From: a virus
Length of the DNA stretch: 64,000 nt
Strand: one strand, 5' to 3'
Virus record (IMG/VR): IMGVR_UViG_3300024302_000005
Coordinates: 11,503 to 75,502 of that record
Notes under the pieces: generated by a model
Seen by the model: only the letters and a program-made list of their open reading frames with translations
Databases searched by the model: none
What the model was told of the DNA's origin: nothing
Shown: piece after piece, positions 1-64,000 of the stretch
Numbering within the stretch: the first letter of the stretch is position 1
How the letters are laid out: each line of letters begins with the position of its first letter
Translations under genes and position numbers: made by a program

Positions 1-30
1 ACCTGCTAAGGCCATAGATATATTCCTTGA

Positions 31-165
31 TTAGAGTGAAGTATTCCAATCACCCGAAACCATTATCCGGTCCATCACGATACGGTTCTTCACAGAACGC
101 ATGCAATCGGTGCCCGAAACAAGCTGAGCCAGTTGAACTAACTTCAGTACGATGTAGGTACGCAT
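31..165 (-). CDS. small hypothetical protein (44 aa), not in the ORF track
   Basis: ATG at 165 preceded by AAGGAGA on the minus strand; TAA at 31-33; another SD+ATG (at 15) follows and runs out of the window. Confidence 0.55.
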   Translation of the reverse strand: MRTYIVLKLVQLAQLVSGTDCMRSVKNRIVMDRIMVSGDWNTSL

Positions 166-259
166 GGTAATTCTCCTTCTCTCATGGGATCAGGGTAATA
201 GGTATGCGCATATAAGCCTAAATCAATACAAATATCAACATTTAAATCGGTTTATTACT

Positions 260-307
260 GTATACGACACTTAACGGCTGGTTTAATGTCGTATACGACA
301 TTTAACT
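260..307. repeat. overlapping direct/inverted repeat (GTATACGACA twice; TGTCGTATACGACA palindrome)
   Basis: seen directly in the non-coding region between the divergent late and early genes. Confidence 0.6.
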
Positions 308-884
308 TTCTGTAACCCTTTGATAACACCCACTTTCTCAGCCCTAAGAATAAGAAGCGGAAAGACCTCCCTTCGTCGGTCTGTTCCTATAGGCTGCCGC
401 CTCTGTATTTATATATTATATTTAATATATTCCGGGATATCCGTATTGCTTGGAACCCGCTTTCTTCGCTGCCTCTTGATCTACGCTCCCGCTGCGCTCC
501 GCTCCGATCAATCGGGAGCTCGAAAGTCTTGGTTCCCGCAATACAGATATCCCTATTCCAGTAGCTCCAGCAAGAAGGCCGTCCCCACGACCATGATCCC
601 CAACTTCGTAACAACTAACAATGTAAGCATATAAACTCCTACTTATTCCCCATGATAATTAATTATATAACATCTCTTAATTAATTTACCTAATTAGCTA
701 AATAGGAAATTTCCTATTTATTCCAATAAGCTATTAAGCTTAATTATTTTTATTATTTTTATTTTTAATATTAGCCGACTTAAGCAATTTTTTATAATTT
801 AAGTCCGACTGCAGTACTAACTAGGCAGGCCAGCCTCACCGAAAATACCCCCGCCCCTATTTTGCCTTAACGTCCCTTTTACAC

Positions 885-904
885 ACCTGCTATCGCAGGT
901 CAGG
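885..904 (+). promoter_or_regulatory. candidate virion-RNAP hairpin promoter P1
   Basis: ACCTGC-TATC-GCAGGT-CAGG; one of three copies with compensatory stem changes; lies upstream of the first early gene. Confidence 0.75.
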
Positions 905-936
905 TAATTACCTTAACCTTTAACAGGAGAACTCCT

Positions 937-1101
937 ATGAAAACCATCAACATGATCGCAGACATGATCCAGAAAGCCATCAGCGTAGCCAACCGTGTCA
1001 TCAACGGTTGCGACCATGGTGCAGCTATGTTCGAAGATGCCATGGACAACGCCAGGGCCACTCAGCTTGCTGAGATGACCAAAGCAGCAAAGTCTGCTTA
1101 A
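937..1101 (+). CDS. first early protein (54 aa), not in the ORF track
   Basis: AGGAGA SD; MKTINMIADMIQKAISVANRV...KSA; bounded by a promoter hairpin and a terminator. Confidence 0.8.
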   Translation: MKTINMIADMIQKAISVANRVINGCDHGAAMFEDAMDNARATQLAEMTKAAKSA

Positions 1102-1109
1102 GCTCTATT

Positions 1110-1143
1110 CCCAGGACCCTCAGGGGTTCTGGGTTTATCTTTA
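1110..1143 (+). terminator. intrinsic terminator
   Basis: CCCAGGACCC...GGGTTCTGGG stem followed by TTTATCTTT. Confidence 0.7.
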
Positions 1144-1184
1144 TACCTACACATACACACAAAGAGAGAGAGCCTCGAGAGGGA

Positions 1185-1204
1185 GCTTGCTATCGCAAGT
1201 AAGG
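1185..1204 (+). promoter_or_regulatory. candidate virion-RNAP hairpin promoter P2
   Basis: GCTTGC-TATC-GCAAGT-AAGG. Confidence 0.75.
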
Positions 1205-1254
1205 AATAAGGTTAATCCTTATTAACTTAATTAACCCTAATAGGAGGATCTACT

Positions 1255-1458
1255 ATGTCCCTTAAATCTGTAGCTATCTTAGCAATAACCCTGGCTTTCC
1301 TTATAAGCGCAATAATTAAGGCCACTGTAGATAATCTCTACATCTTACCTGATGCTTATATCCAAGGTTATATTGGCTTAGGCATCGATGTGCTTAGCCT
1401 CTTAATCCCTATAATAGGCACTGTCCTTATTACCTTGGAATACAAGGAAGGAGAATAA
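1255..1458 (+). CDS. early membrane protein (2 predicted TM segments)
   Basis: AGGAGG SD; two hydrophobic stretches. Confidence 0.7.
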   Translation: MSLKSVAILAITLAFLISAIIKATVDNLYILPDAYIQGYIGLGIDVLSLLIPIIGTVLITLEYKEGE

Positions 1459-1460
1459 CC

Positions 1461-1691
1461 ATGTCTGGTGTATCTAATGTTGGCGACGGAGCAATACCAA
1501 CACCTTTGACAGGAGGTTACCACATCTACTGTCTTGAGGTGCGTAAGAAAGGACATCAGTTGATGTCCCGGACATTCTACAATAGCTACGACCTGGCCTT
1601 TACAGCGTACTGTAAGGCTAAGGACAATGGCTATAGCACCATCACAGACCTGTTGATTTACCCAGTCTGGGTGGTTGCAGGAGAAAGCTAA
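1461..1691 (+). CDS. hypothetical early protein
   Basis: AAGGAG SD; directly follows the previous gene. Confidence 0.65.
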   Translation: MSGVSNVGDGAIPTPLTGGYHIYCLEVRKKGHQLMSRTFYNSYDLAFTAYCKAKDNGYSTITDLLIYPVWVVAGES

Positions 1692-1695
1692 AGAT

Positions 1696-1731
1696 CAGAG
1701 GCCCTGTAATAAGGGTCTCTGGTTATTCCTT
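1696..1731 (+). terminator. intrinsic terminator (GAGGCCC/GGGTCTC family)
   Basis: CAGAGGCCC...GGGTCTCTG stem; same stem family recurs at ~2278 and ~4001. Confidence 0.65.
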
Positions 1732-1749
1732 AATAGATAGACTGATAAA

Positions 1750-1769
1750 GCCCGCTATCGCGGGTTAGG
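1750..1769 (+). promoter_or_regulatory. candidate virion-RNAP hairpin promoter P3
   Basis: GCCCGC-TATC-GCGGGT-TAGG. Confidence 0.75.
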
Positions 1770-1874
1770 AGTTGTCTGACCTCGATGTCAGAGACCAATG
1801 GGCAATTTTGCCCGAAGGGCTTCGGTGCGCAGCGCCGTTGTCCTTAATTCAAATCCCAACGATAGGAGAATATC

Positions 1875-2240
1875 ATGGGTATGCTTTCAAATAAGACCAA
1901 GACCACAGTCGGCGCAGACAAGACGCCACGGGATCGTTTCATCCTGGGTAACAGCGATTGTTACTTTGAGTCGGCGCAGTACTTGACAGGCCTTATGCCT
2001 CTCGAGAAGGTGAAGAAGCTCTTTGCCAATCCGGTTACTGAGCTCATGGGTACCAAGGGCAAGAGCCTGAAGGTCATGTTCACCACTCCGGACGGTGAGA
2101 TCAAGTTCATGGGCTTCGTCACTGCTGGTGATGCAAGCCTTGAGCTGGATGTCGAGCACATTCCGGAGATCATGGAGCATGTGACTGCCGGGCCAATCCT
2201 GGTAGCCGTTAATCCAGTTGATCTGGTTGCGATGTTGTAG
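1875..2240 (+). CDS. early protein (position and size similar to the N4 gp2 activator; homology not evident)
   Basis: AGGAGA SD; has its own promoter hairpin and terminator. Confidence 0.65.
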   Translation: MGMLSNKTKTTVGADKTPRDRFILGNSDCYFESAQYLTGLMPLEKVKKLFANPVTELMGTKGKSLKVMFTTPDGEIKFMGFVTAGDASLELDVEHIPEIMEHVTAGPILVAVNPVDLVAML

Positions 2241-2277
2241 ATCCCTGCCTGGCCTTAGGCTGGTTCGGATCGGAGCG

Positions 2278-2314
2278 CTGGAGGCCCTGTAGTGGGGTCT
2301 CCAGTCCCTTTTTA
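2278..2314 (+). terminator. intrinsic terminator
   Basis: CTGGAGGCCC...GGGTCTCCAG followed by a T-run. Confidence 0.7.
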
Positions 2315-2338
2315 TAAGCTAATACGGGAGAGCATTCG

Positions 2339-2557
2339 ATGCGCCAACGTAAATCAAGTTATATCCCATTTGGGAACGGAGCTATCTTAGATCCTGAGTT
2401 CGAGGAGATACTTGAACGTATTCACTGGTCTGCAGGAGCTGAGCTATTAACCGATAAGAATGTCGAATCCGTTGAGCATAGAAGAGCTCGGAGGATCCGT
2501 GAGCGTTCTTATACAAGTACCTATTTAGACACCGAAGCGTATCTGGATAGGTCATGA
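2339..2557 (+). CDS. hypothetical protein
   Basis: GGAGAG SD; co-oriented with neighbours. Confidence 0.6.
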   Translation: MRQRKSSYIPFGNGAILDPEFEEILERIHWSAGAELLTDKNVESVEHRRARRIRERSYTSTYLDTEAYLDRS

Positions 2558-2569
2558 CAGGAGGATGTT

Positions 2570-2998
2570 ATGATCGATTCGTTCGATGAAGAATATGCGT
2601 TCCTTAGTAACTTTTACCCTTGTGAAGTTATGTGTACCGAAAGGATCATCTACCCGACTGTTGAGCATGCCTTTCAGGCTATGAAAACAGTTGATCTGGA
2701 TGATCGTCGGATCATTGCAGAGTGCCCTACTCCAGGGAAATCCAAGAGGCTGGGCCGCAAGGTCCAGCTGAGGAATAACTGGAATGCTATACGTATTAAC
2801 GTCATGCATGACCTTCTGGTACAGAAGTTTAATCAAGAGCCCTTTAGCATTCAGCTTATGGAAACTAATGGCCATGAGCTGATTGAGGGCAATCACTGGA
2901 ACGATACGTTCTGGGGAGTATGCCATGGCAAGGGTAGCAATACCCTTGGCAAACTCCTGATGGATATCAGAGAGAAGTTACTATCCGAAGGACCATAA
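2570..2998 (+). CDS. NADAR (YbiA/DUF1768) family N-glycosidase
   Basis: FLSNFY, TVEHAFQAMK, KF, LIE...DTFWG, GxNxLGKLLMDIRE motifs. Confidence 0.9.
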   Translation: MIDSFDEEYAFLSNFYPCEVMCTERIIYPTVEHAFQAMKTVDLDDRRIIAECPTPGKSKRLGRKVQLRNNWNAIRINVMHDLLVQKFNQEPFSIQLMETNGHELIEGNHWNDTFWGVCHGKGSNTLGKLLMDIREKLLSEGP

Positions 2999-3030
2999 GG
3001 CCCACTAACCCTTAAATAGGAGGACATTCG

Positions 3031-3243
3031 ATGTCCAATTACAGTCAAGCTACTGAGTCACCCGAGTACGTTACAACGGGTAACAGCACTATCCACCCTA
3101 CACCTGTATCCGATGAGGATGCAGTGAAGGTTGTTCCTAAATGGCAGTTCGACATGGGTATCCCATGGAAGGCCATGACTCCTCAGCAACAGCGTGGCCG
3201 GCGTAAAGAGATGCGTCGTAATTCGTTGAAATCCAATGGATAA
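3031..3243 (+). CDS. hypothetical protein
   Basis: AGGAGG SD. Confidence 0.6.
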   Translation: MSNYSQATESPEYVTTGNSTIHPTPVSDEDAVKVVPKWQFDMGIPWKAMTPQQQRGRRKEMRRNSLKSNG

Positions 3244-3415
3244 GACCATGTTGATGCCACTGTTAGCGCTTATGTTTGCGCTTGCAGTGGTAGGCCTCTT
3301 TGTACTCCACAATGAGACAAAGAGAATAGGCTACAACAACGGATACGCAGCATGCGAATCCAATGAGCTAAGGCATATGCCTTTAACCCTTAAACCTTAA
3401 GAATGGAGTCATTCG

Positions 3416-3685
3416 ATGGCCGTTAATCCTGAAGACCATATCACTACCGATTGGGGTACTGATCTGGGAGTTAAGACGCTGGCATTGAGCGCAATCAATG
3501 CATTAGAGGCTGCACTACCTGGAGAGCCATTCTCCAAGCAGTTCGGTTATGAGTTCAAGAAGTGGTGCACAGAACATAACGTGTTCTACTACTGCCGCTG
3601 CGGTGAAGACTTCAGCTGGATTCATGGGACTCATTTGGCCCGTGAAGCCAAGGCTGACTACGTACTCATGGAGAGTCTCTCATGA
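3416..3685 (+). CDS. hypothetical protein
   Basis: GGAG SD; ATGA coupling to the next gene. Confidence 0.6.
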   Translation: MAVNPEDHITTDWGTDLGVKTLALSAINALEAALPGEPFSKQFGYEFKKWCTEHNVFYYCRCGEDFSWIHGTHLAREAKADYVLMESLS

Positions 3686-3873
3686 GCTACGTGTTAGCTG
3701 GTTGGGTTAACAACCACATCGCGCTGCCAGAGCAACGGTTCTCTACGCCAGATGACGCTATGAGTGCGTTTGAGGCCGTTGTGGCAGCTCCTGTCACGCC
3801 TGTTGAGGTTACCCTGTGGGAGACACAGGGTAGGCAATACAAGCTAATCAAGGACTTCTATGATGTTCAATGA
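3682..3873 (+). CDS. hypothetical protein
   Basis: ATGA overlap with the upstream gene. Confidence 0.55.
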   Translation: MSYVLAGWVNNHIALPEQRFSTPDDAMSAFEAVVAAPVTPVEVTLWETQGRQYKLIKDFYDVQ

Positions 3874-4000
3874 GAACTTCAAGATCCGTCACTTAATCAT
3901 CTATTCAATAGTCGGAGCAGCAGGGACCTATGGGTTCCTGGTGTTCGGGCTGTCGTTAGGTCAATTCCTCAAATAGCTAATACCGTTGGAATACCAACAG

Positions 4001-4037
4001 AATAGAGGCCCTTAATTGGGTCTCTATTTCTTTTTTT
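4001..4037 (+). terminator. intrinsic terminator ending the early block
   Basis: AATAGAGGCCC-TTAATT-GGGTCTCTATT followed by a T7 run. Confidence 0.8.
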
Positions 4038-4058
4038 AAGATGGTGTAGGAGAACACT

Positions 4059-4370
4059 ATGGGAAAGCGCATTAAAAGATCCGCAAAAAGTAAGATATCC
4101 CAACAAAAAGCAGCTGCTCATCTGCTGCCTAAGCACGATCCAGGCTTATCATCTACTGACTGCCCTGCATGCCCTCAAAGCAAGGGTGGTATCGTTGGAA
4201 TGCTAGGCAACACGGTACACTACCGCTGCAGAGATTGTGGAATCGGTTTCTTTCGTGAAATAGATTGTACCTCCTGCAAGCATAGCTCAGACAATAATGG
4301 TAACTGCATGGGCTGTAATGAATGCGATGATGACTTTAGCAGCTGGGAGCTAGTCGATGTGTACACGTAA
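4059..4370 (+). CDS. Cys-rich zinc-finger-like protein
   Basis: AGGAGA SD; four CxxC-type pairs. Confidence 0.65.
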   Translation: MGKRIKRSAKSKISQQKAAAHLLPKHDPGLSSTDCPACPQSKGGIVGMLGNTVHYRCRDCGIGFFREIDCTSCKHSSDNNGNCMGCNECDDDFSSWELVDVYT

Positions 4371-4923
4371 ATGCCAAACAGCTGGTTGCGTATTCGAAAC
4401 AACTGGGGCTGATAAGTGGATAGCTCACTCCAAAGAATGTGTGCAAATAGCCCTTAATCAGTGGAATACTGTCCTGCAGTACCACCAAATGCCCAGACAG
4501 GTGCTACAACAGATGGGTAAGACACGCCCAACAGTGCTGGACACTATTCCGAAGGAAGTGGTGCTGAGAGGTCCTAAGCATGCTGTAGGGCCCTTCCATA
4601 CCGCCAGGATGTGGGAGTTCTATCAGTGGTACTGGACCGGGACGCAGGTAATTACCCAAGCGCCTACTGGCCAGTATGACCACTTCGGCAACACCACCCA
4701 TGCTAAAAGGCATAGGGGAGTGTGGAAACGTAAGCAGATAGTCTGCCTGGAATACTGGGTAGACCAAGGGGATGATGGCCATACAGACTTCATTCACCGC
4801 GGTATGCTGCTCTGTACTCAAGGGCAGCTCAATGATGCACAGAATGATGGTGACACCTGGGGTTACCGTCCGATAGCTAATATCGACTGGTGTAAGCTGA
4901 TCAAAGCGGAGAAATGGGGATAA
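4357..4923 (+). CDS. hypothetical protein
   Basis: 188-aa ORF overlapping the upstream gene end. Confidence 0.6.
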   Translation: MCTRKCQTAGCVFETTGADKWIAHSKECVQIALNQWNTVLQYHQMPRQVLQQMGKTRPTVLDTIPKEVVLRGPKHAVGPFHTARMWEFYQWYWTGTQVITQAPTGQYDHFGNTTHAKRHRGVWKRKQIVCLEYWVDQGDDGHTDFIHRGMLLCTQGQLNDAQNDGDTWGYRPIANIDWCKLIKAEKWG

Positions 4924-5072
4924 CCGATGACACATAAAATCGAAGAGACTAAGAGACCATGGGGTGAGGAAATCACCCTTCGTCAATTTATTGATGAAAC
5001 CCTTAACAGGACAACTAAACGCTGGCTATTCAACGTATTCCTGTTCTTGGGTGTTATAGCTTTAATTAGCTA

Positions 5073-5276
5073 ATGGGTACCGGTAACCAACAAGATCACT
5101 ATTCCTATCTCGAGCGGCTTAAAAAGATAGGGAATGTACCAATGCACGGAGCAGGACCTTACCTGGGTCTACGCTTCCAAATGACTCTTCATGAGGCACA
5201 GGTAGTGCTGCAGGGATGGTTCAGATCCAAGGAAATACGGGAGAAAACCGATGACTTCCAAAATAGTAATCTTTGA
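5073..5276 (+). CDS. small hypothetical phage protein
   Basis: YLxxL...MHGAGPYL...F...EA...L..W pattern. Confidence 0.55.
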   Translation: MGTGNQQDHYSYLERLKKIGNVPMHGAGPYLGLRFQMTLHEAQVVLQGWFRSKEIREKTDDFQNSNL

Positions 5277-5865
5277 CATAGATGGTACGCTCGCTAATCT
5301 AGAGCACCGTCTTCATTTTATCCGGCCGGAAGTAGGGAAAACATACCAAACCAAGAAATCTGACATTCCTTATGAAGTCACGGCAGTGGATTACAAAACC
5401 AAAACAGTTTGGTTGCGGGGGTTACCGGAGAACCCTACCACTATTTTGCCTACTAACTGGAAAAATCTTAAATTCAAGCCAGATTGGGATGCTTTCCACG
5501 GTAACGTGGATGGTGATGCTCCTATCCAGGAGATGTTAGATCTCTGCTGGATGTATCTCAAAATGCGTAGTAACTTTCATAATCACCCTGGTGTCATCTT
5601 CGTAACAGGGCGTATGCGCTCCTGTGAGCTCGCTACAAGGCTTTGGCTGGAAAAGCACCTCAAGTACTCCGCGGAGAGCTTTACGCTCCTCATGCGGCCA
5701 GATAGTGACTACAGGCCCGACTTTGAGATCAAGGAAAAGATCCTTCATGAACTAAAGGCTAAGGGCATTAATCCCATCCTGGCCTTTGACGATAGGCAAA
5801 CGGTCGTAGACATGTGGAGACGTAACGGTGTCCGCTGCGCTCAAGTAGCCGAGGGAAATTTCTAG
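5251..5865 (+). CDS. HAD-family polynucleotide 3'-phosphatase (similar to the T4 PseT phosphatase domain)
   Basis: FDIDGTLA, TGR, MR..D.RPD..IK, FDDR..VVDMWR motifs. Confidence 0.85.
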   Translation: MTSKIVIFDIDGTLANLEHRLHFIRPEVGKTYQTKKSDIPYEVTAVDYKTKTVWLRGLPENPTTILPTNWKNLKFKPDWDAFHGNVDGDAPIQEMLDLCWMYLKMRSNFHNHPGVIFVTGRMRSCELATRLWLEKHLKYSAESFTLLMRPDSDYRPDFEIKEKILHELKAKGINPILAFDDRQTVVDMWRRNGVRCAQVAEGNF

Positions 5866-6068
5866 TGACTAAATACAAAATAGATCCAACGGTAGTTAGT
5901 GTAAACAGGGACGCCCTTAGGCAGGTGCTGATTGTTGCAATCATAGCCAGGGATACTGCTTTAGCAGAGTCCAATGACTACACCTTCCCTACTCATTACC
6001 GAGAAGCTAAGGCTGAAGATTGGCGTGTTTTAATGGCTGCCATAGCAAAACTGGAAGATACGGTATGA
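5865..6068 (+). CDS. hypothetical protein
   Basis: translationally coupled ORF. Confidence 0.5.
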   Translation: MTKYKIDPTVVSVNRDALRQVLIVAIIARDTALAESNDYTFPTHYREAKAEDWRVLMAAIAKLEDTV

Positions 6069-6300
6069 ATAACCGCAGCCCAGTAATCAAGGTTAAGGCT
6101 GAGGATCAATGCATTGGGTGTGTATTTTACCACCCGGAATGCCTCGATCTTAAGAAGTTCCAACCTAATAACCGGAGATGGTGTGCTAACGGATCCTATC
6201 ATGCTCCTGCCATCTGTAAGGCCGAGGGTACGATATTTGTACCAAGGGTTAACCGATAAAGCCGGCTACCGCCGGTTGGGTATTCCAAAGGAGATCAAAA

Positions 6301-6564
6301 ATGCCCATTACAGTAGTTAACAAATATGCTTCGCTGTATGACGTTTACATCGGTAGAGGCACTAAATGGGGGAATCCATTTGTTATTGGCAAAGATGGTT
6401 CCCGTGAAGAAGTTATCCAAAAATTTGAAGAACATCTTCAAAATAGCCCGGAATTGCTCGCTGCATTGCCTGAGCTAAAGGACAAGACTTTAGGCTGCTT
6501 CTGCAAACCTAAAGCCTGCCATGGTGATATTCTTAAGGAATACGCGGAGGCAGGCCATGATTGA
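6301..6564 (+). CDS. DUF4326 family protein
   Basis: VYIGRGTKWGNPF ... LGCFCKPKACHGDIL. Confidence 0.85.
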   Translation: MPITVVNKYASLYDVYIGRGTKWGNPFVIGKDGSREEVIQKFEEHLQNSPELLAALPELKDKTLGCFCKPKACHGDILKEYAEAGHD

Positions 6565-6985
6565 AACCCCGTTCGGACTAATCATAGCAGGCGGTAGAGA
6601 CTTCACCGACTACGCTATGATGGAGAAAGCTTTTATGAAATTCGTGGGTGACACGGATGATCAAAGCATAACTATCATATCCGGAACAGCTGGTGGAGCC
6701 GATCGACTCGGTGAACGCATAGCTAAGGAATATGGCCTTCCCTTGCTCCAAATGCCTGCAAATTGGAATAAACACGGCAAATCTGCTGGATATATCCGTA
6801 ATGCGGAGATGGCTGTGCAAGGAACCCACCTATTAGCTATGTGGGACGGGCAGAGCCGAGGCACTAAGCACATGATCGAGACTGCCATGAAGCAAGCTTT
6901 GACAATCGAGGTCGTAATGTACACCGCTCCTCCTCGCAAGAAATATAGCGAGAGGAACATCATTCAGCCAATAACGGAGACATAA
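6557..6985 (+). CDS. SLOG superfamily (YspA/cpYpsA, DUF2493-like) protein
   Basis: IIAGGRDF, SGTAGGADRLGE, PANW..HGKSAGYIRNAEM, WDGQSRGTKHMI; start taken at the MIETP Met behind GGAGG. Confidence 0.85.
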   Translation: MIETPFGLIIAGGRDFTDYAMMEKAFMKFVGDTDDQSITIISGTAGGADRLGERIAKEYGLPLLQMPANWNKHGKSAGYIRNAEMAVQGTHLLAMWDGQSRGTKHMIETAMKQALTIEVVMYTAPPRKKYSERNIIQPITET

Positions 6986-6986
6986 C

Positions 6987-7709
6987 ATGGCGAAAATTCG
7001 CTTAAACAACGATAAACGGGGTGTTCTGCATGGTCTTGCAGCACGAGTGGTAAAAGCCACTCCCATCGATCCATCCACTGAAGCTCGTGTAAACAAGGCT
7101 GAGAAGGTATACGATAGTACCTTTGCTGCTTTGGCCTCAGCAACGGTTAAGGCTGTGGTCAAAACACAGAATGCCAAAGAGATGGTTGTGCTGAAGAAAC
7201 ACCGTTTCCTCGCAGATTGCCATCAAATTTGGGGAGTGAACCTGGATACCCAAGAGGTTATCCAGGTAAACTTGTTTAACGCTACTGCTTACCAGCGTAT
7301 TCATCCTATAAATCATTTACATGATTATAATGAGCGGCATGTACGCCAGCGGGATGAGAATACAGCAAGGGATAAAACAGAGATATCTGTTATCCAAGGT
7401 GGGAAGGGCTCTTACCAATCCCCTCTGCCGTTAAATGCTAAAACTTTGAGGCTAACGGGTGAGCTGAAACGTGCAACCGAAGAGCTGAATATTGCTATCA
7501 CCCTGGATGCCGAAAAGCGCAGTACAATCCTGAATGATTTCACTGCTCTCATTGAATGCTCCAAGACCTTCGAAGATGTGGTGGCAATCTGGCCTGAAGC
7601 CGCTGAAGTGACTGATGAAATCATGGGTCACTCTCAACAAGTAGCCCTTATGTCCTCTGATGCTGTCGAGCGTATCAAGGCCAATATGGCTATCCGCAAC
7701 AAACCTTAA
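6987..7709 (+). CDS. Nmad5-like protein
   Basis: N-terminal IRLNNDKR and C-terminal T...V..WPEA pattern. Confidence 0.5.
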   Translation: MAKIRLNNDKRGVLHGLAARVVKATPIDPSTEARVNKAEKVYDSTFAALASATVKAVVKTQNAKEMVVLKKHRFLADCHQIWGVNLDTQEVIQVNLFNATAYQRIHPINHLHDYNERHVRQRDENTARDKTEISVIQGGKGSYQSPLPLNAKTLRLTGELKRATEELNIAITLDAEKRSTILNDFTALIECSKTFEDVVAIWPEAAEVTDEIMGHSQQVALMSSDAVERIKANMAIRNKP

Positions 7710-7716
7710 CCAAATT

Positions 7717-7871
7717 CTGGCTGTGCCTGAATGATGGGACCTGGGAAGTGAAAGCCCAGGCGACCAGTGTTAACTCTCAACAAGGGTGAGATAGCTGGTG
7801 TAAGTATGAAATCCATCTCCGAAAGGTACCAACGGTGTCCCGGTTCGATCCCGAGCTATAGGCACAGCCGG
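7717..7871 (+). ncRNA. candidate structured RNA with a T-arm-like hairpin
   Basis: GGCTGTGCCT/AGGCACAGCC closing stem; internal CCTGGG/CCCAGG, ACCAG/CTGGT and TCTCA/TGAGA helices; CGG-TTCGATC-CCG. Confidence 0.6.
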
Positions 7872-7884
7872 TCTCAATTAGATA

Positions 7885-8112
7885 ATGGGGAAAGTTTTGC
7901 CAAAAAAATTAAAGAGAATCGATCGACAAGAATTCGCCTATTGCCAAATGTCTAAGCGCAAATTCGTTGTAATGCGACGTATGATCGCTACTGACGATGT
8001 GTGGACACGTTGGGCAGATTGCGAACTCGAAGGAGCTGCAAAGCGTATTGTTAAAACCATGAACGATAACCCGGAAAGGTTATTCAGCAATACCGCACTT
8101 AGTTCCAAATGA
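7885..8112 (+). CDS. hypothetical protein
   Basis: ORF ending at the convergent terminator. Confidence 0.5.
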   Translation: MGKVLPKKLKRIDRQEFAYCQMSKRKFVVMRRMIATDDVWTRWADCELEGAAKRIVKTMNDNPERLFSNTALSSK

Positions 8113-8150
8113 GAAAAGGGCTACGTGTTTTAAACGTAGCCCTCCTTCTC
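8111..8150. terminator. terminator between convergent genes
   Basis: AGGGCTACGT...ACGTAGCCCT stem. Confidence 0.7.
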
Positions 8151-8165
8151 GCCGGGTTGTTGGTA

Positions 8166-8858
8166 TTAGGCTTGGGTAACGCCTACCAGACCTTGTTTGG
8201 AGCCATTATCCTGAACATGCATCCACAACACCAATTCCACTGAACCATCGAGCGTAGTATCCGGATTAACAGTACCGCGGACATCACCAGTAGTGGTGGT
8301 AGCTACCGTAGCATCGGCAGCTACGAAGACAGAAGCCAGCTTCTCTTCCACTGCATCGGCGTAGAATGCCAATACATCGGATTCAGCAGTAAGGACATAC
8401 GGGAGACCGAGAACGTCTCCTGTGCCCACTGTCAGGGATGTGACATCACCTGAAACAGTAACATCAGAGACTGTCTTGAATGCCTTTGTACCCGCCAGGC
8501 TAGTGCCACTGGCACTGGCTTCAGACATTACGTTGTCATAGACGTCGGTACCAGTAATCGTAATAACAGCGGTGCCTGTCCAGGCAGCTACGATGTTACG
8601 AGGAACATCCATAACACCTGCAAGAGCACCAGCTGCGATAGCTACAGCAGCAGTGGCACTGACAGAGAAGACACCCAGGGCAGTTAGGTCCTGAGATACA
8701 ACGATACCATTAGGGTCACCAACAATAGGGGAACCCATTGAAATCTTGCTAACGGCCATCATGGGGACGCCTGTTCGCCCATTTGAACCAAGTAAAGGAG
8801 CATAGCGACCTTTACCAGCATACATTTCAGTAGCTAATGAAACAGTGTGTTTAGACAT
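8166..8858 (-). CDS. putative virion (head decoration-like) protein
   Basis: Gly/Ala/Thr/Val-rich beta-type sequence; on the late strand; GGAG SD before MSKHT at 8858. Confidence 0.6.
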   Translation of the reverse strand: MSKHTVSLATEMYAGKGRYAPLLGSNGRTGVPMMAVSKISMGSPIVGDPNGIVVSQDLTALGVFSVSATAAVAIAAGALAGVMDVPRNIVAAWTGTAVITITGTDVYDNVMSEASASGTSLAGTKAFKTVSDVTVSGDVTSLTVGTGDVLGLPYVLTAESDVLAFYADAVEEKLASVFVAADATVATTTTGDVRGTVNPDTTLDGSVELVLWMHVQDNGSKQGLVGVTQA

Positions 8859-8953
8859 TATAAAACTCCGTTTGAGAAGCGGAAGATTCCGCAATTATAC
8901 GCGAGAGAAGAATCTACAACCTACGACCAAATGTCAAATAAACTTATGGAGAT

Positions 8954-10705
8954 TTGTTTATGTCCGAAGAATGCATCGACCAATATGCACTAGAGACCTC
9001 GTGGTCTACCCGCTTAGCTGATGACATCGTCATCGAAGCCATCCAAGGGGACATTCCCTTGAATATGGAACTAAAGATCCTGGATGTTCTCACCGAGATC
9101 AACCGGGGCAAAGTCCCAACCAAAGATCTCTTTATCCGTTTGTTCACCATTGTCCTGCGGGATAAGGTGGGTAAACCCGTCCAGGCTATAGCTACCCAGA
9201 TGGGGTTTGCTGCTGGAATCAAGAGTGCTTCTAAAGCATTCGAGTGGGGAATTCTGCTACTTAAGGAATGCCGTGAGGCAGGCCTGTATAAGTTGGAGAA
9301 GACGGAAGAAGAGTGGTATGTCCGTCCAAACTTCACTTTGGACAAGCAAACTTGCAAAAAGTTGGATAAATTGCAGTATTTACCTCCAATGAAGACCGTG
9401 CCAATTGATTGGACCGATAACCACGACGGTGGGTGGCTCTGGGAAACCAAGCACATACTCCTCGGGAACCGGTTCACTAAGCACGATATGCCTCTGGCAT
9501 ACGATGTCATCAATACTCTCCAAGGCATAGCCTGGGAGATCGATCCGGATACCTATCTGCTCGAGAAGCAGACTAATCATAACCTTAATAAGAAGAAATT
9601 CTTACGGGTCATTGATGCCTATTTAGGTCATCCCTTTCACTTTGTATGGCGTTATGACTCCCGCGGTAGAAGCTATTCCTCGGGATATGACCTAAACCTT
9701 CAAAGCAACGAATATGGTAAAGCCCTTATTTCGCTGCATAACAAGGAAATGATCACCAAAGCTGAAAACCTGTTGGTGGCCATAGCTAACCATGCCGGCA
9801 AGGATAAGCTGACATGGGAAGAGCGAATCGCTTGGGCTATCAGCGTGGAAAACACTGATGACATCGAGTGGGAAGAGCCTATCCTGGGACGTAAGGCTAT
9901 TCGTGCATATGAAGATATGCAGGCCCGTAAACCTTCCGGATACGTTATGAGCCTTGATGCTACGGCATCTGGGCTACAGATCATGGCAGCTCTATCGGGA
10001 TGCCAAGAGACGGCTAAGTACACCAATATGGTGGATCCCAATAACCGGTACGATCTGTACACTGAGGTAGCTGAAATGATCAATGATCAGCTGCCTAAGC
10101 CAGTACCTCGTAAAGTCACTAAGCAATGCGTAATGACCCACTACTATAACTCTAAGGCTACGCCTAAGGGTTTGCTCAGCGAAGAAGAGCTGGCGGTGTT
10201 CTACAAGACCACCGAAGGGCTCCTACCGGGGGCTGAGGAGGTCATGAAGGTTATCAACATGTGCTGGGATGACCAAGCAGACCATCACTCTTGGGTGATG
10301 CCTGACGGCCATACAGTGTACGTACCAGTGGTGGAAGCCACTAACGCTACGTATGTTGATGAAGAACTCGGTGATATCCCGCTCAGATTCTATGAGCAAG
10401 GTAAGTCCGAGAACTACAGGTCTCTGTGCCCTAATGTTATCCATAGTGTGGATGGCTATGTGGCTCGAGAGATGATTCGTCGATGCGACTTCCAGCTTAG
10501 CCATATCCATGACTGCTTTGTGTTTAGCCCTGATCACCTTCAGGACGTTGCACAGGCGTATCGTGAGATCATGGCAGAGATTGCTCGAAGCGATCTACTA
10601 CAAGATATCCTTATCCAGATCACCGGTGATAACACTCACCGGATCACCAAGATGAGTACTGATTTGGATGAATGTATCTTAGACAGCAGCTACATGTTGT
10701 CGTAA
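8954..10705 (+). CDS. T7-type RNA polymerase, N4 RNAPII-like (gp15+gp16 fused)
   Basis: DSRGRSY, LDATASGLQ (motif A), RKVTKQCVMTHYY (motif B), IHSVDG and IHDCF (motif C) all in one ORF. Confidence 0.92.
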   Translation: MFMSEECIDQYALETSWSTRLADDIVIEAIQGDIPLNMELKILDVLTEINRGKVPTKDLFIRLFTIVLRDKVGKPVQAIATQMGFAAGIKSASKAFEWGILLLKECREAGLYKLEKTEEEWYVRPNFTLDKQTCKKLDKLQYLPPMKTVPIDWTDNHDGGWLWETKHILLGNRFTKHDMPLAYDVINTLQGIAWEIDPDTYLLEKQTNHNLNKKKFLRVIDAYLGHPFHFVWRYDSRGRSYSSGYDLNLQSNEYGKALISLHNKEMITKAENLLVAIANHAGKDKLTWEERIAWAISVENTDDIEWEEPILGRKAIRAYEDMQARKPSGYVMSLDATASGLQIMAALSGCQETAKYTNMVDPNNRYDLYTEVAEMINDQLPKPVPRKVTKQCVMTHYYNSKATPKGLLSEEELAVFYKTTEGLLPGAEEVMKVINMCWDDQADHHSWVMPDGHTVYVPVVEATNATYVDEELGDIPLRFYEQGKSENYRSLCPNVIHSVDGYVAREMIRRCDFQLSHIHDCFVFSPDHLQDVAQAYREIMAEIARSDLLQDILIQITGDNTHRITKMSTDLDECILDSSYMLS

Positions 10706-10709
10706 ACTG

Positions 10710-10742
10710 ATGGGCTCCCTTAGGGGAGTCCATTATTTTTTT
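10710..10742 (+). terminator. intrinsic terminator
   Basis: ATGGGCTCCC-TTAG-GGGAGTCCAT followed by a T-run. Confidence 0.85.
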
Positions 10743-10812
10743 CATTGAGGCCAAGACTTAATATTACAGTATGTGATTCACTGGATGTACCCGCTTATTT
10801 AGGAGGAGTTTA

Positions 10813-11004
10813 ATGTTGTTTTTTGCAGTGGATTCCTGCGCCTTAAAAGGCTGCTTAAGTTGGCGTATGGGGAACAAATGCGCCAAGGATCAGATGGATA
10901 TCCATACCATGCTGAAGTACTCAGCTAATATCCACGATAGTGAGAACTGCTTAATACGTAAGCAGATGAACGACTACAGATTGACTAATATGCTGGAGAA
11001 ATAA
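10813..11004 (+). CDS. hypothetical protein
   Basis: AGGAGGAG SD. Confidence 0.55.
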   Translation: MLFFAVDSCALKGCLSWRMGNKCAKDQMDIHTMLKYSANIHDSENCLIRKQMNDYRLTNMLEK

Positions 11005-11005
11005 T

Positions 11006-11629
11006 ATGCGGATTGCCGAATCCAAAAAGAAATCCATGAAGACCGAAATTATGCAGGATTTGTACAAATCACTAGCTCAGACGCTTAGTGATAAGAAAGA
11101 TGCAATAGCTAAAAAAGCGTACGGGCTATTCATGGCTACCTTGTCCGAGCAGCTAGAGGCTGTACCAAAGAACATGCTTAATTACGAAAATAGCTATTCG
11201 ATAAAAGTTAAGTATAAGCAAGATAAGGACAGCCTAAGCTATGATATTGACGAATCATGGTCTTATTATTTTAGCGATCCTTCGCCGTCTCCGAGCGCGA
11301 TGAATGGGAATAACTACAGTAATAATTATAGAGGTAAGCTGCCCCCTGAGCTAATGGAAGAGGCGGCTACCTTGTGCAACGCCCTTATAGCTTTGAACGA
11401 GGAGCGGAGTGAAATGCAGGATTTCCTTGATGAAACCCTGGAGCGCCACTCAGGCCCCAAGGCTTTGCGTGAGGCATGGCCTGAATCCCTCCACAAGTAT
11501 CTGCCTGTCATAGCTCCGCGTAAGCCCAGGGTTAAGAAGGCCGATCGCCCTGTAGCCATTGAAGAGCCTGCCATTGCTGTCCCAACAGCACTAAACAACC
11601 GCCTTGTCACTAACCTCCTCGAAAGTTAA
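11006..11629 (+). CDS. Nmad5-like protein (possible second paralog)
   Basis: C-terminal K.LREAWPE...YLP pattern. Confidence 0.5.
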   Translation: MRIAESKKKSMKTEIMQDLYKSLAQTLSDKKDAIAKKAYGLFMATLSEQLEAVPKNMLNYENSYSIKVKYKQDKDSLSYDIDESWSYYFSDPSPSPSAMNGNNYSNNYRGKLPPELMEEAATLCNALIALNEERSEMQDFLDETLERHSGPKALREAWPESLHKYLPVIAPRKPRVKKADRPVAIEEPAIAVPTALNNRLVTNLLES

Positions 11630-11632
11630 TCA

Positions 11633-12682
11633 ATGTCAATATTCAACGTCAACGCCACAGATCTTCGTGAATGCCTGATCGAGGATCTTAAAGTGGGGCT
11701 AACACCCATGGTGGCTTCTAGTCCCGGAGCAGGCAAATCCGATATTATTAATGAGATTGCCGAGGTCTTTAAGCTAAAGGTTATCGACCTCAGGGTATCT
11801 CAGTGTGAGCCTGTAGATATGCAGGGCTATCCGGATACCCGAGAGGTTCCCGGTAAATTATCTCGGATGACATTTAACATCCCAGAGTATTTCCCTATTA
11901 AGGGTGAAGACGAAGTACCCGAAGGTTACGAGGGCTGGCTCTTATTCCTGGATGAATTTAACTCCGGTAATAAGCAAACCGAAGCAGCTGCTTATAAGCT
12001 TGTTTTAGATAAGGCTGTCTATTTACATAAATTACACCCTAAATGCTTAATTATAGCAGCGGGTAATTTAATAACAGATAGGGCTATTGTTAACACCCAA
12101 AGTACAGCGACGACGTCTCGCCTAACCCACTACCGTTTAATAGTGGAACCAGAGGTCTGGATTGAGTGGGCTAATAAGAGCGGTATTGATCACCGTATTA
12201 TCTCTTATATTAAATTTAAGCCTGCAGCTCTGGATATGTTTGATCCGGATACTTCCGAGATGACATTCCGTTGTCCGCGGACTTGGGCCTTCGCTTCGAA
12301 GACCATCAAGAACAAAGAGACCATCGATCGCATTACCAAGATCCGGCTAGCCGGAACAATTGGTGAAGCTGGTGCAGTGGAACTGGCGACCTTTACAGAG
12401 ATCTATCAGGACCTACCTACTATAGAGCAGATCCTGACAGACCCTGAGAAGGGCTGGAAGGTTCCTGGCGATGAGCATCCGGATCGGTTGTTTGCGATAA
12501 CGACAATGTTATCTCATGCGATGACCCCGCAAAATATCGATACGGTAATTATCGCCATCAATCGGCTACCTATAGATTTCCAGGTGATAACCTTCAAAGA
12601 TGTATATAAAAAATCCCCTGAACTTAAGGGGCATGCTAGCATCTTGACCTGGATTTCCGAAAACTCATCCGTGATGTTCTAG
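11633..12682 (+). CDS. MoxR-like AAA+ ATPase (N4 gp24-like)
   Basis: SSPGAGKS Walker A; LFLDEFN Walker B; AAGN; PRTW. Confidence 0.9.
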   Translation: MSIFNVNATDLRECLIEDLKVGLTPMVASSPGAGKSDIINEIAEVFKLKVIDLRVSQCEPVDMQGYPDTREVPGKLSRMTFNIPEYFPIKGEDEVPEGYEGWLLFLDEFNSGNKQTEAAAYKLVLDKAVYLHKLHPKCLIIAAGNLITDRAIVNTQSTATTSRLTHYRLIVEPEVWIEWANKSGIDHRIISYIKFKPAALDMFDPDTSEMTFRCPRTWAFASKTIKNKETIDRITKIRLAGTIGEAGAVELATFTEIYQDLPTIEQILTDPEKGWKVPGDEHPDRLFAITTMLSHAMTPQNIDTVIIAINRLPIDFQVITFKDVYKKSPELKGHASILTWISENSSVMF

Positions 12683-12694
12683 GAGGGCATTATT

Positions 12695-13579
12695 ATGACA
12701 GACCTCAAACCAATGCTGGCAGCTGCAGTAACTAACGAACAGCTGGCAGAGATTCTCGAGACGAAACACCTCATTGCCTCCCCCAAATTAGACGGTATCA
12801 GATGCACCATCCAAGATGGTGTAGCCCTATCACGCAGTCTGAAGAAAATCCGTAATCCCTATGTCCAAGAGAAACTGGGACACCAGAAATTTAACGGATT
12901 GGATGGGGAACTCATTGTGGGGGATCCCACAGCTCATGATGTGTACCGGGTAACCAATGGCGGCGTCATGCGTGGCCATGGGGAGCCTGAGTTCACGTTC
13001 TACGCCTTTGATAACCTCCTGTATCAGGAGAACTATCAGAAGCGCCTGAGCAGCATCGTCGGGGACGGTGACGTCATCGAGCGGCATCAATGTGATGTGG
13101 TCCTGACCGTCGAAGACCTAATCGAGGTCGAGGAGAAGTATCTACAGCAGGGCTACGAAGGTGTCATCCTTCGAGATCCTGATGGTGCCTACAAGAATGG
13201 CCGATCTACGGTCAAACAAGCAGGCATGATGAAGATGAAGCAATTCATCGATGCTGAAGCTACTGTCATTGGTATGGAAGAGCTAATGCATAACGCCAAT
13301 GAGTCATTTACTAATGAGCTCGGCCGTACTGCTAGATCTTCCCACCAGGAAGGCAAAGTACCTATGGACTCCATGGGTGCTCTAGTCTGTAAGGATGTGA
13401 AGACGGGTGTCGAATTTAATATCGGCACCGGATTCTCAGCCAATGACCGTAAGGTCATCTGGACTAAACGAGCGGAGCATATGGGCCAATTGGTAAAGTA
13501 CAAGTCTTTCCCGATCGGTGTTAAAGATGCTCCGCGGCATCCTGTCTTCCTGGGGTTCAGAGACCAAGACGACCTATAG
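12695..13579 (+). CDS. minimal ATP-dependent DNA ligase
   Basis: KLDGIR, LDGEL, FYAFD, EGVILR, IGTGF, PRHPVF motifs. Confidence 0.93.
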   Translation: MTDLKPMLAAAVTNEQLAEILETKHLIASPKLDGIRCTIQDGVALSRSLKKIRNPYVQEKLGHQKFNGLDGELIVGDPTAHDVYRVTNGGVMRGHGEPEFTFYAFDNLLYQENYQKRLSSIVGDGDVIERHQCDVVLTVEDLIEVEEKYLQQGYEGVILRDPDGAYKNGRSTVKQAGMMKMKQFIDAEATVIGMEELMHNANESFTNELGRTARSSHQEGKVPMDSMGALVCKDVKTGVEFNIGTGFSANDRKVIWTKRAEHMGQLVKYKSFPIGVKDAPRHPVFLGFRDQDDL

Positions 13580-13588
13580 GAGTTCCTC

Positions 13589-14668
13589 GTGCAAATTGAT
13601 CTCGACGCTAAAATGCTCAAGGCTAAAATTGAGCTAATGACTAAGTCTGCTTTTCTCTCAACAATCTCGTTAAGTATCCGACAAATGATGTCGGAGGAAC
13701 AGGCTACTGCATGGACCAATGAACGGTGGATAAAATATAATCCCAATTTCATTAAGCCATTGTCGGTAGCTGAGCTAGCAGGTCTTATTGCGCACGAATG
13801 TTGGCATATTGCATTTCAGCATCTATCTCGTAGAGGTGACCGTGACCCTAGGGTTTGGAATGCTGCAGGTGATTATGTAATCAACTGGCTGCTTATTAAG
13901 GCAGGCTTCCAAATTCCTCATGGTGGACTAATCGATCCGCGGTTCGAAGGCATGTCCACTGACGAAGTCTATAATATTTTGATTGCTGAAGGCTTCGAAC
14001 CTCCCGGTGGAAATATCTGGGATATCCTGGGTGAGCCCGGTACTGCTGAAGAGCAAGACGCTGTCCGTGACATTCTGGTACGGGCCCAGATGCAGGCACA
14101 GACAGCTGGGGAAGCCGGAACTATCCCCGGAGAAGTTACCCGGATAATTGACAAGCTGGTGAACCCCAGACTGCCATGGCCAGTACTGCTTAATAGATTC
14201 CTGGATGCTCGTATCCAAGAGGAGTATTCCTGGAACAGGAAGAGCCGTAGGTACAGGCCATTCATGCCTAGCATGCAGAGCTATGGACTAGGCCATCTAA
14301 CCTGGGCCATTGATACCAGTGGCAGTCAGAACGACGAGGACCTACGTGCAGATCTAAGTGAGATCAAAGGTGTCCGTGATGTTCTAAGACCCGAAAAGAT
14401 GACTATCATCGATTGTGATGCCGTAATCCATAATGTCTGGGATGTAGATCAGAACACTGACATCATGTCTCTGAAGTTCACCGGTAATGGTGGTACTAAA
14501 TTCCAACCAGTTCTGGATTACGTCGAAGAACATCCTACCCAAGCTCTGGTGTATTTCACCGATCTGTATGGTGAGCAGAACCTGAAGCCTGTAGACTATC
14601 CCGTCCTGTGGATTTGTAATTCCGGACATGCTCCTGCCCCGTTTGGGCAGACGATCTATATCGACTAA
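13589..14668 (+). CDS. metallopeptidase + vWA domain protein (DUF2201; N4 gp25-like)
   Basis: HECWH, WNAAGDYVIN, IDTSGS, GGTKF, YFTD motifs. Confidence 0.88.
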   Translation: MQIDLDAKMLKAKIELMTKSAFLSTISLSIRQMMSEEQATAWTNERWIKYNPNFIKPLSVAELAGLIAHECWHIAFQHLSRRGDRDPRVWNAAGDYVINWLLIKAGFQIPHGGLIDPRFEGMSTDEVYNILIAEGFEPPGGNIWDILGEPGTAEEQDAVRDILVRAQMQAQTAGEAGTIPGEVTRIIDKLVNPRLPWPVLLNRFLDARIQEEYSWNRKSRRYRPFMPSMQSYGLGHLTWAIDTSGSQNDEDLRADLSEIKGVRDVLRPEKMTIIDCDAVIHNVWDVDQNTDIMSLKFTGNGGTKFQPVLDYVEEHPTQALVYFTDLYGEQNLKPVDYPVLWICNSGHAPAPFGQTIYID

Positions 14669-14691
14669 CAATAATAATAAGGAGCTCGAGA

Positions 14692-16533
14692 GTGGCGATA
14701 ACGACAGTAATTTTGATCAAAGAAAACGCTCTGGATCTATCAGCGATCGATAGTTACTATTTAGATCTGCTGGAAAAGGAAGGCATTCCGAAGAGCTCCG
14801 TAACGGTGCTACCTCTACTCTACAACACCCCGAAGAAGGTGATAGCTAAGACGGCCAAGGCTTATTTAGATAAGCTACTATCGAAGATCCCAGACACTGT
14901 CACTAATCTTATTATTGCCGACAGTCCTTATTTCAAATTCATCTCAAAACTCCAGAAAATAACTTCTGTCTACGGAGCTGTTGTTCCCGGAGGATACGAT
15001 GGATATGAGAAATTCAATTGCGTCTTTGTTCCAAATTATAAATCCCTGTTCAAGCAACCCGACAACGATAACTTAATTCAGATAGGGCTTAAGGCTATAG
15101 CTGGTACAGCATCAAAGGTACGTATCAATTACGCCGGCTATGCATTTAAACATGGTTCAGAACGAGAGCTGCTGGATGCACTGTATGTGCACCCAGAGCT
15201 TACGGTAGATGTGGAAACCACCGGGCTGACTCTGGATGATTACATCATCTCTATCGCCTTTGCTTGGAACAAGCATGAGGGTATCGCTATCGACATCTCT
15301 ATTACAGGGATGCATTACGTCAAGGAATTCCTCGAGTCCTATAAGGGCAAGATGATCTTCCACAACGGCCTATTCGACATCAAGTTGATGGTGAGACGTT
15401 GGTGGATGGAGCATGCTAAAGACATGGTCGGAATGATGGAAGGTATCCAGTTTTTCAAGGATACCGACGACACTATGTTGATGGCGTATCTCGCCAAGAA
15501 TTCCACCACACAGGTGTCATTAGGTCTCAAGGACTTAGCTCTGGATTACGTAGGTAACTACGCTATCGATATCGAGGATGCTTCCAAATACCCCAAGGCA
15601 GAGCTGCTGGAGTATAACCTGATTGATGCTCTCGGCACCTTCTATGTTTACGAGAAGTACAGGGAGGAGCTGACCTCTGAGCCCTACCTGCAGATCTTCC
15701 AACCGAGTATCTATCCAATCCTGAAGATGATGCTGACGGGGCTGCCTGTGGATTCTAGCAGGGTCAAAGAAGTGCATACGATCCTCTCCGCTAAGGAGAA
15801 GGTCCTGAGAGACCAGATTCGTCAGAACACTTGCGTAATAGAGTTCAACGATCAGTTACGTGCCGACACCTGCAAAAAAGCAAACGAGAAACTTAAGGTG
15901 CTTGTTAAAACAGTAGCCGATTTCGAGGATGTGGAATTTAATCCAGGTAGTCATGTCCAATTAGCCAATCTGTTATTTAAGATCCATGATCTTCCAGTTC
16001 TGGACACCACCAAAACAGGGGCACCCGCCACCGGTGCAGATACCCTAGCAGATTTGTGTAATCATACAAAAGACCAAGATATCCTGGATCTATTAAAGTT
16101 CGTTATCGATCTAGCTGATGTAACTAAGATTAATGGCACATTTATCAAGGCATTCCTGCGGGAAGAGGATCTGCTGCATGGCAGCCTTAAGTTGGGCGGT
16201 ACCCAATCCGGCCGGCTAGCTAGTCATGATCCTAATCTGACCAATATCCCCAGCCATGGCGCTAACGGTAAACTCGTGAAGAGCTGTGTCGTAGCTGAGG
16301 ATGGGTGGTTATTCGGAGGGGCTGATTTCAACGCTCTAGAGGAGCGGGGAGGAGCTATCCTTACTCAGGATCCCAACCGTATTAAGGTATACACAGATGG
16401 CTACGATGGGCACTCTATGAGGACCCATAAGTATTTCTCCGAGAAGATGCCAGATATTGTAGAGGCTTTAGTTAAAGCTGAGACAGCTACTAATTTCTGG
16501 ATCAACGATGCCGGGGAGTATTGCTGTGATTGA
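14692..16533 (+). CDS. family A DNA polymerase, N-terminal part (3'-5' exonuclease to motif A)
   Basis: DVETTGL, FHNGLFD, YNLID, TQSGRLAS, ADFNALEER, DGHS. Confidence 0.92.
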   Translation: MAITTVILIKENALDLSAIDSYYLDLLEKEGIPKSSVTVLPLLYNTPKKVIAKTAKAYLDKLLSKIPDTVTNLIIADSPYFKFISKLQKITSVYGAVVPGGYDGYEKFNCVFVPNYKSLFKQPDNDNLIQIGLKAIAGTASKVRINYAGYAFKHGSERELLDALYVHPELTVDVETTGLTLDDYIISIAFAWNKHEGIAIDISITGMHYVKEFLESYKGKMIFHNGLFDIKLMVRRWWMEHAKDMVGMMEGIQFFKDTDDTMLMAYLAKNSTTQVSLGLKDLALDYVGNYAIDIEDASKYPKAELLEYNLIDALGTFYVYEKYREELTSEPYLQIFQPSIYPILKMMLTGLPVDSSRVKEVHTILSAKEKVLRDQIRQNTCVIEFNDQLRADTCKKANEKLKVLVKTVADFEDVEFNPGSHVQLANLLFKIHDLPVLDTTKTGAPATGADTLADLCNHTKDQDILDLLKFVIDLADVTKINGTFIKAFLREEDLLHGSLKLGGTQSGRLASHDPNLTNIPSHGANGKLVKSCVVAEDGWLFGGADFNALEERGGAILTQDPNRIKVYTDGYDGHSMRTHKYFSEKMPDIVEALVKAETATNFWINDAGEYCCD

Positions 16534-17068
16534 TCAAACTAGCCTGTATAGGCATTTCTCGAAAGATGATTCCCTACTTTACATAGGGATATCCCTATCT
16601 GCTTTAAATAGATTAGGTCAACACTCCTCTAATTCACATTGGTACACCAAAATTTCTAAGGTGACCATTGAGCATTTTGATACACGAACAGCAGCAATGG
16701 CAGCGGAGAGAGAAGCAATTATCTTGGAAAAGCCTGCTCATAATATTCAACATGTTGGAGGCAGTATATTTGAAAAAGAAGCAACTAAATGTATCGAAGT
16801 TGCGGAGAAAGTGCTGGGCGCAAGAGATGAATTTATCACTCGCATCGTAAACATTAAACTCATGTATGGCTCTGCAGAATTAGCGAATGAATTACAAATA
16901 CCCCATAAGGCTCTAAAGGCATTAATTGATACAGGACAATTAGGATACGTAAAAAGTATGGGGGAATATGACAAAGTGGATAGAAGAAAATTCATGATAT
17001 CTGGTTGGCAAGTTATCGACTATATGGAATCCATATCTACTAGGAGCTCTCATGAAAAAAATAACTAA
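16508..17068 (+). mobile_element. GIY-YIG homing endonuclease-like gene with a C-terminal HTH, interrupting the DNA polymerase
   Basis: LYRHF...LLYIGIS...R..QH...E..AI..EKP.HN; AT-richer than the flanks; overlaps both polymerase parts. Confidence 0.8.
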
Positions 17069-17759
17069 AGAGGAATATTTGGTAGGTGTCATCAACTCCA
17101 TCGCCACCAAATACCCCGATCTAAGATATGACTCCAAAGCTCCTACCTTCGCACTGCAATATATGGGCACAGCCTTTACCCTGCATAAGCGAAGTGGCTT
17201 CCCAATGCCACAGGCTATTGCTATCGAGAATTCATTCCATGAACTGTATGCAGTTTCGGATGAATTTAACGAGCGTAATAAGCAATTTATGATCGAGCAT
17301 GGCTATATCGAGTGTGCCTTTGGCCTTAAGCTAAGAACCCCGATAATTGCAAAGTGTGTGATGGGGACGTCCAAGACACCTTACGAAGCTGACCGAGAAG
17401 TGCGCAGTGCCAACAACGCAGTAACACAGTCTTGGGGCATGCTGTTAAACCGTGCAATGATCGCCGTAAACCGACGCATCGAAGCTAGTAAATACCGGTT
17501 CGATATCTTTCCGGTCAACATGATCCATGATGCAGGATACTTCAAATTTCGTGAGGATCCTAAAGTTATCCAATTTCTGAACAACGTTCTAATCGAAGAG
17601 ATGCAATGGAACGATCACGATAAAATTAGATCAACAGAGGTCCCAATGATGGCTTCCCTTGAGATAGGGAAATCATGGGACAAACAATTCGAATTACCCA
17701 ATAACGCTAGTATCGAGGAAATCAACGATGTCATTTCAACTATCTCAGGACCAGAATGA
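17052..17759 (+). CDS. family A DNA polymerase, C-terminal part (motifs B and C)
   Basis: RYDSKAPTFALQYMG, NAVTQS, IHDA; has its own AGGAG SD. Confidence 0.92.
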   Translation: MKKITKEEYLVGVINSIATKYPDLRYDSKAPTFALQYMGTAFTLHKRSGFPMPQAIAIENSFHELYAVSDEFNERNKQFMIEHGYIECAFGLKLRTPIIAKCVMGTSKTPYEADREVRSANNAVTQSWGMLLNRAMIAVNRRIEASKYRFDIFPVNMIHDAGYFKFREDPKVIQFLNNVLIEEMQWNDHDKIRSTEVPMMASLEIGKSWDKQFELPNNASIEEINDVISTISGPE

Positions 17760-19023
17760 TGCCATTAGGGGCATCTGTGATATCTTCTTGGATATCAATC
17801 TAGAGAAACATGCTCTGGCTGTCCTAACTGGATCTGCAGGGGTAGGTAAAACTACCGTGGTAGCTGAGATAATCGAGGCACTGCGGGCTAACTCTCCCGG
17901 CTTAAATATTGAGTTGTGCGCCAGTACCCATAGGGCTGCTGGGGTACTTCAAAATATTGTTGGAGGAGAAGTATCTACTGGTCACTCCCTGTTCAAGCTA
18001 CGTCCATCTATTACCAAGTACGGCAAAGAAACTCTGAAGAGCACAGGCCCTTGTCTTATCCCAAATGGATCAGTCGTCATCATTGACGAATCTTCCATGC
18101 TTGGGAATATATGGCTAAAGGCTGTGGTGGAAACTATTAAGGATCGACATCTGAAGATCCTGTTTGTGGGAGACCCATATCAGTTGGCACCTCCTAAGGA
18201 CGTCTGTAGTATCTTCGATGGATCACTGCCTACCTTTACCCTGACCAAGGTACACCGCCAGGATATCGATAATCCTATCCTCAATAAAGCTATTGAGTAT
18301 CGTGATTTCATCCGCGGTGTTCGAGCTACAGAACCTACCCTGTCAACTGATCTAAATGAACTCGGCCAGGGTATTCAGATGCTGGAGCATGCTGACTTCG
18401 TTAGTGGGTTCGTCAAGCGGTATATTAATTACGTGGCCGGCGAAGAGGTGGATGTACCTTTATGCACATTCACTAACGAGTCTGCTATTAACTACAATAG
18501 CATGATCCGGAAGGCTGCGTACTTCCTGGGAGATACTATCCTGCCCTTCTACGAAGGAGAGCGATTGGTATCCAATGCTATTGTTAAAAACGGTGACCGT
18601 GTTGCTTTAAACAACAACGAATCGGTGACTGTTATTAGCTACTCTACTGCAGACCATAAGGGTATTCCCGGCTACAATGTGAAGGTTCAGGGATCTGCTG
18701 ATTCCTTCAACCGATCAGGGGTTAAGACAGTATTCTGCCCAGCCACTAAAGCTGCTGCAGACAAGATTTTAGATATCTGGTTGAAGGATGCTAAAAGTAC
18801 CAAGTCTTCAACGAACTGGATACAGTACTACGAGCTCAAGAATTCTCTGGCAGACCTGCGGCCGCCATTTGCCGGGACAACTCATAAGGCCCAGGGTGGC
18901 ACCTATCATGCGGTATTTATCGATAGGGTAAATATCAATAAGTGCCATGACCCAATCACTCGGGCCCGGCTAATGTATGTAGCTCTTACTCGAGCTAGCA
19001 CCAACGCATACGTCAACACTTGA
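17728..19023 (+). CDS. SF1B Dda/RecD-like DNA helicase
   Basis: GSAGVGKT, IDESSM, GDPYQL, HRQ, TTHKAQG, YVALTRA. Confidence 0.92.
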   Translation: MSFQLSQDQNDAIRGICDIFLDINLEKHALAVLTGSAGVGKTTVVAEIIEALRANSPGLNIELCASTHRAAGVLQNIVGGEVSTGHSLFKLRPSITKYGKETLKSTGPCLIPNGSVVIIDESSMLGNIWLKAVVETIKDRHLKILFVGDPYQLAPPKDVCSIFDGSLPTFTLTKVHRQDIDNPILNKAIEYRDFIRGVRATEPTLSTDLNELGQGIQMLEHADFVSGFVKRYINYVAGEEVDVPLCTFTNESAINYNSMIRKAAYFLGDTILPFYEGERLVSNAIVKNGDRVALNNNESVTVISYSTADHKGIPGYNVKVQGSADSFNRSGVKTVFCPATKAAADKILDIWLKDAKSTKSSTNWIQYYELKNSLADLRPPFAGTTHKAQGGTYHAVFIDRVNINKCHDPITRARLMYVALTRASTNAYVNT

Positions 19024-19080
19024 TAATTTACACGAATGAGGTTAACTTCAGTCGTGGATTATTAATTGAAAGGTGCTGGC

Positions 19081-19569
19081 ATGACTCCAGAGCAATTACG
19101 TGAATACATCTCCTATAATCCTGTACTCGGTACATTCACCTGGGTACAGACCACCTCGTCGAGAGTGCAAATGGGGAACCCTGCAGGCGGAATAAATAGC
19201 CGCGATGGGTACCACGAAGTTACACTTCACGGAAAGCATTGGTATGGTCATCGACTAGCTTGGTATCTGACACACGGGGTACTGCCTAGAATGATCGACC
19301 ATGTAAATCAGGATAGGGGAGATAATCGTATATCCAATTTACGGGAAGTGAGCTATTCCGACAACGCTAAGAATTGTGGCGTCTCCAAAAACAGTACCAC
19401 CAAGGTCACGGGGGTATACCCCATGCCCAAAAATAGTGGGAAGTGGAGAGCACAGATCACGGTGAATTATAAATCTATTCACCTAGGGGTATTTGACACC
19501 CAAGAAGAGGCCATTGCTGCAAGAACAGCAGCTAAAATTGAACACAAATTTCACAGGAATCACAGCTGA
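19081..19569 (+). mobile_element. HNH-AP2 homing endonuclease
   Basis: HRLAW...IDHVNQDRGDNRISNLR followed by an AP2-like domain (GV...KWRAQI...HLGVF...A..AR). Confidence 0.88.
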
Positions 19570-20555
19570 TGGGCTACGAATACACAAACAAACACAATGT
19601 CTCCTTGGCGCTAGCCGTCTTCTTAATGTTTGACGATTACGAATATGACGACAGGCCTAACTCTGTTAGCGCCACAGGCGTTATGCGACCACTAAGGCAG
19701 CTTGTACTTACACAGCAAAATAAACAGTTGCTTAAAAATGTGGACATTTCTGATTTGGTAGCATCCAGGATGGGACAAGCCATTCACTCCGGGTGTGAAG
19801 AGGCCTGGACTAGCCCAGAGAATGTAGCTAAAGCTCTCCGGGTGCTAGGAGCATCCGAATCCAGCATCGGGCAGGTTAAGATTAACCCTACTGTGGTGGA
19901 GCCTGGGGATATCCCTGTTTACGTAGAGCAGCGCACTGAAAAAGCCATTCTGGATTACATTATTTCTGGCAAGTTTGATCTTGTACTTGACGGTACTCTC
20001 AATGATTATAAGTCCACATCTGTATGGACTCTGATCTACGACAGTAACGCCGAGAACTATACGATTCAGGGCAGCATCTACAAGTGGCTGAACCCTGATA
20101 AGATCACTTCAGATTACATCAATATCAACTACATCTTCACCGACTGGTCAGCTTCTAAAGCTCGTCAGGACCCCAAGCAGTATCCACAGCAACGGGTACT
20201 GACCAAGAAGTACCCACTGTGGGAGCCCCACTACACCGAAGAGTGGCTGAAGAATAAATTGGATATGTTCTCTCGTCTGGAAAAAGCTACTCAAGCTGAA
20301 CTCCCGGAGTGCACCGACGAAGAGCTCTGGGCATCCAAGACCACCCATAAATATTACAAGAACCCAGCTAAGACAGACCGCTCTACCAAGAACTTCGACA
20401 CCATGGATGAAGCTATTCAACGCAAATCTGCTGATGGTGACGTAGGTAAAATTGTGACCGTACCTGGGGAAGTTAAAGCTTGCCGGTACTGCCCGGTAGT
20501 TGGTGTATGTGACCAAGCCGAACTGATGATGGCTGCCGGCCGTCTTGTAATCTAG
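19569..20555 (+). CDS. PD-(D/E)XK nuclease-like protein (N4 gp42-like)
   Basis: G.AIH, VEQR, ISGKFD...DYKST, C-terminal CRYC...C; lies immediately before the primase. Confidence 0.8.
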   Translation: MGYEYTNKHNVSLALAVFLMFDDYEYDDRPNSVSATGVMRPLRQLVLTQQNKQLLKNVDISDLVASRMGQAIHSGCEEAWTSPENVAKALRVLGASESSIGQVKINPTVVEPGDIPVYVEQRTEKAILDYIISGKFDLVLDGTLNDYKSTSVWTLIYDSNAENYTIQGSIYKWLNPDKITSDYININYIFTDWSASKARQDPKQYPQQRVLTKKYPLWEPHYTEEWLKNKLDMFSRLEKATQAELPECTDEELWASKTTHKYYKNPAKTDRSTKNFDTMDEAIQRKSADGDVGKIVTVPGEVKACRYCPVVGVCDQAELMMAAGRLVI

Positions 20556-20564
20556 GGGATCTAC

Positions 20565-22718
20565 ATGAAAAGTTACCACCCGTTATCTGAAAAGATAGTC
20601 GATATTCTTGTGCGCAAGGTCAATAACGATAACCGTCATTTCTTCCGGATCCTGGTAGGCTATTACTTGTCTAAGGTAGCCTCCATGATGCGGTGCAACA
20701 TTCAAACAAATGACCGCGATGTAATTCCGGTCAACACATATGTGCTCAATCTGATGATCTCTGGAACTGGCAAAGGCCATTCCACTAATATTTTAGAACG
20801 AGAGTTCGTTGGGCCCTTCAAGAAGGAATTCCTGGGTAAGGTATTTCCGCAAAAGGCCGAAGAGCACATCCGTGCTTTAGCTGAAGAAAAAGCTAGAGAG
20901 CGAGTCCAAAGCGGTCAAAGTCTGGTGTCCCTCGTTGAGGAAGTTGCTATTCAGCAATCAAAATTTGACTCCCACTTTGACCGTCTTGGTGAGCTCGCAT
21001 TTAGTTTCGACAGTGCAACAACACCTGCTGTTAAGCAGATGCGTGAGAAGCTCCTATTAGCCTCTGCAGGTTCCATGAACTTGGAACTGGATGAGGTGGG
21101 CTCGAACATGTCCGGTAATGCTGAGGTGCTTAATACGTACCTTGAACTCTACGATGTCGGGAACATTAAGCAGAAGCTTATTAAGAACACCGTGGAGAAT
21201 GTTAGATCAGAGGAGTTACCTGGTAACACTCCTACTAATCTAATGCTATTTGGTACTCCCACCAAACTACTGGATGGTGGTAAGGTCGAAGAGGAATTCA
21301 AACAATTCTTGGAGACCGGTTATGCGCGTCGTCTTTTATTCGGTTACACTGTTAGCACTCATCGTACTGTATATAAGTCAGCTAAAGAGCGCTATGCCCA
21401 TATGGTAGACGCCAGTCTGGCTAAAGATGTGGCTGAGATTCAGTCACTATTTGCCAGCTTTGCCAAACGTCCCTTCAATCCAGTACTGCAGGTCTCAGAG
21501 GAGAACTCTATTTATCTGATCGAGTATCAGATGAAATGTGAAGCTCTGGCTGACCAGATGAAGGAGCATCTTGCAGTGCACAAAGCAGAGATGATGCACC
21601 GCTATTACAAGGCTCTTAAATTAGCCGGGGCGTACGCTTTTGCGGATAACTCATCGACAGTGAACAAGGAGCACCTGGACTACGCTATCAGCGTGGTTGA
21701 GGACTCCGGTGAGGCTTTCCACACACTTATGCGGAAACAGGGCCCCTATGAGCGCCTAGCCCACTACCTGGCAGGCTGTGACAACGAAGTGACCCAACAC
21801 GAGCTGATCGAGGAACTGCCCTTCTATAAGGGCTCTGAGTCCCAGCGACGGGATCTAATGACATTAGCTATGTCGTACGGTTATAAAAATAACATCATCA
21901 TTCGGAAACGATCGATGGATGACATTGATTTCTTCTCCGGAGAAACCCTGAGAGAGACCGACCTAGCTAATGTGACGGCCGGTATTAGTCAGGAGATGAC
22001 CTACAATTACTCCACCCAATTCCCTCCATTTGATCAGCTCTACAAGCTGACTACCGCACCATCGTACCATTACACAGCTCATGGCTTCGTAAACGGGCAC
22101 CGTAAGGGTGAGAACGCTATAGCAGGGTTCAATCTATTAATCCTGGACTGTGATGGTGACGTCAGTATCAACATGGTTAAGGCACTGCTGGAAGATTATA
22201 CATTTATGATCTCCACCACTAAACGCCATACCCCTGAGATCAACAGATTCAGGCTGATATTACCTATATCTCATCATCTTAAATTGTCTCCGGAAGAGTA
22301 TTCCAGGTTCATGGTCAACGTATTCGAATGGCTGCCATTCCCTGTTGACGAATCTGCTAAGGACATAGCTCGTAAGTGGGCTTCCCATCCTGGGACCTAC
22401 GAATATAACGATGGGTCTATTCTGGATGCCACTCTGTTTATTCCGGAAACTAAACGATCTGATGAGATGAAGGCACAGCTAACAACGGCTGGTGTCAACA
22501 ACATCGAGCGCTGGTTTCTTACTCACACCTCCCGCGGCAACAGAGCTAACCATCTATATCGTTACGGTATGGTAATGGTTGATGCAGGGTTGCCTTTAGG
22601 TGAGATTATTCAGAAACTGGAGACGTTCAATAATAGTTTGGAAGCACCGCTTCCGGATGATCAGTTCAGGAATAGTACGGTTAAATCTATTAGCCGTGAA
22701 GTTCAAAAGCGTGGTTAA
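20565..22718 (+). CDS. DNA primase (N4 gp43-like)
   Basis: SGTGKG P-loop, DEVGSN, LDCDG, TTKRH...RFRLILP, GNR; conserved gene order. Confidence 0.85.
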   Translation: MKSYHPLSEKIVDILVRKVNNDNRHFFRILVGYYLSKVASMMRCNIQTNDRDVIPVNTYVLNLMISGTGKGHSTNILEREFVGPFKKEFLGKVFPQKAEEHIRALAEEKARERVQSGQSLVSLVEEVAIQQSKFDSHFDRLGELAFSFDSATTPAVKQMREKLLLASAGSMNLELDEVGSNMSGNAEVLNTYLELYDVGNIKQKLIKNTVENVRSEELPGNTPTNLMLFGTPTKLLDGGKVEEEFKQFLETGYARRLLFGYTVSTHRTVYKSAKERYAHMVDASLAKDVAEIQSLFASFAKRPFNPVLQVSEENSIYLIEYQMKCEALADQMKEHLAVHKAEMMHRYYKALKLAGAYAFADNSSTVNKEHLDYAISVVEDSGEAFHTLMRKQGPYERLAHYLAGCDNEVTQHELIEELPFYKGSESQRRDLMTLAMSYGYKNNIIIRKRSMDDIDFFSGETLRETDLANVTAGISQEMTYNYSTQFPPFDQLYKLTTAPSYHYTAHGFVNGHRKGENAIAGFNLLILDCDGDVSINMVKALLEDYTFMISTTKRHTPEINRFRLILPISHHLKLSPEEYSRFMVNVFEWLPFPVDESAKDIARKWASHPGTYEYNDGSILDATLFIPETKRSDEMKAQLTTAGVNNIERWFLTHTSRGNRANHLYRYGMVMVDAGLPLGEIIQKLETFNNSLEAPLPDDQFRNSTVKSISREVQKRG

Positions 22719-22808
22719 TTTAGTACTGTAACAACTCCCACAAAAGGAGGTCGGTATGCGCCATCATTTGTTGTAGTCACAGCTAATAATTTCGATTCAT
22801 CAATTTCA

Positions 22809-22841
22809 GGAACCCCCGGCACCCACTGTCGGGGGTTTTCT
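22809..22841 (+). terminator. intrinsic terminator
   Basis: AACCCCCGGCA-CCCAC-TGTCGGGGGTT followed by TTCT. Confidence 0.75.
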
Positions 22842-22865
22842 GTGCCTCATATTATGGAGATAAAC

Positions 22866-24893
22866 ATGAGCAACTTTGCAGCCTTTAAGGCGGCCGTACA
22901 ACGTCAGTTCGGTCGAATGACCACTGATAATAGCCTCCTGTTTATCGCTGATGTCAGCGGTAGTGACATGTGGGATATGTACCTCGATAGTTTCCCCGCA
23001 GGTACTAATGAAATTTACAAGGAACGCCGTGAATTCGACTGCCAGTGCTGCAAGTCATTCATCAAGCGTATGGGCAACGTAGTAGCCATCGACGATAATA
23101 ACCAGATGATCTCTATCTGGGATGGTGAAGTCGAAGCTCCCTTTGATGTAGTCTCTAAAGCTATGTCCCGCTGGGTCAAATCAGCCCCTGTACGTGATGC
23201 TTTCTATTCCTGGGAGCACAAGGTCGGAACTGACGTCAATCACGCCTACAACGAAGATACGGGCGGTACGATGACCTGGGAGCACTTCTATTTGGAAGTA
23301 CCTCATGCATTTTTCATGGGCAAAGATCTCATCGACTCCAAAAAGGGCCGTATCCGGGATCAGCGTAACGTATTCAAGCGTTCCCTGGATGAGCTAACCT
23401 GGAACTCTGCTGAAATAGTTCTGGAACTAATCGATCAGGGCTCTCTGTACCGTGGTGATGAATTCCGGGTAGCTGTTGCAGCTTTCCTGGAGCTATCCCA
23501 CAAGTACGAAGATGTCCTGGATAGCCAGAAGGACCTCTGGTGCTGGAAACAATCACGATCTAACCCAATGGGTGGGATCCGTAATACGGCTATCGGGACG
23601 TTGTTAATCAACATCTCTGAAGGCCTAGAGCTAGATGTTGCCGTAGGTAAGTTTGAGGCAGTGGTAGCACCCACTAATTACAAACGACCTAAGGCCATCT
23701 TCACCCAAGCCATGCTCAAGGAAGCTGAAGGCACCATCACTGAGATGGGCTATCTTAGCTCCCTGGGCAGGCGTCATGCTAAGATGGACGACATCACTGT
23801 TAATGATGTCCTATTCCTTAATCGGCATGTTGCTAAGACACCAAGCAATGTCTTCGAGGAGATGGCTACGGAAGTAGCTGTTAATCCTAAACAGCTGGAT
23901 AAAGTCGAAGAAGTTAGCGTAGCTGACTTTATCGAGAAGATCCTGCCCAAGGCAGAATCCATCCAGTTGATGATGGAGAATAAGCACCAGGGTAACCTGG
24001 TGACCCTTATTGCACCACAGGATGCTGAAGCCCCTACTATGTTTAAATGGGGTAACAACTTCTCGTGGACCTATGCCGGTGACGTAGCCGACAGCATGAA
24101 GCAGCGTGTTAAAGCTGCTGGTGGTAAGGTCGATGGTGTCCTTCGTTTCTCTTTGCAATGGAACGATACTGGAACTAACCAGAGTGACTTTGACGCTCAC
24201 TGTGTTGAGCCACAGGGCAACCTGATTAGTTACCAAAGTAAGGTTAACCGCCGTACTGGTGGTACTCTCGATGTGGATATTCAAAATCCACGGGGAGAGA
24301 TTGCCGTCGAAAACATCACATGGGCCGACCTCACTAAGATGGATGAAGGTCCTTACAAGTTCCTGGTCCACAATTACTCCCATCGTGGTGATGCCACAGG
24401 CTTTACCGCGGAGATCGAGTATGAAGGTCAGCTCTATTCGTACACTCACGATAAGGAGCTAAAACAGGATGAGAAGGTTGTTGTTGCTGAGATGACTCTT
24501 AGCAAGACCGATGGCATCAAGTTTACGAAGTCACTGGATTCGACGTATACCCAGAAGGAACTTTGGGGTATCAAGACCAACAGCTTTGTAGATGTGTCGT
24601 CAGTAATGCGTAGTCCCAATTATTGGGATGGAGCTAATGGCTCCGGCAATTCCCATCTCATGTTCTTCCTGAATGGCTGTGTTAACTCCAACAATCCACG
24701 GGGTTTCTACAACGAATTCCTGCAGGAACCTCTGCTTGAGCACAAGCGAGTATTCGAAGCTCTCGGATCTAAGATGCGGGTTGAGTACGCCCTGGACCAG
24801 ATGTCTGGTCTCGGCTTCTCTACCACACAGCGCGGTAGCGTCGTAGCTAAGATCGAGGGTTCCTTTGCCCGCACTATTAAGATCAACTTTTAA
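22866..24893 (+). CDS. large phage protein with a CxCC motif and a YfaP/DUF2135-like domain
   Basis: FDCQCCKSF; SLQW...DFDAH..EP.G..I...G.LDVD...VENITW; start taken at MSNF behind GGAGA. Confidence 0.65.
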   Translation: MSNFAAFKAAVQRQFGRMTTDNSLLFIADVSGSDMWDMYLDSFPAGTNEIYKERREFDCQCCKSFIKRMGNVVAIDDNNQMISIWDGEVEAPFDVVSKAMSRWVKSAPVRDAFYSWEHKVGTDVNHAYNEDTGGTMTWEHFYLEVPHAFFMGKDLIDSKKGRIRDQRNVFKRSLDELTWNSAEIVLELIDQGSLYRGDEFRVAVAAFLELSHKYEDVLDSQKDLWCWKQSRSNPMGGIRNTAIGTLLINISEGLELDVAVGKFEAVVAPTNYKRPKAIFTQAMLKEAEGTITEMGYLSSLGRRHAKMDDITVNDVLFLNRHVAKTPSNVFEEMATEVAVNPKQLDKVEEVSVADFIEKILPKAESIQLMMENKHQGNLVTLIAPQDAEAPTMFKWGNNFSWTYAGDVADSMKQRVKAAGGKVDGVLRFSLQWNDTGTNQSDFDAHCVEPQGNLISYQSKVNRRTGGTLDVDIQNPRGEIAVENITWADLTKMDEGPYKFLVHNYSHRGDATGFTAEIEYEGQLYSYTHDKELKQDEKVVVAEMTLSKTDGIKFTKSLDSTYTQKELWGIKTNSFVDVSSVMRSPNYWDGANGSGNSHLMFFLNGCVNSNNPRGFYNEFLQEPLLEHKRVFEALGSKMRVEYALDQMSGLGFSTTQRGSVVAKIEGSFARTIKINF

Positions 24894-24905
24894 CAGGAGA
24901 TACCA

Positions 24906-25292
24906 ATGGCTACTGCCAAACTATTTGAGAAAGCTGTCCGTGCTAAACTCCGGTTTATTACGGAGCGTGGTGTAGTGTCCCTCGAAGATTTGTGGGACTT
25001 GCCCTTGTCGGCATTGAACGACCTGGCAAAGAACACTAACCGAGAGGTCAAAGCTTCGGAAGAAGAAGATTTCTTGAAAACTGCTACTGCTAAGGACAAG
25101 TCCTTGGCTCTGCAGTTTGAGGTTCTTCTGTACGTCCTGAAGACCAAAGTGGAAGAGCGGGATGCCAAGATTGCTTCCGTCGCCAAAGCTGAGCAGAAGG
25201 CCAAGTTGGTCAATGCTCTGGCTCGTAAGCAGGATGCTTCCATGGAAGCTATGTCTGAAGAAGAGATTCAGGCAGCTATCGCTGAACTCTAA
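24906..25292 (+). CDS. coiled-coil protein, partner of the upstream gene
   Basis: AGGAGA SD; FEKAVRAKLRF...G...EDLWDLPL. Confidence 0.7.
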   Translation: MATAKLFEKAVRAKLRFITERGVVSLEDLWDLPLSALNDLAKNTNREVKASEEEDFLKTATAKDKSLALQFEVLLYVLKTKVEERDAKIASVAKAEQKAKLVNALARKQDASMEAMSEEEIQAAIAEL

Positions 25293-25299
25293 CAGTTAA

Positions 25300-25378
25300 A
25301 ACCTCCTAGCTTAACGCAGAGCACCGATCTTCCAGAACATATCGGGGGTTGCAGGTTAAAGTCCTGCGGGGGTTACCA
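25300..25378 (+). ncRNA. non-canonical tRNA-like gene with a 12-nt anticodon loop
   Basis: AACCTCC/GGGGGTT acceptor + A + CCA; GCTT/GAGC D-stem; CCGAT/ATCGG anticodon stem; GCAGG/CCTGC T-stem. Confidence 0.7.
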
Positions 25379-25383
25379 AATTT

Positions 25384-25458
25384 GAGGAGGTGGCGGAATG
25401 GTTACGCGCCAGATTGCAATTCTGGTTTATGCGAGTTCAAATCTCGCCCTCCTCTCCA
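25384..25458 (+). tRNA. tRNA-Cys(GCA)
   Basis: GAGGAGG/CCTCCTC acceptor; CCAGA-TTGCAAT-TCTGG; GCGAG-TTCAAAT-CTCGC; U73 discriminator; encoded CCA. Confidence 0.92.
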
Positions 25459-25476
25459 ATTTTACAGGAGAGCCAA

Positions 25477-26010
25477 ATGGCTAAAGAAAACAAAGGCCAG
25501 CTTAACCCACGGTCACAAGGTCGGCGGTATATTACAGAGCTGCTGAACCAGCACACCGAAAAGGTCAATGATCTGTATGTTAAATACCTCAATGGTATGA
25601 CAGATAAGTTGGTGGCCGAGGAAGTTATACGGGTACACCCGGAGTCAGATTTCGATGGTGACTCCGTAAACGGTATCCGTAGCCGTGCCTGGGGCATGAT
25701 TTACAAAGAGCCTAAGCCAGTAAAACTGACCAATGCGCTGCGCATTGCAAAGTTGGAAGAAGACAACGTCGAGTTGGCAAATACCAACAAAGAGCTGGCA
25801 GAAAATAACAAAAAGATGATGGCTTACATCAAGCAGATCAGCGGAGTCCAGGATAATAGCGACAAAGCTGGTGGCACAGAGTCACCTATGTCTGATAAGA
25901 TGGCCGGCGCAACTGAAGCAGGTGATGTTGTTACCGCTATCTTTGATGCAACAAAACAAACAACCAAGCCTGAACTGGTCGTAAATACTGCTAATACGGT
26001 AGGTGATTAA
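25477..26010 (+). CDS. hypothetical coiled-coil protein
   Basis: start reassigned to MAKENK behind AGGAGA; the upstream extension in the ORF track overlaps the tRNA. Confidence 0.7.
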   Translation: MAKENKGQLNPRSQGRRYITELLNQHTEKVNDLYVKYLNGMTDKLVAEEVIRVHPESDFDGDSVNGIRSRAWGMIYKEPKPVKLTNALRIAKLEEDNVELANTNKELAENNKKMMAYIKQISGVQDNSDKAGGTESPMSDKMAGATEAGDVVTAIFDATKQTTKPELVVNTANTVGD

Positions 26011-26015
26011 TATTT

Positions 26016-26357
26016 GTGAGAGGATACCCAGAACACTGTTAAGGGCCCATCGTCCCCCCAGGATGTGGTCCCTGTCCCGCAGTGGCGAGGGAATGAAATA
26101 TCTTATACAGGGCTAGTCCGTCCATCACACGGCAAATGTTATGGCGGCTCCTGTATAGCAACGGCTTATCACCAAGCATGCTCACTTCAATAGCCTTAAT
26201 TGGCGCATCCTAATGCAGTTCGATTCTGCTGGGTTGCTGACATTTGGTAAGAAAAAGCAGGTTCAACTCCTGCCAGTTACACAGGCCGGTTAATCTAGTA
26301 TTCCCGGAGTACAGAGCGGAGGGTTCCGTGAGCATGACACCTCGGAAAGACGGGGAG
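26016..26357 (+). ncRNA. candidate large structured RNA(s) with two T-arm motifs
   Basis: no ORF in the track; TATACAGG/CCTGTATA; CATGCTCAC/GTGAGCATG; GCAG-TTCGATT-CTGC; GCAGG-TTCAACT-CCTGC. Confidence 0.6.
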
Positions 26358-26384
26358 CTAATTTAATTTAATCAGGAGATACCC

Positions 26385-27113
26385 ATGACTGTTAACGACC
26401 ATCTGTTGTTAATATCAGGCAAGAGTGCGACTGGTAAATCTGCCAGTCTCAAAGATCTAAAAGAGCAGGATGGTGTCCTATACCTGAACTGCGAAAATGG
26501 TAAGAAGCTACCATTCGTCAACAAGTTTAAGCAGTTGACCGTTACTGATACCAGTCAGATCCCTCAGGCGTTCGAGCAGGCCGAGTTAATGCCTGATGCG
26601 CATACTATCATCATTGATACGCTGACGTTCCTGATGAACCTGTATGAGTCCACCAAGGTATTGAATTCAGAAAACACAATGAAGGCCTGGGGTAACTACG
26701 CCCAGTACTTCCAACTGCTCATGTCCCAGTGTGTAGCTAAATCCACCAAGAATGTGATCTTCCTAGCTCACTCCTCTGACATTTACAATGAGAAGGAGCT
26801 AGCTACCGAGACCATGGTTAAGGTCAAAGGTTCTTTGATGAACAACGGTATCGAGAGCTTCTTCACTACTGTCATCTCCTCCAAGAAGATGCCCCTATCT
26901 CAGCTAACAGATACGGTGGCTAAATCTCCTCTGTTTACGATTACCGAGGAAGACGAGCTCTTGGGATTCAAATATGTATTCCAAACCCGGCTAACTAAGG
27001 AAACCGTTAACGAGCGGATCCGTAGTCCCATGGGAATGTGGCCAATCAATGAAACTTTCATTGATAATAATGCACAGAATGTGCTTGATAGGCTCCACGA
27101 CTATTACAGCTAA
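26385..27113 (+). CDS. Sak4-like AAA ATPase (N4 gp44-like)
   Basis: GKSATGKS, YLNCE, IIDTLT, FLAH, RSPMGM. Confidence 0.85.
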   Translation: MTVNDHLLLISGKSATGKSASLKDLKEQDGVLYLNCENGKKLPFVNKFKQLTVTDTSQIPQAFEQAELMPDAHTIIIDTLTFLMNLYESTKVLNSENTMKAWGNYAQYFQLLMSQCVAKSTKNVIFLAHSSDIYNEKELATETMVKVKGSLMNNGIESFFTTVISSKKMPLSQLTDTVAKSPLFTITEEDELLGFKYVFQTRLTKETVNERIRSPMGMWPINETFIDNNAQNVLDRLHDYYS

Positions 27114-27118
27114 CCCTG

Positions 27119-27216
27119 GTGTCCCCAGAGGTTAGGGCAGTAGTGTAAGCCATGCCTGCGCATCCCATATCTCCCACTGTTTTGCGCGGTACTACTGCCC
27201 TATCCCCTGGGGATAC
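27119..27216. ncRNA. long intergenic stem-loop, candidate sRNA
   Basis: GTGTCCCCAG/CTGGGGATAC and TAGGGCAGTAGT/ACTACTGCCCTA. Confidence 0.5.
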
Positions 27217-27236
27217 TTACTTTTACGGAGACCAAG

Positions 27237-27422
27237 ATGCCCGACGAACTACTCGATGAAAAAGAAACGGCAACCAAAAACCTATTAGCAGATTCTGTTA
27301 TTTTAGGGATCATCGCCGTGGAAGATGCCATTGGTCGTACTCTTATTCAGTACCCTACTATGACATTACGGGAATTCACTGTTGTGCTGAAACAGCATAA
27401 AGAAAAGATCCATAAGCTCTAA
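27237..27422 (+). CDS. hypothetical protein
   Basis: GGAG SD. Confidence 0.55.
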   Translation: MPDELLDEKETATKNLLADSVILGIIAVEDAIGRTLIQYPTMTLREFTVVLKQHKEKIHKL

Positions 27423-27439
27423 CGGAACTGGGTACTTTT

Positions 27440-27628
27440 ATGCTACAATACATGTCCGTTTTAACTGATGAAGACACCGGTGCACAGACCTTGATATTCC
27501 AGTTTACGGAAGGGGAATTATCTTTTGAATGCCCCACTGGACTTTCTGCAGCAGAGGCTATTGGCGTATTTAAGGCCTTTGTTTCTGTAGCTGAAGATAT
27601 CATCGAAAACGAAAAGACCATCCACTAA
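27440..27628 (+). CDS. hypothetical protein
   Basis: co-oriented small ORF. Confidence 0.5.
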   Translation: MLQYMSVLTDEDTGAQTLIFQFTEGELSFECPTGLSAAEAIGVFKAFVSVAEDIIENEKTIH

Positions 27629-27686
27629 CTACCCAGCTATTACCTTCGGTAATGCTAATCCATCCATTCATATAAGGAGACTATAT

Positions 27687-28421
27687 ATGTCCACAGAATG
27701 GGACCTGCCAACCAATGTCGAAACTACATCCATCGAGCGTGTCGGTGGTGGTTACGCTTGGGAATCTGGTGTCTATGACACCGTGGTTAAGATGGTATAT
27801 CTTAATCAATCTGCGTCTGAAGCCGTAAGCTTCAATGTCATCCTGGAAAACCAGGCCGGCAAAGAGCTGAAGGAATCTTTCTGGATCAAATCCGGTAAGG
27901 CCAAAGGCAACAAGACGTATTACACCAAAGACGGCAAAGATTATCCTTTGCCCGGTTACTCAGTAGCTAACTCATTGTGCGTGGCCGCCACTGGCGAAAG
28001 CCTGGCCAAGTGCATGGCAACTGCTGAAAAGAAAACCATCAACATCTACAACCCCGAACTCAAGAAAGAAGCTCCTACAGAGCGTCCTGTATTGATGGGT
28101 CTTGCTGGTGTGAAGGTTAAGGTGGCTGTTCATCAGATCACCGAAGACAAAACTGCAAAGAATGAAGCAGGCGACTACGTGGCTACTGGCCAATCTCGCA
28201 CTGTCAACGAATGCAAGTTCTTCGGCAATGAAGCTGGTAAGACCACTGAGGAAATCCTCAGTGACTCCGACGCCACCATGTTCGATAAGTGGGCCGAAAA
28301 GAATACCGGTACCGTTATCGACAAAACCACCAAAGGTACTGCAACAGGCGGAACGTCTGCTGCTGATATCATGGGTGGCGGTACAACCGCACCTGCTGAA
28401 TCTGCATCACTTTTCGGATAA
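27687..28421 (+). CDS. single-stranded DNA-binding protein (N4 gp45-like)
   Basis: GG...ESGVY, GNKTYY.KDGK..PLPGY, C-terminal SLFG; conserved gene order. Confidence 0.85.
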   Translation: MSTEWDLPTNVETTSIERVGGGYAWESGVYDTVVKMVYLNQSASEAVSFNVILENQAGKELKESFWIKSGKAKGNKTYYTKDGKDYPLPGYSVANSLCVAATGESLAKCMATAEKKTINIYNPELKKEAPTERPVLMGLAGVKVKVAVHQITEDKTAKNEAGDYVATGQSRTVNECKFFGNEAGKTTEEILSDSDATMFDKWAEKNTGTVIDKTTKGTATGGTSAADIMGGGTTAPAESASLFG

Positions 28422-28879
28422 TGCGGGTCTGCGGTATAGATCCAGGTAACAATGGAGCTCTATGTGTTTTGGATACTAATCGTCCAGGGCATGTAGAGCT
28501 ACTGGATATCGCCAAGTCTACCACATACTTGATGACTCATTGGCTCCATAACCAACAGGTAGATATTGTCTGGAGAGAGGATGTTCATTCCTTATTCGGC
28601 ATGTCTGCTAAATCTAATTTTGGCTTCGGAAGAAGCGTAGGTATCGTTACCGCGGTATCTGAGATCGTGACCAAAGGTATTGTAGCTAAAACCGTAACCC
28701 CTAAGGTATGGCAAAAATACGCCGGGGTAACAGCCAAGGGCAAGGCAATCAAAAAAGAGGTGAGCTTAATAGCCACCACCTTATACCCATTAGCTAATAT
28801 TTACGGACCGAAAGGAGGCCTACTTGATGGCCGCTCGGACGCACTATTAATAGCCCATTACGGGGTTAACCACTCTTAA
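28421..28879 (+). CDS. RuvC-like Holliday junction resolvase
   Basis: GIDPGNNGA, EDVH, F.FG, P..WQK, DGRSDALLIA. Confidence 0.88.
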   Translation: MRVCGIDPGNNGALCVLDTNRPGHVELLDIAKSTTYLMTHWLHNQQVDIVWREDVHSLFGMSAKSNFGFGRSVGIVTAVSEIVTKGIVAKTVTPKVWQKYAGVTAKGKAIKKEVSLIATTLYPLANIYGPKGGLLDGRSDALLIAHYGVNHS

Positions 28880-28889
28880 GGAGAGTAAG

Positions 28890-29510
28890 ATGAAGATCGA
28901 AATTAACATCGATATCGAAGCTATTGTTCGTGAGGAGATCCGCAACTTTGTTCGTGAGAACCTCGTAATCAACAATGTTGTTGGTGCTCGAAATGCTGCC
29001 TCAGCCAGTGCAGCTACAGTAGGTACCTCTGATGAAGTATCCGTCACAGTTACACCTGAAGTACAGGCACCATCTGCTACCAAGTCCAAAGGACCTTCTG
29101 GTGGCGGTGAGTGGGAGTATGCTGCTAAGATCGGCAAACGTCGTTCCAAGGCAGACATTGCCCTGCACGATAAGGAAGTAGCTCTTGATCGGCTGCTGAC
29201 TCCGGAAGAAAAAGGGATCGAAGCAGCCCATGTGGAAATCAATGAGCAGACTGAAGTTGATGCCAAGGCAGCTGAGAAAGAGCGTGTACGAATTGACGCT
29301 ATGGCTCAAGAGGGCCTGGATGCAGCTACAGCTGAAGCAGAGGCAGAAGCGGCAGCAGCAGCTGCTGAAGGACCTGCAGATGATGATAGCGCAGCTGAGG
29401 GCGATGCAGAGGCATCAGTCGAAGTTTCAGACGAGACGGAGACTGTAATCCCGGAGGGCGAGCAAATCCCAAAGTCAGAGCCGTTAGATACCCAATCTCT
29501 GTTTGACTAA
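28890..29510 (+). CDS. acidic low-complexity hypothetical protein
   Basis: AAGGAG SD; Ala/Glu-rich; ends in SLFD. Confidence 0.7.
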   Translation: MKIEINIDIEAIVREEIRNFVRENLVINNVVGARNAASASAATVGTSDEVSVTVTPEVQAPSATKSKGPSGGGEWEYAAKIGKRRSKADIALHDKEVALDRLLTPEEKGIEAAHVEINEQTEVDAKAAEKERVRIDAMAQEGLDAATAEAEAEAAAAAAEGPADDDSAAEGDAEASVEVSDETETVIPEGEQIPKSEPLDTQSLFD

Positions 29511-29680
29511 TGTGGAAAAACATTAAGTATTTCCTCTACACCCTGATTACTCTCGCCGTAGGTATCCCAGTGTTACTGGGCCTATGGTGGAGCATTCAGG
29601 TTGTTGTAGTCATCATCATCGGTGGACTAGTGTTTGTTGTTTACAAAATTTTAGATACTGAGCAAATTAAAAAGTCTTAG
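29510..29680 (+). CDS. small membrane protein (56 aa), not in the ORF track
   Basis: TAATG coupling; MWKNIKYFLYTLITLAVGIPVLLGLWWSIQVVVVIIIGGLVFVVYK...; overlaps the 3' end of the vRNAP gene. Confidence 0.6.
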   Translation: MWKNIKYFLYTLITLAVGIPVLLGLWWSIQVVVVIIIGGLVFVVYKILDTEQIKKS

Positions 29681-32600
29681 TAAACCAATCCCAGACATCT
29701 TCGACGTTAGATGGGCCAGCTATTGTAGAGGCTGAATCTAGCAGGTCACCTTGTCCCAACAATGTTGGCATGAGGTTGCCTGTTAGAGGTCCGCTAGCGT
29801 TAGCTAAGGTCTCTACATCCAGGCCATACTGCATGCCAGCTGCAACACCAATACCAGTTGGCGATCGCTGCAGCATGTTACGCACTGATCTAATATTACG
29901 AAGCTTATAGGTCAGGAATGGTGAGAAGCCCATGGAGTTTAGTACCTCCAGGATCGGGTGCATATTCTCATCAAACAGTACGAACTGATCGATAGCATCA
30001 TGCAGTGCGTCCTCAAAGGACTGCCCTTTCACATCCACTGCATGGCTAATCATTACATACCTACCCAAGAAATCAGTGATTTGCACGATTTTCTTGTGGG
30101 TACGGTAGACCTCACTATCTCTGTGCAAGACGATATTCTTCGCAATAGACGTCAGCTGACTAGGTATTTTGTCAGTATATTGTGTAACCTTATCCTGCTG
30201 CATGACACTGTTCATCCGGTTTAAATACCCCTTGGAAGATGACGTATTTACGTCCTCCACCACTAGGGAGTTAAGACCGAATGCGCTGAGCAGGTGAATA
30301 GGGTTATTATTCACTTCAGCTGTTACAGCATCATACTCAGATTGCACTTTAGGCTTCTCGAGTACCGAGGCTACTTGCAGCTTTTGATGCAGATCTCTCT
30401 GCTTCTCGGTATCTGCCTCATATCTAATATACGCTTGATACCCTTCCCGCATCTTCTTAGCAGTGTATGCTGGGGAAATTCCGCGGATGGTTAGAGCCAG
30501 CAGGTTACTGACAAAGTTGTTAATCACCACCATCAATGTGGCCATTACAACACGCTCCATACCGAAGGACATTACCTCTCGGATGCCAGCATATCCCCTC
30601 CGAATAAACGTCTTCATCCAACCTAAAGATTCATTCTGCAGGAACTCAAGGTTAGCCGGGTTCAGGGCACTATACCCAAATGTCTTATACACAATATTTT
30701 CACGCACCATGAACTTACCGTCCAGGGAGAATTTGTGCATGTACTCTCTGACCTCCCTAGGGAGCTTACGGTACTGCTCATGATACTTGGACTTAGGATC
30801 CAGGATATCCACAAACATCTTCTCATTGCCTGGATACACCTTCACCCACTCTTCGCCCAATACGTCTATAGTGGCTTTGTCTGCATCAATAGTGTTCTTC
30901 TTATTGATGTAGGAAGACCTCATGTGAGCAAACACATTCTGAAATTCCATATCAGGTTGGAAGATAGCTTCTACGCTATCTGCATTCATGATTACCCGGT
31001 AATCAACGATGTTATTCTTGCCATCCCGGATAGGGCTGAGACGTTGCTCTTCGTCTTCAATACCCATCTTCTCCAGATTTGATTCCCTCTTGTGGATCTT
31101 GGCAATGTGGGCCCGGATCGCAGATATATCTGGTGTCTTATCGGCTTTCTGGAACTTCTCATTTTTAGCTAAAATATCAGACAATAAGGTACCGCTGTGA
31201 TGCAGACCAGTTGTCGACAGGATACCCGATACGTGGCGGTTCTCAGGCATCGATCTAGACACATACATCACGTTATGGGCCTGAGGTACTCCAGGGATGT
31301 TACCCATCTTGTAAACGTGTGGGTAGCCCTTCCTGGCCATGGCTTTACGTTCCTCTGGAGTATCTACTCCAGTGATCATGTCGGTCAGGTCATCAATACG
31401 ATCTACAGTGAAACCCTTCTGGGTCTGGATACCGTTACCGTCAAATAGATTATCTAAAGACATAGCTACGAATGCCCTGTGCCTATTCAGCATAAACTCA
31501 AAGGCGTTGGTATCCGGATCAGCTTCGAGCTCTCTGGCCATCATATCTTTGACCACTGCATTATCTTCGCTCTTCTGACTAAGCAATGCAGACAGTGTAG
31601 CAATGGCATCCATTCTGCGGATGGTATTTGCGTTTAAGGCATCACCAGTAAGATACGTGGCCGCTATTGTGGATACGTTAAAATGCCCTTGTGGACGTTT
31701 ACGCTTCTTGGTAGCCAAGAAATACCCCAACTCCATGGTGTATTTGAATGCCATAGATGTAGATTTAAGATTAGATGCTTTAGCTAATTTCTTGATCTCT
31801 TGCTTAATTAGAGCAGGATTGCCGATCAGCTTAACGATTTGCTGTGGTGTCATGCCTACGTCGTCAGCCAGTAGGCTCTGCAGATCAGTCTTCAATACCA
31901 CGCGGGTAATAGCTTCACGAGCTTGTTTGCTGATCTCTTCCGAGTTAACAGATTTCCATGCAGCATTCATGGTGCGCACGGAATCTCGCTCCACTTGTTG
32001 GAATAGCTTGTTAATATTCACCTTGGCAAACAGCAACCGCTTAATAAGCTTGAGCGTAAGAGCTCCTTTGCCTACTTCATCAGCCAATGCTTTAGTGAGA
32101 CCGGTGATCTGACTGTACCCAGCAGTCACCATGGCGTCCCTAGCTGCACCTTCACCGAGAGCAGCGACACCAATAGCAGCAGCTGATCGGGAAACCTTAC
32201 CCAGTGCGTTATTAGGAGAAGCCTTAATAGCTTTGTGCACTGCAGCAGAGATGAACTCTCTGATCATCTTATCAGAGCCACGTACCAGATCTCTTGTCTT
32301 GGTCTCTAGCTTACTGGCTTGGGAATCATGCCTAGTCTGGATATCAATGAGAGATACCAAAATAGCTAGCGATTCCTCATGCGCATTCTCTTTGTTCTTA
32401 CGAAAGATTACTCGAGTAAACGAATCTACTATTAGATCAATCAGGTGGACAAACCGGCCAGCTAAGGTCGTACCGCGGTCAGGCAATACCGTTGTGAAGC
32501 TTTGAGTGATCCGGATCATCGCAGGATTAGTAGTGGCATACGCCAAGAATTCTTCAGGGAGATGAGCAGCATCTGGACCAAATACATAATTGTATTGATC

Positions 32601-35600
32601 CTTAGCTAGCTTGATCTCACTCGGAGTAGCAGTACCTGGGATATGGCTGAGGAAGGCTTTAAATCCTCCCTGCTTATCGACAAGCTTCTTGGTCTGCTTA
32701 CGCACCTCACGGATCTGGTCACCTATCAGAGGGTTATCCCGAATAGCCTGAACAGTCATGGCATGCAGCAGTTCATGCGCATACACCTCCTGAGGAGAGT
32801 ATTCGTTACGATTACCAGGCAACTGCCTGCTCAGAGATACCGTCATACGCTTGTTAACGCTATCGTAGGCACCTTGAGTAACCCCATTGATCTGTTCCAC
32901 CGTCATACGGACAGCACCTATGGAGTCCAATCCTCGGCCCATTGTGTCGATAATACGCTGTAGTGTAGCAGAGTGAGAGTCCATCTCTTGCTGGGTACCG
33001 TAATAATGGCGAGAGATGTTCTTAAAGCGAGAGAGCAGAGCAGTGACACTAGCCTTCGTAATATCCTTGGAGAACACCGTCTTCTCATCGCTTTTCTCTT
33101 GGTTACCCAGAGAATTATACGCCTCTACCACAGCCTTTATGTCAGCATCGATAGTAGCTTGGGTCTCTCCAAGATCTACCGTTACCTCGTACTTACGTAG
33201 CTCAGCTTCCATCTTGGCAATGTTGCCATCATAGGCTGCTCCAACTTTGGCACGATAACCTTCCAAAATAGTGGTGTTATTCGTGGTATCCCCAGTCAGC
33301 AGACTAATAATTATTTCTCTTACATTAATCCGATCTTCCGTAGGGAACATCTCTTTGAGGGTCTCGGTCATTCCGCCGATGTACGGGTTATTTATGCTGT
33401 CTGCCAAAGCTATATTCACAAAATCACGAGCTGTTTCAGCAGTGTACTGAGCTAATATATTAGCTACTTCGTGAGGAGAATTGTTTCTGAACATCCCAGT
33501 AATGTAGTTACGCACGGAATCTGCAAGCCTAGCTACTGCAGGGTGGATCAGGAACATGGCCATCTTGTGAGCAGTACCAGCTGCCTGGATCTCTGCTACA
33601 GCAGAGTCCATGGACTTACCAGCTTCAGGGTTAGTCTCGGACATATTAGGAATATACATCTGACTGGGCTCTAGACCCTCTGTAGATTCGATTTCTCTTA
33701 GCTCATCCTTCTTCTGAGTGGCTTCATTAGCATGTGAGATAACTACCTGCCGCAGCTCTGCAACATCTTTTTTATCTGTTCCTTCTAAAAACCGGTTAAC
33801 GTGCGCAGTGTCACGGATCCAGTTTTCTACCTCTGTCATCAAGGCAGTCCCGTTATCCGCATCCAACTGCTCAGTTGCAATAAGGACCTTCTCCATCTGA
33901 TCTTTCATGATCAGAGACAAGTTCACATCAGGAGAGAGACCTAACCGCTTAAACTCTGCATTATATATTTCAGCAAATTCTGCTAATAGCTCAGGACGAC
34001 CAAATGCTGCATCGTACAGTGGCAGAAGGTGAGGTACTTTATCTAATGACAGAGCCAGCAAGGCAGCATCCGTATTGATAATACCTCGGATCAGCGCGCT
34101 AACTCCAGGTGCACTAAACGTCTGTTGCCGGGCAGTAGCCGTGACATCTCGGGTACCTCCGTCAACGTGATCTTGCACACGAACACTTACGGTATGAGCG
34201 TTGCTATCAGACTTATCCGATACCCGTTTACTCATATCAATAAATGAGTCTACGCCTGCGTCAGACAATGGGCCCTTATATTGTGGCAGCCACTTCTTCA
34301 GCCCATCCTGAACTAGAGCAACCGTCTCAGATTCAGTAAGGCTAGATCGTTTTTCATCAGCTAGTTTTTTATCCCTAGCTGCAATGAAATGTGCCATGAA
34401 TACGGCATGCATGATCTCACCGGCTTGAACCACAGCCATCCGGTAATCCTTGGTATCTCCAAGGAGAGCATCCAATCCTCGAGCTAATCTAGGCTCAATG
34501 ATTTGCTTGATTACATTCTGGAAGATCTCTTCGTTAAACTCATGCCCCTTATGCATGTTGTTCTTGATCTTGTTGCCTACATTGTTGCCCATACCCAGGA
34601 CATCCAACTGGCGTTCAAACTCTTCAATCTGCTTAGCACCCTCTACTTTGTCAGCAATATAGAGCCTACGCAGTACACCAATCTCTTGGTATAGATGAGA
34701 GATAATAGTTTTGGCCACCCCAGTAGCTACGGCAGGATTGCCGGCACCATACTGAGACATGACGAAAGGATACTTAGCTAGATCTCGTGCATCCTGATCA
34801 GCTAGGTCAGGGAACAGGTAAGCAAGAGCCTGTGACCGTGCTACGTACGTCTCAGACAGCTTATCCAACCAATCCTGATCTTTGCCCTTCTCTTCTTCAT
34901 GGTACGTAAGGGCTACGTCCATTCCGGAATAGTGCTGAATTAGTGCACCCAGATCCATATAGGTATCGACAGGGATCTTGTCCCCATCATCCCTATCCTT
35001 ATTAAGGGCGTGGATACCCCCCTCAAGGTGGGTGGTTTCCTCAGGTGTTTTACCAATATACACCGCAGTCTGGTTAAGGTGCTTCTCCAGAGTTTCCCGA
35101 TCATTAAATGTAGGGAACTGGAATATGTTGATAGCAAACCCGTTAGCTACACCATCAATCTCCGCAGGGATATCAGACTCGAAGTTCATCTTGGGAGCTT
35201 CTGGGGCTACGGGAATAGCTTCACCGGTAGCCTTGGCGGTTTCTACTGCAACAGCATGCTTATCCATCGCCGTCATATGCGCCTTCCAGGCAGCATGGTA
35301 AGGAGCGTATATGGATAGGGCATGCAGGCCACCCAGGAGAGAGATATCAGCTCCTGAATATGGGCTATTTTCTTTGGTGTACAGTTTCAGAACTACAGCA
35401 TTAAATTTCTCCATGTCCACTTTAGACATGTTGGAGTCAGCTGCCCTAAGAAGAGCTATGGCTTCCTGGATATCAGCATCTTCCATGTACTCATTGAAGG
35501 TGCTTACGATATTCACCGGTACCCGCTTATCTACTTTGTAGCCTAGGGCGTACATCGCAGCGAACTGGAACAGGTGCAGGTTCTCTTTGGTAAATGTGGT

Positions 35601-38600
35601 CGTCCCCTGTGGAGCAACGGCCCACCGCGTAAAGTGACTGTTCTGTGGGTTTACACCCAGACCAACCTGCATAATACGATGCTGAGACTGCAGGGCGTAT
35701 TTGAAGAAGAAGTTCTTCAGTTTGCCTGCCGTGCTAAATTTAAGAACACTATCCAGTGCATCTGTCTTACTGCCATTAGAGGCATTGGCCGAAGTAACAT
35801 ACGCCTTGGTGTCTGTTTTCTCATCTACGGGAACAACCCCCATCAGGAGTTCTACGGTACCCCGGAAATCTTCAGACATTGCAGCTATTAACGGCAACGT
35901 AGAGGTTTCACCCCAGACTACATTCTGCAGTTTCTCTAGCACTTCACGCATCTTCTTTGGAACATCACCAAAGGATCTGCGGATGCTGCTAGCCGTAAAC
36001 TTTGCAGGAGCCTGCAAAGGAGCTGAATTAGAGTCGTTCTCTGCACCATCAGTCAGCACACTAATTGCTGCATTATTTAGTTCAGTGCTTTTCTCGAGCT
36101 CCTCTACGGAACCCTGCTCAACAGCGTGAGTAATATGTTTGTATTGCTGTCCGTGAGTAAAGTTCCTGCCATCACCTTCTTCGGATTCAGCAACTTCTTT
36201 AGCTTGTTGGGGCGTATACCCAAAATCCCATTTGCCGACGTTAACATTAATGAATGCTACGGTACTGCCAGGAACCTGTGCTTCGTTATTTATGATCTCA
36301 AAGGCCATGGATCCCAGGGCAGTACCTAAAGAATCCACGTAAGCAGCAGTGTATTTACTGCTAGCTGAAATACCCAGGGATGCCAGGATGACATTAGCTA
36401 CAGACTGCACAGCTTGTTTGTGATCTAGGCCGACCCCTTCGAGGGCATTATAGTCAGTTGCAGATAGTGCCCTACGCCGATCGCCGTACAGGAACTCCCC
36501 TTTTTCTTGGTCTGAAGATAGCGGATTATCATTAGTATTTTGAGCAATCCAGTTCTGAGCACCCATCATCAAGGCAAACACCACCTGAGGGGGCAGCACG
36601 GCTTCCCCTGTGAGCACTGTCTTACCGTCTTCGACTTTGGTAGAGAACTGCTCAAGGAGCCTCAGAGGGGTCTTCAGGGCAGGGGCAAAGCCATTACCTG
36701 CTATGTAATCGTCAGAAGTAACCAGATTAGCGTAGGCAGCAGCGTAAGCAGTATACCGGTTAGCGTACAGCTCAGCGCCTTCATCACTTAGCCCGATAGC
36801 CCGCAAGGCATCCATCAGTGTCTGAGGACTGTTGAAAGCCTCTGACGGGATGTTAAACAGCCCTACCCGCTTCTTGGTAATTTTTACCAGTTCAGCGAAG
36901 GTTTTATTCTTGAGGGTAATACCTGATTTGGTAGAACCCATGATCTGCTGATTAACGAATTCGGATACGAAGCTTACCGTAGCATCCAATACAGGCAAGG
37001 TTTCGGTCAGGATGAGTTTCTTAAACTCACCTGCCTTCTTGCCTACCTTAGTACCCGCCTTTTTAATGGGGGTGCTGAAAGTCTCGTTAGCTTGCCCGGT
37101 CTCTACCAGCAGCATACCACTGGCTTCGAACACCTGACCTAACAAGGTATTGTCTGTTTTAGCTAGACCTAACAATTTAGAGACACTGGCAACCAACTGA
37201 GACCAGATAGAGCCCTTGGGCTTAGCTGCATTAGGTAGATCGATTGCCTTCATATCCATCAGCAGACGCTGAAGATGCTTGTTGGTCAGGCCGTACGTCA
37301 TTAACTCGTCAGCATGCTTAATTGTAGTGAGCCTATTAAGCATGCTTTTATCATAGTCAGAAACATTATTAGCAGGATCCGCAACATACTCTTTGATGTG
37401 CGCAGCAATGGCTTCTAGTTGAGCTACAGCATCTCGTTGAGTTTGACTGTTAGGGGATTTGAATGCACTAACGGCTGCCACATGCAGTAGTTCATGCAGA
37501 GTAAGCTCTTCATTTAAGGCACCGGGACTAAGCGTAACTAGCTTAGCAACTACTTCTCCGGTTCCCTCTATAAGATCGTAGTCAACATACCCGTCAAATT
37601 CTTCATCTTCTCGCTGTACTCGCACACCTGTGTATTGAACCTTTACAGCACCTACTTTACCAACCAAGGCTTTAGCGAGCTCTACATAGGCGGGGTTAGT
37701 AGCTGTATCAATAAGCTGCTGAAGCAAGACATTCGCTGTTGTGCCCTTCTTGATTAGGGCAATTACTTTGTCCGTTAAACTAGCGGAGTCATAGTCCTTC
37801 TGGCGTTGGGTTAGCTCGGTAGTGCTGGCAGCAGTAACCGTGCCTTCAGGAGCACTTTCCACCTTCTCTGTGGTGTCTGCACCGACATTGGTATTCTGTG
37901 AGCTAAAGTTAATGGAGTCCGCGGACACTTCAGTAGAGCCGGCATTCCTATTAGCAGAATGCATAACCAACTTATCCGTAGGACGGCTGGTAGCCACATA
38001 GAGTGCCTGATAGCTATTCTTGGGAGAACCATTGGTCCACCCGCCAATGCTATTCAGGCCATCCTCCATAACATACACATTACGGTACGTAGAGCCTTGG
38101 GCCTTCCAGGCAGTGATCGCGTATGCAGGATGCATCTCGATATTAGCTATGCGAGATACAGCGACATTCTGCTCTTTGAACTTGGTGTACTGCTCTGCAT
38201 TTAGACGTTTTTTAGCCTTAGCGTATTCAGCTGAAATAGCCTCTTGCAACGTCTTTCCATCAGGGAAAGTATCCGTATCAGTTACAGCAGGAATTCGTGT
38301 TTTTATTTCCTCGCCGTTAATAAGGTCCCTCATCAGGACCTCTTGATACGGAATAGATACCCCTTCAAATTCCAGGTGCTCCACCTCACCTACTTCAAGG
38401 ATTTCATATTCACTACTATTCCAGATAGCTGCATCGCCCTCATCCTTGGGCTGCAACTTCACAGTGGAATAGGACATCAACACATCACCTACAGCATGGA
38501 TGCCGTAGACACGGGTATCGCCAAACAACCGCTCAAAGATATCTCTGTTCAGATTAAAGACAGAGGCACCTTGGTTCCGATTATTCTCATTAAATGCCGT

Positions 38601-41600
38601 AACGATCCGAGTGCTTAATGGGTTCAGCAAGTAATCTTTAACGAAGGAGGTAGCTACGAATTCAGCGTCTCCGGTAAATATGACACCAGAGTTAGTAGAT
38701 TCTGAGAAATTAGTCTTCCGGTCACCTTTAGTGATCAGAACCGCTTTCTCTTTGATCTTCTCTTGCAGCGTCTTAACATCATCCAAGACAGCAGTGAACA
38801 ACCCAGTAAGCCCTAAGATAGGAGACTTACCAATTTGCCGCTGAGGCTTGAGTAACTTGACCCGGTTAGGGTATTCAGCTTCATCGAAGACAGGGCTATT
38901 AGAGTTACGGCCGAACAGGGCACTAGCAGCAACCTTGAGAGCTTCTTTAGCTGAACGAATAGGTGCCAGCTGTGCAGAATCACCGAGGAAGAGTACTTTT
39001 ATACCACGTTCCGCGGCTTTCTCTTTAATCAGCTGGGTCATGTTCTCACCCAGCATCGATGCTTCATCGACAACCAGTAATTTAATGCCCTCTAGCTTAT
39101 CACCATCCAGATCTTCAATATCCTCTAGACCCTCTTTCCTCTGTTTTTCATCAGTAGGAATGAGACCTAAAGCAGTCCAGATAGTACTGGCTTCCTCGCC
39201 GGTAGCCTTAGCTAGGATAGCTTTAGCTTTATTAGTGGTGGCTGTGTACAGAATTTGTTTCTTGGTCAAGCCAGAGTTTTCGATGATCTTGCTAACAACA
39301 GTGGTTTTACCAGTGCCACCACGACCTTCAAGAACAAATTCCCTAATAGCTGATCCGGTATCTTTCAGCCAATCACCAATCTTGTCGATCGCTACCCGCT
39401 GTTCAGCGTTAGCGTATCCACCAGGAACCACCTCATATTTAGGCTCTTTGATGACTGTGTCATCTTCAGCTACCGTATCTTCTTCTGTCTCCGATACCTC
39501 CCCAGCAGGGACGTCCTCTGTTTCGGCTGCCTCAACATCTGGAGACTCTTCTGTGTTGTCCGGAGTTCCGTCCTGGTCCGCAGCATCATCTCCCGCATCA
39601 ATATTAGCCGGTGGAGCGTCTGGGGGAGGTGGGTTCTGCTCAGATACCCCTTCTTGTTCAGAAGATGTATCGCCAGCTGTGCTGCTAGCTGTATCAGGTG
39701 CAGCCTCAGCTGAGACGGTTTCCGTGCCTTCAAGATCGTTAATTGCATCTACGTCCTCTTCGGTAATATCTTCAGCTGTTCTGTTTTCTTCCTGTGCGTT
39801 TAATTCCTCTACGGCAGCAGCTAATGCCACTGCTTCTCGCGTAGCAGCAGCAGCAGTCTGAGCGAAGGTGGTGTCCTTGTGGCCCATGGCCAGCTTGAAC
39901 ATAGCTTCACCGTAATCAGCTTCCTTGCTGACGGTACCAATGAACTCACCAGAGTTCTGGTGGATCTCGTATACATATTCTTTATTGTCTCGAGCTATTT
40001 TGAATGACTCTGCGGTCATCTCAGTATCTTGGGTGTACTCCATTACCCGGTTACCGCCAGCAGCGACATTACCTCTTACGTATACCGGTTTCCCTGTCTT
40101 AGCTTCCTTCTTGGCAGCAGCCACAAAAGCATTATGCTTACGACGAATATTACCAGAGTGCACAGACATACGCTGAAGAGAAGTCTTCATGGCCAGTACT
40201 GCAGGAGCATTACCTGGATCAGCTAGTAGTGTCTTTGCCGCGGTATTGATCTCGTCGAAATACGTGTTGAAACCTTTCCAACGGGTAGAGGTACCATCGA
40301 TGCTCTCTTGGTGTACGTCTTCAGAGCTCTTACCGGCTTTAGTTAATACAGCCTTCTCTATTTCAGTTAGCTCTTTACCCAGTTTCTGGGTAATTTTCAG
40401 GTTCTCTACCTGGGCTTTATCTGCTTTGGTCTTGGCTTCTTTATCAGCTTTTTCAATAACAGCAGGAGCTACATCCTCCCCAGATATGACATTACGGAAA
40501 GTACCATCTTCTTTTTCCGCAGCAGCCGCTTCCTGTTCCTCAGCCTCTTTAGTAGCTACAGCAAGTGTAGCCAGGAATTCAGTTTTCTTAGCTTCTTTAC
40601 GGGCAATTTGTGCCTCTGTCAAAGCTCTCTTACCTACCCGTTGTAGAGTAGCTAAAGACTCTTTAAGAGTCTCCGGATTGTCAGTTATGGTGTCGAGGGC
40701 AGCATCTAATTCAGTATCGGTAATCTCCGATACGGCCAGTGCTTCCTCAGCCGCAGTCTTAGCAGCTTCAGCTGCTTTAGTCTCCGCTACCTCGGGGCGT
40801 ACCCGTTCAGGCAAAGCGTCATATTCTGCTTGTACAGCTGCACGGTCCTCTGCGGTGAACTCTGGATTCTCAGCAGTTAGCTGCTCCAGTAGATCAGCAC
40901 GTTCAGCCAGAATAACCTCTTTATTGGGGTGATTAGGCGTATCTTTGAGGATTTGCTCGATCACATCAACACGTTCATTAATGGCATCACCCGCAGGTGT
41001 ACCTTGAACAGTTTCTGATTGAGCTAATTGCTCACGCAATCCTGCAGCTCTGGATTTAGCAGTAGCTGCTTTAATAGGAGTTACGACAGCTGCTTTGGTT
41101 ACTCCAATAGTTGCTCGTGCAGCCACCATGGCGCTTACACCACCAGGAGTACCTAGAGCTTCTGCCAAGGCATCATGAGCAATTGCACCGGTATCTGTGA
41201 TCTTACCAGCTTGAGCTAGCTGTTCGGCCGTAGCAGTAATACCACCAGATACACCCTCACCAACCAGCGCTAGTGTTGGGCGCACTATGGTTAGATTAGC
41301 TATAGAAGCTGGTAGAGATTTATTTACAGCTCTAACTGTTTTCTGTACCCAATTAAGGCGAGCTATTGGGATGGCTTTAAGTGCAGCCATATCACCAAAT
41401 TTCTCAGCCACTGTGGCTACAGCAGACCATGCTTTAATTCGGCCAAGTTCTTTAGCTGAAGGCTCTCTGTTATTAGTAGTCCTGAATTCCTCTATAGCTT
41501 GGTTACCTTTACCAACAGCAAGTGACGTCAGAATAGCTGACTGCGCAATTGGACCACCAACAGTGAAGGCAATCATGTAGGGAACGCTGTCTATACCAGA

Positions 41601-42413
41601 TTCCAAGAATGTACCTAGATCGTTAGTGACAGCGTTCCATGCTGCAGCCCAATTACCGTCGTTCTTAGCGATAACTTCAAATGCCTTTTGTGCTGTTAAT
41701 TGATCAGCACGGTTAACAGGGACATGTTTCTTTACACCCTTACCGAAGGCTTCAATGGCATCAAATTGAGCTTTATTTGTTGTAGCTTGTTTGTCGAGCT
41801 CAGCAATTCTTTTATGTTTGCTGGTAGCCCGGAAAGTATCATCAGACTCCGTACGTTCAACGTCTTGACCTAAAGTACGATAAGTCTCCAACTCCTGAGG
41901 AGTAACCACTTCATCCAGGCGGTTAAACCGCTTGGCACGTTGGTTGTGGAGATCTACTTCATTATTGAGAGTAGTGTTACCTGTGAAGGCAGAAGCGCCC
42001 TGAACTCCCAGGTCTACGGCCGTACTGGCTATGCCATGTACCCGGTTGCCTGCATTGCCAATAGGAGCAAAGTCCTCGATAGCCTGATTCTCTTGGGCAT
42101 CCCGGATGGCGTATGTTTTAGCTGTTAGTTCATCAAGTCCGCGGACTACGTTACCTGCAGTATTCTTGACCGAATAGGTACCGTCTTGGTGCTTGGTTAC
42201 ATTACCTTGCCGATTTACAACAGGAGAAGCAGGTTCATCTGTGTAGATGTTTTGATTATTAATTCCTTGGATTACATCATTTACGGAATCATCAGCAGCT
42301 AGTTCCATATGCATACCCACTAAGCTCCCTTGCTTAGCAGACTGTATTGCTGATTTTGCAGAACGTACTCGTTGGGCTATCGATTGTTTAGCGGCAGAGA
42401 CAGGACCAGCCAT
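29667..42413 (-). CDS. virion-encapsidated RNA polymerase (N4 gp50-like) with an embedded SF1B helicase and two HExxH domains
   Basis: 4248 aa with no Cys seen; EIDGVANG (motif A), RDLAKYPFVMSQYG (motif B), LYDA (motif C); conserved position in the late block. Confidence 0.92.
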   Translation of the reverse strand: MAGPVSAAKQSIAQRVRSAKSAIQSAKQGSLVGMHMELAADDSVNDVIQGINNQNIYTDEPASPVVNRQGNVTKHQDGTYSVKNTAGNVVRGLDELTAKTYAIRDAQENQAIEDFAPIGNAGNRVHGIASTAVDLGVQGASAFTGNTTLNNEVDLHNQRAKRFNRLDEVVTPQELETYRTLGQDVERTESDDTFRATSKHKRIAELDKQATTNKAQFDAIEAFGKGVKKHVPVNRADQLTAQKAFEVIAKNDGNWAAAWNAVTNDLGTFLESGIDSVPYMIAFTVGGPIAQSAILTSLAVGKGNQAIEEFRTTNNREPSAKELGRIKAWSAVATVAEKFGDMAALKAIPIARLNWVQKTVRAVNKSLPASIANLTIVRPTLALVGEGVSGGITATAEQLAQAGKITDTGAIAHDALAEALGTPGGVSAMVAARATIGVTKAAVVTPIKAATAKSRAAGLREQLAQSETVQGTPAGDAINERVDVIEQILKDTPNHPNKEVILAERADLLEQLTAENPEFTAEDRAAVQAEYDALPERVRPEVAETKAAEAAKTAAEEALAVSEITDTELDAALDTITDNPETLKESLATLQRVGKRALTEAQIARKEAKKTEFLATLAVATKEAEEQEAAAAEKEDGTFRNVISGEDVAPAVIEKADKEAKTKADKAQVENLKITQKLGKELTEIEKAVLTKAGKSSEDVHQESIDGTSTRWKGFNTYFDEINTAAKTLLADPGNAPAVLAMKTSLQRMSVHSGNIRRKHNAFVAAAKKEAKTGKPVYVRGNVAAGGNRVMEYTQDTEMTAESFKIARDNKEYVYEIHQNSGEFIGTVSKEADYGEAMFKLAMGHKDTTFAQTAAAATREAVALAAAVEELNAQEENRTAEDITEEDVDAINDLEGTETVSAEAAPDTASSTAGDTSSEQEGVSEQNPPPPDAPPANIDAGDDAADQDGTPDNTEESPDVEAAETEDVPAGEVSETEEDTVAEDDTVIKEPKYEVVPGGYANAEQRVAIDKIGDWLKDTGSAIREFVLEGRGGTGKTTVVSKIIENSGLTKKQILYTATTNKAKAILAKATGEEASTIWTALGLIPTDEKQRKEGLEDIEDLDGDKLEGIKLLVVDEASMLGENMTQLIKEKAAERGIKVLFLGDSAQLAPIRSAKEALKVAASALFGRNSNSPVFDEAEYPNRVKLLKPQRQIGKSPILGLTGLFTAVLDDVKTLQEKIKEKAVLITKGDRKTNFSESTNSGVIFTGDAEFVATSFVKDYLLNPLSTRIVTAFNENNRNQGASVFNLNRDIFERLFGDTRVYGIHAVGDVLMSYSTVKLQPKDEGDAAIWNSSEYEILEVGEVEHLEFEGVSIPYQEVLMRDLINGEEIKTRIPAVTDTDTFPDGKTLQEAISAEYAKAKKRLNAEQYTKFKEQNVAVSRIANIEMHPAYAITAWKAQGSTYRNVYVMEDGLNSIGGWTNGSPKNSYQALYVATSRPTDKLVMHSANRNAGSTEVSADSINFSSQNTNVGADTTEKVESAPEGTVTAASTTELTQRQKDYDSASLTDKVIALIKKGTTANVLLQQLIDTATNPAYVELAKALVGKVGAVKVQYTGVRVQREDEEFDGYVDYDLIEGTGEVVAKLVTLSPGALNEELTLHELLHVAAVSAFKSPNSQTQRDAVAQLEAIAAHIKEYVADPANNVSDYDKSMLNRLTTIKHADELMTYGLTNKHLQRLLMDMKAIDLPNAAKPKGSIWSQLVASVSKLLGLAKTDNTLLGQVFEASGMLLVETGQANETFSTPIKKAGTKVGKKAGEFKKLILTETLPVLDATVSFVSEFVNQQIMGSTKSGITLKNKTFAELVKITKKRVGLFNIPSEAFNSPQTLMDALRAIGLSDEGAELYANRYTAYAAAYANLVTSDDYIAGNGFAPALKTPLRLLEQFSTKVEDGKTVLTGEAVLPPQVVFALMMGAQNWIAQNTNDNPLSSDQEKGEFLYGDRRRALSATDYNALEGVGLDHKQAVQSVANVILASLGISASSKYTAAYVDSLGTALGSMAFEIINNEAQVPGSTVAFINVNVGKWDFGYTPQQAKEVAESEEGDGRNFTHGQQYKHITHAVEQGSVEELEKSTELNNAAISVLTDGAENDSNSAPLQAPAKFTASSIRRSFGDVPKKMREVLEKLQNVVWGETSTLPLIAAMSEDFRGTVELLMGVVPVDEKTDTKAYVTSANASNGSKTDALDSVLKFSTAGKLKNFFFKYALQSQHRIMQVGLGVNPQNSHFTRWAVAPQGTTTFTKENLHLFQFAAMYALGYKVDKRVPVNIVSTFNEYMEDADIQEAIALLRAADSNMSKVDMEKFNAVVLKLYTKENSPYSGADISLLGGLHALSIYAPYHAAWKAHMTAMDKHAVAVETAKATGEAIPVAPEAPKMNFESDIPAEIDGVANGFAINIFQFPTFNDRETLEKHLNQTAVYIGKTPEETTHLEGGIHALNKDRDDGDKIPVDTYMDLGALIQHYSGMDVALTYHEEEKGKDQDWLDKLSETYVARSQALAYLFPDLADQDARDLAKYPFVMSQYGAGNPAVATGVAKTIISHLYQEIGVLRRLYIADKVEGAKQIEEFERQLDVLGMGNNVGNKIKNNMHKGHEFNEEIFQNVIKQIIEPRLARGLDALLGDTKDYRMAVVQAGEIMHAVFMAHFIAARDKKLADEKRSSLTESETVALVQDGLKKWLPQYKGPLSDAGVDSFIDMSKRVSDKSDSNAHTVSVRVQDHVDGGTRDVTATARQQTFSAPGVSALIRGIINTDAALLALSLDKVPHLLPLYDAAFGRPELLAEFAEIYNAEFKRLGLSPDVNLSLIMKDQMEKVLIATEQLDADNGTALMTEVENWIRDTAHVNRFLEGTDKKDVAELRQVVISHANEATQKKDELREIESTEGLEPSQMYIPNMSETNPEAGKSMDSAVAEIQAAGTAHKMAMFLIHPAVARLADSVRNYITGMFRNNSPHEVANILAQYTAETARDFVNIALADSINNPYIGGMTETLKEMFPTEDRINVREIIISLLTGDTTNNTTILEGYRAKVGAAYDGNIAKMEAELRKYEVTVDLGETQATIDADIKAVVEAYNSLGNQEKSDEKTVFSKDITKASVTALLSRFKNISRHYYGTQQEMDSHSATLQRIIDTMGRGLDSIGAVRMTVEQINGVTQGAYDSVNKRMTVSLSRQLPGNRNEYSPQEVYAHELLHAMTVQAIRDNPLIGDQIREVRKQTKKLVDKQGGFKAFLSHIPGTATPSEIKLAKDQYNYVFGPDAAHLPEEFLAYATTNPAMIRITQSFTTVLPDRGTTLAGRFVHLIDLIVDSFTRVIFRKNKENAHEESLAILVSLIDIQTRHDSQASKLETKTRDLVRGSDKMIREFISAAVHKAIKASPNNALGKVSRSAAAIGVAALGEGAARDAMVTAGYSQITGLTKALADEVGKGALTLKLIKRLLFAKVNINKLFQQVERDSVRTMNAAWKSVNSEEISKQAREAITRVVLKTDLQSLLADDVGMTPQQIVKLIGNPALIKQEIKKLAKASNLKSTSMAFKYTMELGYFLATKKRKRPQGHFNVSTIAATYLTGDALNANTIRRMDAIATLSALLSQKSEDNAVVKDMMARELEADPDTNAFEFMLNRHRAFVAMSLDNLFDGNGIQTQKGFTVDRIDDLTDMITGVDTPEERKAMARKGYPHVYKMGNIPGVPQAHNVMYVSRSMPENRHVSGILSTTGLHHSGTLLSDILAKNEKFQKADKTPDISAIRAHIAKIHKRESNLEKMGIEDEEQRLSPIRDGKNNIVDYRVIMNADSVEAIFQPDMEFQNVFAHMRSSYINKKNTIDADKATIDVLGEEWVKVYPGNEKMFVDILDPKSKYHEQYRKLPREVREYMHKFSLDGKFMVRENIVYKTFGYSALNPANLEFLQNESLGWMKTFIRRGYAGIREVMSFGMERVVMATLMVVINNFVSNLLALTIRGISPAYTAKKMREGYQAYIRYEADTEKQRDLHQKLQVASVLEKPKVQSEYDAVTAEVNNNPIHLLSAFGLNSLVVEDVNTSSSKGYLNRMNSVMQQDKVTQYTDKIPSQLTSIAKNIVLHRDSEVYRTHKKIVQITDFLGRYVMISHAVDVKGQSFEDALHDAIDQFVLFDENMHPILEVLNSMGFSPFLTYKLRNIRSVRNMLQRSPTGIGVAAGMQYGLDVETLANASGPLTGNLMPTLLGQGDLLDSASTIAGPSNVEDVWDWFTKTF

Positions 42414-42434
42414 GGTTATAATATCCCATTGGTA

Positions 42435-44126
42435 TTAAGGGTTCAGTAGTTTTTGCAGTGCCGTGTTAGACAATACTTTATTTTGCATTGCCGCTGGAAG
42501 TTGGTCCATAAGAGCTTGTAATAGTACGTCTTTACTAAGACCGGAAACATCTCCCTTATGTAGACCACCAGAGTCCCCATACCCAGGAAGATACAAATCA
42601 TTTCGATCTATGGTATCGCTGTCTCCAATGGTGTTATTCAGGACCTTTACTACGGCTACACTAATTGCAGTGGAGGAGATACCCGCTTTGCTTAACAAAT
42701 TCTGTGCTTTAGCCATTACGTTTTTAATGACCCTACGTGTTTTAGCACCATCAACAGTGGCTTCACCTGTAGAGGTAAAGCGTTGATTCAATGAGTCTGC
42801 AAGCTCTCCGTAGGAGCCTGTACGTAGTTTGCTGGCAAAGCCCAGTTCGACTTTGGTAGCACCAAGGTTAGCTTCAACAGCTGCTTCATTTAGATCCTTT
42901 ACCTGCTTATCTTTGGCGTCTACCTGGGCAAGGAAAGAGCTAACATTTGGATCAGATTTAATATGTTGTTTAGCTATCTGGGCAAGATGGCGTTCTGATA
43001 GCCCCTTGTTCTCGGGTTTACCACGAAGACCAGATACAATCTTGGATTCTAACGTAGCACGTAAATTCTTAGGAGCAGCCAAGATAGCTGCAGACATTCT
43101 ACCAGTAGTATAGGCAGCCAGTACACCTTGAGTTACTACACCTCCAAGGGCATTTCGTGCACTAGAAAATGTCTGGATCTGAGCCCCTCCCGGAACTGTC
43201 GCAAGTATTGCTGCACCCGTCTGGGAGCTAAGAGAATCTTTAGTAGCCCGAGCAATTCGGGCAGTCATATCTGCAGACAGCTCTCTGGTACTCTGCATTT
43301 CTTCCAGTTTACCCAAGGCAGCATTACGCTCGGCCGTAGTCTTACCAGGATCCGCAAGGGTATCCAGGAGAGGCTGAGCCTTGGTGTCATTGGTAAAGAC
43401 TGTTTTTTGTTTAGCTAAATCACGAAGACTTTTTGCACGGGTTTCTTCCGTAAGGGTAGCGTCATCCCGAATACGTTTTTGCTCTTGGTTAAAAGCAATA
43501 CGGGCCCGAAAGTCTTTAGCAGCATTTATTTGAGATGTAATCTCATCACGTTCGTTCTTGTCTCTGGCAAATTCCAGAGAATCTTCCAGTTGCCGTAACC
43601 GCTTGGGATCTGCTTTTTCGTTAAATTCAATTTCTTGTTTGGTCTTTTTACGAGCAAGTTCAGCAGTATTCCGCTGGGATTCTGCTGTTAACCGTTGGGA
43701 TGCAGAGGTTAGCAGGTCATCTGCTTTACCAGCTTCATCACTTTCAAAGGATGCTTGATCACGCACTTCTTGACGATCTAACCGAAGGTTCTGGTCGACA
43801 GCACGTTGTTCATCAGCTACCCGGAAATCCTGATTCTGTAGATCTGTGACAGCAGAGGTAACTGCACTATCATCCATGAAGGCTCGTGTAGCTTCATCAG
43901 CTTGCTGAACTGCATTCTTGCGGTCAGCATCTGTAGGCAAAGACTGCAAATAGGATACAAACTCTGCAGTATCCCGTTTGGTCTTCTCATCGCTGAAGTC
44001 CTGTACTTCATCACCAAGCCCACTAATAGCGTCTCCAAGACCTTTGCCCGCATCACTGAAGGCCCTGAGAGATGCACCATGATTAGGACCAGACACATTT
44101 CTCCAGGTAATAGGCGTTGCCATCAA
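42435..44126 (-). CDS. virion/ejection protein (N4 gp51-like)
   Basis: PITWRNV N-terminus; no Cys seen; conserved gene order. Confidence 0.75.
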   Translation of the reverse strand: MMATPITWRNVSGPNHGASLRAFSDAGKGLGDAISGLGDEVQDFSDEKTKRDTAEFVSYLQSLPTDADRKNAVQQADEATRAFMDDSAVTSAVTDLQNQDFRVADEQRAVDQNLRLDRQEVRDQASFESDEAGKADDLLTSASQRLTAESQRNTAELARKKTKQEIEFNEKADPKRLRQLEDSLEFARDKNERDEITSQINAAKDFRARIAFNQEQKRIRDDATLTEETRAKSLRDLAKQKTVFTNDTKAQPLLDTLADPGKTTAERNAALGKLEEMQSTRELSADMTARIARATKDSLSSQTGAAILATVPGGAQIQTFSSARNALGGVVTQGVLAAYTTGRMSAAILAAPKNLRATLESKIVSGLRGKPENKGLSERHLAQIAKQHIKSDPNVSSFLAQVDAKDKQVKDLNEAAVEANLGATKVELGFASKLRTGSYGELADSLNQRFTSTGEATVDGAKTRRVIKNVMAKAQNLLSKAGISSTAISVAVVKVLNNTIGDSDTIDRNDLYLPGYGDSGGLHKGDVSGLSKDVLLQALMDQLPAAMQNKVLSNTALQKLLNP

Positions 44127-44138
44127 TCTTCTCCTAAA

Positions 44139-44612
44139 TTAACCGCCAACGAGCTGAAGGTGGCTGATATCTGTATTGGCTTGAGTACCTTGAATGTACC
44201 GTTGACGTGCACGAATTTGGTTATTAATGGTGGTTTCCTGGTTAGCCAGGTTGGCATCAGCAATTCTGCTCTCTTGAGCAAAGGCTTTCTTGGCAAGACC
44301 TAAGGACTTAATAGATGCCCAACCTTGAGCTAATCGACCAAGTCCACCGAGGACACTACCTGCAGCGCCAAGGGTACCTTGGTTAAATCCGAATCCTTGT
44401 TTCTGACTATTAAAGTCAGGAATATTTGCTTTATTCAATCGAACCCGATCAGCAATTACTCTATTTTGCTCGCTTAGATCATTAGCTTGGGCAGTAACAC
44501 CAAGCGGGACTTGAAGTCCCTGTATAGATCCATACCCACCTTGCCCAAAGTTATTAACGTCCTCATCAATATCTTCAAACTGACCGGTCTGAGCATTATA
44601 CTTACGTACCAT
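44139..44612 (-). CDS. small virion protein (N4 gp52-like)
   Basis: Gly-rich segment then LAKKAF...N..NQ...IN; conserved gene order. Confidence 0.75.
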   Translation of the reverse strand: MVRKYNAQTGQFEDIDEDVNNFGQGGYGSIQGLQVPLGVTAQANDLSEQNRVIADRVRLNKANIPDFNSQKQGFGFNQGTLGAAGSVLGGLGRLAQGWASIKSLGLAKKAFAQESRIADANLANQETTINNQIRARQRYIQGTQANTDISHLQLVGG

Positions 44613-44673
44613 TACAATCTCCTGGGTTCATTGTTATCCGCACCCTAGCTGGGTTTGGAGTAAATGTCTATTT

Positions 44674-47598
44674 CTAAGCCATATCAGTATTAAACAAAGT
44701 GTCTCTTATTCCATCGATATTGTAGATTTCGAACTGTAATGGGACAGATTCAACCGATTGAGAAATAAGAGCTGGTGGCGACATAGGGTTATCTATTGCC
44801 GCAGTAACATAAGTACTAAGTAGATTAATCGGGGTAAATCCGTCATGATCTAACATTAAACCCCTACGTATTTTATCGAGATAATATTGGCGGGTATCCG
44901 TTATTTCCCTGAATTGTTCCTCAGCTGCTGAAAGATCTTCGTATTCTCCTTCTACGTAGATCTCTGCCACACGGCTGATATACGTTGTGGATGTCCCAAA
45001 CATCTTAGCTACATCGAAGAAGTCGATGGAGTTAAAGCTCATGGTATCGAAATTGAAGGATCCCATTGTAACACTAGCTACAATACTCAGAGCTACAGCC
45101 AATTCAGGTTCATCTTTAGCAACCATGGTGATGGCTGCCTTAATGATCTGATTCTGAATAAATCCAATAGCAAAGCTAAGTAGAGTGGGTGCCCAGGCTA
45201 TTGTACTAACCCCTGCGATACCCGCAGTCACGGTAGCTGTAGATACGATACCGGTTACAGGGGCAGATATTGATAAAACCCCTCCAGTAAGAAACTGACC
45301 TGTACCTGTTATGGTCACGAGGCCTGACTCAGCTATGGTGACAGGGACTGCTGTCACAGCTCCACCACCAGAGGCGAGCCCAGTACCTACTGCAGAGCCA
45401 CCAGCAGCCCCTCCAGCTGCTCCTCCACCTGCGGCAGCCGTACCCTGAAAAGCAGCAGATAGATAAGGAGCTACGTAAAACGCTACAACAATTAGGATAA
45501 TGATGAAAACAATCATCAATAAACTACCAAATCCACTAGTCTCAATAATCTCAAAATGAGCTATATAGATAGATGCATGTGTGCCGGCCAGGAATAACTG
45601 GGTCATCTCCCGGTTAGATAGTTCATCTACGAAATTGTAAATAAACGGTACCATTAAGTCATCTGGCGCACCCAGGTTAAATTTGACCATCCGGAAGTTA
45701 CCGGTGTCCCCGTCAACTACCTTCAGGGCCCCGATAGGACCAGCTACGGTGTAGGCGTCTAATCCAGATACATCACAGTAATAATAGGTGATACTTTGGC
45801 CTGAGGTGGTCTCTTCAGAGGCCCCTGGGACAATCTGTAATGTTCCACTTGCATTCTCGTATACCAGATCAGGGGTTAGGTATAACAGGGAGCTAACAGA
45901 GCCATCCGGATCATTTAATGTCAGGGTATAGCGCATGCGCGCTGTTACCTGCATCCAGTTGGTGGCTTCACCAGTTGTTGTACCGGGGTTCACTACACCA
46001 CTACCAGCTAAGAACAATGCCACCTCAGCAAGGGTGTCGGCTTTGTACCCTACGTTATAGGTGCCCTTACCTGAGGATACGTAGTAAGGGGATACCAGAT
46101 CTCCTCCGGAGAACCTGGACATATCTGAGTAATAGATACCGTTCTCAACACTGCCACTATCTGCATCAATCTCAGTTACCGTAAAATGCTCATAGGTAAC
46201 ATAGTTGAACTGGAACAGGAATTTATAGTCATCTGTGGTCACTATTACGTTGTTGACTGGCTTATCATCAGATGCTGGTGCAGCGTCATAAAGACCCTTG
46301 GTAACGCCCTGTGCAGGGTACAGATTCAGGAATATCTTAAATAGATACCCCATACCTGCTTGGGACGTATCCCACATACGCACACCGAAATTGATGTAGA
46401 TATGGTCTAAATCACCCGGATCTACATCAGGATCATCCAATATGGAGTCTAAAACGGCTTCTGCATCCAAACTAACTAATTTACAGAGATCCTCAATCTG
46501 CTGCTGTTTAGCAGCTGGGAAGGTCGTGTAGTTATCGTTGCTTATCCGTAATGGAATAGCAGGCATGCACTGCAATACAGTGGCGTCAATGTTAATAGGA
46601 TTCTCTGGATCATCTAGATCCGGGTACGTTCCTGTGCCTACCTGATAAACAAATATGTACTGCCGGGCTGGCGCACTATTGGCATAATAATAAGAAATGT
46701 AGTGCATGCCTGTAGGCCTACTAGGCACGGTGTAGGGCAGCACCACTTCCACCCCGGCATCATTATAGACTGTAATGGTGTAGGTATCTGGGCCTTCGTT
46801 GTAGACTGTAGCACCAAAATCTACATGGAAACGGGTATCCGCCAACATAGCATCAGAAGTAGCTACTTCATCGGTGATAGTTATCTGGTGATTCTTAACG
46901 GTCACATCCGTGGTAGTTCCGGCAGAGGTGGATTCACTAATCGATCCCAGATCGGTTGTCAGCTCGTCAAACGAGGTTACCTCGTTGCTCACTTCAATCA
47001 GCATATTATACAGGACAGTGCTGGAAGTAGATCCTGGAGATGTAGAGGTAGAGGGGAAAGCCCCACTGCCTATTACGTTTGCACCCACATCATAATCGGT
47101 ATTATCTTGAAGCCACTTCCGGATCCAGGAATTGGTATCTAAGGCTCCTACATACGACTGCTCAGGGGTACAAGCTTCACCCTGTTCTATAGCAAGAGCA
47201 GCTGCCAGCTCCACATATTCCACATATGTGATAGCAGACTCAAGATCAGGAAAACCTTCAAAATAGTCTCCATCTTCAATAAAATTGGTAAATTTACGCA
47301 GATTTCCCTTAATACTACGGAAAGCACTAGCGTAAATTAGATCTGCAGCAATATCCGAATTAGTGAGAATAGCCGCAGCTACCACATTACCTAACTGGTT
47401 ATGACTATCAGGCTCATCAAATAACTTGATGTTATGTACTTCATAATACTCAACAGTCTGCTCTGTATCGAAACCCAATAGAGACATAATCGCAGAAAGA
47501 ACTATCTCAACAATCTGAATAATAATTTCGACGATTACAGTGATGATCTCAATTATGACTTCAAATACAGCCGAAATAATGTTGGCAATGAAGCTCAT
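44674..47598 (-). CDS. large structural protein (N4 gp53-like)
   Basis: conserved gene order; acidic with hydrophobic and Gly/Ala-rich segments. Confidence 0.7.
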   Translation of the reverse strand: MSFIANIISAVFEVIIEIITVIVEIIIQIVEIVLSAIMSLLGFDTEQTVEYYEVHNIKLFDEPDSHNQLGNVVAAAILTNSDIAADLIYASAFRSIKGNLRKFTNFIEDGDYFEGFPDLESAITYVEYVELAAALAIEQGEACTPEQSYVGALDTNSWIRKWLQDNTDYDVGANVIGSGAFPSTSTSPGSTSSTVLYNMLIEVSNEVTSFDELTTDLGSISESTSAGTTTDVTVKNHQITITDEVATSDAMLADTRFHVDFGATVYNEGPDTYTITVYNDAGVEVVLPYTVPSRPTGMHYISYYYANSAPARQYIFVYQVGTGTYPDLDDPENPINIDATVLQCMPAIPLRISNDNYTTFPAAKQQQIEDLCKLVSLDAEAVLDSILDDPDVDPGDLDHIYINFGVRMWDTSQAGMGYLFKIFLNLYPAQGVTKGLYDAAPASDDKPVNNVIVTTDDYKFLFQFNYVTYEHFTVTEIDADSGSVENGIYYSDMSRFSGGDLVSPYYVSSGKGTYNVGYKADTLAEVALFLAGSGVVNPGTTTGEATNWMQVTARMRYTLTLNDPDGSVSSLLYLTPDLVYENASGTLQIVPGASEETTSGQSITYYYCDVSGLDAYTVAGPIGALKVVDGDTGNFRMVKFNLGAPDDLMVPFIYNFVDELSNREMTQLFLAGTHASIYIAHFEIIETSGFGSLLMIVFIIILIVVAFYVAPYLSAAFQGTAAAGGGAAGGAAGGSAVGTGLASGGGAVTAVPVTIAESGLVTITGTGQFLTGGVLSISAPVTGIVSTATVTAGIAGVSTIAWAPTLLSFAIGFIQNQIIKAAITMVAKDEPELAVALSIVASVTMGSFNFDTMSFNSIDFFDVAKMFGTSTTYISRVAEIYVEGEYEDLSAAEEQFREITDTRQYYLDKIRRGLMLDHDGFTPINLLSTYVTAAIDNPMSPPALISQSVESVPLQFEIYNIDGIRDTLFNTDMA

Positions 47599-47612
47599 TA
47601 GTTAACGCCCTG

Positions 47613-48155
47613 TTAGGTAGGCTCGGCGTTAGCAATCTGAGTATTAATATTGCCGGTACCAGTTTCGTTGATCGCTGTAACACCCGTAGATGCCACACCC
47701 GCAGTAGAGACGTTAATGCTCCATGCGTCCAGGATAGTCTTAAGGTACTTCTGATCAGCATTCCACTGGAAACCCTTAGCTTGCTCAGTGTACAGGACAC
47801 CTTGAGCTCCCATGATACTACCAACTGCAGGAGCAGTCTTGGAAGTTTGCTGGGTCTGGGCGTACTCAGTAATCTCTTTCTGAGCTAGTAGGGTGACTTC
47901 TGCATTGGTCCGTAGCACCTCTGCATTAGTCTTCTCTGTACCAAGAACAAATGCAGCAGCTTGCTGCATAGCTACCTGGATGGCTCCCAGATACACGGTG
48001 GCGTAATCTGTACCGGTAATACGGCCAAGATTGAATTGAGCATCCAGGTGAGCTGTAGCAGCTTCCATTAGATCATCAAATACACCATCGCCGGTAACTA
48101 CGTTAGCGGCACTGGTAGCAATATTGGTTGTTAGATTAGCTACGGTAATCGTCAT
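47613..48155 (-). CDS. structural protein (N4 gp54-like)
   Basis: GDGVFDDLM...HL..QF..GRITG.DYA.VY. Confidence 0.8.
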   Translation of the reverse strand: MTITVANLTTNIATSAANVVTGDGVFDDLMEAATAHLDAQFNLGRITGTDYATVYLGAIQVAMQQAAAFVLGTEKTNAEVLRTNAEVTLLAQKEITEYAQTQQTSKTAPAVGSIMGAQGVLYTEQAKGFQWNADQKYLKTILDAWSINVSTAGVASTGVTAINETGTGNINTQIANAEPT

Positions 48156-48157
48156 GA

Positions 48158-48760
48158 TTAAGCGTCTCCACGAGCTTTCTGGGCTGTGCCAATGGCGGCG
48201 ATTTCTTCAGCGGATAAATCGTCCAGGCGTTGGACGTTAAACTTCTTAGTCAAATAAGCCTGAAGAGTCTTCTCACCATTAGGCAGAGTGATCGGCCGGA
48301 ACTTCTGCATCTGGGCAGAGTCGATCTGATCGAGGATGATCTGTGGGATGTGCCAACCTTCGTCGTTATTGAAGGGCACGAATTTCTTAATCATACGGCC
48401 GTTGTTAACCGCGGAACTACCAACGGTAAAGATAAGGCCTGGATAGGTAGCCATCAATGGATCATTGGGGCTGACGATGACACGAACAAGGGCCATGGCA
48501 CGTTGTTCTTTGGTCATCTTGCTGCCCTTAGGCAGCTTGGTCACTGACTTAGACAGTTCAGGGTCAACAGTTGGTTTAGCAGCTGTATGAGCCCGCTCAT
48601 TGGACTCTTCAGGCTTGGAAGCAGCTGCCTTGTAAGTACCAGCACGAACATCTTCCAGAGTAGAGCGCAGCTTGTCAGTCCCCGTTTTATGATGAAGGAC
48701 CACTTCGTTAGCTTTTAGCTCTTCCCGGATTTCCTCATCAGTCATTTCGGAGATTTCCAT
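48158..48760 (-). CDS. N4 gp55-like protein
   Basis: LVRVIV...P...G.IFTVG...KKFVPF...GWHIP. Confidence 0.8.
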   Translation of the reverse strand: MEISEMTDEEIREELKANEVVLHHKTGTDKLRSTLEDVRAGTYKAAASKPEESNERAHTAAKPTVDPELSKSVTKLPKGSKMTKEQRAMALVRVIVSPNDPLMATYPGLIFTVGSSAVNNGRMIKKFVPFNNDEGWHIPQIILDQIDSAQMQKFRPITLPNGEKTLQAYLTKKFNVQRLDDLSAEEIAAIGTAQKARGDA

Positions 48761-48786
48761 CGTGTCGTATTCCTTAGTTAATTATT

Positions 48787-48822
48787 AAAAGTAGCCCCCA
48801 GGAGTTTCCTCCCAGGGGCCGG
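48787..48822 (-). terminator. terminator downstream of the major capsid gene
   Basis: GCCCCTGGGAG-GAAA-CTCCTGGGGGC followed by TACTTTT on the minus strand. Confidence 0.7.
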
Positions 48823-48827
48823 TTTTA

Positions 48828-50105
48828 TTAGACAGCTACGAGAGCAGTCCAGATAATACCAAGACGTTCAGGGCGCAGAGCCATAAAGCCGTAGTACCAT
48901 TTGATCGAATAGAACCCGATCTCGCCGTAAGGATCATCGCGGTTAGCGATCTCTTTACCAGGCTTCTTGTGGTTGACCACAAACTTGACGGACTTACCGT
49001 CAGTCTGGAAGCCAATGGTAGTAAAGGCACCATCACCAACGACCAGCATTGGGTAGATGTCCGCACCGTTTTGACCGTTACCGGCTGTATCAGCAGCAGA
49101 AGCACCACCACCTTCGTCGTACTGCATCTCAGGAACAACCACGATACGGAACTGGTCAATTGAACCAATTTCGCCATTCATGATGTTGCCGGCATCAGCA
49201 TACTTCTCAACAGAGACGAATGCAGGTGCACTATGCAGGTCAACCATTGCCCGCAGAGCTGGGATCAGCTCTGAACCAACGTACATGACACGGCCACCAT
49301 TAATGGTCTTCGTATCAATCATACGGCTACCGGCGATGATCTTCGTCTGCTTTGGAGTCTTGTTGTTGTCCAGAGCAATCGAGAGGTTCATCAGATCGGT
49401 ATATGTAACAACTTCGTCAACGGTCAGCTTAGTCGTGCCGCCCATGTAATAAGCTGTACCGTTAGCTGTGGCATTGGTGATCAGATCTGCCTGAAGCTCG
49501 GCTTCAGTCAGTTCGTTGGCACCAACCAGGGCTTCCGTGGTGATATGGGACAGCAGCTCGGCGTCCGAATCAAAGTCCATGGATTCCTGAGTGTATTCCG
49601 TGAAGAAACCACGCTTATACAAGTCACCTTCGACTTGCAGACGGGTGAAACCAACACGGTTAACACGCCCACCGTTCTCAGTCAGAGCCGGGATCTTGGA
49701 AGTAATAGTACCGGTATCTTTGGAAGAGCCATACAAGAACTGACCATTCTCAGCGACTTCACCACCAACACCAGCGGCTGTTACTGCAGCGCCTTCGTTA
49801 GCTTCTGTGGAGCTTTGCAGCACACCAGAAGAGTTCCAGGCTGACCAAGTACCAGCAGTCAGAGCTGTACCAGCGGCATCAATGCCCTGGTCATTTACGT
49901 TGCGATCGTCGAGCAAGGGGACATATACGTCCTGCTTGATCTTTTTACCCATATGCTTAGGCATGGCGCGAACGTCAGCCAAAGGCATAAAGTATTGCTG
50001 ATCACGAACAGCAATGATGGCTTTTTTGTAGTAATAATCAGTACGGGCCTGTGCACCAATCTTGGACGGGGTTCCACCCGCAGGGTCGTTATAGAGCTGT
50101 ACCAT
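48828..50105 (-). CDS. major capsid protein (N4 gp56-like)
   Basis: [54 protein letters not shown]. Confidence 0.95.
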
Positions 50106-50135
50106 TGGTAAAGTTCCTCAATGAGAGTTTACCAG

Positions 50136-51311
50136 CTAGGTTGTCCCATACTTCTTCATGAATTCGTCATCAGAGAGTCCCAAGAAATCTTCGGAGTTCC
50201 CTTTGTCTTTTCCAGAAGGAGCATGTTTAGCTGGCGCTGCTGCATTACGCTTATTCTTACGCTCTGCATCAGCTTTGGATTTATCGTCATTCTCTTGAGA
50301 TACGTTTGCAGCTTTAGGGCTATCTGTCACAGGTTCGAGAATACCATCTTTTTGAAGCTGATCAGCGATTTGCTTGTAGGCGTCAACATCGGAAATGCCA
50401 TCTAGTCTACCTAGGGCCTTCTCCTGTTGCATCACTGAATTAACCTTATCGTACACACCATTTTCCATGTGCGCGTTGATAACGCTAATAATGGTCGGGT
50501 TATCAGAAACAGTAGCTTTGCTACCTTCATCCCATTCCTTAGTCAAAACGTCGATAGTTTTGCTAAAAGAAGGAGACTCTTTAATCCCGTCCAGCACTTG
50601 ATCTAGATCGTATTCTTTATCTGAAACAGAGTAATCCGTAGGCTTGTAGTCATCCGTGGATGCATCCGTATCAACATCAAGAGGGTCTATCCCACTTTCT
50701 TTGATCAGCTTAGCTACTGCTACAGGATCCTTCTTCGACAGATCAATGAGGTTGTGCAACTTGGCCTCGTCGAGGAGACCGTTGTTTTCCAACATCTTGA
50801 TTACCTTCAGATTAGGCTTCATTTGAGCCATCTTCTTCTGGTAGTTAGCGCCCATCTGCATCAGACGGACGATATCCTGAGGATCGGAAACCTGCATATC
50901 AGAGCCATTGGCTTTGAAAGGTTTAGTGACCTCTTTATATGCACTTTCGTAATTAAACTCGGTGGTATCCTGGGTATCCCCATTCGTTTCCGTTGAGTCT
51001 TCATCACCAGTATCAGGAGATTCTGATTCATCACCCTCTGAGGAAGTTTCGAGCTCTTGTTGGGTATCCCCGTCAAGTTGGCCTACTTCTTCTTCGTCAG
51101 CTGTTTCTTCAGTGTGCTCTTGTGCTTCACTATTTTCTTCCTCTGTTTGACCAGAGGTCTCTTCTGCTGAGGTTTGACCCTCAGCAAGCTCTTCTGACGC
51201 CTCACCTTCAGCTTCGACCACTGGGTCGTCGGCCATGAAGGCAGATTCGTCTTGATTCATAAAGTCCTCATCGGACATTGTGAGTGCGCTTGCTGTATTT
51301 TCTCCAGCCAT
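50136..51311 (-). CDS. N4 gp57-like protein (acidic N-terminus; scaffold/tape-measure-like)
   Basis: PFKANG...LMQMGANY.KKM; MSDEDF-like motifs at both ends. Confidence 0.85.
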   Translation of the reverse strand: MAGENTASALTMSDEDFMNQDESAFMADDPVVEAEGEASEELAEGQTSAEETSGQTEEENSEAQEHTEETADEEEVGQLDGDTQQELETSSEGDESESPDTGDEDSTETNGDTQDTTEFNYESAYKEVTKPFKANGSDMQVSDPQDIVRLMQMGANYQKKMAQMKPNLKVIKMLENNGLLDEAKLHNLIDLSKKDPVAVAKLIKESGIDPLDVDTDASTDDYKPTDYSVSDKEYDLDQVLDGIKESPSFSKTIDVLTKEWDEGSKATVSDNPTIISVINAHMENGVYDKVNSVMQQEKALGRLDGISDVDAYKQIADQLQKDGILEPVTDSPKAANVSQENDDKSKADAERKNKRNAAAPAKHAPSGKDKGNSEDFLGLSDDEFMKKYGTT

Positions 51312-51664
51312 TATGCAGCTACCTCATCAACATCCGTAATATCTTCAGCCAGGATATCCTGGCGGGTTTGCTCATGTTCGCCAATGGCTTCATCCATTTC
51401 GGCACCACGACGCATAACCATATCAAAGTACTGAGCCAAGGCACCAACACCGGTAATCATGTTGTCGATCATTTTCTGGCTATCGTCACCCAGGTTAGGG
51501 TTACTCTTTGCCATGACCAGTCGAGCGGCTTCTTCCTGGAAGTAGCCTTTTTCAATGACATCCTTAAATGCCTTGGTGTTGGACAGCTTAACATAGCTAT
51601 CACGCAAAGAGCGCATGCTCTTGGCTACATCAATTTGAATTTCGACTTGTTCGAGATCGTTCAT
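51311..51664 (-). CDS. N4 gp58-like protein
   Basis: FK.VI..GYF..EAARLV. Confidence 0.8.
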   Translation of the reverse strand: MNDLEQVEIQIDVAKSMRSLRDSYVKLSNTKAFKDVIEKGYFQEEAARLVMAKSNPNLGDDSQKMIDNMITGVGALAQYFDMVMRRGAEMDEAIGEHEQTRQDILAEDITDVDEVAA

Positions 51665-51697
51665 AAAACACCTGTTTTTGAGCTAAATGGGCCAGAA

Positions 51698-53737
51698 TCA
51701 GTTAGATTGTGATCCATTAATAGCGTCAAAGGCCTTATTGTCAAGATTACTTAATCGATCATGCTCTTTACCTTCCATGGTTTGAGCATGCTTAATTTCA
51801 TTAGCTTCCGTCTCTCGAGCGTTAGCTACACCAGATTCACGTTCTACAAAGTCCAGATCCTTGCCATCTGAATCACTATCCATGTTGCGGGCCTTGGCCT
51901 GCTCAGTGGCTGTCTTAGCGGTCTTCAGCTGGACATCTACTGCATTCTCTTGGCCTTTAGCAGTCTCGTTGGCTACTTGTGCCTCGAGCAGTGCAATCTC
52001 CAACATAGCCTTTTTCTGAGCTAATGGATCCGGCTCTGGCTTAAATTCAATGATCTTTTTACCTAGGGCAGGCATTTTACGTAATTTAGCAATATCAGCT
52101 AAAACGATCTGACTCATCTCCATTGGCATCGTATTGCCCATGGTTTGGAGCATAAATGCCAATTCACTGGCCTTTTGCTCATCAGCCTCTGCAGTAGAGA
52201 TATCCAGCTTAATGTCGTATTTACCACCAAGATCATTACGATCGATGCTAACCAACTCTTCGTTGGTTATCCGGATGACTTCTTGGTCATCCAGGAATTC
52301 AGCATTCATCGAGATAATCTTACGGCCGATCTTATTCATGCCGTTGGAGAGCCTGCGCAGGATACCAAGCTCACGCTTGGATGTAGCATCAAGGGCTGAC
52401 CTAATACCAGTGGCCGTAGTTCCCAGTGCCTGGCCTGAAATGCCCTGTGTGAACGCCTTAACCCCTGTCAGGGCCTCAGCGTCGTTATTCTGCATATTGA
52501 GTACTTCTAGCGCAGATCTAGGGATTTCTGGATAAACATCCATGTGAAACGCTTGTTTAGGGTCCACATTGGCATTAAATTTGTAATCTTCGCCGCGTGA
52601 GAACTTACGTGCGTTGGTGACGTCGAGAGCGTCCTTACGAATACCTTGCTGGCCATTAGCGCTACGGCCAATGATATCAATAATACCACGAGTAACAGCA
52701 CCAACAATCTTTTGGTTATCTTCGATAAGCTGGGCATCGGGTTCACCATACAGGTTCTTACGACGAGGAAGGTACTGAACTAAAACAAAGGGCAGCTTCT
52801 TATCAGGAAAGGGATTCAGCTCCATCCGGATAATTGTGCTACCGACCCAGGTAACCACAATAGGCTGGACTTCGTTAGTGCCTTCGATATCCCAGAAGCC
52901 CCAGTATTCACGGGCTACTATGCGCTTACGGGCGTCATCCTTAAACGTGAAGTTCTCATCACCAGTTATTACGTGATCAGGCTCGTTGAGTACGGTAGTG
53001 CCCTCAAGGTTAATATTATCGAGATTCTTATATCGCCCATCCTTCTTCAGCTCTGCCATAGAGGTGTCGAAGCTATAGATAGCGAAGGTAGCCTTATCCA
53101 CATCACCGTTACAGGTGGGATCCAGAACTATGTTCTGGTAGGCACAAACATCAAGTGTGGGCTGGTTCTTGGTGATAACGGTCTGCATCTCTTCCCGTTC
53201 ACCGACTTTAACTTCTTGAACAACAGGGCCCTCAGGACCCATAACTTGTTGTTGCTCCATAATAGGTATGTAGACTTTACGCTCTTCTTCAGCGAACTCC
53301 CAGCCTACACGAACTATAGCAGTACCTTCATCTACGGCAGCTCGGACATACTCATCAACGAAAGCTACCTTGTCGAGGCGACAATTGATCTGGTAGTTAA
53401 GAACTGCGCCGTTTTGCTCAGCAGTCTCTTTATCTTCGAATGTAGCAGGAGAAGTGTTAAACAAGTCATCGGTAGACAGGAATGGCTCTGATAAAGCTGC
53501 ATAACGCCACTCTGCTTGTTTACGGGCTAACTTAGGGATGATCTTGGATCTACCCTGTTTAGTCGTAACTGCCTGCACACCATTAAGGACATTAAGCCAC
53601 GCAGCTACTTCTGTGGTATGAGCAGTATGTGCCGGCTGTGCAGCTTCTAGATCCGCTTTAAGATCTGTGAGCTTAGGCGGGTTCTTCCAATCTACCAGAC
53701 TGGTTTCATCCGTTTCTGTTGCATCGTTATCTTCCAT
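51698..53737 (-). CDS. portal protein (N4 gp59-like)
   Basis: PKLARKQAEWRYAALSEPFL, GAVTRG.ID..GRSANGQ, EALTGVKAF..G. Confidence 0.95.
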   Translation of the reverse strand: MEDNDATETDETSLVDWKNPPKLTDLKADLEAAQPAHTAHTTEVAAWLNVLNGVQAVTTKQGRSKIIPKLARKQAEWRYAALSEPFLSTDDLFNTSPATFEDKETAEQNGAVLNYQINCRLDKVAFVDEYVRAAVDEGTAIVRVGWEFAEEERKVYIPIMEQQQVMGPEGPVVQEVKVGEREEMQTVITKNQPTLDVCAYQNIVLDPTCNGDVDKATFAIYSFDTSMAELKKDGRYKNLDNINLEGTTVLNEPDHVITGDENFTFKDDARKRIVAREYWGFWDIEGTNEVQPIVVTWVGSTIIRMELNPFPDKKLPFVLVQYLPRRKNLYGEPDAQLIEDNQKIVGAVTRGIIDIIGRSANGQQGIRKDALDVTNARKFSRGEDYKFNANVDPKQAFHMDVYPEIPRSALEVLNMQNNDAEALTGVKAFTQGISGQALGTTATGIRSALDATSKRELGILRRLSNGMNKIGRKIISMNAEFLDDQEVIRITNEELVSIDRNDLGGKYDIKLDISTAEADEQKASELAFMLQTMGNTMPMEMSQIVLADIAKLRKMPALGKKIIEFKPEPDPLAQKKAMLEIALLEAQVANETAKGQENAVDVQLKTAKTATEQAKARNMDSDSDGKDLDFVERESGVANARETEANEIKHAQTMEGKEHDRLSNLDNKAFDAINGSQSN

Positions 53738-53740
53738 AGA

Positions 53741-54076
53741 TCAACCAGCCCTTTGGGTATGTTTCGCAAAGGCACTGTATTGATCTTTTAAGGAATTATC
53801 AACCGTGTAAATTTTAAGGCCATCTACAGTACTGTGGTAATGTACGTAATTAGCAAACATATTATTATTCTCGGCTAGGTCAACAGTACAATAGATATCA
53901 TCACCTGTGACAACTTCCGATACAAAGTATTTCCATAACGTAACAAAGCTGCGCTTAGCTGCTAAGTTATTAGATACGATTATCCCAGCTATTACGTACC
54001 CGTTAAGTTCACGGTTAAATCGATAAAAGAGAATCGATTCGCCTTCTTGAATTAAGCTGCAGTGAGAAAATAACAT
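53741..54076 (-). CDS. hypothetical protein (possibly acyltransferase-like alpha/beta fold)
   Basis: tightly packed between the ACP and portal genes; the fold is a guess only. Confidence 0.5.
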   Translation of the reverse strand: MLFSHCSLIQEGESILFYRFNRELNGYVIAGIIVSNNLAAKRSFVTLWKYFVSEVVTGDDIYCTVDLAENNNMFANYVHYHSTVDGLKIYTVDNSLKDQYSAFAKHTQRAG

Positions 54077-54084
54077 TTTATGCC

Positions 54085-54330
54085 TTAATTTATGTAATTT
54101 TTTATATCCATAGCGGTTAGGGGATTTTTGAGCATTAGCTCATCCACCTTCTCACTAGATATATCAAACTCTTCTTCCACCCGCATAAACAACAATAGTA
54201 CCCCAAGACTATCCAGACCAGCAATATCTAAGGGAGTATCCATCGAGGTAACAGGGGTATATTGCCTAGGTGACGGTAACTCCTGTTTCCACACCTCGTT
54301 TATAATGTCCAAGATACGAGCGTCAGGCAT
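54085..54330 (-). CDS. acyl carrier protein-like
   Basis: 81 aa, acidic; GLDSL phosphopantetheine-site motif followed by VEEEFDI. Confidence 0.8.
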   Translation of the reverse strand: MPDARILDIINEVWKQELPSPRQYTPVTSMDTPLDIAGLDSLGVLLLFMRVEEEFDISSEKVDELMLKNPLTAMDIKNYIN

Positions 54331-54398
54331 ACTGGATTCCTTATCTGGTAGTCGTTAAAATATGTGCTAATACAATCGGTATTACAACAGGAGAGATT

Positions 54399-54674
54399 AT
54401 GTCAATACTTTATGAGTTCGTTCACAAATTCCCATCAGGTCAGGAATGCCATGTTGAAGCTGAGATTGAACCTCTTATACCTGCACACATTAATTGCCTT
54501 CCTGAAGACGCCACCCCGGAAGAAGGAGGGACAGCAGAAGTAACTGAAGTCACCGTTCTGGGGATTCCAATAGATCTATCAGATCTATGGATTAAAGCAA
54601 GATCCGACAAATTTGTAACAATTTATGATAGTTTAGGGGAAATAGCTTATGAAAAATGGGCAAACGAACAATAA
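54399..54674 (+). CDS. hypothetical protein
   Basis: AGGAGAG SD; P.....PEDA.PEEGG pattern. Confidence 0.65.
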   Translation: MSILYEFVHKFPSGQECHVEAEIEPLIPAHINCLPEDATPEEGGTAEVTEVTVLGIPIDLSDLWIKARSDKFVTIYDSLGEIAYEKWANEQ

Positions 54675-54822
54675 ACCGAGGACTGGGGTAGTTACCCAAG
54701 AACTCGCAGACCAAGTTAAAGCGGGCCAAATGGGCTTCGCTATTGCAGTGCACAAATTAGTGAGCCTATCCCAAATGGAATTGGATATGGCCCAACATCT
54801 CATTCACGAAGCTATGCAATGA
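54649..54822 (+). CDS. small hypothetical protein (57 aa), not in the ORF track
   Basis: AGGGG SD; fills the gap; ATGA-coupled to the next ORF. Confidence 0.5.
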   Translation: MKNGQTNNKPRTGVVTQELADQVKAGQMGFAIAVHKLVSLSQMELDMAQHLIHEAMQ

Positions 54823-55058
54823 GCAAGCATTCAGGGATTCATGGAGTTCGGCCGACTACCGGTGGGATTCCTAGTGATAGCAGCAGGGCCCGCACATGTC
54901 AGTGGACAGACGGCTGCAAAAAGGACGTAGTCCTTAACTCCTATTGCGAAGAGCACTATAGGCGCTGCTACCAAGTGGGGTCAGCTCCTCGAGATGCAAA
55001 GAAAACCGCTGCATACAGACTAGTCGGTAAACTCGGCTGGGGAACAGGAAAAGGTTAA
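54819..55058 (+). CDS. GcrA C-terminal-like Zn-binding protein
   Basis: RTCQW...C.......YCEEH...CYQ resembles the GcrA TCxWP...FC...YCxxH...AYQ motif. Confidence 0.55.
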   Translation: MSKHSGIHGVRPTTGGIPSDSSRARTCQWTDGCKKDVVLNSYCEEHYRRCYQVGSAPRDAKKTAAYRLVGKLGWGTGKG

Positions 55059-55310
55059 ATGTCGGATTTTATAATCGAAAGAGGCATCCCACTAACTGAC
55101 ATAGTTCAAAAGGGTGCAAGCAGTGCAGGCGCACTTAAATACCCCTTCCCAGATATGGAAATAATGGATAGCTTTGATCTTGGAGATATCCCACCTATTC
55201 GTGTCCGGGCAGCTGCTAGAAACCACACAGATAACCATGGTAAATACTTTACCGTTAGACTAACACCCGATGGCAGCTATCGTTGCTGGCGGATAGCGAA
55301 ACCTCTCTGA
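55059..55310 (+). CDS. small putative DNA-binding protein
   Basis: IERGIP...KYPF..M...DSF...RCWR pattern common in phage proteins. Confidence 0.55.
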   Translation: MSDFIIERGIPLTDIVQKGASSAGALKYPFPDMEIMDSFDLGDIPPIRVRAAARNHTDNHGKYFTVRLTPDGSYRCWRIAKPL

Positions 55311-55406
55311 CGATCAATCAAGTCCTCCCGTCGTCAGGGACAACTGACCACCTATGGCCTCGTGATCCGTTTGGACTCGGCACTAGCGACATAGGTGGTC
55401 CTTTTT
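55305..55406 (+). terminator. double hairpin plus T-run (terminator or sRNA)
   Basis: CTCTGACGA/TCGTCAGGG; GACCACCTATG/CATAGGTGGTC; TTTTT. Confidence 0.55.
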
Positions 55407-55425
55407 ACTAATCAAGGAATAACCA

Positions 55426-55887
55426 ATGGCCGAAAAGCCCACAAACCCTAAAGATGCAGTAGGTATTGGTAAAGTACCTACCTCAACGGTCTCAGCTCCT
55501 GTCACAGGAGAGGTGGGACTAGCGATGATGGAAGGGGCCCTGAAGTACGGCCGACATAACTACAGGGTCATTGGAGTCCGTGCCAGTGTCTATTACGATG
55601 CTGTAATGTCCCGCCACATGCCCGCCTGGTGGGAGGGAGAGGACATTGACCCCGATAGTGGACTTTCTCACATAACCAAGGCTATTGCCTCTCTGTACGT
55701 CCTCAGGGACGCTATGATCAATGACAACTGGATCGACGATCGACCACCAGCTGCCAAGCCAGGCTGGATAGATGAACTAAACGCAAAGGCTGCCGCTCTA
55801 CTGGTCAAATATCCTAATCCAGTAGATGCCTATACTGAGATAGGTGAACAGGAGAAACGTGATGCGGAAGAGCCGATTCAAGGGTGA
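55426..55887 (+). CDS. dATP/dGTP diphosphohydrolase-domain protein (DUF5664)
   Basis: NPKD..G..K, GALKYGRHNYR, RH..AWW.GEDIDPDSGLSHI. Confidence 0.85.
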   Translation: MAEKPTNPKDAVGIGKVPTSTVSAPVTGEVGLAMMEGALKYGRHNYRVIGVRASVYYDAVMSRHMPAWWEGEDIDPDSGLSHITKAIASLYVLRDAMINDNWIDDRPPAAKPGWIDELNAKAAALLVKYPNPVDAYTEIGEQEKRDAEEPIQG

Positions 55888-56272
55888 GTTCGAAGTTAAA
55901 CAGCGAGATAAAGATGGCTGGTACTGGTATGAGGATACTGAAATGACCTTAAAGGAAAAGCTACAAGCTGGCCCCGGTAGCCGTGAGTTATCAGATGAAT
56001 TTCTGTTGGCTATGGGGTGGTATAGAATTTCAGATAGTCATGATTTTTTAATGCCGCCGGGTGGATACAAAGTTAGTAGGCAGCCAAACCCAACCCTCAA
56101 CATAGACGACGCGCTAAATCATCTGGTGCCGGATGGGTGGATTTACATACTGGCTAAACACCCTGACAAATTCAAAGCCGTACTGGATCAGCCTAAGAAG
56201 CTGAACGCAAAGATCGGTGAAGCCCCCACACTCCCCCTCGCAATCTGCGCGGCTATATTGGAGATTGAATGA
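55844..56272 (+). CDS. phage ABA-sandwich-like protein (start uncertain)
   Basis: PT.NIDDA..LVP.GW...A.T.PLAIC.A.L pattern. Confidence 0.55.
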   Translation: MNRRNVMRKSRFKGEFEVKQRDKDGWYWYEDTEMTLKEKLQAGPGSRELSDEFLLAMGWYRISDSHDFLMPPGGYKVSRQPNPTLNIDDALNHLVPDGWIYILAKHPDKFKAVLDQPKKLNAKIGEAPTLPLAICAAILEIE

Positions 56273-56496
56273 TGATTGACCAGAAAGCATTGGAAGCTGC
56301 TGTTGAGGCCATGCGTGACTGCCACGCGCCCGACGCTTGTGCTGCTGTGGCAGTAGCCATCACAGCCTACGAGGCCGCAAAGCCACAACCAGACCAAGAG
56401 GCGCTGGAACTTGTGCTTGACTACGCTGGTAAGGGCCACGGCTACACAGTAAAAGAACGTCAAACCGCCATTGCAAAGCTGAGAGGGATTGAATGA
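56269..56496 (+). CDS. small modular protein 1
   Basis: contains repeat modules A-B-C-D; ATGA coupling. Confidence 0.65.
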   Translation: MMIDQKALEAAVEAMRDCHAPDACAAVAVAITAYEAAKPQPDQEALELVLDYAGKGHGYTVKERQTAIAKLRGIE

Positions 56497-56777
56497 TGGA
56501 CATTGTTGAAGACCTCCGCTTGAACCATGTGTATTGCCCTAAAGAAGTTATTCTTGAGGCCGCAGACAGAATTGAAACGCTAGAGTTTGAATTGAAATGC
56601 GCCAAAATGGCAATTAATGATTTGCTGATAAACCACAAGCCAGACCGCGAGGCACTGGATATTGTGCTTGTTGCTGCGGAAAGTTTTATCACAATTATTG
56701 AGGATTACCCGCAAGAGGCAGACGCAATGGCTAAATACAAAGCCGCCATAGCCAAGCTGAGAGGGATTGAAGGATGA
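56493..56777 (+). CDS. small modular protein 2
   Basis: DIVEDLR...EAADRIE.L followed by modules C-D. Confidence 0.65.
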   Translation: MMDIVEDLRLNHVYCPKEVILEAADRIETLEFELKCAKMAINDLLINHKPDREALDIVLVAAESFITIIEDYPQEADAMAKYKAAIAKLRGIEG

Positions 56778-57211
56778 TTGACCAGAAAGCATTGGAAGCT
56801 GTCGCAGCAATAGAACACGATCAATGGGCGCATTGGACCCGCTACATGCTGGACAATCTGACGCCAGAGAATGCTAGGCGATGGGACTGGCAATGTGTAA
56901 CGCCATATAATGAATTATCAGAAACAGAAAAAGATAGTGACAGAAAATGGGCTGTAAAATCCATCACAGCCTACGAGGCCGCACTGTGGCAACCAATTGA
57001 GACGTTGGAATACAGCGACGATCCGGTTATCGGTGAAAGTGAAAAAGTGCTTTTGGTCGATGAAGCCGGAAAGGTTTGGGTTGGCAGTCTTATGTATGCG
57101 ATCGGTAAAGGTCTCCTGTCATGGGGTTGGAACAACAAGCCTACCCACTGGATGCCGCTACCAGAGCCGCCGTCCCTTAAATCCACCCCCTCAGAAGGAA
57201 CAGAAACATGA
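56774..57211 (+). CDS. modular protein 3: RyR-repeat-like segment + DUF551-like domain
   Basis: EHDQW...PYNELSETEKDSDR; WQPIET...PTHWMPLPEPP; modules A and B. Confidence 0.7.
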   Translation: MIDQKALEAVAAIEHDQWAHWTRYMLDNLTPENARRWDWQCVTPYNELSETEKDSDRKWAVKSITAYEAALWQPIETLEYSDDPVIGESEKVLLVDEAGKVWVGSLMYAIGKGLLSWGWNNKPTHWMPLPEPPSLKSTPSEGTET

Positions 57212-57537
57212 GTGTGATTGGCGATGAAGACGAAACAGCAAACGATGTCTATGATCGTTTTATTGAAAAGTTTTGCCGAGTTACTGGACAGGATCAGGTG
57301 AATTACGGTCAAGACCCTTTTGAGATACTAATTGACTTAGTCAACAAGCATGACGAAGCCTTGACTTACCTAACTGAGCTTACCGATGAAGTAAACCGCC
57401 TTCGCAAACTGGTGCCAGATCAAGAGGCGCTGGAGATTGTGGTTGAGGCTGCTGAAGTTATCGCGCGACTTTGGACAGGTGAAAGAGCCTATGACTTGAA
57501 AATCGCCATTGCAAAGCTGAGAGATACTAAATCTTGA
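57208..57537 (+). CDS. small modular protein 4
   Basis: unique N-terminus followed by modules C-D. Confidence 0.65.
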   Translation: MSVIGDEDETANDVYDRFIEKFCRVTGQDQVNYGQDPFEILIDLVNKHDEALTYLTELTDEVNRLRKLVPDQEALEIVVEAAEVIARLWTGERAYDLKIAIAKLRDTKS

Positions 57538-57612
57538 TTAAGCTTGCGCTCTGGCCCTGCATTGCCAGTCCTTAGCGGTTTGAGGGGTTCCGTAGCGCCC
57601 AATACCCCTCAC

Positions 57613-57954
57613 TTATTGTCTATCAAGCTCCCGCATAATCATAACGATCTCAGACTGAAGTAGCTCACGTTCTGTCAGGAGATTAGTAGGAGGTACCATT
57701 CCGGCTTTCTTATATTTAGCTAAAGCTAAATCTATCTCCAACAGTCTACGTTTGCGGATAGTCAGAACATACCTAAGAGGTATGCCTACTATTTGCTGAG
57801 CTTGTTCAGCATGCCGGGTTACCTCAGATTTCCAAGCAGGTCGATCTAACTGAAATCCTGCTTCATCCGCAAAACCGTATACACCACCTATGCCGGCGAC
57901 TACGAGAGCAACCATTCCTATTGTCACATGCTTACCCTTTATCCCGCTCATCAT
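57613..57954 (-). CDS. membrane-anchored hypothetical protein
   Basis: N-terminal hydrophobic segment; last gene of the lysis block. Confidence 0.6.
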   Translation of the reverse strand: MMSGIKGKHVTIGMVALVVAGIGGVYGFADEAGFQLDRPAWKSEVTRHAEQAQQIVGIPLRYVLTIRKRRLLEIDLALAKYKKAGMVPPTNLLTERELLQSEIVMIMRELDRQ

Positions 57955-58273
57955 AACCCCCTACGTAACTACGGCCGTAATCCCACCTCCATGAGAATGG
58001 GAAGATAGGATGCCCTCCTATCCGGACAGCGTAATACATAGCTGCTGCTATTAAGGGGTAGCCTTTTCTAGCTACAGATCCAGCGAGGATCCTGTCAGCC
58101 TTTAAACGACGTTCTTTAGTGCCTGCTTCCCAATAAGCCTTATCGTGAATGACACAATCATCGTTCCAAGGGGGCGCATTGTTAAACAGGTACTTCCAGA
58201 AGGTAGTCATACCCCCTGAACATCCGTCTGTTGTGAATGATTCTTTAAAGGGCGGCTTTATTGAGGTCATCAC
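57932..58273 (-). CDS. phospholipase A2-like (DGC...CxxHDxxY) protein
   Basis: TDGCSGG...CVIHDKAY..R..AD...MYYAVRIGG. Confidence 0.5.
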   Translation of the reverse strand: MMTSIKPPFKESFTTDGCSGGMTTFWKYLFNNAPPWNDDCVIHDKAYWEAGTKERRLKADRILAGSVARKGYPLIAAAMYYAVRIGGHPIFPFSWRWDYGRSYVGGYDERDKG

Positions 58274-58469
58274 AAATTACTCCGTGCCTAGCTATATCTG
58301 TGAACCATTCTGCGAAGTCTGCATTAGTAGCACCGAGCTGGGCAATACCTTCATACGCAACCTTATTAGGCCAGGTAAAGACAGGACAGCTAGTCAGGGT
58401 TATCGTCTGACTTTGGCAGCTTGCCACGAGCAATAAGGAGAGCATCGCTAAATTTCTTAACTTTGGCAT
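58245..58469 (-). CDS. outer-membrane spanin (Rz1-like lipoprotein)
   Basis: start at MPKLRN; lipobox LLVAS-C; overlaps the upstream gene in another frame. Confidence 0.7.
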   Translation of the reverse strand: MPKLRNLAMLSLLLVASCQSQTITLTSCPVFTWPNKVAYEGIAQLGATNADFAEWFTDIARHGVICDDLNKAAL

Positions 58470-58632
58470 TTGCTTTCTTTTCCGCATTATGGAGTCGGTT
58501 AATGTTAGCTGCAATGACACGATTTTCGCCATCCTTGCGAAGACCCTCATCACGGAACATGCCCCCGAAGAATTGAATCAGGGACATGAAACCGTTGATA
58601 AGTTTAATTACTGCCAGAGGCGTTGAGAACAT
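58390..58632 (-). CDS. inner-membrane spanin (Rz-like)
   Basis: N-terminal hydrophobic segment plus a helical domain; overlaps the lipoprotein gene. Confidence 0.6.
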   Translation of the reverse strand: MFSTPLAVIKLINGFMSLIQFFGGMFRDEGLRKDGENRVIAANINRLHNAEKKANAKVKKFSDALLIARGKLPKSDDNPD

Positions 58633-58877
58633 TAGGCAGGATCTTTTGGAGTAAGAACATCATCAGCGTTACGAGCCTGGCCAACATTAAGGGCCAAGGT
58701 ATTCACAACACGAGACACGATGTTCCAGATACCCCCAAGCTTACCTAGAGCCTCGTCATCGACGGTGGTCTTGGTCATGGCGGCAACACCAGCACAAGCT
58801 GAGATTAAGATAGCAATAGCGTTAAGCCACCCAGGAAGTTGATCAGCCATGCCGATCAGAAGAGTAATTGTATCCAT
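58632..58877 (-). CDS. holin-like membrane protein
   Basis: TM segment then T.T..DD...N.LALN.G.ARN; directly follows the endolysin. Confidence 0.65.
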   Translation of the reverse strand: MDTITLLIGMADQLPGWLNAIAILISACAGVAAMTKTTVDDEALGKLGGIWNIVSRVVNTLALNVGQARNADDVLTPKDPA

Positions 58878-59302
58878 TAGATTAATTCTTTCCAGTTTCT
58901 AAGTTCGAAGTGAGGAGCGTCAATTAGACGTTCCTTAGGGTCGTTTCTAACCAGAACGCCATTATTGTTCCAGTCGTTACCCCAGGTCAAGGGTATCTCC
59001 ATCTCGAGAGCTACCCCCTTCATCAACCCAGCGAGGTATCCGAAGCGTTCCATGTCTTCCCAATCTATTGGCCAGGGGACAATATCCACTGCCATCGATG
59101 GTGTGAAGTTATGGGCACTTTCACCAAATTTAGCGTGAGAAAGCTTTGGAACAGCATTGTATGCTGCCATTTGTTCAGCTTCACCACGGTAAGCGCAAGT
59201 GATACTGTGATCGACCATGGTGATGACTTTACTCAGTATCACCTGCAGGAGCGGGTGACACTGGTCAAACCTCTCCTGGGACTTTCGTCCATAACTATAC
59301 AT
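58877..59302 (-). CDS. endolysin, M15 family L-Ala-D-Glu peptidase
   Basis: R...EQ, SAHN...AVDI, WGNDW, DAPHFE. Confidence 0.88.
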   Translation of the reverse strand: MYSYGRKSQERFDQCHPLLQVILSKVITMVDHSITCAYRGEAEQMAAYNAVPKLSHAKFGESAHNFTPSMAVDIVPWPIDWEDMERFGYLAGLMKGVALEMEIPLTWGNDWNNNGVLVRNDPKERLIDAPHFELRNWKELI

Positions 59303-59305
59303 TGA

Positions 59306-59632
59306 TTAAGCCCCGGTTTTTAAATGGATAAGCTCTTGAACCCCTAACCAAACAGCTGTCATGATTCCTAGGATCACAGCGCCTATTGCCGTCTTCTTAA
59401 TTTGTTTGCTCATGGTCTCACCAGCTACCCGCTGACGTCTTGTCCAGGCACTATCTACCTGGATCTGAATAACACTTTCAGGAGATGATAGGTCGTGACC
59501 CAGGAGCTGAAAGATCTCGTGAGTAGTCGCAATAGCAGCTCGTTTACCGATCTGCATTGCTTGATTACGGGTGACGTATTCATCCCCATTATCAATATCA
59601 TCTTTCATATCTGTGTCGAAAGTACCGGTCAT
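59306..59632 (-). CDS. hypothetical protein with a C-terminal TM segment
   Basis: hydrophobic C-terminal helix; precedes the endolysin. Confidence 0.6.
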   Translation of the reverse strand: MTGTFDTDMKDDIDNGDEYVTRNQAMQIGKRAAIATTHEIFQLLGHDLSSPESVIQIQVDSAWTRRQRVAGETMSKQIKKTAIGAVILGIMTAVWLGVQELIHLKTGA

Positions 59633-59655
59633 AACTAAATTCCCTAGGTATTATG

Positions 59656-59943
59656 TTATTTTGGGTTGTCTGCTTTGACCTTAGCAACATGAGCTTTCCA
59701 TGTCCCGTGATATTGCATATCTAACTGCTCCTGCCAAGTTCCGTAGGCGTTCATACGGGCTTGATCAACATCAGAAGGTTTTGGTATATTGTTAGATACA
59801 CGCATACAAGATGGATCATCTTTAACGTCTAGAATCATCTGATCATAGTCGTCGTTACCAGGAGACTCTCCAAAATGCCCACCATCAGCGTTTTCATAGG
59901 ATACGCGTCCATCTTCTGCCATATGTTTGATATACATGGGCAT
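59656..59943 (-). CDS. tail fibre chaperone-like protein
   Basis: R..AY..WQEQLDMQYH..WK...A.VK..NPK. Confidence 0.65.
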   Translation of the reverse strand: MPMYIKHMAEDGRVSYENADGGHFGESPGNDDYDQMILDVKDDPSCMRVSNNIPKPSDVDQARMNAYGTWQEQLDMQYHGTWKAHVAKVKADNPK

Positions 59944-59944
59944 C

Positions 59945-61057
59945 TTATAACTCCGCTGCTATTTGTATGTAGGTAATCCCGGCACCTTGGTTCTGGAATG
60001 ACTGCGCAAGCGCTCCATTTCCCGCTGTCAGCCCTGATGTGGTGAACCGAGGATTACAGTTATCATGCGTAATGTAGTAGCAGTTAAAGGACGTACAGTT
60101 ATATCCTGAGCCTTGCTGCAGAACACGTATATTCGTAATAACTGAACACGTAACGGTTGGATTGGTACGTTTCCAAGCAAAATTCAACTGCCCCTCTAGG
60201 TATGTAGCGTGTTGAACAGACCCGTCTACCCACATCCTGTAAAGTCCTTCACTATCGAATCGTTCGTAATACCGAAGGCACTTATCCAATTCTTTTGAGT
60301 AGCTCTCATGGGTATAACCGGTAAAGGTATCTCCTACCTCCAATTTAACACCACCAATATACAAATTATTAGCAGTATTATCTAAGAGATTTTGAGCACC
60401 GGTGGCACCGTACTCTGTGCCTGCTGCCCATGCTCCTGCAGTACCAAAGTTATTCGAGCCACAGGTAAGGGCAAAACCAAGCTGTAAACCACCACCTGTA
60501 TCGTTATTAATAGTTCCGCTAACATCAGCAGCGATATCAACCTCAATCTCCTCAGGGGTATCTGCAGAGGTCACGTTAAAGGTAAATGGGTGTGTCCGTG
60601 TACCATCAGGCTGGTTAATAAAGCCTACGTGCACACCGCTCTTCGGGGACTGAATAAGGAAGCGTAACTTCATAGCTACAGCTGCAGCATTGCCATACAT
60701 GAGGTGCTGTAGATCCTGGGCTTCCAGTACCTGACTGATATGCCAATACTCTCCTGCGCCCACTGAGGCTTCAGCAGTAGTGACATCGATCTTCATGCAA
60801 TAATCATGGCCCCAGGCTGCAAAGATACCCGTAGCATCCTGGGATACAGTAACAACACCACCATGTCCTGATCGATTGTTCTTCCAACGATCCAGGAAGA
60901 CTTCCCCGCCACCCCAGGCAGCTTGAGAGGTGCCACGTTGAGCAACAGTGAATCCACTATTATCGAGCAGGTTAGGGTTTACCCCAGGTGCTGAAGCAGC
61001 AATCGGAATAGTCGTGGCATTTACTGCCAGATCTGCAGCATCTCGAGCATTACTCAT
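59945..61057 (-). CDS. tail fibre / receptor-binding protein
   Basis: NLLDNSGFTVAQRGTS...VKLEVG...ELDKCLRYY. Confidence 0.75.
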   Translation of the reverse strand: MSNARDAADLAVNATTIPIAASAPGVNPNLLDNSGFTVAQRGTSQAAWGGGEVFLDRWKNNRSGHGGVVTVSQDATGIFAAWGHDYCMKIDVTTAEASVGAGEYWHISQVLEAQDLQHLMYGNAAAVAMKLRFLIQSPKSGVHVGFINQPDGTRTHPFTFNVTSADTPEEIEVDIAADVSGTINNDTGGGLQLGFALTCGSNNFGTAGAWAAGTEYGATGAQNLLDNTANNLYIGGVKLEVGDTFTGYTHESYSKELDKCLRYYERFDSEGLYRMWVDGSVQHATYLEGQLNFAWKRTNPTVTCSVITNIRVLQQGSGYNCTSFNCYYITHDNCNPRFTTSGLTAGNGALAQSFQNQGAGITYIQIAAEL

Positions 61058-61379
61058 CTTTAGGAATCCCTGCTTTAACTGCGTTAATGTGGGATTGGAA
61101 GGCTGTTACACCTTGTTCCCCAATCATTTCGAGTTGCTCTGTAACAGTACCATAACCTCCGTCAGCTATATTTTTCTTACGCTTTTCGACGTAGGTTTCA
61201 ACTGGCGTGTCGTCAACTTCAACAATCTCTGCCAGACCGTCAGCAACATGCTGATCATATAAGGATCGGTCCCGGTTATCCTTATCAAGCGGGATAATTC
61301 CACCCAACTCATTCTGTAGGTTATCAGGGTAACCGGATCGCTTGATAAGTGTGTATTTTATCATTTTATAACTCCGCAT
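61050..61379 (-). CDS. tail fibre chaperone-like protein
   Basis: IP.D..NRD; EQLEM...H...VK..IPK. Confidence 0.65.
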   Translation of the reverse strand: MRSYKMIKYTLIKRSGYPDNLQNELGGIIPLDKDNRDRSLYDQHVADGLAEIVEVDDTPVETYVEKRKKNIADGGYGTVTEQLEMIGEQGVTAFQSHINAVKAGIPKDE

Positions 61380-62808
61380 CTACGGTGACATGTATGCCCA
61401 TCGTGTCTCCTGCGTTATCAGATGATGCAGCAGCCCCAATGTTTATACTATGTGCTTTGGCTACGACGTTCATACTTTCGTCTGTATTATCTACTTGGTT
61501 ACGGGCGAAAGTATTGGCAGCAGCAGGGTTGTACCCCGTAGCAGTTCCAGCCGTTCGCATAGTAACGGGGAAGTTCCAAGTACCACCAGTGCGATATGGA
61601 GAAGTTCCCATACAGTACCAAGATAGCTCACCAGTAACTTCACCGCCATTCTGCACAGGGGCTACTCCCGGCTGGAACGATGTCCAGAAGTACCTCTGAC
61701 ACTTAGCCAGCGTATCCCCATAACTCTCATGCTCAAAGGCTGTGGCTGCGCTGCCGACTTCTAGTTTGACTTGCCCGATGTAGATGTTGTTGGCAGTGTT
61801 ATCCAGCAGGTTAGGTTGGTTGTCACTACCCCACATTTGGCCTGAAGTCCAAGCCCCCGCTGTCCCATCACGGCTTGTACCAACGGCCATAGGGAACATG
61901 ATCATAAGACCCGTACCGTTATCATTATTCATACCCCTGCTATCGCCGGGTATGGTAACTGATATTAGTTCCGGCGTGTCTGCTGACGCCACTGTAAATT
62001 CGGCAGCATACCCGTATGCACCATCGTCGTTATACAATGCTACTGAGTGTGTCCCACTCTTAGGCGATTGGTACAGGAAGGATAGCGTTATATCATTTGG
62101 GGAAGCGCCAGCATATTCAAGGTGCTGTAAATCTTGTGCCTCTATCTTCTGTGCAATGAACAGTCCATCATACACACCGGGGGCTGCGTCTGCTGTAGTG
62201 CAGTCAATCTTCATTGCATACTTGCTGCCCCAAGCAGAAAATACACCAGAAGTATCTTGTGTAACTGTCACTCTTGCACTGAAAGTTGCTTCCCACTGGA
62301 CTTTCCAACGATCCAGTAAATAATCATGGCTGGTGGGTGAAGCAAACGATGTCCCGCGCTGGCTGACTGTCATGCCGCCGTTGATGATCAGGTTAGGGTT
62401 GTTACCCGTTGGCGCACTCGTTGCACCTGTACCGCCCTGTGCTTCTGACAAGGGGGTAGTGAGACCAGCTAGGCTAGTGATATCGTTGTTAGCACCTAAC
62501 AAAGCGTACCTAGCATCTGAATCCGTCTTGTTGTAGCTAGCAACAGGATTGCCTGAACCACCACCATCGACCTCAAAGGTCTGTCCCGCAATCATAGAGG
62601 CTACGCCGGTAATGCTAGTACCTGTGGTAGCCACAAAGTCCTCAGGTAGGAGCCTGTGTCCATCGATGTAGCATTTAACCGTAGCGGGGTTATAGCGCAG
62701 CGTTAAGCTGGCATCATCTAACCCACTAAAGGAAGTCTCACCTCCTGCAGCGAGCCAGGAATAGGTCTGAGCTCCAATTTTGGCAGCTACTTTTGTTGCA
62801 AAAGGCAT
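61366..62808 (-). CDS. tail fibre / receptor-binding protein (paralog)
   Basis: NLIINGGMTVSQRGTS...VKLEVGS.AT.FEH...LAKCQRYF; N-terminal attachment region. Confidence 0.78.
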   Translation of the reverse strand: MPFATKVAAKIGAQTYSWLAAGGETSFSGLDDASLTLRYNPATVKCYIDGHRLLPEDFVATTGTSITGVASMIAGQTFEVDGGGSGNPVASYNKTDSDARYALLGANNDITSLAGLTTPLSEAQGGTGATSAPTGNNPNLIINGGMTVSQRGTSFASPTSHDYLLDRWKVQWEATFSARVTVTQDTSGVFSAWGSKYAMKIDCTTADAAPGVYDGLFIAQKIEAQDLQHLEYAGASPNDITLSFLYQSPKSGTHSVALYNDDGAYGYAAEFTVASADTPELISVTIPGDSRGMNNDNGTGLMIMFPMAVGTSRDGTAGAWTSGQMWGSDNQPNLLDNTANNIYIGQVKLEVGSAATAFEHESYGDTLAKCQRYFWTSFQPGVAPVQNGGEVTGELSWYCMGTSPYRTGGTWNFPVTMRTAGTATGYNPAAANTFARNQVDNTDESMNVVAKAHSINIGAAASSDNAGDTMGIHVTVDAEL

Positions 62809-62814
62809 TATTTA

Positions 62815-63084
62815 TTACTCCGTTACGATTTGCTGCGTCAGCATGTACGCAGTCCACCCGTCGATGATGTCTTGGGTCCACATTGCCGCGCCGATTGCTT
62901 GAACGTCCGCAGGTTCGTTGGACAGATCGTCACCGGGAACAAGAACGTGCCTGTGGTAATTACCTTGAGAAACGATCTCACCTGTCTCGTCATTGATAAT
63001 GCGGTTATCGTGACGACACTGGATAACCTTGTGTTCCGTGACGACTTCGATCTTGTCTAGTATGCGTTGTTCTACGAGTGCCAT
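62815..63084 (-). CDS. tail fibre chaperone-like protein
   Basis: DKIEVV...IQ.R...YHRHVL.PGDD...E...VQAI...WT. Confidence 0.65.
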   Translation of the reverse strand: MALVEQRILDKIEVVTEHKVIQCRHDNRIINDETGEIVSQGNYHRHVLVPGDDLSNEPADVQAIGAAMWTQDIIDGWTAYMLTQQIVTE

Positions 63085-63093
63085 TATTCTGTC

Positions 63094-63705
63094 CTATACA
63101 TAGTAAGAAACATTTGTGTAGATACCTTTACCAGAGCCAGAGCCAATCTTGGCATCTGAGAACCCTGCAAGGTTACTGCCTGTTGATGTTGGTAGCGTTA
63201 AGAATTGTAACCCTGTACCACCGGGGAGCACGATAATTGTCCCTGTCATATCCATTTTATCGTTACAACCCGCCATGAAACCTCGCCCATTACCACCAAC
63301 AACAGTAAAAGGAAGACCGGATATGTAACACTCTCCTGAGCCTGACTTGGAACTGTTCAATGAGAGGGAAACAAACGCAGTAACTAAGCGGCCAACCTTT
63401 GTGTAAGTGCAACTACTAGCGGCTGTGTTATCTGTTCCACCTGAACCGCCAAGCTTAAAAATGCCTGTCCAGATGCCTTCTTCATAGTCCGTGAGGTAGT
63501 TGGCGCTGGTCGTGCCACCGATGTAGATGCCGCCAGCAAGGTACAAGTCTTTCCAAGCCTTCGCAGCAGTACCAAGATCATCAGTGTTATCAGTGTCACT
63601 AATAACACTGGTGGTGGAGGCAGTTAAATCTACAGCTGCTGGTTCCGACGTAGGAACAGTAGCCGCGTCTTTAGCCAGCTGAGCTAGATCTGCATTAAAA
63701 CCCAT
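63094..63705 (-). CDS. short tail fibre protein
   Basis: N.L.DYEEG.WT...YTKVGRLV...ISGLPFT. Confidence 0.72.
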   Translation of the reverse strand: MGFNADLAQLAKDAATVPTSEPAAVDLTASTTSVISDTDNTDDLGTAAKAWKDLYLAGGIYIGGTTSANYLTDYEEGIWTGIFKLGGSGGTDNTAASSCTYTKVGRLVTAFVSLSLNSSKSGSGECYISGLPFTVVGGNGRGFMAGCNDKMDMTGTIIVLPGGTGLQFLTLPTSTGSNLAGFSDAKIGSGSGKGIYTNVSYYV

Positions 63706-64000
63706 TATGCTAACTCCTCTGGGATGTATGCGTCCATGTCGTCTGTGTTGGTCATAGCATCCAGTGCCGTAGTCATTGCTACTGGTAACTCTCTGAGTGT
63801 CTGCTTCTCTGCTGCACTGTTAGCTACTGTACGTGTAGCGCCGGGACGTTCAATCAAGTTGTCTTTGATCTCATCGTCCATCTTGTCCAGCTTGGCATTA
63901 CGCATACCACGAAGCTGATCAAGGCGTTCTGCACGAACCTTGGGCAGACGCCATGCGTGAACCTTCAACTCGTCACTGGTAACTTCAACAGCCAGTGTGT
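63705..64000 (-). CDS. tail fibre assembly-like protein (5' end probably outside the window)
   Basis: R..RN.KL...D...KQ.LRELP motif; frame open to the window edge. Confidence 0.6.
   Translation of the reverse strand, partial: TLAVEVTSDELKVHAWRLPKVRAERLDQLRGMRNAKLDKMDDEIKDNLIERPGATRTVANSAAEKQTLRELPVAMTTALDAMTNTDDMDAYIPEELA

What the first reader, a model, noticed from the sequence alone, without database searches (positions are those of the whole stretch)
885..1769. Three co-varying hairpin promoter candidates with a 4-nt loop
Seen: ACCTGC-TATC-GCAGGT-CAGG (885), GCTTGC-TATC-GCAAGT-AAGG (1185) and GCCCGC-TATC-GCGGGT-TAGG (1750). Stem changes are compensatory, the loop is invariant (GATA on the template strand) and AGG follows each. 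Every copy heads a short unit closed by a terminator. Known: N4 vRNAP promoters are template-strand hairpins with a 3-nt loop. Inference: these are the cognate promoters of the helicase-fused vRNAP and define a different tetraloop recognition code, possibly useful as an orthogonal system.
Basis: partly seen in the sequence, partly recalled or inferred. Interest (0 to 1): 0.7.

Follow-up and report, generated by a model that had tools for sequence, protein, structure and literature searches.

The report
Four-base-loop hairpin promoters, N4-like phage
Four small DNA hairpins at the front of this uncultured marine N4-like phage genome are very probably the start signals read by the RNA polymerase the phage injects; this is an expected feature, but the loop has four bases instead of the textbook three.

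Summary
The three hairpins xCxxGC-TATC-GCxxGT-x-AGG lie at window 885-904, 1185-1204 and 1750-1769. No other copy exists in the 75.5-kb genome.

Each copy sits in a gap on the coding strand before an early gene, upstream of the phage's own T7-like RNAP gene. P1-P3 each head a unit closed by a terminator.

On the template strand the core reads GCGRTAGC. This is the N4 heptamer GCGRAGC with one extra T. It keeps the C:G closing pair, the loop's 5'G and 3'A, a purine at -11, G at -10 and -8, and a G start ten bases after the loop. GCGATAGC is a measured "mini-hairpin" with Tm 71 C.

Relatives carry a hairpin at the same anchored position, with their own stems and loops of 3-5 nt. Five isolates tested here (N4, LUZ7, three vibriophages) all have T-N-C triloops.

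Seawater RNA contigs cover the gene units but not the two gaps that hold P1 and P2.

Verdict: N4-type virion-RNAP early promoters in a tetraloop variant, confidence about 0.8. Orthogonality is untested. This scan has already noted tetraloop candidates in other uncultured N4-like phages.

The parts
885..904 (+). P1: hairpin ACCTGC-TATC-GCAGGT (885-900), then cAGG. Predicted start is G903/G904, the 9th/10th base after the loop.
   Evidence: Preceded by the clade-conserved block CCCCCGCCCC...TTTACAC. An RNA contig covers 926-1113.
1185..1204 (+). P2: hairpin GCTTGC-TATC-GCAAGT (1185-1200), then aAGG. Predicted start is G1203/G1204.
   Evidence: No RNA contig of four runs covers 1114-1222. One contig starts at 1223.
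1750..1769 (+). P3: hairpin GCCCGC-TATC-GCGGGT (1750-1765), then tAGG. Predicted start is G1768/G1769.
   Evidence: Shares the upstream GATAAAGCC with P4. One RNA contig starts at 1781, but three others bridge this site.
6261..6280 (+). P4 (new): hairpin GCCGGC-TACC-GCCGGT (6261-6276), then tGGG. Predicted start is G6279/G6280. It lies 21 nt before the ATG at 6301.
   Evidence: It lies in the 42-nt gap between ORF 6067-6258 and ORF 6301-6564.
851..884 (+). Conserved upstream block (C-rich run ... TTTACAC) that anchors P1 in this phage and its relatives.
937..1101 (+). First early ORF (54 aa), the unit driven by P1.
   Evidence: No PHROG hit.
1110..1133 (+). Terminator T1, closing unit 1.
   Evidence: -20.3 kcal/mol, z -4.2.
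1255..1691 (+). Two early ORFs (67 and 76 aa), the unit driven by P2.
1693..1724 (+). Terminator-like hairpin T2, closing unit 2. It has a weak U tract.
   Evidence: -22.2 kcal/mol, z -5.7.
1875..2240 (+). Early ORF (121 aa), the unit driven by P3, behind a structured 105-nt leader.
2277..2305 (+). Terminator T3, closing unit 3.
8960..10705 (+). Single-chain T7-like RNAP (the N4 RNAPII counterpart), downstream of all four hairpins.
   Evidence: phrog_2051, E 1.6e-99.
29667..42413 (-). Virion RNA polymerase, 4248 aa, with an inserted SF1B helicase. It is the presumed reader of the hairpins.
   Evidence: phrog_2206 'virion RNA polymerase', E 3e-59 and 1.6e-111. (AAA_30/PIF1, aa 1002-1484).

Best explanation
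P1-P4 are the early promoters of the injected virion RNA polymerase, and they work as in coliphage N4.

Inferred mechanism: after the left end of the genome enters the cell, each inverted repeat extrudes. The template (minus) strand folds into a 5-bp hairpin capped by the unusually stable mini-hairpin 5'-GC-GRTA-GC-3', which has a sheared G:A pair and a C:G closing pair. The pyrimidine-looped non-template hairpin is weak and is melted. The vRNAP binds the template hairpin, reading the stem G at -8 and the loop G and purine at -10 and -11. It starts RNA with G at the conserved GG, 9-10 bases after the loop. Short early units are then transcribed up to RNA hairpin terminators.

The difference from N4 is one extra loop base, a T between the -11 purine and the 3' A of the loop.

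Shown here: the sequences, their rarity, their position, the conservation of the structure among relatives, and the match to the N4 core. Inferred: extrusion, recognition by the vRNAP, and the exact start site.
For: (1) Rarity. There are 3 exact copies against 0.02 expected. None of 200 simulated genomes had such a cluster. The relaxed motif gives 4 true copies, all on the + strand at 0.9-6.3 kb.

(2) Context. The genome is N4-like. It has a vRNAP, a T7-like RNAP at 8960-10705, and a major capsid protein 53-61% identical to those of Schitoviridae. All four hairpins lie in gaps directly before early ORFs and upstream of the RNAP gene.

(3) Match to N4. N4 P1-P3, extracted from EF056009, read GTTGC-TTC-GCAAC ttatGG, AAGAAGC-TCC-GCTTCTT ttGG and AAGCTGC-TCC-GCAGCTT ttGG. 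They share the GC/GC closing dinucleotides, the T...C loop ends, and a G at the 10th base after the loop. The N4 review lists the C:G closing pair and the loop's 5'G and 3'A as needed for extrusion, and -11A/G, -10G, -8G and +1C as read by vRNAP. All of these are present here.

(4) Biophysics. d(GCGATAGC), the exact template octamer of P1-P3, is listed with Tm 71.0 C among GCGNNAGC mini-hairpins. The same review names the N4 promoter as a GCGNAGC case.

(5) Relatives. An anchor that does not depend on the hairpin (C-rich run + TTTACAC) marks P1 in 8 phages. Six of the 8 have a hairpin there in the top 0-2% of 30-nt windows, with unrelated stems and loops TATC, TAAA, GTC, CTCCA, TTC and AGTC. 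The other two carry the bare N4 heptamer GCTTCGC, repeated 4-5 times on the + strand of the early region only. Families with the same core are found in 13 loci on the + strand upstream of the RNAP gene, against 3 loci (one AT-rich family) on the - strand.

(6) RNA. In four seawater metatranscriptome runs, contigs cover 926-1113 (almost exactly P1 to T1) and 1223-3722. None covers 629-925 or 1114-1222. DNA runs hold all sampled words of 600-4100.
Against: No 5' end has been mapped. RNA contigs cannot show starts, and three of them run across P3, which means read-through or DNA carry-over.

The loop has 4 nt, whereas every experimentally defined vRNAP promoter (N4, LUZ7) has 3.

The polymerase domain is too diverged from N4 gp50 to align, so retention of the promoter-contacting residues could not be checked.

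The covariation statistics on alignment A1 are partly circular, because the sequences were chosen as hairpins.

In some relatives the loops do not keep the G...A ends on the template strand (TAAA in L124, CTCCA in L123). The mini-hairpin rule is therefore not universal in the clade.
Confidence: 0.8

Rival explanations
1. The hairpins are promoters of the phage's second, T7-like RNAP (middle class), as described for LUZ7 middle promoters, or they are shared by both polymerases.
For: LUZ7 middle promoters are GC-rich hairpins with a 3-4-nt loop about 15 bp upstream of a G start.
Against: All four copies lie upstream of the RNAP gene itself. P1 is the first element after the conserved left-end block, so something must be read there before RNAPII exists. 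No copy lies in the 10.7-29.5-kb replication-gene region. The stem is 5 bp and the G start is 10.5-11.5 nt from the loop centre, as in N4 early promoters, not about 15 nt.
Confidence: 0.07
2. They act in RNA, as processing or stability hairpins or attenuators within read-through transcripts, not as DNA signals.
For: Three RNA contigs bridge P3, so the P3 hairpin is present in some RNA. Early leaders here are rich in RNA structure.
Against: P1 has no upstream transcription unit on this strand. No RNA contig contains the P1 or P2 hairpin. r(UAUC) is not a stable tetraloop class, whereas the DNA template strand is a measured mini-hairpin. The conserved T-x-RGG after the stem, at the N4 start spacing, has no role in an RNA hairpin. 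Rfam gives no match.
Confidence: 0.05
3. They are binding sites (operators or cruciform sites) for an early regulatory or replication/packaging protein.
For: They are inverted repeats near the genome end, in a region with other conserved blocks.
Against: The stem arms change by compensation while the loop and closing pairs stay fixed. That is the signature of a folded strand, not of duplex half-sites. Strand asymmetry, a downstream GG and an ORF after each copy all fit promoters.
Confidence: 0.05

Closest known systems
Coliphage N4 early promoters P1-P3, read by virion RNAP gp50 (review PMC4496689; sequences taken from EF056009)
   Same: Both lie at the left, first-expressed end on the coding strand of early genes. 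Both have a 5-bp or longer stem with covarying bases and a GC...GC core with a C:G closing pair. On the template strand the loop has a 5'G and 3'A, with a purine at -11 (A in some copies, G in others in both phages), G at -10 and G at -8. RNA starts with G at the 10th base after the loop. Both genomes encode a gp50-type virion RNAP.
   Different: The loop has 4 nt (template GRTA) instead of 3 (GRA). There are four copies, none directly before the RNAP gene. A T is conserved right after the stem. The polymerase core is not alignable to gp50 by sequence, and the vRNAP carries an inserted helicase.
Pseudomonas phage LUZ7 early promoters, mapped by ONT-cappable-seq (PMC9163698)
   Same: Both are hairpin promoters of an N4-like vRNAP with a G start. 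The GC-TAC-GC cores were recovered here in the LUZ7 record.
   Different: LUZ7 has a conserved 3-nt loop and a start 13-14 nt from the hairpin centre. Here the loop is 4 nt and the GG lies 10.5-11.5 nt from the centre.
Mini-hairpin DNA d(GCGNNAGC)/d(GCGNAGC) (Hirao; review PMC13037366)
   Same: The template strand of P1-P3 is exactly GCGATAGC, listed with Tm 71.0 C. P4 is GCGGTAGC, which fits GCGNNAGC.
   Different: This is a biophysical motif, not a genetic element. Here it caps a longer stem within a promoter.
Tetraloop vRNAP-promoter candidates noted earlier in this scan in other uncultured N4-like phages (e1-5323995, e1-5848861; AI notes, unpublished)
   Same: Both are four-base-loop hairpins before early genes, swapping with triloops at matching sites in relatives.
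   Different: Those are other genomes with other loop sequences (template GTWA, or TA[A/G][T/C]). The notes were not checked here beyond this genome and its own relatives.

Membership tests
N4-type virion-RNAP DNA-hairpin early promoter | Lies in the first-expressed (left-end) region, on the coding strand, directly upstream of early genes | tested here: met
   All four copies are on the + strand at 0.9-6.3 kb after the late/early strand switch. Each lies in a gap before an ORF and upstream of the RNAPII-like gene. The physical genome end itself is not known, because this is a metagenome contig.
N4-type virion-RNAP DNA-hairpin early promoter | Inverted repeat giving a 5-7-bp stem whose variable bases covary | tested here: met
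   The 5-bp stem is CnnGC/GCnnG. The two inner positions change with compensation among the four copies.
N4-type virion-RNAP DNA-hairpin early promoter | Three-nucleotide loop (GC-rich heptamer centred at -11) | tested here: not met
   The loop is 4 nt (TATC x3, TACC x1) and the core is an octamer. N4, LUZ7, two Pontosvirinae vibriophages and JA-1 all gave 3-nt loops under the same scan.
N4-type virion-RNAP DNA-hairpin early promoter | C:G loop-closing pair, with 5'G and 3'A of the template-strand loop (sheared G:A, needed for extrusion and stability) | tested here: met
   The template strand reads GC-GATA-GC or GC-GGTA-GC. GCGATAGC has a measured Tm of 71.0 C. Formation of the sheared pair itself is inferred.
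N4-type virion-RNAP DNA-hairpin early promoter | Template bases -11 purine, -10 G, -8 G and +1 C at N4 spacing (+1 eight bases after -8) | tested here: met
   This was tested by sequence only. Counting from the stem: C(-9) G(-8), loop G(-10), A or G(-11). The 10th base after the loop is G on the coding strand in all four copies.
N4-type virion-RNAP DNA-hairpin early promoter | The genome encodes a gp50-type virion RNA polymerase | tested here: met
   phrog_2206 'virion RNA polymerase', E 3e-59 and 1.6e-111, on the 4248-aa ORF.
N4-type virion-RNAP DNA-hairpin early promoter | Specific initiation by the vRNAP on single-stranded or supercoiled template at the mapped +1 | not testable with these tools
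   There is only a weak hint. RNA contigs start 12-22 nt after the predicted starts and leave the P1 and P2 gaps uncovered.
N4-type virion-RNAP DNA-hairpin early promoter | Dependence on host gyrase and SSB for hairpin extrusion and activation | not testable with these tools
   No host is known. This needs an experiment.
LUZ7-type RNAPII (middle) hairpin promoter | GC-rich stem of 6 bp or more, 3-4-nt loop, about 15 bp upstream of the start, in the middle-gene region | tested here: not met
   The stem is 5 bp. The GG is 10.5-11.5 nt from the loop centre. All copies lie upstream of the RNAP gene and none in the middle region.

The most novel reading that the evidence does not exclude
The tetraloop promoters and the helicase-bearing vRNAP form a self-contained initiation system. 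The fused Dda-type helicase opens the duplex so that the GCGRTAGC template mini-hairpin forms without host gyrase or SSB. The extra loop base makes the pair orthogonal to N4-type triloop polymerases. This would be a single-polypeptide, hairpin-addressed RNA polymerase that is active on relaxed double-stranded DNA.
Probability: 0.1. Interest if true: 0.8.

Novelty: new variant of a known kind. Interest (0 to 1): 0.5.

Why it matters
N4 vRNAP is the best-understood case of a polymerase that reads a DNA hairpin, and its rules rest on one phage with 3-nt loops.

This phage offers a natural variant. It keeps every base N4 vRNAP is known to contact and the sheared G:A cap, but adds one loop base. 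Its relatives place 3-, 4- and 5-nt loops at the same site.

That gives a ready-made mutant series for asking what sets loop-size tolerance and promoter specificity in this polymerase family. It also gives a rule for annotating early promoters in uncultured Schitoviridae: look for GCGNAGC or GCGNNAGC on the template strand, with a G start 9-10 bases after the loop.

The practical value as an orthogonal expression system is speculative until the enzyme is tested.

Tried and rejected
- Exact-pattern scan of IMG/VR for CNNGCTATCGCNNGTNAGG. It gave only single, scattered hits and no contig with several copies.
- blastn of the early 4 kb against phage records gave no match.
- TATC hairpins in 34 related loci: none found. 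The loop sequence is specific to this phage.
- BLASTP of the vRNAP against N4 gp50 aligned only the C-terminal region. phmmer of the polymerase domain against PDB found no N4 mini-vRNAP hit. tblastn against phage records gave 24% identity or less over parts. The N4 promoter-contact residues (W129, K114, R119, D901, R904) could therefore not be located.
- Davydova 2007 and Gleghorn 2008 are not held. Whether N4 vRNAP tolerates a 4-nt loop could not be read.
- Papers on Achromobacter, V. cholerae and Caulobacter N4-like phages say nothing on promoter loops.
- The same-core filter with a GG requirement recovered N4 but not LUZ7 or the vibriophages. It was replaced by an intergenic filter without the GG requirement.
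- Rfam at permissive threshold on 1-12000 gave nothing.
- A helicase link: the helicase domain is absent from the vRNAP of two near-complete relatives, but the sample is too small to relate it to loop size.
- The degenerate match at 61936 has no stem and lies inside a minus-strand gene. It was treated as chance.
- Searches were input slips.

Full report
**What the DNA is**

The window is bases 11503-75502 of a single 75,502-bp virus contig. It has the layout of an N4-like phage (Schitoviridae):
- A 4248-aa minus-strand ORF at 29667-42413 matches the PHROG family 'virion RNA polymerase' (phrog_2206, E 3e-59 and 1.6e-111). It carries an AAA_30/PIF1-type helicase domain at residues about 1002-1484.
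- A T7-like RNAP lies at 8960-10705 (phrog_2051, E 1.6e-99).
- The major capsid protein is 53-61% identical to those of many Schitoviridae isolates.

The DNA occurs in seawater metagenomes. No isolate is close. The early 4 kb has no blastn match among phage records.

**The observation**

The Watson-Crick stem is 5 bp (CnnGC/GCnnG), and its two inner positions change with compensation. The sixth 'pair' is A-T, G.T and G.T, so the conserved feature there is the T that follows the stem.

Chance is excluded by three tests:
- GCTATCGCN5AGG is found 3 times against 0.02 expected.
- The whole genome holds no other GC-closed TATC hairpin of 5 bp or more.
- In an a-priori test, none of 200 first-order Markov genomes of the same size had three hairpins sharing loop and closing pairs within 1 kb. 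Twenty-three had two.

**A fourth copy**

Relaxing the loop revealed GCCGGC-TACC-GCCGGT-tGGG at 6261-6280. It lies in the 42-nt gap between ORF 6067-6258 and ORF 6301-6564 and shares the upstream nonamer GATAAAGCC with P3.

The motif is therefore C-n-n-G-C-T-A-Y-C-G-C-n-n-G-T-n-R-G-G. With up to 2 mismatches allowed, it has 5 matches against 0.28 expected. The fifth, at 61936, has no stem and sits inside a minus-strand gene.

All four true copies are on the + strand, upstream of the RNAP gene. P1-P3 each head a short unit that ends in a strong RNA hairpin: 1110-1133, 1693-1724 and 2277-2305, with dG of -20 to -24 kcal/mol and z of -3.3 to -5.7.

**Comparison with N4, made with tools rather than memory**

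From the N4 record EF056009, the same hairpin scan returns P1-P3:
- P1: GTTGC-TTC-GCAAC ttatGG, at position 90, before gp1.
- P2: AAGAAGC-TCC-GCTTCTT ttGG, at position 557, before gp2.
- P3: AAGCTGC-TCC-GCAGCTT ttGG, at position 4546, before RNAP1.

The N4 core is GC-TYC-GC. Here it is GC-TAYC-GC. On the template strand this is GCGRAGC against GCGRTAGC.

The review of N4 RNAPs (PMC4496689) states three things:
- The C:G closing pair and the 5'G and 3'A of the loop are needed for extrusion and stability.
- vRNAP reads -11A/G, -10G, -8G and +1C.
- The start lies eight bases after -8.

Counted from the start side, this phage keeps all of these: C(-9) G(-8) in the stem, G(-10), and A (P1-P3) or G (P4) at -11. 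N4 likewise has A at -11 in P1 and G in P2 and P3. The 10th base after the loop is a G on the coding strand in all four copies. The extra base is a T between the -11 purine and the 3'A.

**Biophysics**

The review of mini-hairpin DNA (PMC13037366) defines GCGNAGC and GCGNNAGC as extraordinarily stable two-pair hairpins with a sheared G:A pair. It cites the N4 promoter as a natural GCGNAGC case. It lists GCGATAGC, the exact template octamer of P1-P3, with Tm 71.0 C, whereas a pyrimidine loop (GCTTTTGC) melts at 33 C.

Nearest-neighbour DNA folding gives only -4.3 to -6.6 kcal/mol and little strand difference, but that model ignores the sheared pair.

The inferred asymmetry is a stable template hairpin and a weak non-template hairpin. 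This is what the N4 model requires.

**Relatives**

A search with the RNAPII-like protein fetched 34 loci from IMG/VR with 45-74% identity. None has a TATC hairpin, so the loop is phage-specific.

The element is conserved as a structure. A block that does not depend on the hairpin (C-rich run, then ...CGATCTTTTACAC) precedes P1 here and marks the same spot in seven other phages. In six of the eight, the next 30 nt fold into a hairpin in the top 0-2% of windows of that locus. Their stems are unrelated and the loops are TATC, TAAA, GTC, CTCCA, TTC and AGTC.

In each phage the same loop plus closing pairs recurs 2-4 times nearby with different stems. Examples are GC-TAAA-GC four times in L124, GC-TGAC-GC in L142, GC-TGCC-GC in L143/144 and AC-TGGC-GT in L136.

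A uniform filter was applied: same core, at least 2 copies within 4 kb upstream of the RNAP gene, and GG 8-12 nt after the loop. It finds such families in 13 loci on the + strand, against 3 loci (one AT-rich family) on the - strand.

The two anchored phages without a long stem (L120/L121 and L122, the former among the closest by RNAP identity) carry aACACCnnGCTTCGCwTAnnnGG four or five times. These copies lie only on the + strand of the early region, and the last sits just before the RNAP gene, as N4 P3 does. That is the N4 heptamer with a bare 2-bp stem.

A gapless alignment of 15 tetraloop copies gives 91% paired cells against 58% in shuffles, and a covariation score of 0.87 against 0.23. 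I give this little weight, because the rows were chosen as hairpins.

**Isolates**

With an intergenic same-core filter, the results were:
- N4: GC-TCC-GC.
- LUZ7: GC-TAC-GC.
- Vibrio phages 1.097.O and 2.130.O: AC-TAC-GT, three times each.
- Vibrio phage JA-1: AC-TCC-GT.

All are T-N-C triloops. This agrees with the literature read here, which reports 3-nt loops for N4, LUZ7/LIT1/PEV2 and the Pectobacterium CB1-like phages. I found no paper describing a 4-nt loop for a vRNAP promoter.

Earlier AI notes of this scan have flagged tetraloop candidates in other uncultured N4-like phages (e1-5323995, e1-5848861). The variant is therefore not unique to this genome, although it is unpublished as far as I could search.

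**RNA**

Four seawater metatranscriptome runs hold parts of the early region as assembled contigs:
- One contig covers 926-1113. The predicted P1 start is 903/904 and T1 is at 1110-1133.
- One contig covers 1223-3722. The predicted P2 start is 1203/1204.
- One contig starts at 1781. The predicted P3 start is 1768/1769.
- No contig of any run covers 629-925 or 1114-1222, while DNA runs hold all sampled words of 600-4100.

This fits transcripts beginning just after P1 and P2. It is weak evidence. Contigs cannot show 5' ends, depth is low, and three contigs bridge P3, which means terminator read-through or DNA carry-over. P4 was outside the stretch laid.

**Rivals**

- Middle (RNAPII) promoters of the LUZ7 type are also hairpins with 3-4-nt loops. 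However, all copies here lie upstream of the RNAP gene, none lies in the middle region, and the stem length and start spacing are N4-early-like.
- An RNA-level role is unlikely. P1 has no upstream unit, the RNA contigs lack the P1 and P2 hairpins, UAUC is not a stable RNA tetraloop, and the conserved T-n-RGG tail has no role in RNA folding.
- A duplex operator is unlikely because the arms covary while the loop is fixed.

**What remains unknown**

- The polymerase core cannot be aligned to N4 gp50 by BLASTP or phmmer and is at most 24% identical to any isolate's vRNAP. I could not check whether the N4 contact residues are kept.
- The two primary papers on N4 promoter binding are not held. The tolerance of N4 vRNAP for a 4-nt loop is unknown to me.
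The sequence evidence suggests the N4 code plus one base rather than a new code.
- The helicase inserted in this vRNAP is absent from the vRNAPs of two near-complete relatives. No relation to loop size can be drawn from that.

**Verdict**

The finding is real, and it is larger than reported: four copies, not three. It is best read as N4-type virion-RNAP early promoters in a tetraloop (template GRTA) variant, with confidence about 0.8.

It fails one defining feature of the N4 family, the 3-nt loop. It meets all the others that could be tested. I therefore class it as a new variant of a known kind, of moderate interest.

Noticed in passing
window 1693-1724, 2277-2305, 4000-4029 (and 1110-1133): The early terminators form a family. 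Three share the arms GAGGCCC...GGGUCUC, including a G.U wobble that would be a C.A mismatch on the other strand. They are therefore strand-specific RNA hairpins. T2 has almost no U tract. They may be the termination signals of the virion RNAP.
   Followed up: partly
L120/L121 (2576-7017 / 5443-9884) and L122 (1034-5854): L120/L121, among the closest relatives, and L122 carry 4-5 copies of aACACCnnGCTTCGCwTAnnnGG on the + strand of the early region only. This is the N4 heptamer with just two G:C pairs and no longer stem, plus a conserved upstream ACACC box. It is a 'mini-hairpin only' form of the promoter.
   Followed up: partly
window 340-400 and 805-884; L121 5085-5440, L122 770-1020, L123 5770-5995: The non-coding stretch between the late and early genes holds blocks conserved across the clade. 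They are TAAGAAnAAGAAG followed by a hairpin, then GCAGTACTAAC followed by a hairpin whose stem covaries between phages, and finally the C-rich run and TTTACAC before P1. This probably lies near the physical genome end (terminal repeat or packaging region).
   Followed up: no
genome 1882-2008 = window 63874-64000: The last 127 bases of the contig are an exact repeat of a stretch 1.9 kb from its start, not of its first bases. This may be an assembly overlap or a real repeat, so the contig length may overstate the genome.
   Followed up: no
window 1205-1223 and 1775-1792: The predicted P2 and P3 transcripts begin with, or lie within a few bases of, a stable hairpin: AATAAGG-TTAAT-CCTTATT, and UCUGAC...GUCAGA. 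The P3 leader (1767-1880) folds at -43 kcal/mol, z -3.6. These may be 5' stabilisers. One RNA contig begins exactly at 1223.
   Followed up: no
window 903-910 vs N4 (L154) 4565-4572: The first eight transcribed bases predicted for P1 (GGTAATTA) are identical to those after N4 P3, and the neighbouring stem arm GCAG is shared. This may be coincidence or a preferred initial transcribed sequence.
   Followed up: no
window 7710-8954: About 1.2 kb before the RNAP gene has no convincing + strand ORF. It contains a 242-aa ORF on the minus strand (8166-8894, TTG start) and several hairpins (8285, 8331, 8502, 8573, 8879). Its coding status is unclear.
   Followed up: no
window 640-800: A very AT-rich stretch with long palindromes (for example TAAATAGGA-AATT-TCCTATTTA at 699-721) lies just upstream of the conserved P1 block. 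No RNA contig covers it.
   Followed up: no

Follow-up and report, generated by a model that had tools for sequence, protein, structure and literature searches.

The window, i.e., the whole stretch of 64,000 nucleotides of viral DNA analysed here, carries a gene whose product we identify, from its sequence, as the N4-type virion RNA polymerase (vRNAP) of a marine N4-like phage. The flexible linker that joins the N-terminal domain (NTD) to the RNA polymerase (RNAP) of this protein holds an inserted cassette, consisting of an intact SF1B helicase with a second HExxH domain after it. We hold this domain anatomy, together with an active helicase, with high confidence on the basis of sequence comparison and structure modelling. 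Homology and the Cys-free composition suggest that the vRNAP is packaged and injected, and the helicase is probably a DNA-unwinding motor delivered before any phage gene expression. Its likeliest role, which we put forward tentatively, would be that of a co-injected 5'-3' motor making single-stranded template and hairpin promoters for the vRNAP. The gene and its parts are:

29667..42413, minus strand: vRNAP gene, 4248 aa, Cys-free; open reading frame (ORF) without internal stop, matching PHROG 2206 and N4 structure profiles
39837..42413, minus strand: NTD, aa 1 to ~859; 42% identity to the NTD of P0242, the nearest vRNAP
39447..39836, minus strand: low-complexity linker, acidic (net charge -41), aa ~860-989; from composition
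37944..39446, minus strand: SF1B (Dda/RecD2-like) helicase domain, aa 990-1490; from HMM, PHROG, model, and fold match
39303..39326, minus strand: Walker A, GRGGTGKT (K1036), invariant in three alignments
39054..39071, minus strand: Walker B/motif II, VDEASM (D1116, E1117)
38967..38984, minus strand: motif III, GDSAQL
38085..38105, minus strand: motif V, KAQGSTY
37983..38000, minus strand: motif VI, YVATSR (R1477)
37779..37943, minus strand: S/T/N-rich linker C-terminal to the helicase, aa ~1491-1545; from composition
37254..37736, minus strand: putative zincin-like (HExxH) domain, the second of the protein, aa ~1560-1720; HELLH lies at aa 1640 (37482-37496); from motif and alignment to the C-terminal domain (CTD)
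33414..36806, minus strand: RNAP core, ~aa 1870-3000, by profile match to mini-vRNAP, borders estimated from N4 spacing; motif A at D2420, motif B at R2543/K2547/Y2555/G2556, motif C at D2801
29670..33413, minus strand: CTD, ~aa 3001-4248; HELLH is conserved at aa 3213 (32763-32777)

The ORF matches PHROG 2206 (6e-176), with its best stretch at aa 3147-3914, and a five-homologue profile matches the N4 vRNAP structures 9pnr (2e-87) and mini-vRNAP 3c2p (4e-33). In the alignment of the five homologues, the residues of the T7-like single-subunit RNAP motifs A, B, and C are invariant, as are H3213, E3214, and H3217 of the large CTD, which is homologous, HExxH included, to the CTD of N4 gp50 (PHROG 2206, 9pnr profile). 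The NTD appears to correspond to the NTD by which N4 gp50 binds the membrane (role according to PMC13434306), and the acidic linker takes the position equivalent to the N4 gp50 linker 907-1006. The second HELLH region aligns to that of the CTD (E 0.001), and the domain around it belongs to the inserted cassette, being missing along with the helicase in P0242. The protein holds several unrelated enzymatic domains (helicase, RNAP, and two HExxH regions), and its gene lies among virion genes.

The helicase motifs follow each other in SF1 order, i.e., AEQRVAI (aa 1003), GRGGTGKT (aa 1030), ATTNKA (aa 1058), VDEASM (aa 1115), GDSAQL (aa 1144), QRQ (aa 1191), KAQGSTY (aa 1437), and YVATSR (aa 1472), and the SF1B motifs Q, I, Ia, II, III, IV, V, and VI are present with their catalytic residues intact. 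The domain matches the Pfam families AAA_30 (8e-20), AAA_19 (3e-17), and PIF1 (7e-07), as well as PHROG 325, "Dda-like helicase" (6e-60). Its AlphaFold model (pLDDT 87.3, pTM 0.88) contains two RecA-like domains, a strand-rich and a helical region at the 2B position, and a beta-hairpin at the pin position, and the best Foldseek match is T4 Dda (3upu_A, E 3e-25, TM 0.78 on target), with further matches to RecD2 (5e-19), RecD (3e-18), and Pif1 (3e-15). These motif, profile, and fold matches are far above chance. The preliminary description had placed an SF1B domain of ~490 aa at 37960-39440, inside the 4248-aa ORF and between an acidic linker and the polymerase core; this arrangement and the SF1B fold are borne out, all the motifs that it quoted lie at the right places and in the right order, and its limits agree within ~15 nt with the HMM envelope (aa 989-1490). 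Across five fused homologues, the residues of the ATPase and helicase motifs do not vary at all and the helicase segment is the best-conserved part of the whole protein, with a mean pairwise identity of 0.46-0.56 vs 0.2-0.4 elsewhere, polymerase core included; the embedded helicase is under strong purifying selection.

It is extremely improbable that the fusion is an artefact of chimeric assembly, a concern raised in the preliminary description, or that the helicase is a decayed domain retained as mere filler. A chimera in the assembly of the window itself is conceivable in principle, and no other support for an artefact was found. On the other hand, contigs of other seawater runs, 2025 RNA libraries included, run through both helicase borders without any joint or loose end, the exact window protein was found on 6 + 5 contigs, the helicase-vRNAP architecture recurs on independent contigs (P0003-6, P0018, L005-7, and P0274), and homologues with 38-63% helicase identity share it. 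A dead domain, in turn, is contradicted by the invariant catalytic motifs and by the helicase being the best-conserved part of the protein. Chimeric assembly and a dead helicase are thus both effectively refuted by the border-crossing contigs, the repeated occurrence, the invariant motifs, and the conservation.

Among vRNAPs, the helicase has a patchy distribution. The nearest vRNAP, P0242, is 52% (CTD), 40% (POL), and 42% (NTD) identical to that of the window, and neither the helicase nor the second HExxH domain was found in it; several other relatives are also without the helicase, which indicates that it is dispensable for vRNAP function. Besides, the relationships in the helicase phylogeny are not those that polymerase and CTD similarities give. 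Based on this disagreement and on the helicase-less nearest vRNAP, the helicase appears to be a mobile accessory cassette, common to vRNAPs and other giant phage proteins. It occupies two sites among the relatives, the NTD-RNAP linker and, in group B, the RNAP-CTD linker, pointing to capture by vRNAPs at least twice, whereas in one relative the NTD and helicase form a separate protein of 1700 aa. The embedded helicase clade is found mostly inside giant, Cys-depleted phage proteins (of the 150 cluster representatives nearest to it, 53 are at least 2300 aa long), some of them with no detectable N4-type RNAP; in the other giant proteins the helicase is usually C-terminal, and one of the helicase-bearing giants, P0007, matches a PHROG "virion structural protein" family. 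The separate NTD-helicase gene, the RNAP-CTD placement, and the RNAP-less giants together indicate that no fixed helicase-polymerase geometry is required. The partners of the helicase vary as well, comprising an AlkB-like oxygenase in P0031 and P0252 (in group B vRNAPs an AlkB-like domain lies between RNAP and helicase), NADAR in P0011/15/19/22, and SLOG in P0006 and L003 ORF2. Relatives of the window vRNAP also bear SLT lysozyme, SLOG, and AlkB-like domains; in the window protein itself, a Pfam HMM search detected no NADAR, AlkB, or SLOG partner.

The vRNAP of the window contains no Cys among its 4248 residues, N4 gp50 none among 3500, and all 24 vRNAP homologues examined 0-1 each. Embedded helicase domains are Cys-free in 9/9 cases in vRNAPs and in 23/28 in other giant proteins, compared with 3/42 for free-standing helicases; being Cys-free as a rule, the embedded helicase module fits the constraint on ejected proteins. 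The preliminary description was correct in reporting no Cys in the domain and the remaining protein, several in the free-standing helicase (which has 7), and a Cys-free, helicase-less N4 vRNAP. It had taken the lack of Cys to suggest a long adaptation to injection rather than a recent insertion. While the first part is in line with the counts, the second is not supported, since P0242 has no helicase and the helicase tree conflicts with the polymerase and CTD similarities, indicating that the helicase is not a long-term resident of this polymerase lineage. Together with the residence of its clade in giant Cys-poor proteins, these observations make the helicase look like an already Cys-free cassette moving between ejected proteins.

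Elsewhere in the window, the following features were identified:

17728..19023, plus strand: Dda-like replicative helicase, free-standing, 431 aa with 7 Cys; orthologue of N4 gp37
42435..44126 and 44139..44612, minus strand: two Cys-free genes at the position of the N4 gp51/gp52 ejection proteins, assigned by synteny, with weak HMM matches
885, plus strand: candidate vRNAP hairpin promoter (A)CCTGC-TATC-GCAGG(T), upstream of early genes
1186, plus strand: candidate vRNAP hairpin promoter CTTGC-TATC-GCAAG, upstream of early genes
1751, plus strand: candidate vRNAP hairpin promoter CCCGC-TATC-GCGGG, upstream of early genes

The free and embedded helicases belong to the same superfamily (PHROG 325), with ~25% identity overall and 36% over the first RecA domain. 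In the phylogeny, the embedded domain falls in a clade separate from the free helicase (98-99 SH-aLRT), which groups with the free helicase of L003 and, in a larger tree, with N4 gp37. An origin of the embedded domain by duplication of, or derivation from, 17728..19023 or gp37 is ruled out by this separate, well-supported clade. The gene order is that of N4, with replicative helicase and DNA polymerase followed by the minus-strand vRNAP and gp51-, gp52-, and gp53-sized genes; an RNAP II homologue is present, and N4 gp51 and gp52 are likewise Cys-free. The three candidate hairpins (885..1764) have 5-6 bp stems with compensating changes and a TATC loop of 4 nt, vs 3 nt in N4. Their pattern is enriched (6 matches vs 1.6 expected), and they adjoin the strand-switch region, at which the genome is expected to have its ends.

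On dsDNA, N4 vRNAP shows no activity; it depends on gyrase to drive the extrusion of hairpins, and on EcoSSB (PMC13492108; PMC13434306). We hypothesize that the helicase would be packaged and ejected as a further "bead" of the vRNAP, refold in the cytoplasm while tethered by the NTD near the membrane channel, and translocate, on host ATP, 5'->3' on the non-template strand of the incoming DNA. This polarity on ssDNA, which we infer, and the co-directional geometry follow established SF1B and T7-like RNAP mechanisms. As such a direction would match that of the vRNAP, which reads its template 3'->5', the two motors would run together, like RecB and RecD in RecBCD. Unwinding would free the template strand, so that hairpin promoters and single-stranded template would be exposed with less need for host gyrase and SSB; the helicase may also help to draw in the genome's leading part, and the adjacent HExxH domain could possibly cut the helicase module loose. 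The idea of the preliminary description, that promoters would be melted or the genome pulled in independently of gyrase and SSB, is a plausible hypothesis.

The three co-varying candidate hairpins ahead of the early genes, by the strand-switch region, support this mechanism, as does the location of the helicase on the cytoplasmic side of the membrane-anchoring NTD, at known flexible joints of a beads-on-a-string protein. The AlkB-like family repairs single-stranded nucleic acid, and the AlkB-like domain between RNAP and helicase in group B would fit an early machine centred on single strands. For loading, SF1B enzymes require a 5' single-stranded site, and closed duplex DNA is not opened by them. 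The N4 genome ends bear 3' extensions (PMC3821669), and the 5' loading need set beside these extensions argues against the mechanism, as do the helicase-less relatives (P0242 and others) and the variable helicase-polymerase geometry. The NADAR, SLOG, and AlkB-like fusion partners of relatives fit counter-defence at least as well.

A role in counter-defence or genome care, in which the vRNAP would be only the delivery vehicle according to polyvalent logic, is a serious rival, possible though in our view doubtful. The helicase would strip host proteins (restriction/CRISPR complexes, nucleoid proteins, RecBCD-type enzymes) from the entering DNA, or expose single strands so that partner enzymes reverse host-inflicted base modifications. 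A patchy spread, independent capture on at least two occasions, and histories of helicase and polymerase that do not agree are what arms-race accessory modules typically show, and the preference of the clade for giant Cys-depleted proteins and the virion-structural match of P0007 point in the same direction. Phage fusions of SLOG to SF1 helicases have been interpreted in terms of conflict (PMC9503650), and the polyvalent framework includes packaged helicases such as P1 DarB (PMC5512222). The direct pairing with AlkB-like, NADAR, and SLOG domains in other lineages would point equally to counter-defence or to repair; however, no such partner was detected in the protein of the window, one cannot point to a defence target, and so high a conservation of the helicase, above that of the polymerase, is not usual in conflict effectors, which evolve fast. 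The specific tie to a polymerase needing single-stranded template would also be left unexplained.

It is improbable that the helicase is a genome-entry motor only, anchored by the NTD at the inner-membrane end of the ejectosome and pulling one genome strand with no direct promoter role. N4 DNA entry does need an energy-consuming process, transcription-coupled injection (PMC13492108), the helicase of the split gene stays with the membrane-binding NTD and not with the polymerase, and the C-terminal helicase usual in other giant proteins would adjoin DNA during ejection. Nevertheless, SF1B enzymes travel on single strands and would unwind rather than import duplex, the group B helicase is far from the NTD, and helicase-less relatives must import DNA too. 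Dda-type helicases aid T4 origin unwinding and strand exchange, and the fold is nearest to Dda, so an early helper can be conceived that primes origin unwinding or recombination-dependent replication ahead of the synthesis of the phage's own helicase. We regard this as very unlikely, given that the window phage and its relative L003 retain, as a separate protein, a replicative helicase from the clade of N4 gp37, that the N4 virion holds only 4 +/- 1 vRNAP copies (PMC13434306), and that replication in N4-like phages comes after early and middle transcription.

With N4 gp50, the vRNAP of the window shares the giant single-chain T7-like RNAP, the order of NTD, low-complexity linker, RNAP, and CTD with HExxH, the lack of Cys, the position beside Cys-free gp51-/gp52-like genes, and hairpin promoters (candidates here). 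The two are only ~22-24% identical, and N4 gp50, which gave no helicase HMM match, is without the extra ~800-aa cassette of SF1B helicase, linker, and second HExxH domain in the NTD-RNAP linker. The embedded domain has motifs Q to VI and its predicted fold in common with T4 Dda, Deinococcus RecD2, and Pif1, but it is ~18-20% identical to them, ~60 aa longer than Dda, Cys-free, and part of a predicted ejected virion protein, whereas they are free replication/recombination proteins. The F-plasmid TraI has RecD-like SF1B helicase domains and is carried with DNA into the recipient through a narrow secretion channel; it differs in serving conjugation, in its ssDNA being covalently bound via a relaxase domain, and in having no polymerase. 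Phage P1 DarB, an ATPase of a helicase family, is carried in the head, enters along with the DNA, and acts on it before gene expression (PMC5512222), but it is an SF2 dsDNA translocase with a methylase and an anti-restriction role, with no polymerase link. In polyvalent proteins, a single polypeptide delivered by the virion unites many enzymatic domains (Iyer et al. 2017, PMC5512222), and those listed include N4-like RNAP with a zincin-like metallopeptidase and lysozyme, ART, and PBECR1 as variable partners. The helicases among them are SF2 SWI2/SNF2 (DarB type) and, rarely, UvrD-like in actinomycete plasmids; that paper mentions neither an SF1B Dda/RecD-like helicase nor a helicase-vRNAP fusion. 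No description of the fusion was found in the literature searched or in annotated/INPHARED phage records. Overall, the vRNAP of the window fits the known "polyvalent" kind of vRNAP, and is distinguished by its fusion to an SF1B helicase.

The product of the giant minus-strand ORF is, judging from its profile matches and motif residues, an N4-type virion RNA polymerase (vRNAP), hereafter P0001. P0001 matched PHROG 2206 (6e-176). A phmmer search of the whole protein against PDB missed the N4 vRNAP, and a profile search was needed to recover it: the profile of P0001 and four homologues matched the solved N4 vRNAP (2e-87) and the mini-vRNAP core (4e-33). Across the alignment of these five fused proteins, no variation is seen at the T7-type motif residues D2420, R2543/K2547/Y2555/G2556 and D2801. 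Identity to the vRNAPs of cultured Schitoviridae is only about 22-24%, and a whole-gene megablast search found no match among phage records. The features of the gene are as follows.

29667..42413, minus strand: vRNAP gene, 4248 aa, 0 Cys
37944..39446, within the vRNAP gene: predicted SF1B helicase domain, aa 990-1490
37254-37736, within the vRNAP gene: second HExxH (zincin-like) region, aa ~1560-1720, directly after the helicase, with HELLH at 37482-37496 (aa 1640)
32763-32777, within the vRNAP gene: HELLH of the HExxH region in the C-terminal domain (CTD), aa 3213, invariant among homologues

The IMG/VR record, which derives from seawater metagenomes, is 75.5 kb long and was judged complete; the window covers 64 kb of it. 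The genes are arranged as in coliphage N4: small early genes come first, together with a homologue of RNAP II, then a replication block containing a free Dda-like helicase (17728..19023, plus strand), and then, on the minus strand, the giant gene and genes of the sizes of gp51, gp52 and gp53. A single 581-aa ORF (8960-10705, plus strand) matches N4-like RNAP II families (PHROG 2051, 2e-99; PHROG 2166, 1e-44); the N4 RNAP II is a two-gene heterodimer.

The preliminary description had reported an SF1 motif set inside the giant ORF, and every motif quoted there was found at its position and in SF1 order. Residues 989-1490 match Pfam AAA_30, AAA_19 and PIF1 as well as a Dda-like helicase PHROG (6e-60), and a PDB sequence search matched Dda and RecD2. 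The SF1 fold expected for approximately aa 990-1490 was borne out by an AlphaFold model (35-sequence alignment as input; pLDDT 87.3, pTM 0.88), whose best Foldseek matches are the SF1B structures T4 Dda (E 3e-25, TM 0.78 on target), RecD2 (E 5e-19), RecD (E 3e-18) and Pif1 (E 3e-15). On one side of the domain lies an acidic linker (aa ~860-989, net charge -41), on the other an S/T-rich linker. Among the five fused proteins the helicase motif residues are all invariant, and the mean pairwise identity of the helicase segment (0.46-0.56) is the highest in the protein, compared with 0.2-0.4 elsewhere, polymerase core included, which argues for an active enzyme. An internal start that would yield the helicase on its own was ruled out, since the first Met after the linker is M1120.

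It is very improbable that the fused ORF is an artefact. Contigs from other seawater runs, including RNA libraries from 2025, span both domain borders without joints or loose ends, which speaks against a chimeric assembly; the exact P0001 protein was found on 6 plus 5 contigs, and homologues on independent contigs, with helicases 38-63% identical, share its architecture. At the level of sequence, the embedded SF1B helicase is intact and under selection, and the N4 counterpart of the protein that contains it is ejected into the host. Seawater metatranscriptome contigs from 2025 carry positions 37400-39900 at 99-100% identity, a presence from which transcription cannot be concluded; the virus or its DNA therefore recurs about seven years after the 2018 metagenomes.

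The protein had also been described as Cys-free, and a full count agrees. N4 gp50, the coliphage N4 vRNAP (GenBank), has 0 Cys, and N4 gp51 and gp52 are likewise Cys-free; the N4 free helicase gp37 has 6. This feature of vRNAP has already been published, with passage through the tail and the oxidising periplasm as its rationale (PMC3821669). Helicase domains with zero Cys amounted to 9/9 of those embedded in vRNAPs, 23/28 of those in other giant proteins and 3/42 of the free-standing ones, counts that are not phylogenetically independent.

Recent cryo-EM studies depict N4 gp50 as beads on a string (PMC13434306; PMC13492108), and no helicase HMM match was found in it, in line with the earlier remark that N4 vRNAP is not described as having a helicase.

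Domains of N4 gp50 (PMC13434306; PMC13492108)
Residues 1-906: membrane-binding N-terminal domain (NTD)
Residues 907-1006: low-complexity linker
Residues 1007-2101: RNAP
Residues 2102-2123: short linker
Residues 2124-3500: autoinhibitory CTD

The closest full-length relative of P0001, P0242 (NTD 42%, polymerase domain 40% and CTD 52% identical), lacks the helicase. It is colinear with P0001 apart from aa ~983-1806 of P0001, in whose place P0242 has one long acidic, S/T-rich linker; the inserted cassette thus comprises the helicase, a linker and the second HExxH domain, with domain boundaries outside the helicase being approximate. The second HExxH domain weakly resembles the CTD HExxH region (E 0.001) and, like the helicase, is missing from P0242. 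HExxH (zincin-like) domains are a hallmark of N4-like RNAPs and other polyvalent proteins, for which a self-processing role has been proposed (Iyer et al., PMC5512222), and the second region may be a putative self-processing site that frees the NTD with the helicase.

Among 1.84 billion cluster representatives, searched exhaustively with an HMM, 183 proteins matched at E <= 1e-30.

Length classes and median Cys content among the best 150 of the 183 proteins
At least 2300 aa: 53 proteins, median Cys 0.04%
900-2299 aa: 44 proteins, median Cys 0.11%
Less than 650 aa: 40 proteins, median Cys 0.42%

No NCBI or UniRef name is attached to any of the fused vRNAPs. A tblastn search of 50,697 phage records gave only matches below 60% identity, and the 40 matches listed are mostly annotated helicase genes, with no vRNAP gene among them. 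Scanning IMG/VR with the helicase domain as a single protein found nothing; an alignment-based helicase scan found only the contig L003 (IMGVR_UViG_3300004460_000078) and one free helicase, and a scan with P0242 found L003 again. The vRNAP of L003 (L003:9983-23453) is split into a 1700-aa ORF with NTD and helicase and, approximately 125 nt further on and in a different frame, a 2747-aa ORF that starts with a SLOG domain (DUF2493, precomputed Pfam) and continues with polymerase and CTD. Each product has a single Cys, located no more than 10 residues from the break. Since the 1700-aa protein occurs at the same length on three contigs, the split is real.

Only two SF1B matches were found in the genome, the embedded domain and the free helicase, and maximum-likelihood trees ('quick' searches, SH-aLRT support only) uphold the distinction previously drawn between them: the free helicase groups with that of L003, joined by N4 gp37 in the larger tree, while the embedded copies fall elsewhere. 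These separate clades rule out the embedded helicase as a duplicate of the phage's replicative helicase. The embedded domains of the window, L003, L005 (another related contig) and the homologous proteins P0003/P0004, P0005 and P0006 form one clade (100 SH-aLRT), nested in a larger well-supported clade, most members of which are embedded in proteins of giant or medium size. Other branches of this larger clade supplied the helicase located between RNAP and CTD in P0030, P0031, P0040, P0252, P0301 and the fragments P0146 and P0276; in P0018 and P0274 it is on the N-terminal side. A single origin of the vRNAP-embedded helicases was rejected by an AU test of one clade for twelve of them (p 0.0002), a group named after the first tree had been seen. 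For the P0001-type clade, the helicase tree and the remainder of the protein point to different relationships. P0003 and P0004 are 53-56% identical to P0001 in the helicase but 22-23% in the polymerase and 22% in the CTD; L003 shows 46%, 40% and 51%, respectively, and the helicase-less P0242 40% and 52% in the latter two. The module thus moves between vRNAP genes, being gained and lost.

Several helicase-bearing vRNAPs also carry an N-terminal SLT or lysozyme-type transglycosylase (P0004 aa 9-110, P0003 aa 33-186, P0040 aa 122-300), and in P0006 a circularly permuted YpsA SLOG domain (aa 846-928) lies just ahead of the helicase. Approximately 80 near-identical clusters (P0033-P0111 and P0164) represent ~6100-aa proteins in which the helicase is followed by DUF7831, DUF1848 and NADAR, and which, unlike the vRNAP group, contain about 24 Cys. 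They are encoded on ~100 kb contigs, and some contigs with the same proteins are labelled human gut (e.g., L010-L071, with matches ~470 aa long).

Three candidate vRNAP hairpin promoters with a fixed GC-TATC-GC core and compensating outer-stem changes were detected upstream of early plus-strand genes.

885-902, plus strand: candidate hairpin promoter
1186-1199, plus strand: candidate hairpin promoter
1751-1764, plus strand: candidate hairpin promoter

Each is followed by T-N-AGG, and the window contains 6 copies of the core where 1.6 would be expected; the loop has 4 nt, whereas that of N4 promoters has 3 nt. The core did not turn up in the portions of relatives that were searched, but these probably leave out the early regions, so its absence there carries no weight. 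The hairpins lie beside a strand-switch region, where N4-like genome ends are located, and this region without a long ORF (genome 11.5-13.3 kb, window ~1-1870) is probably near the true genome ends.

For the function of the helicase, we tentatively rank first, at somewhat below even odds, template or promoter presentation for the vRNAP. This reading builds on a peculiarity of the vRNAP family, for which duplex DNA is unusable and hairpins are needed: N4 vRNAP is inactive on duplex DNA and requires gyrase-driven hairpin extrusion and EcoSSB (PMC13492108). The helicase would be delivered with the phage DNA and act before any phage gene expression; its SF1B motor would run 5'->3' along the non-template strand, in the same direction as the polymerase, releasing the template strand and supplying single-stranded promoters and template, and might also help to pull in the leading DNA. 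Against a strict coupling to transcription, close relatives have no helicase, its position relative to the polymerase varies, it can be on a separate protein, and giant proteins with no detectable N4-type RNAP contain helicases of this clade too. Besides, SF1B enzymes require a 5' single-stranded entry site. This need is at odds with the 3' extensions carried by N4 genome ends (PMC3821669).

A counter-defence or genome-care/repair effector is a serious rival, which we consider possible but less probable than promoter presentation. In relatives the helicase is paired directly with conflict or repair domains, namely NADAR, SLOG, or an AlkB-like 2OG-Fe(II) oxygenase immediately N-terminal of it (P0031 aa 2468-2611, P0252 aa 2654-2795). 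AlkB-like oxygenases are nucleic-acid repair enzymes, and P0031 and P0252 thus hold a repair-type enzyme inside a putatively ejected polymerase. SLOG-SF1 helicase fusions in phages have been read as conflict-related (PMC9503650), and it is these partners together with this reading that make the rival serious. A role as genome-entry motor alone is unlikely, and one as an early replication or recombination helper more so. Promoter presentation and protection may also be combined, the helicase making single strands for the vRNAP and the partner enzymes shielding the exposed strands. More broadly, and with considerable doubt, co-injected SF1B helicases might be a widespread, hitherto unnoticed phage strategy, with a Cys-free subfamily serving as a cassette and the N4-type vRNAP as a self-sufficient helicase-polymerase. 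The cassette, travelling between ejected giant proteins such as N4-type vRNAPs (in two linkers), the split form with NTD and helicase and many giants devoid of an RNAP, would act on the genome as it enters, ahead of any phage gene expression; in N4-type phages, the helicase-vRNAP would make its own single-stranded hairpin promoters, replacing the need of N4 for host gyrase and SSB.

N4-type vRNAPs are the textbook polymerase unable to use duplex DNA and reliant on host gyrase and SSB for hairpin promoters. How the first transcripts are made on DNA that has just been injected and is topologically unconstrained remains a matter of debate, and the roles of the roughly two-thirds of vRNAP outside the polymerase core have begun to be worked out only recently. 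A vRNAP that naturally contains a highly conserved predicted 5'-3' helicase is a direct experimental handle: one Walker A mutation would separate polymerase from unwinding activity, and the helicase-less close relative, the split NTD-helicase form and the lineage with the helicase across the polymerase are natural controls. The fusion offers good experimental leverage on a function that we infer from sequence. It may also bear on models of protein translocation, as a two-RecA-domain motor of ~55 kDa would have to cross an ejection channel of ~30-35 A and refold.

Our literature search for a helicase-vRNAP fusion found no description of one. Overall, P0001 belongs to the N4 vRNAP family and its embedded domain to the SF1B helicases. 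P0001 also conforms to the concept of polyvalent proteins, which names lysozyme, ART and PBECR1 as partners that vary among N4-like RNAPs and, for other polyvalent proteins, helicases of the SF2 or UvrD type (PMC5512222). The catalogue of polyvalent, injected phage proteins gains an SF1B helicase class: that survey lists neither an SF1B helicase nor a helicase-vRNAP fusion, whereas P0001 has both.
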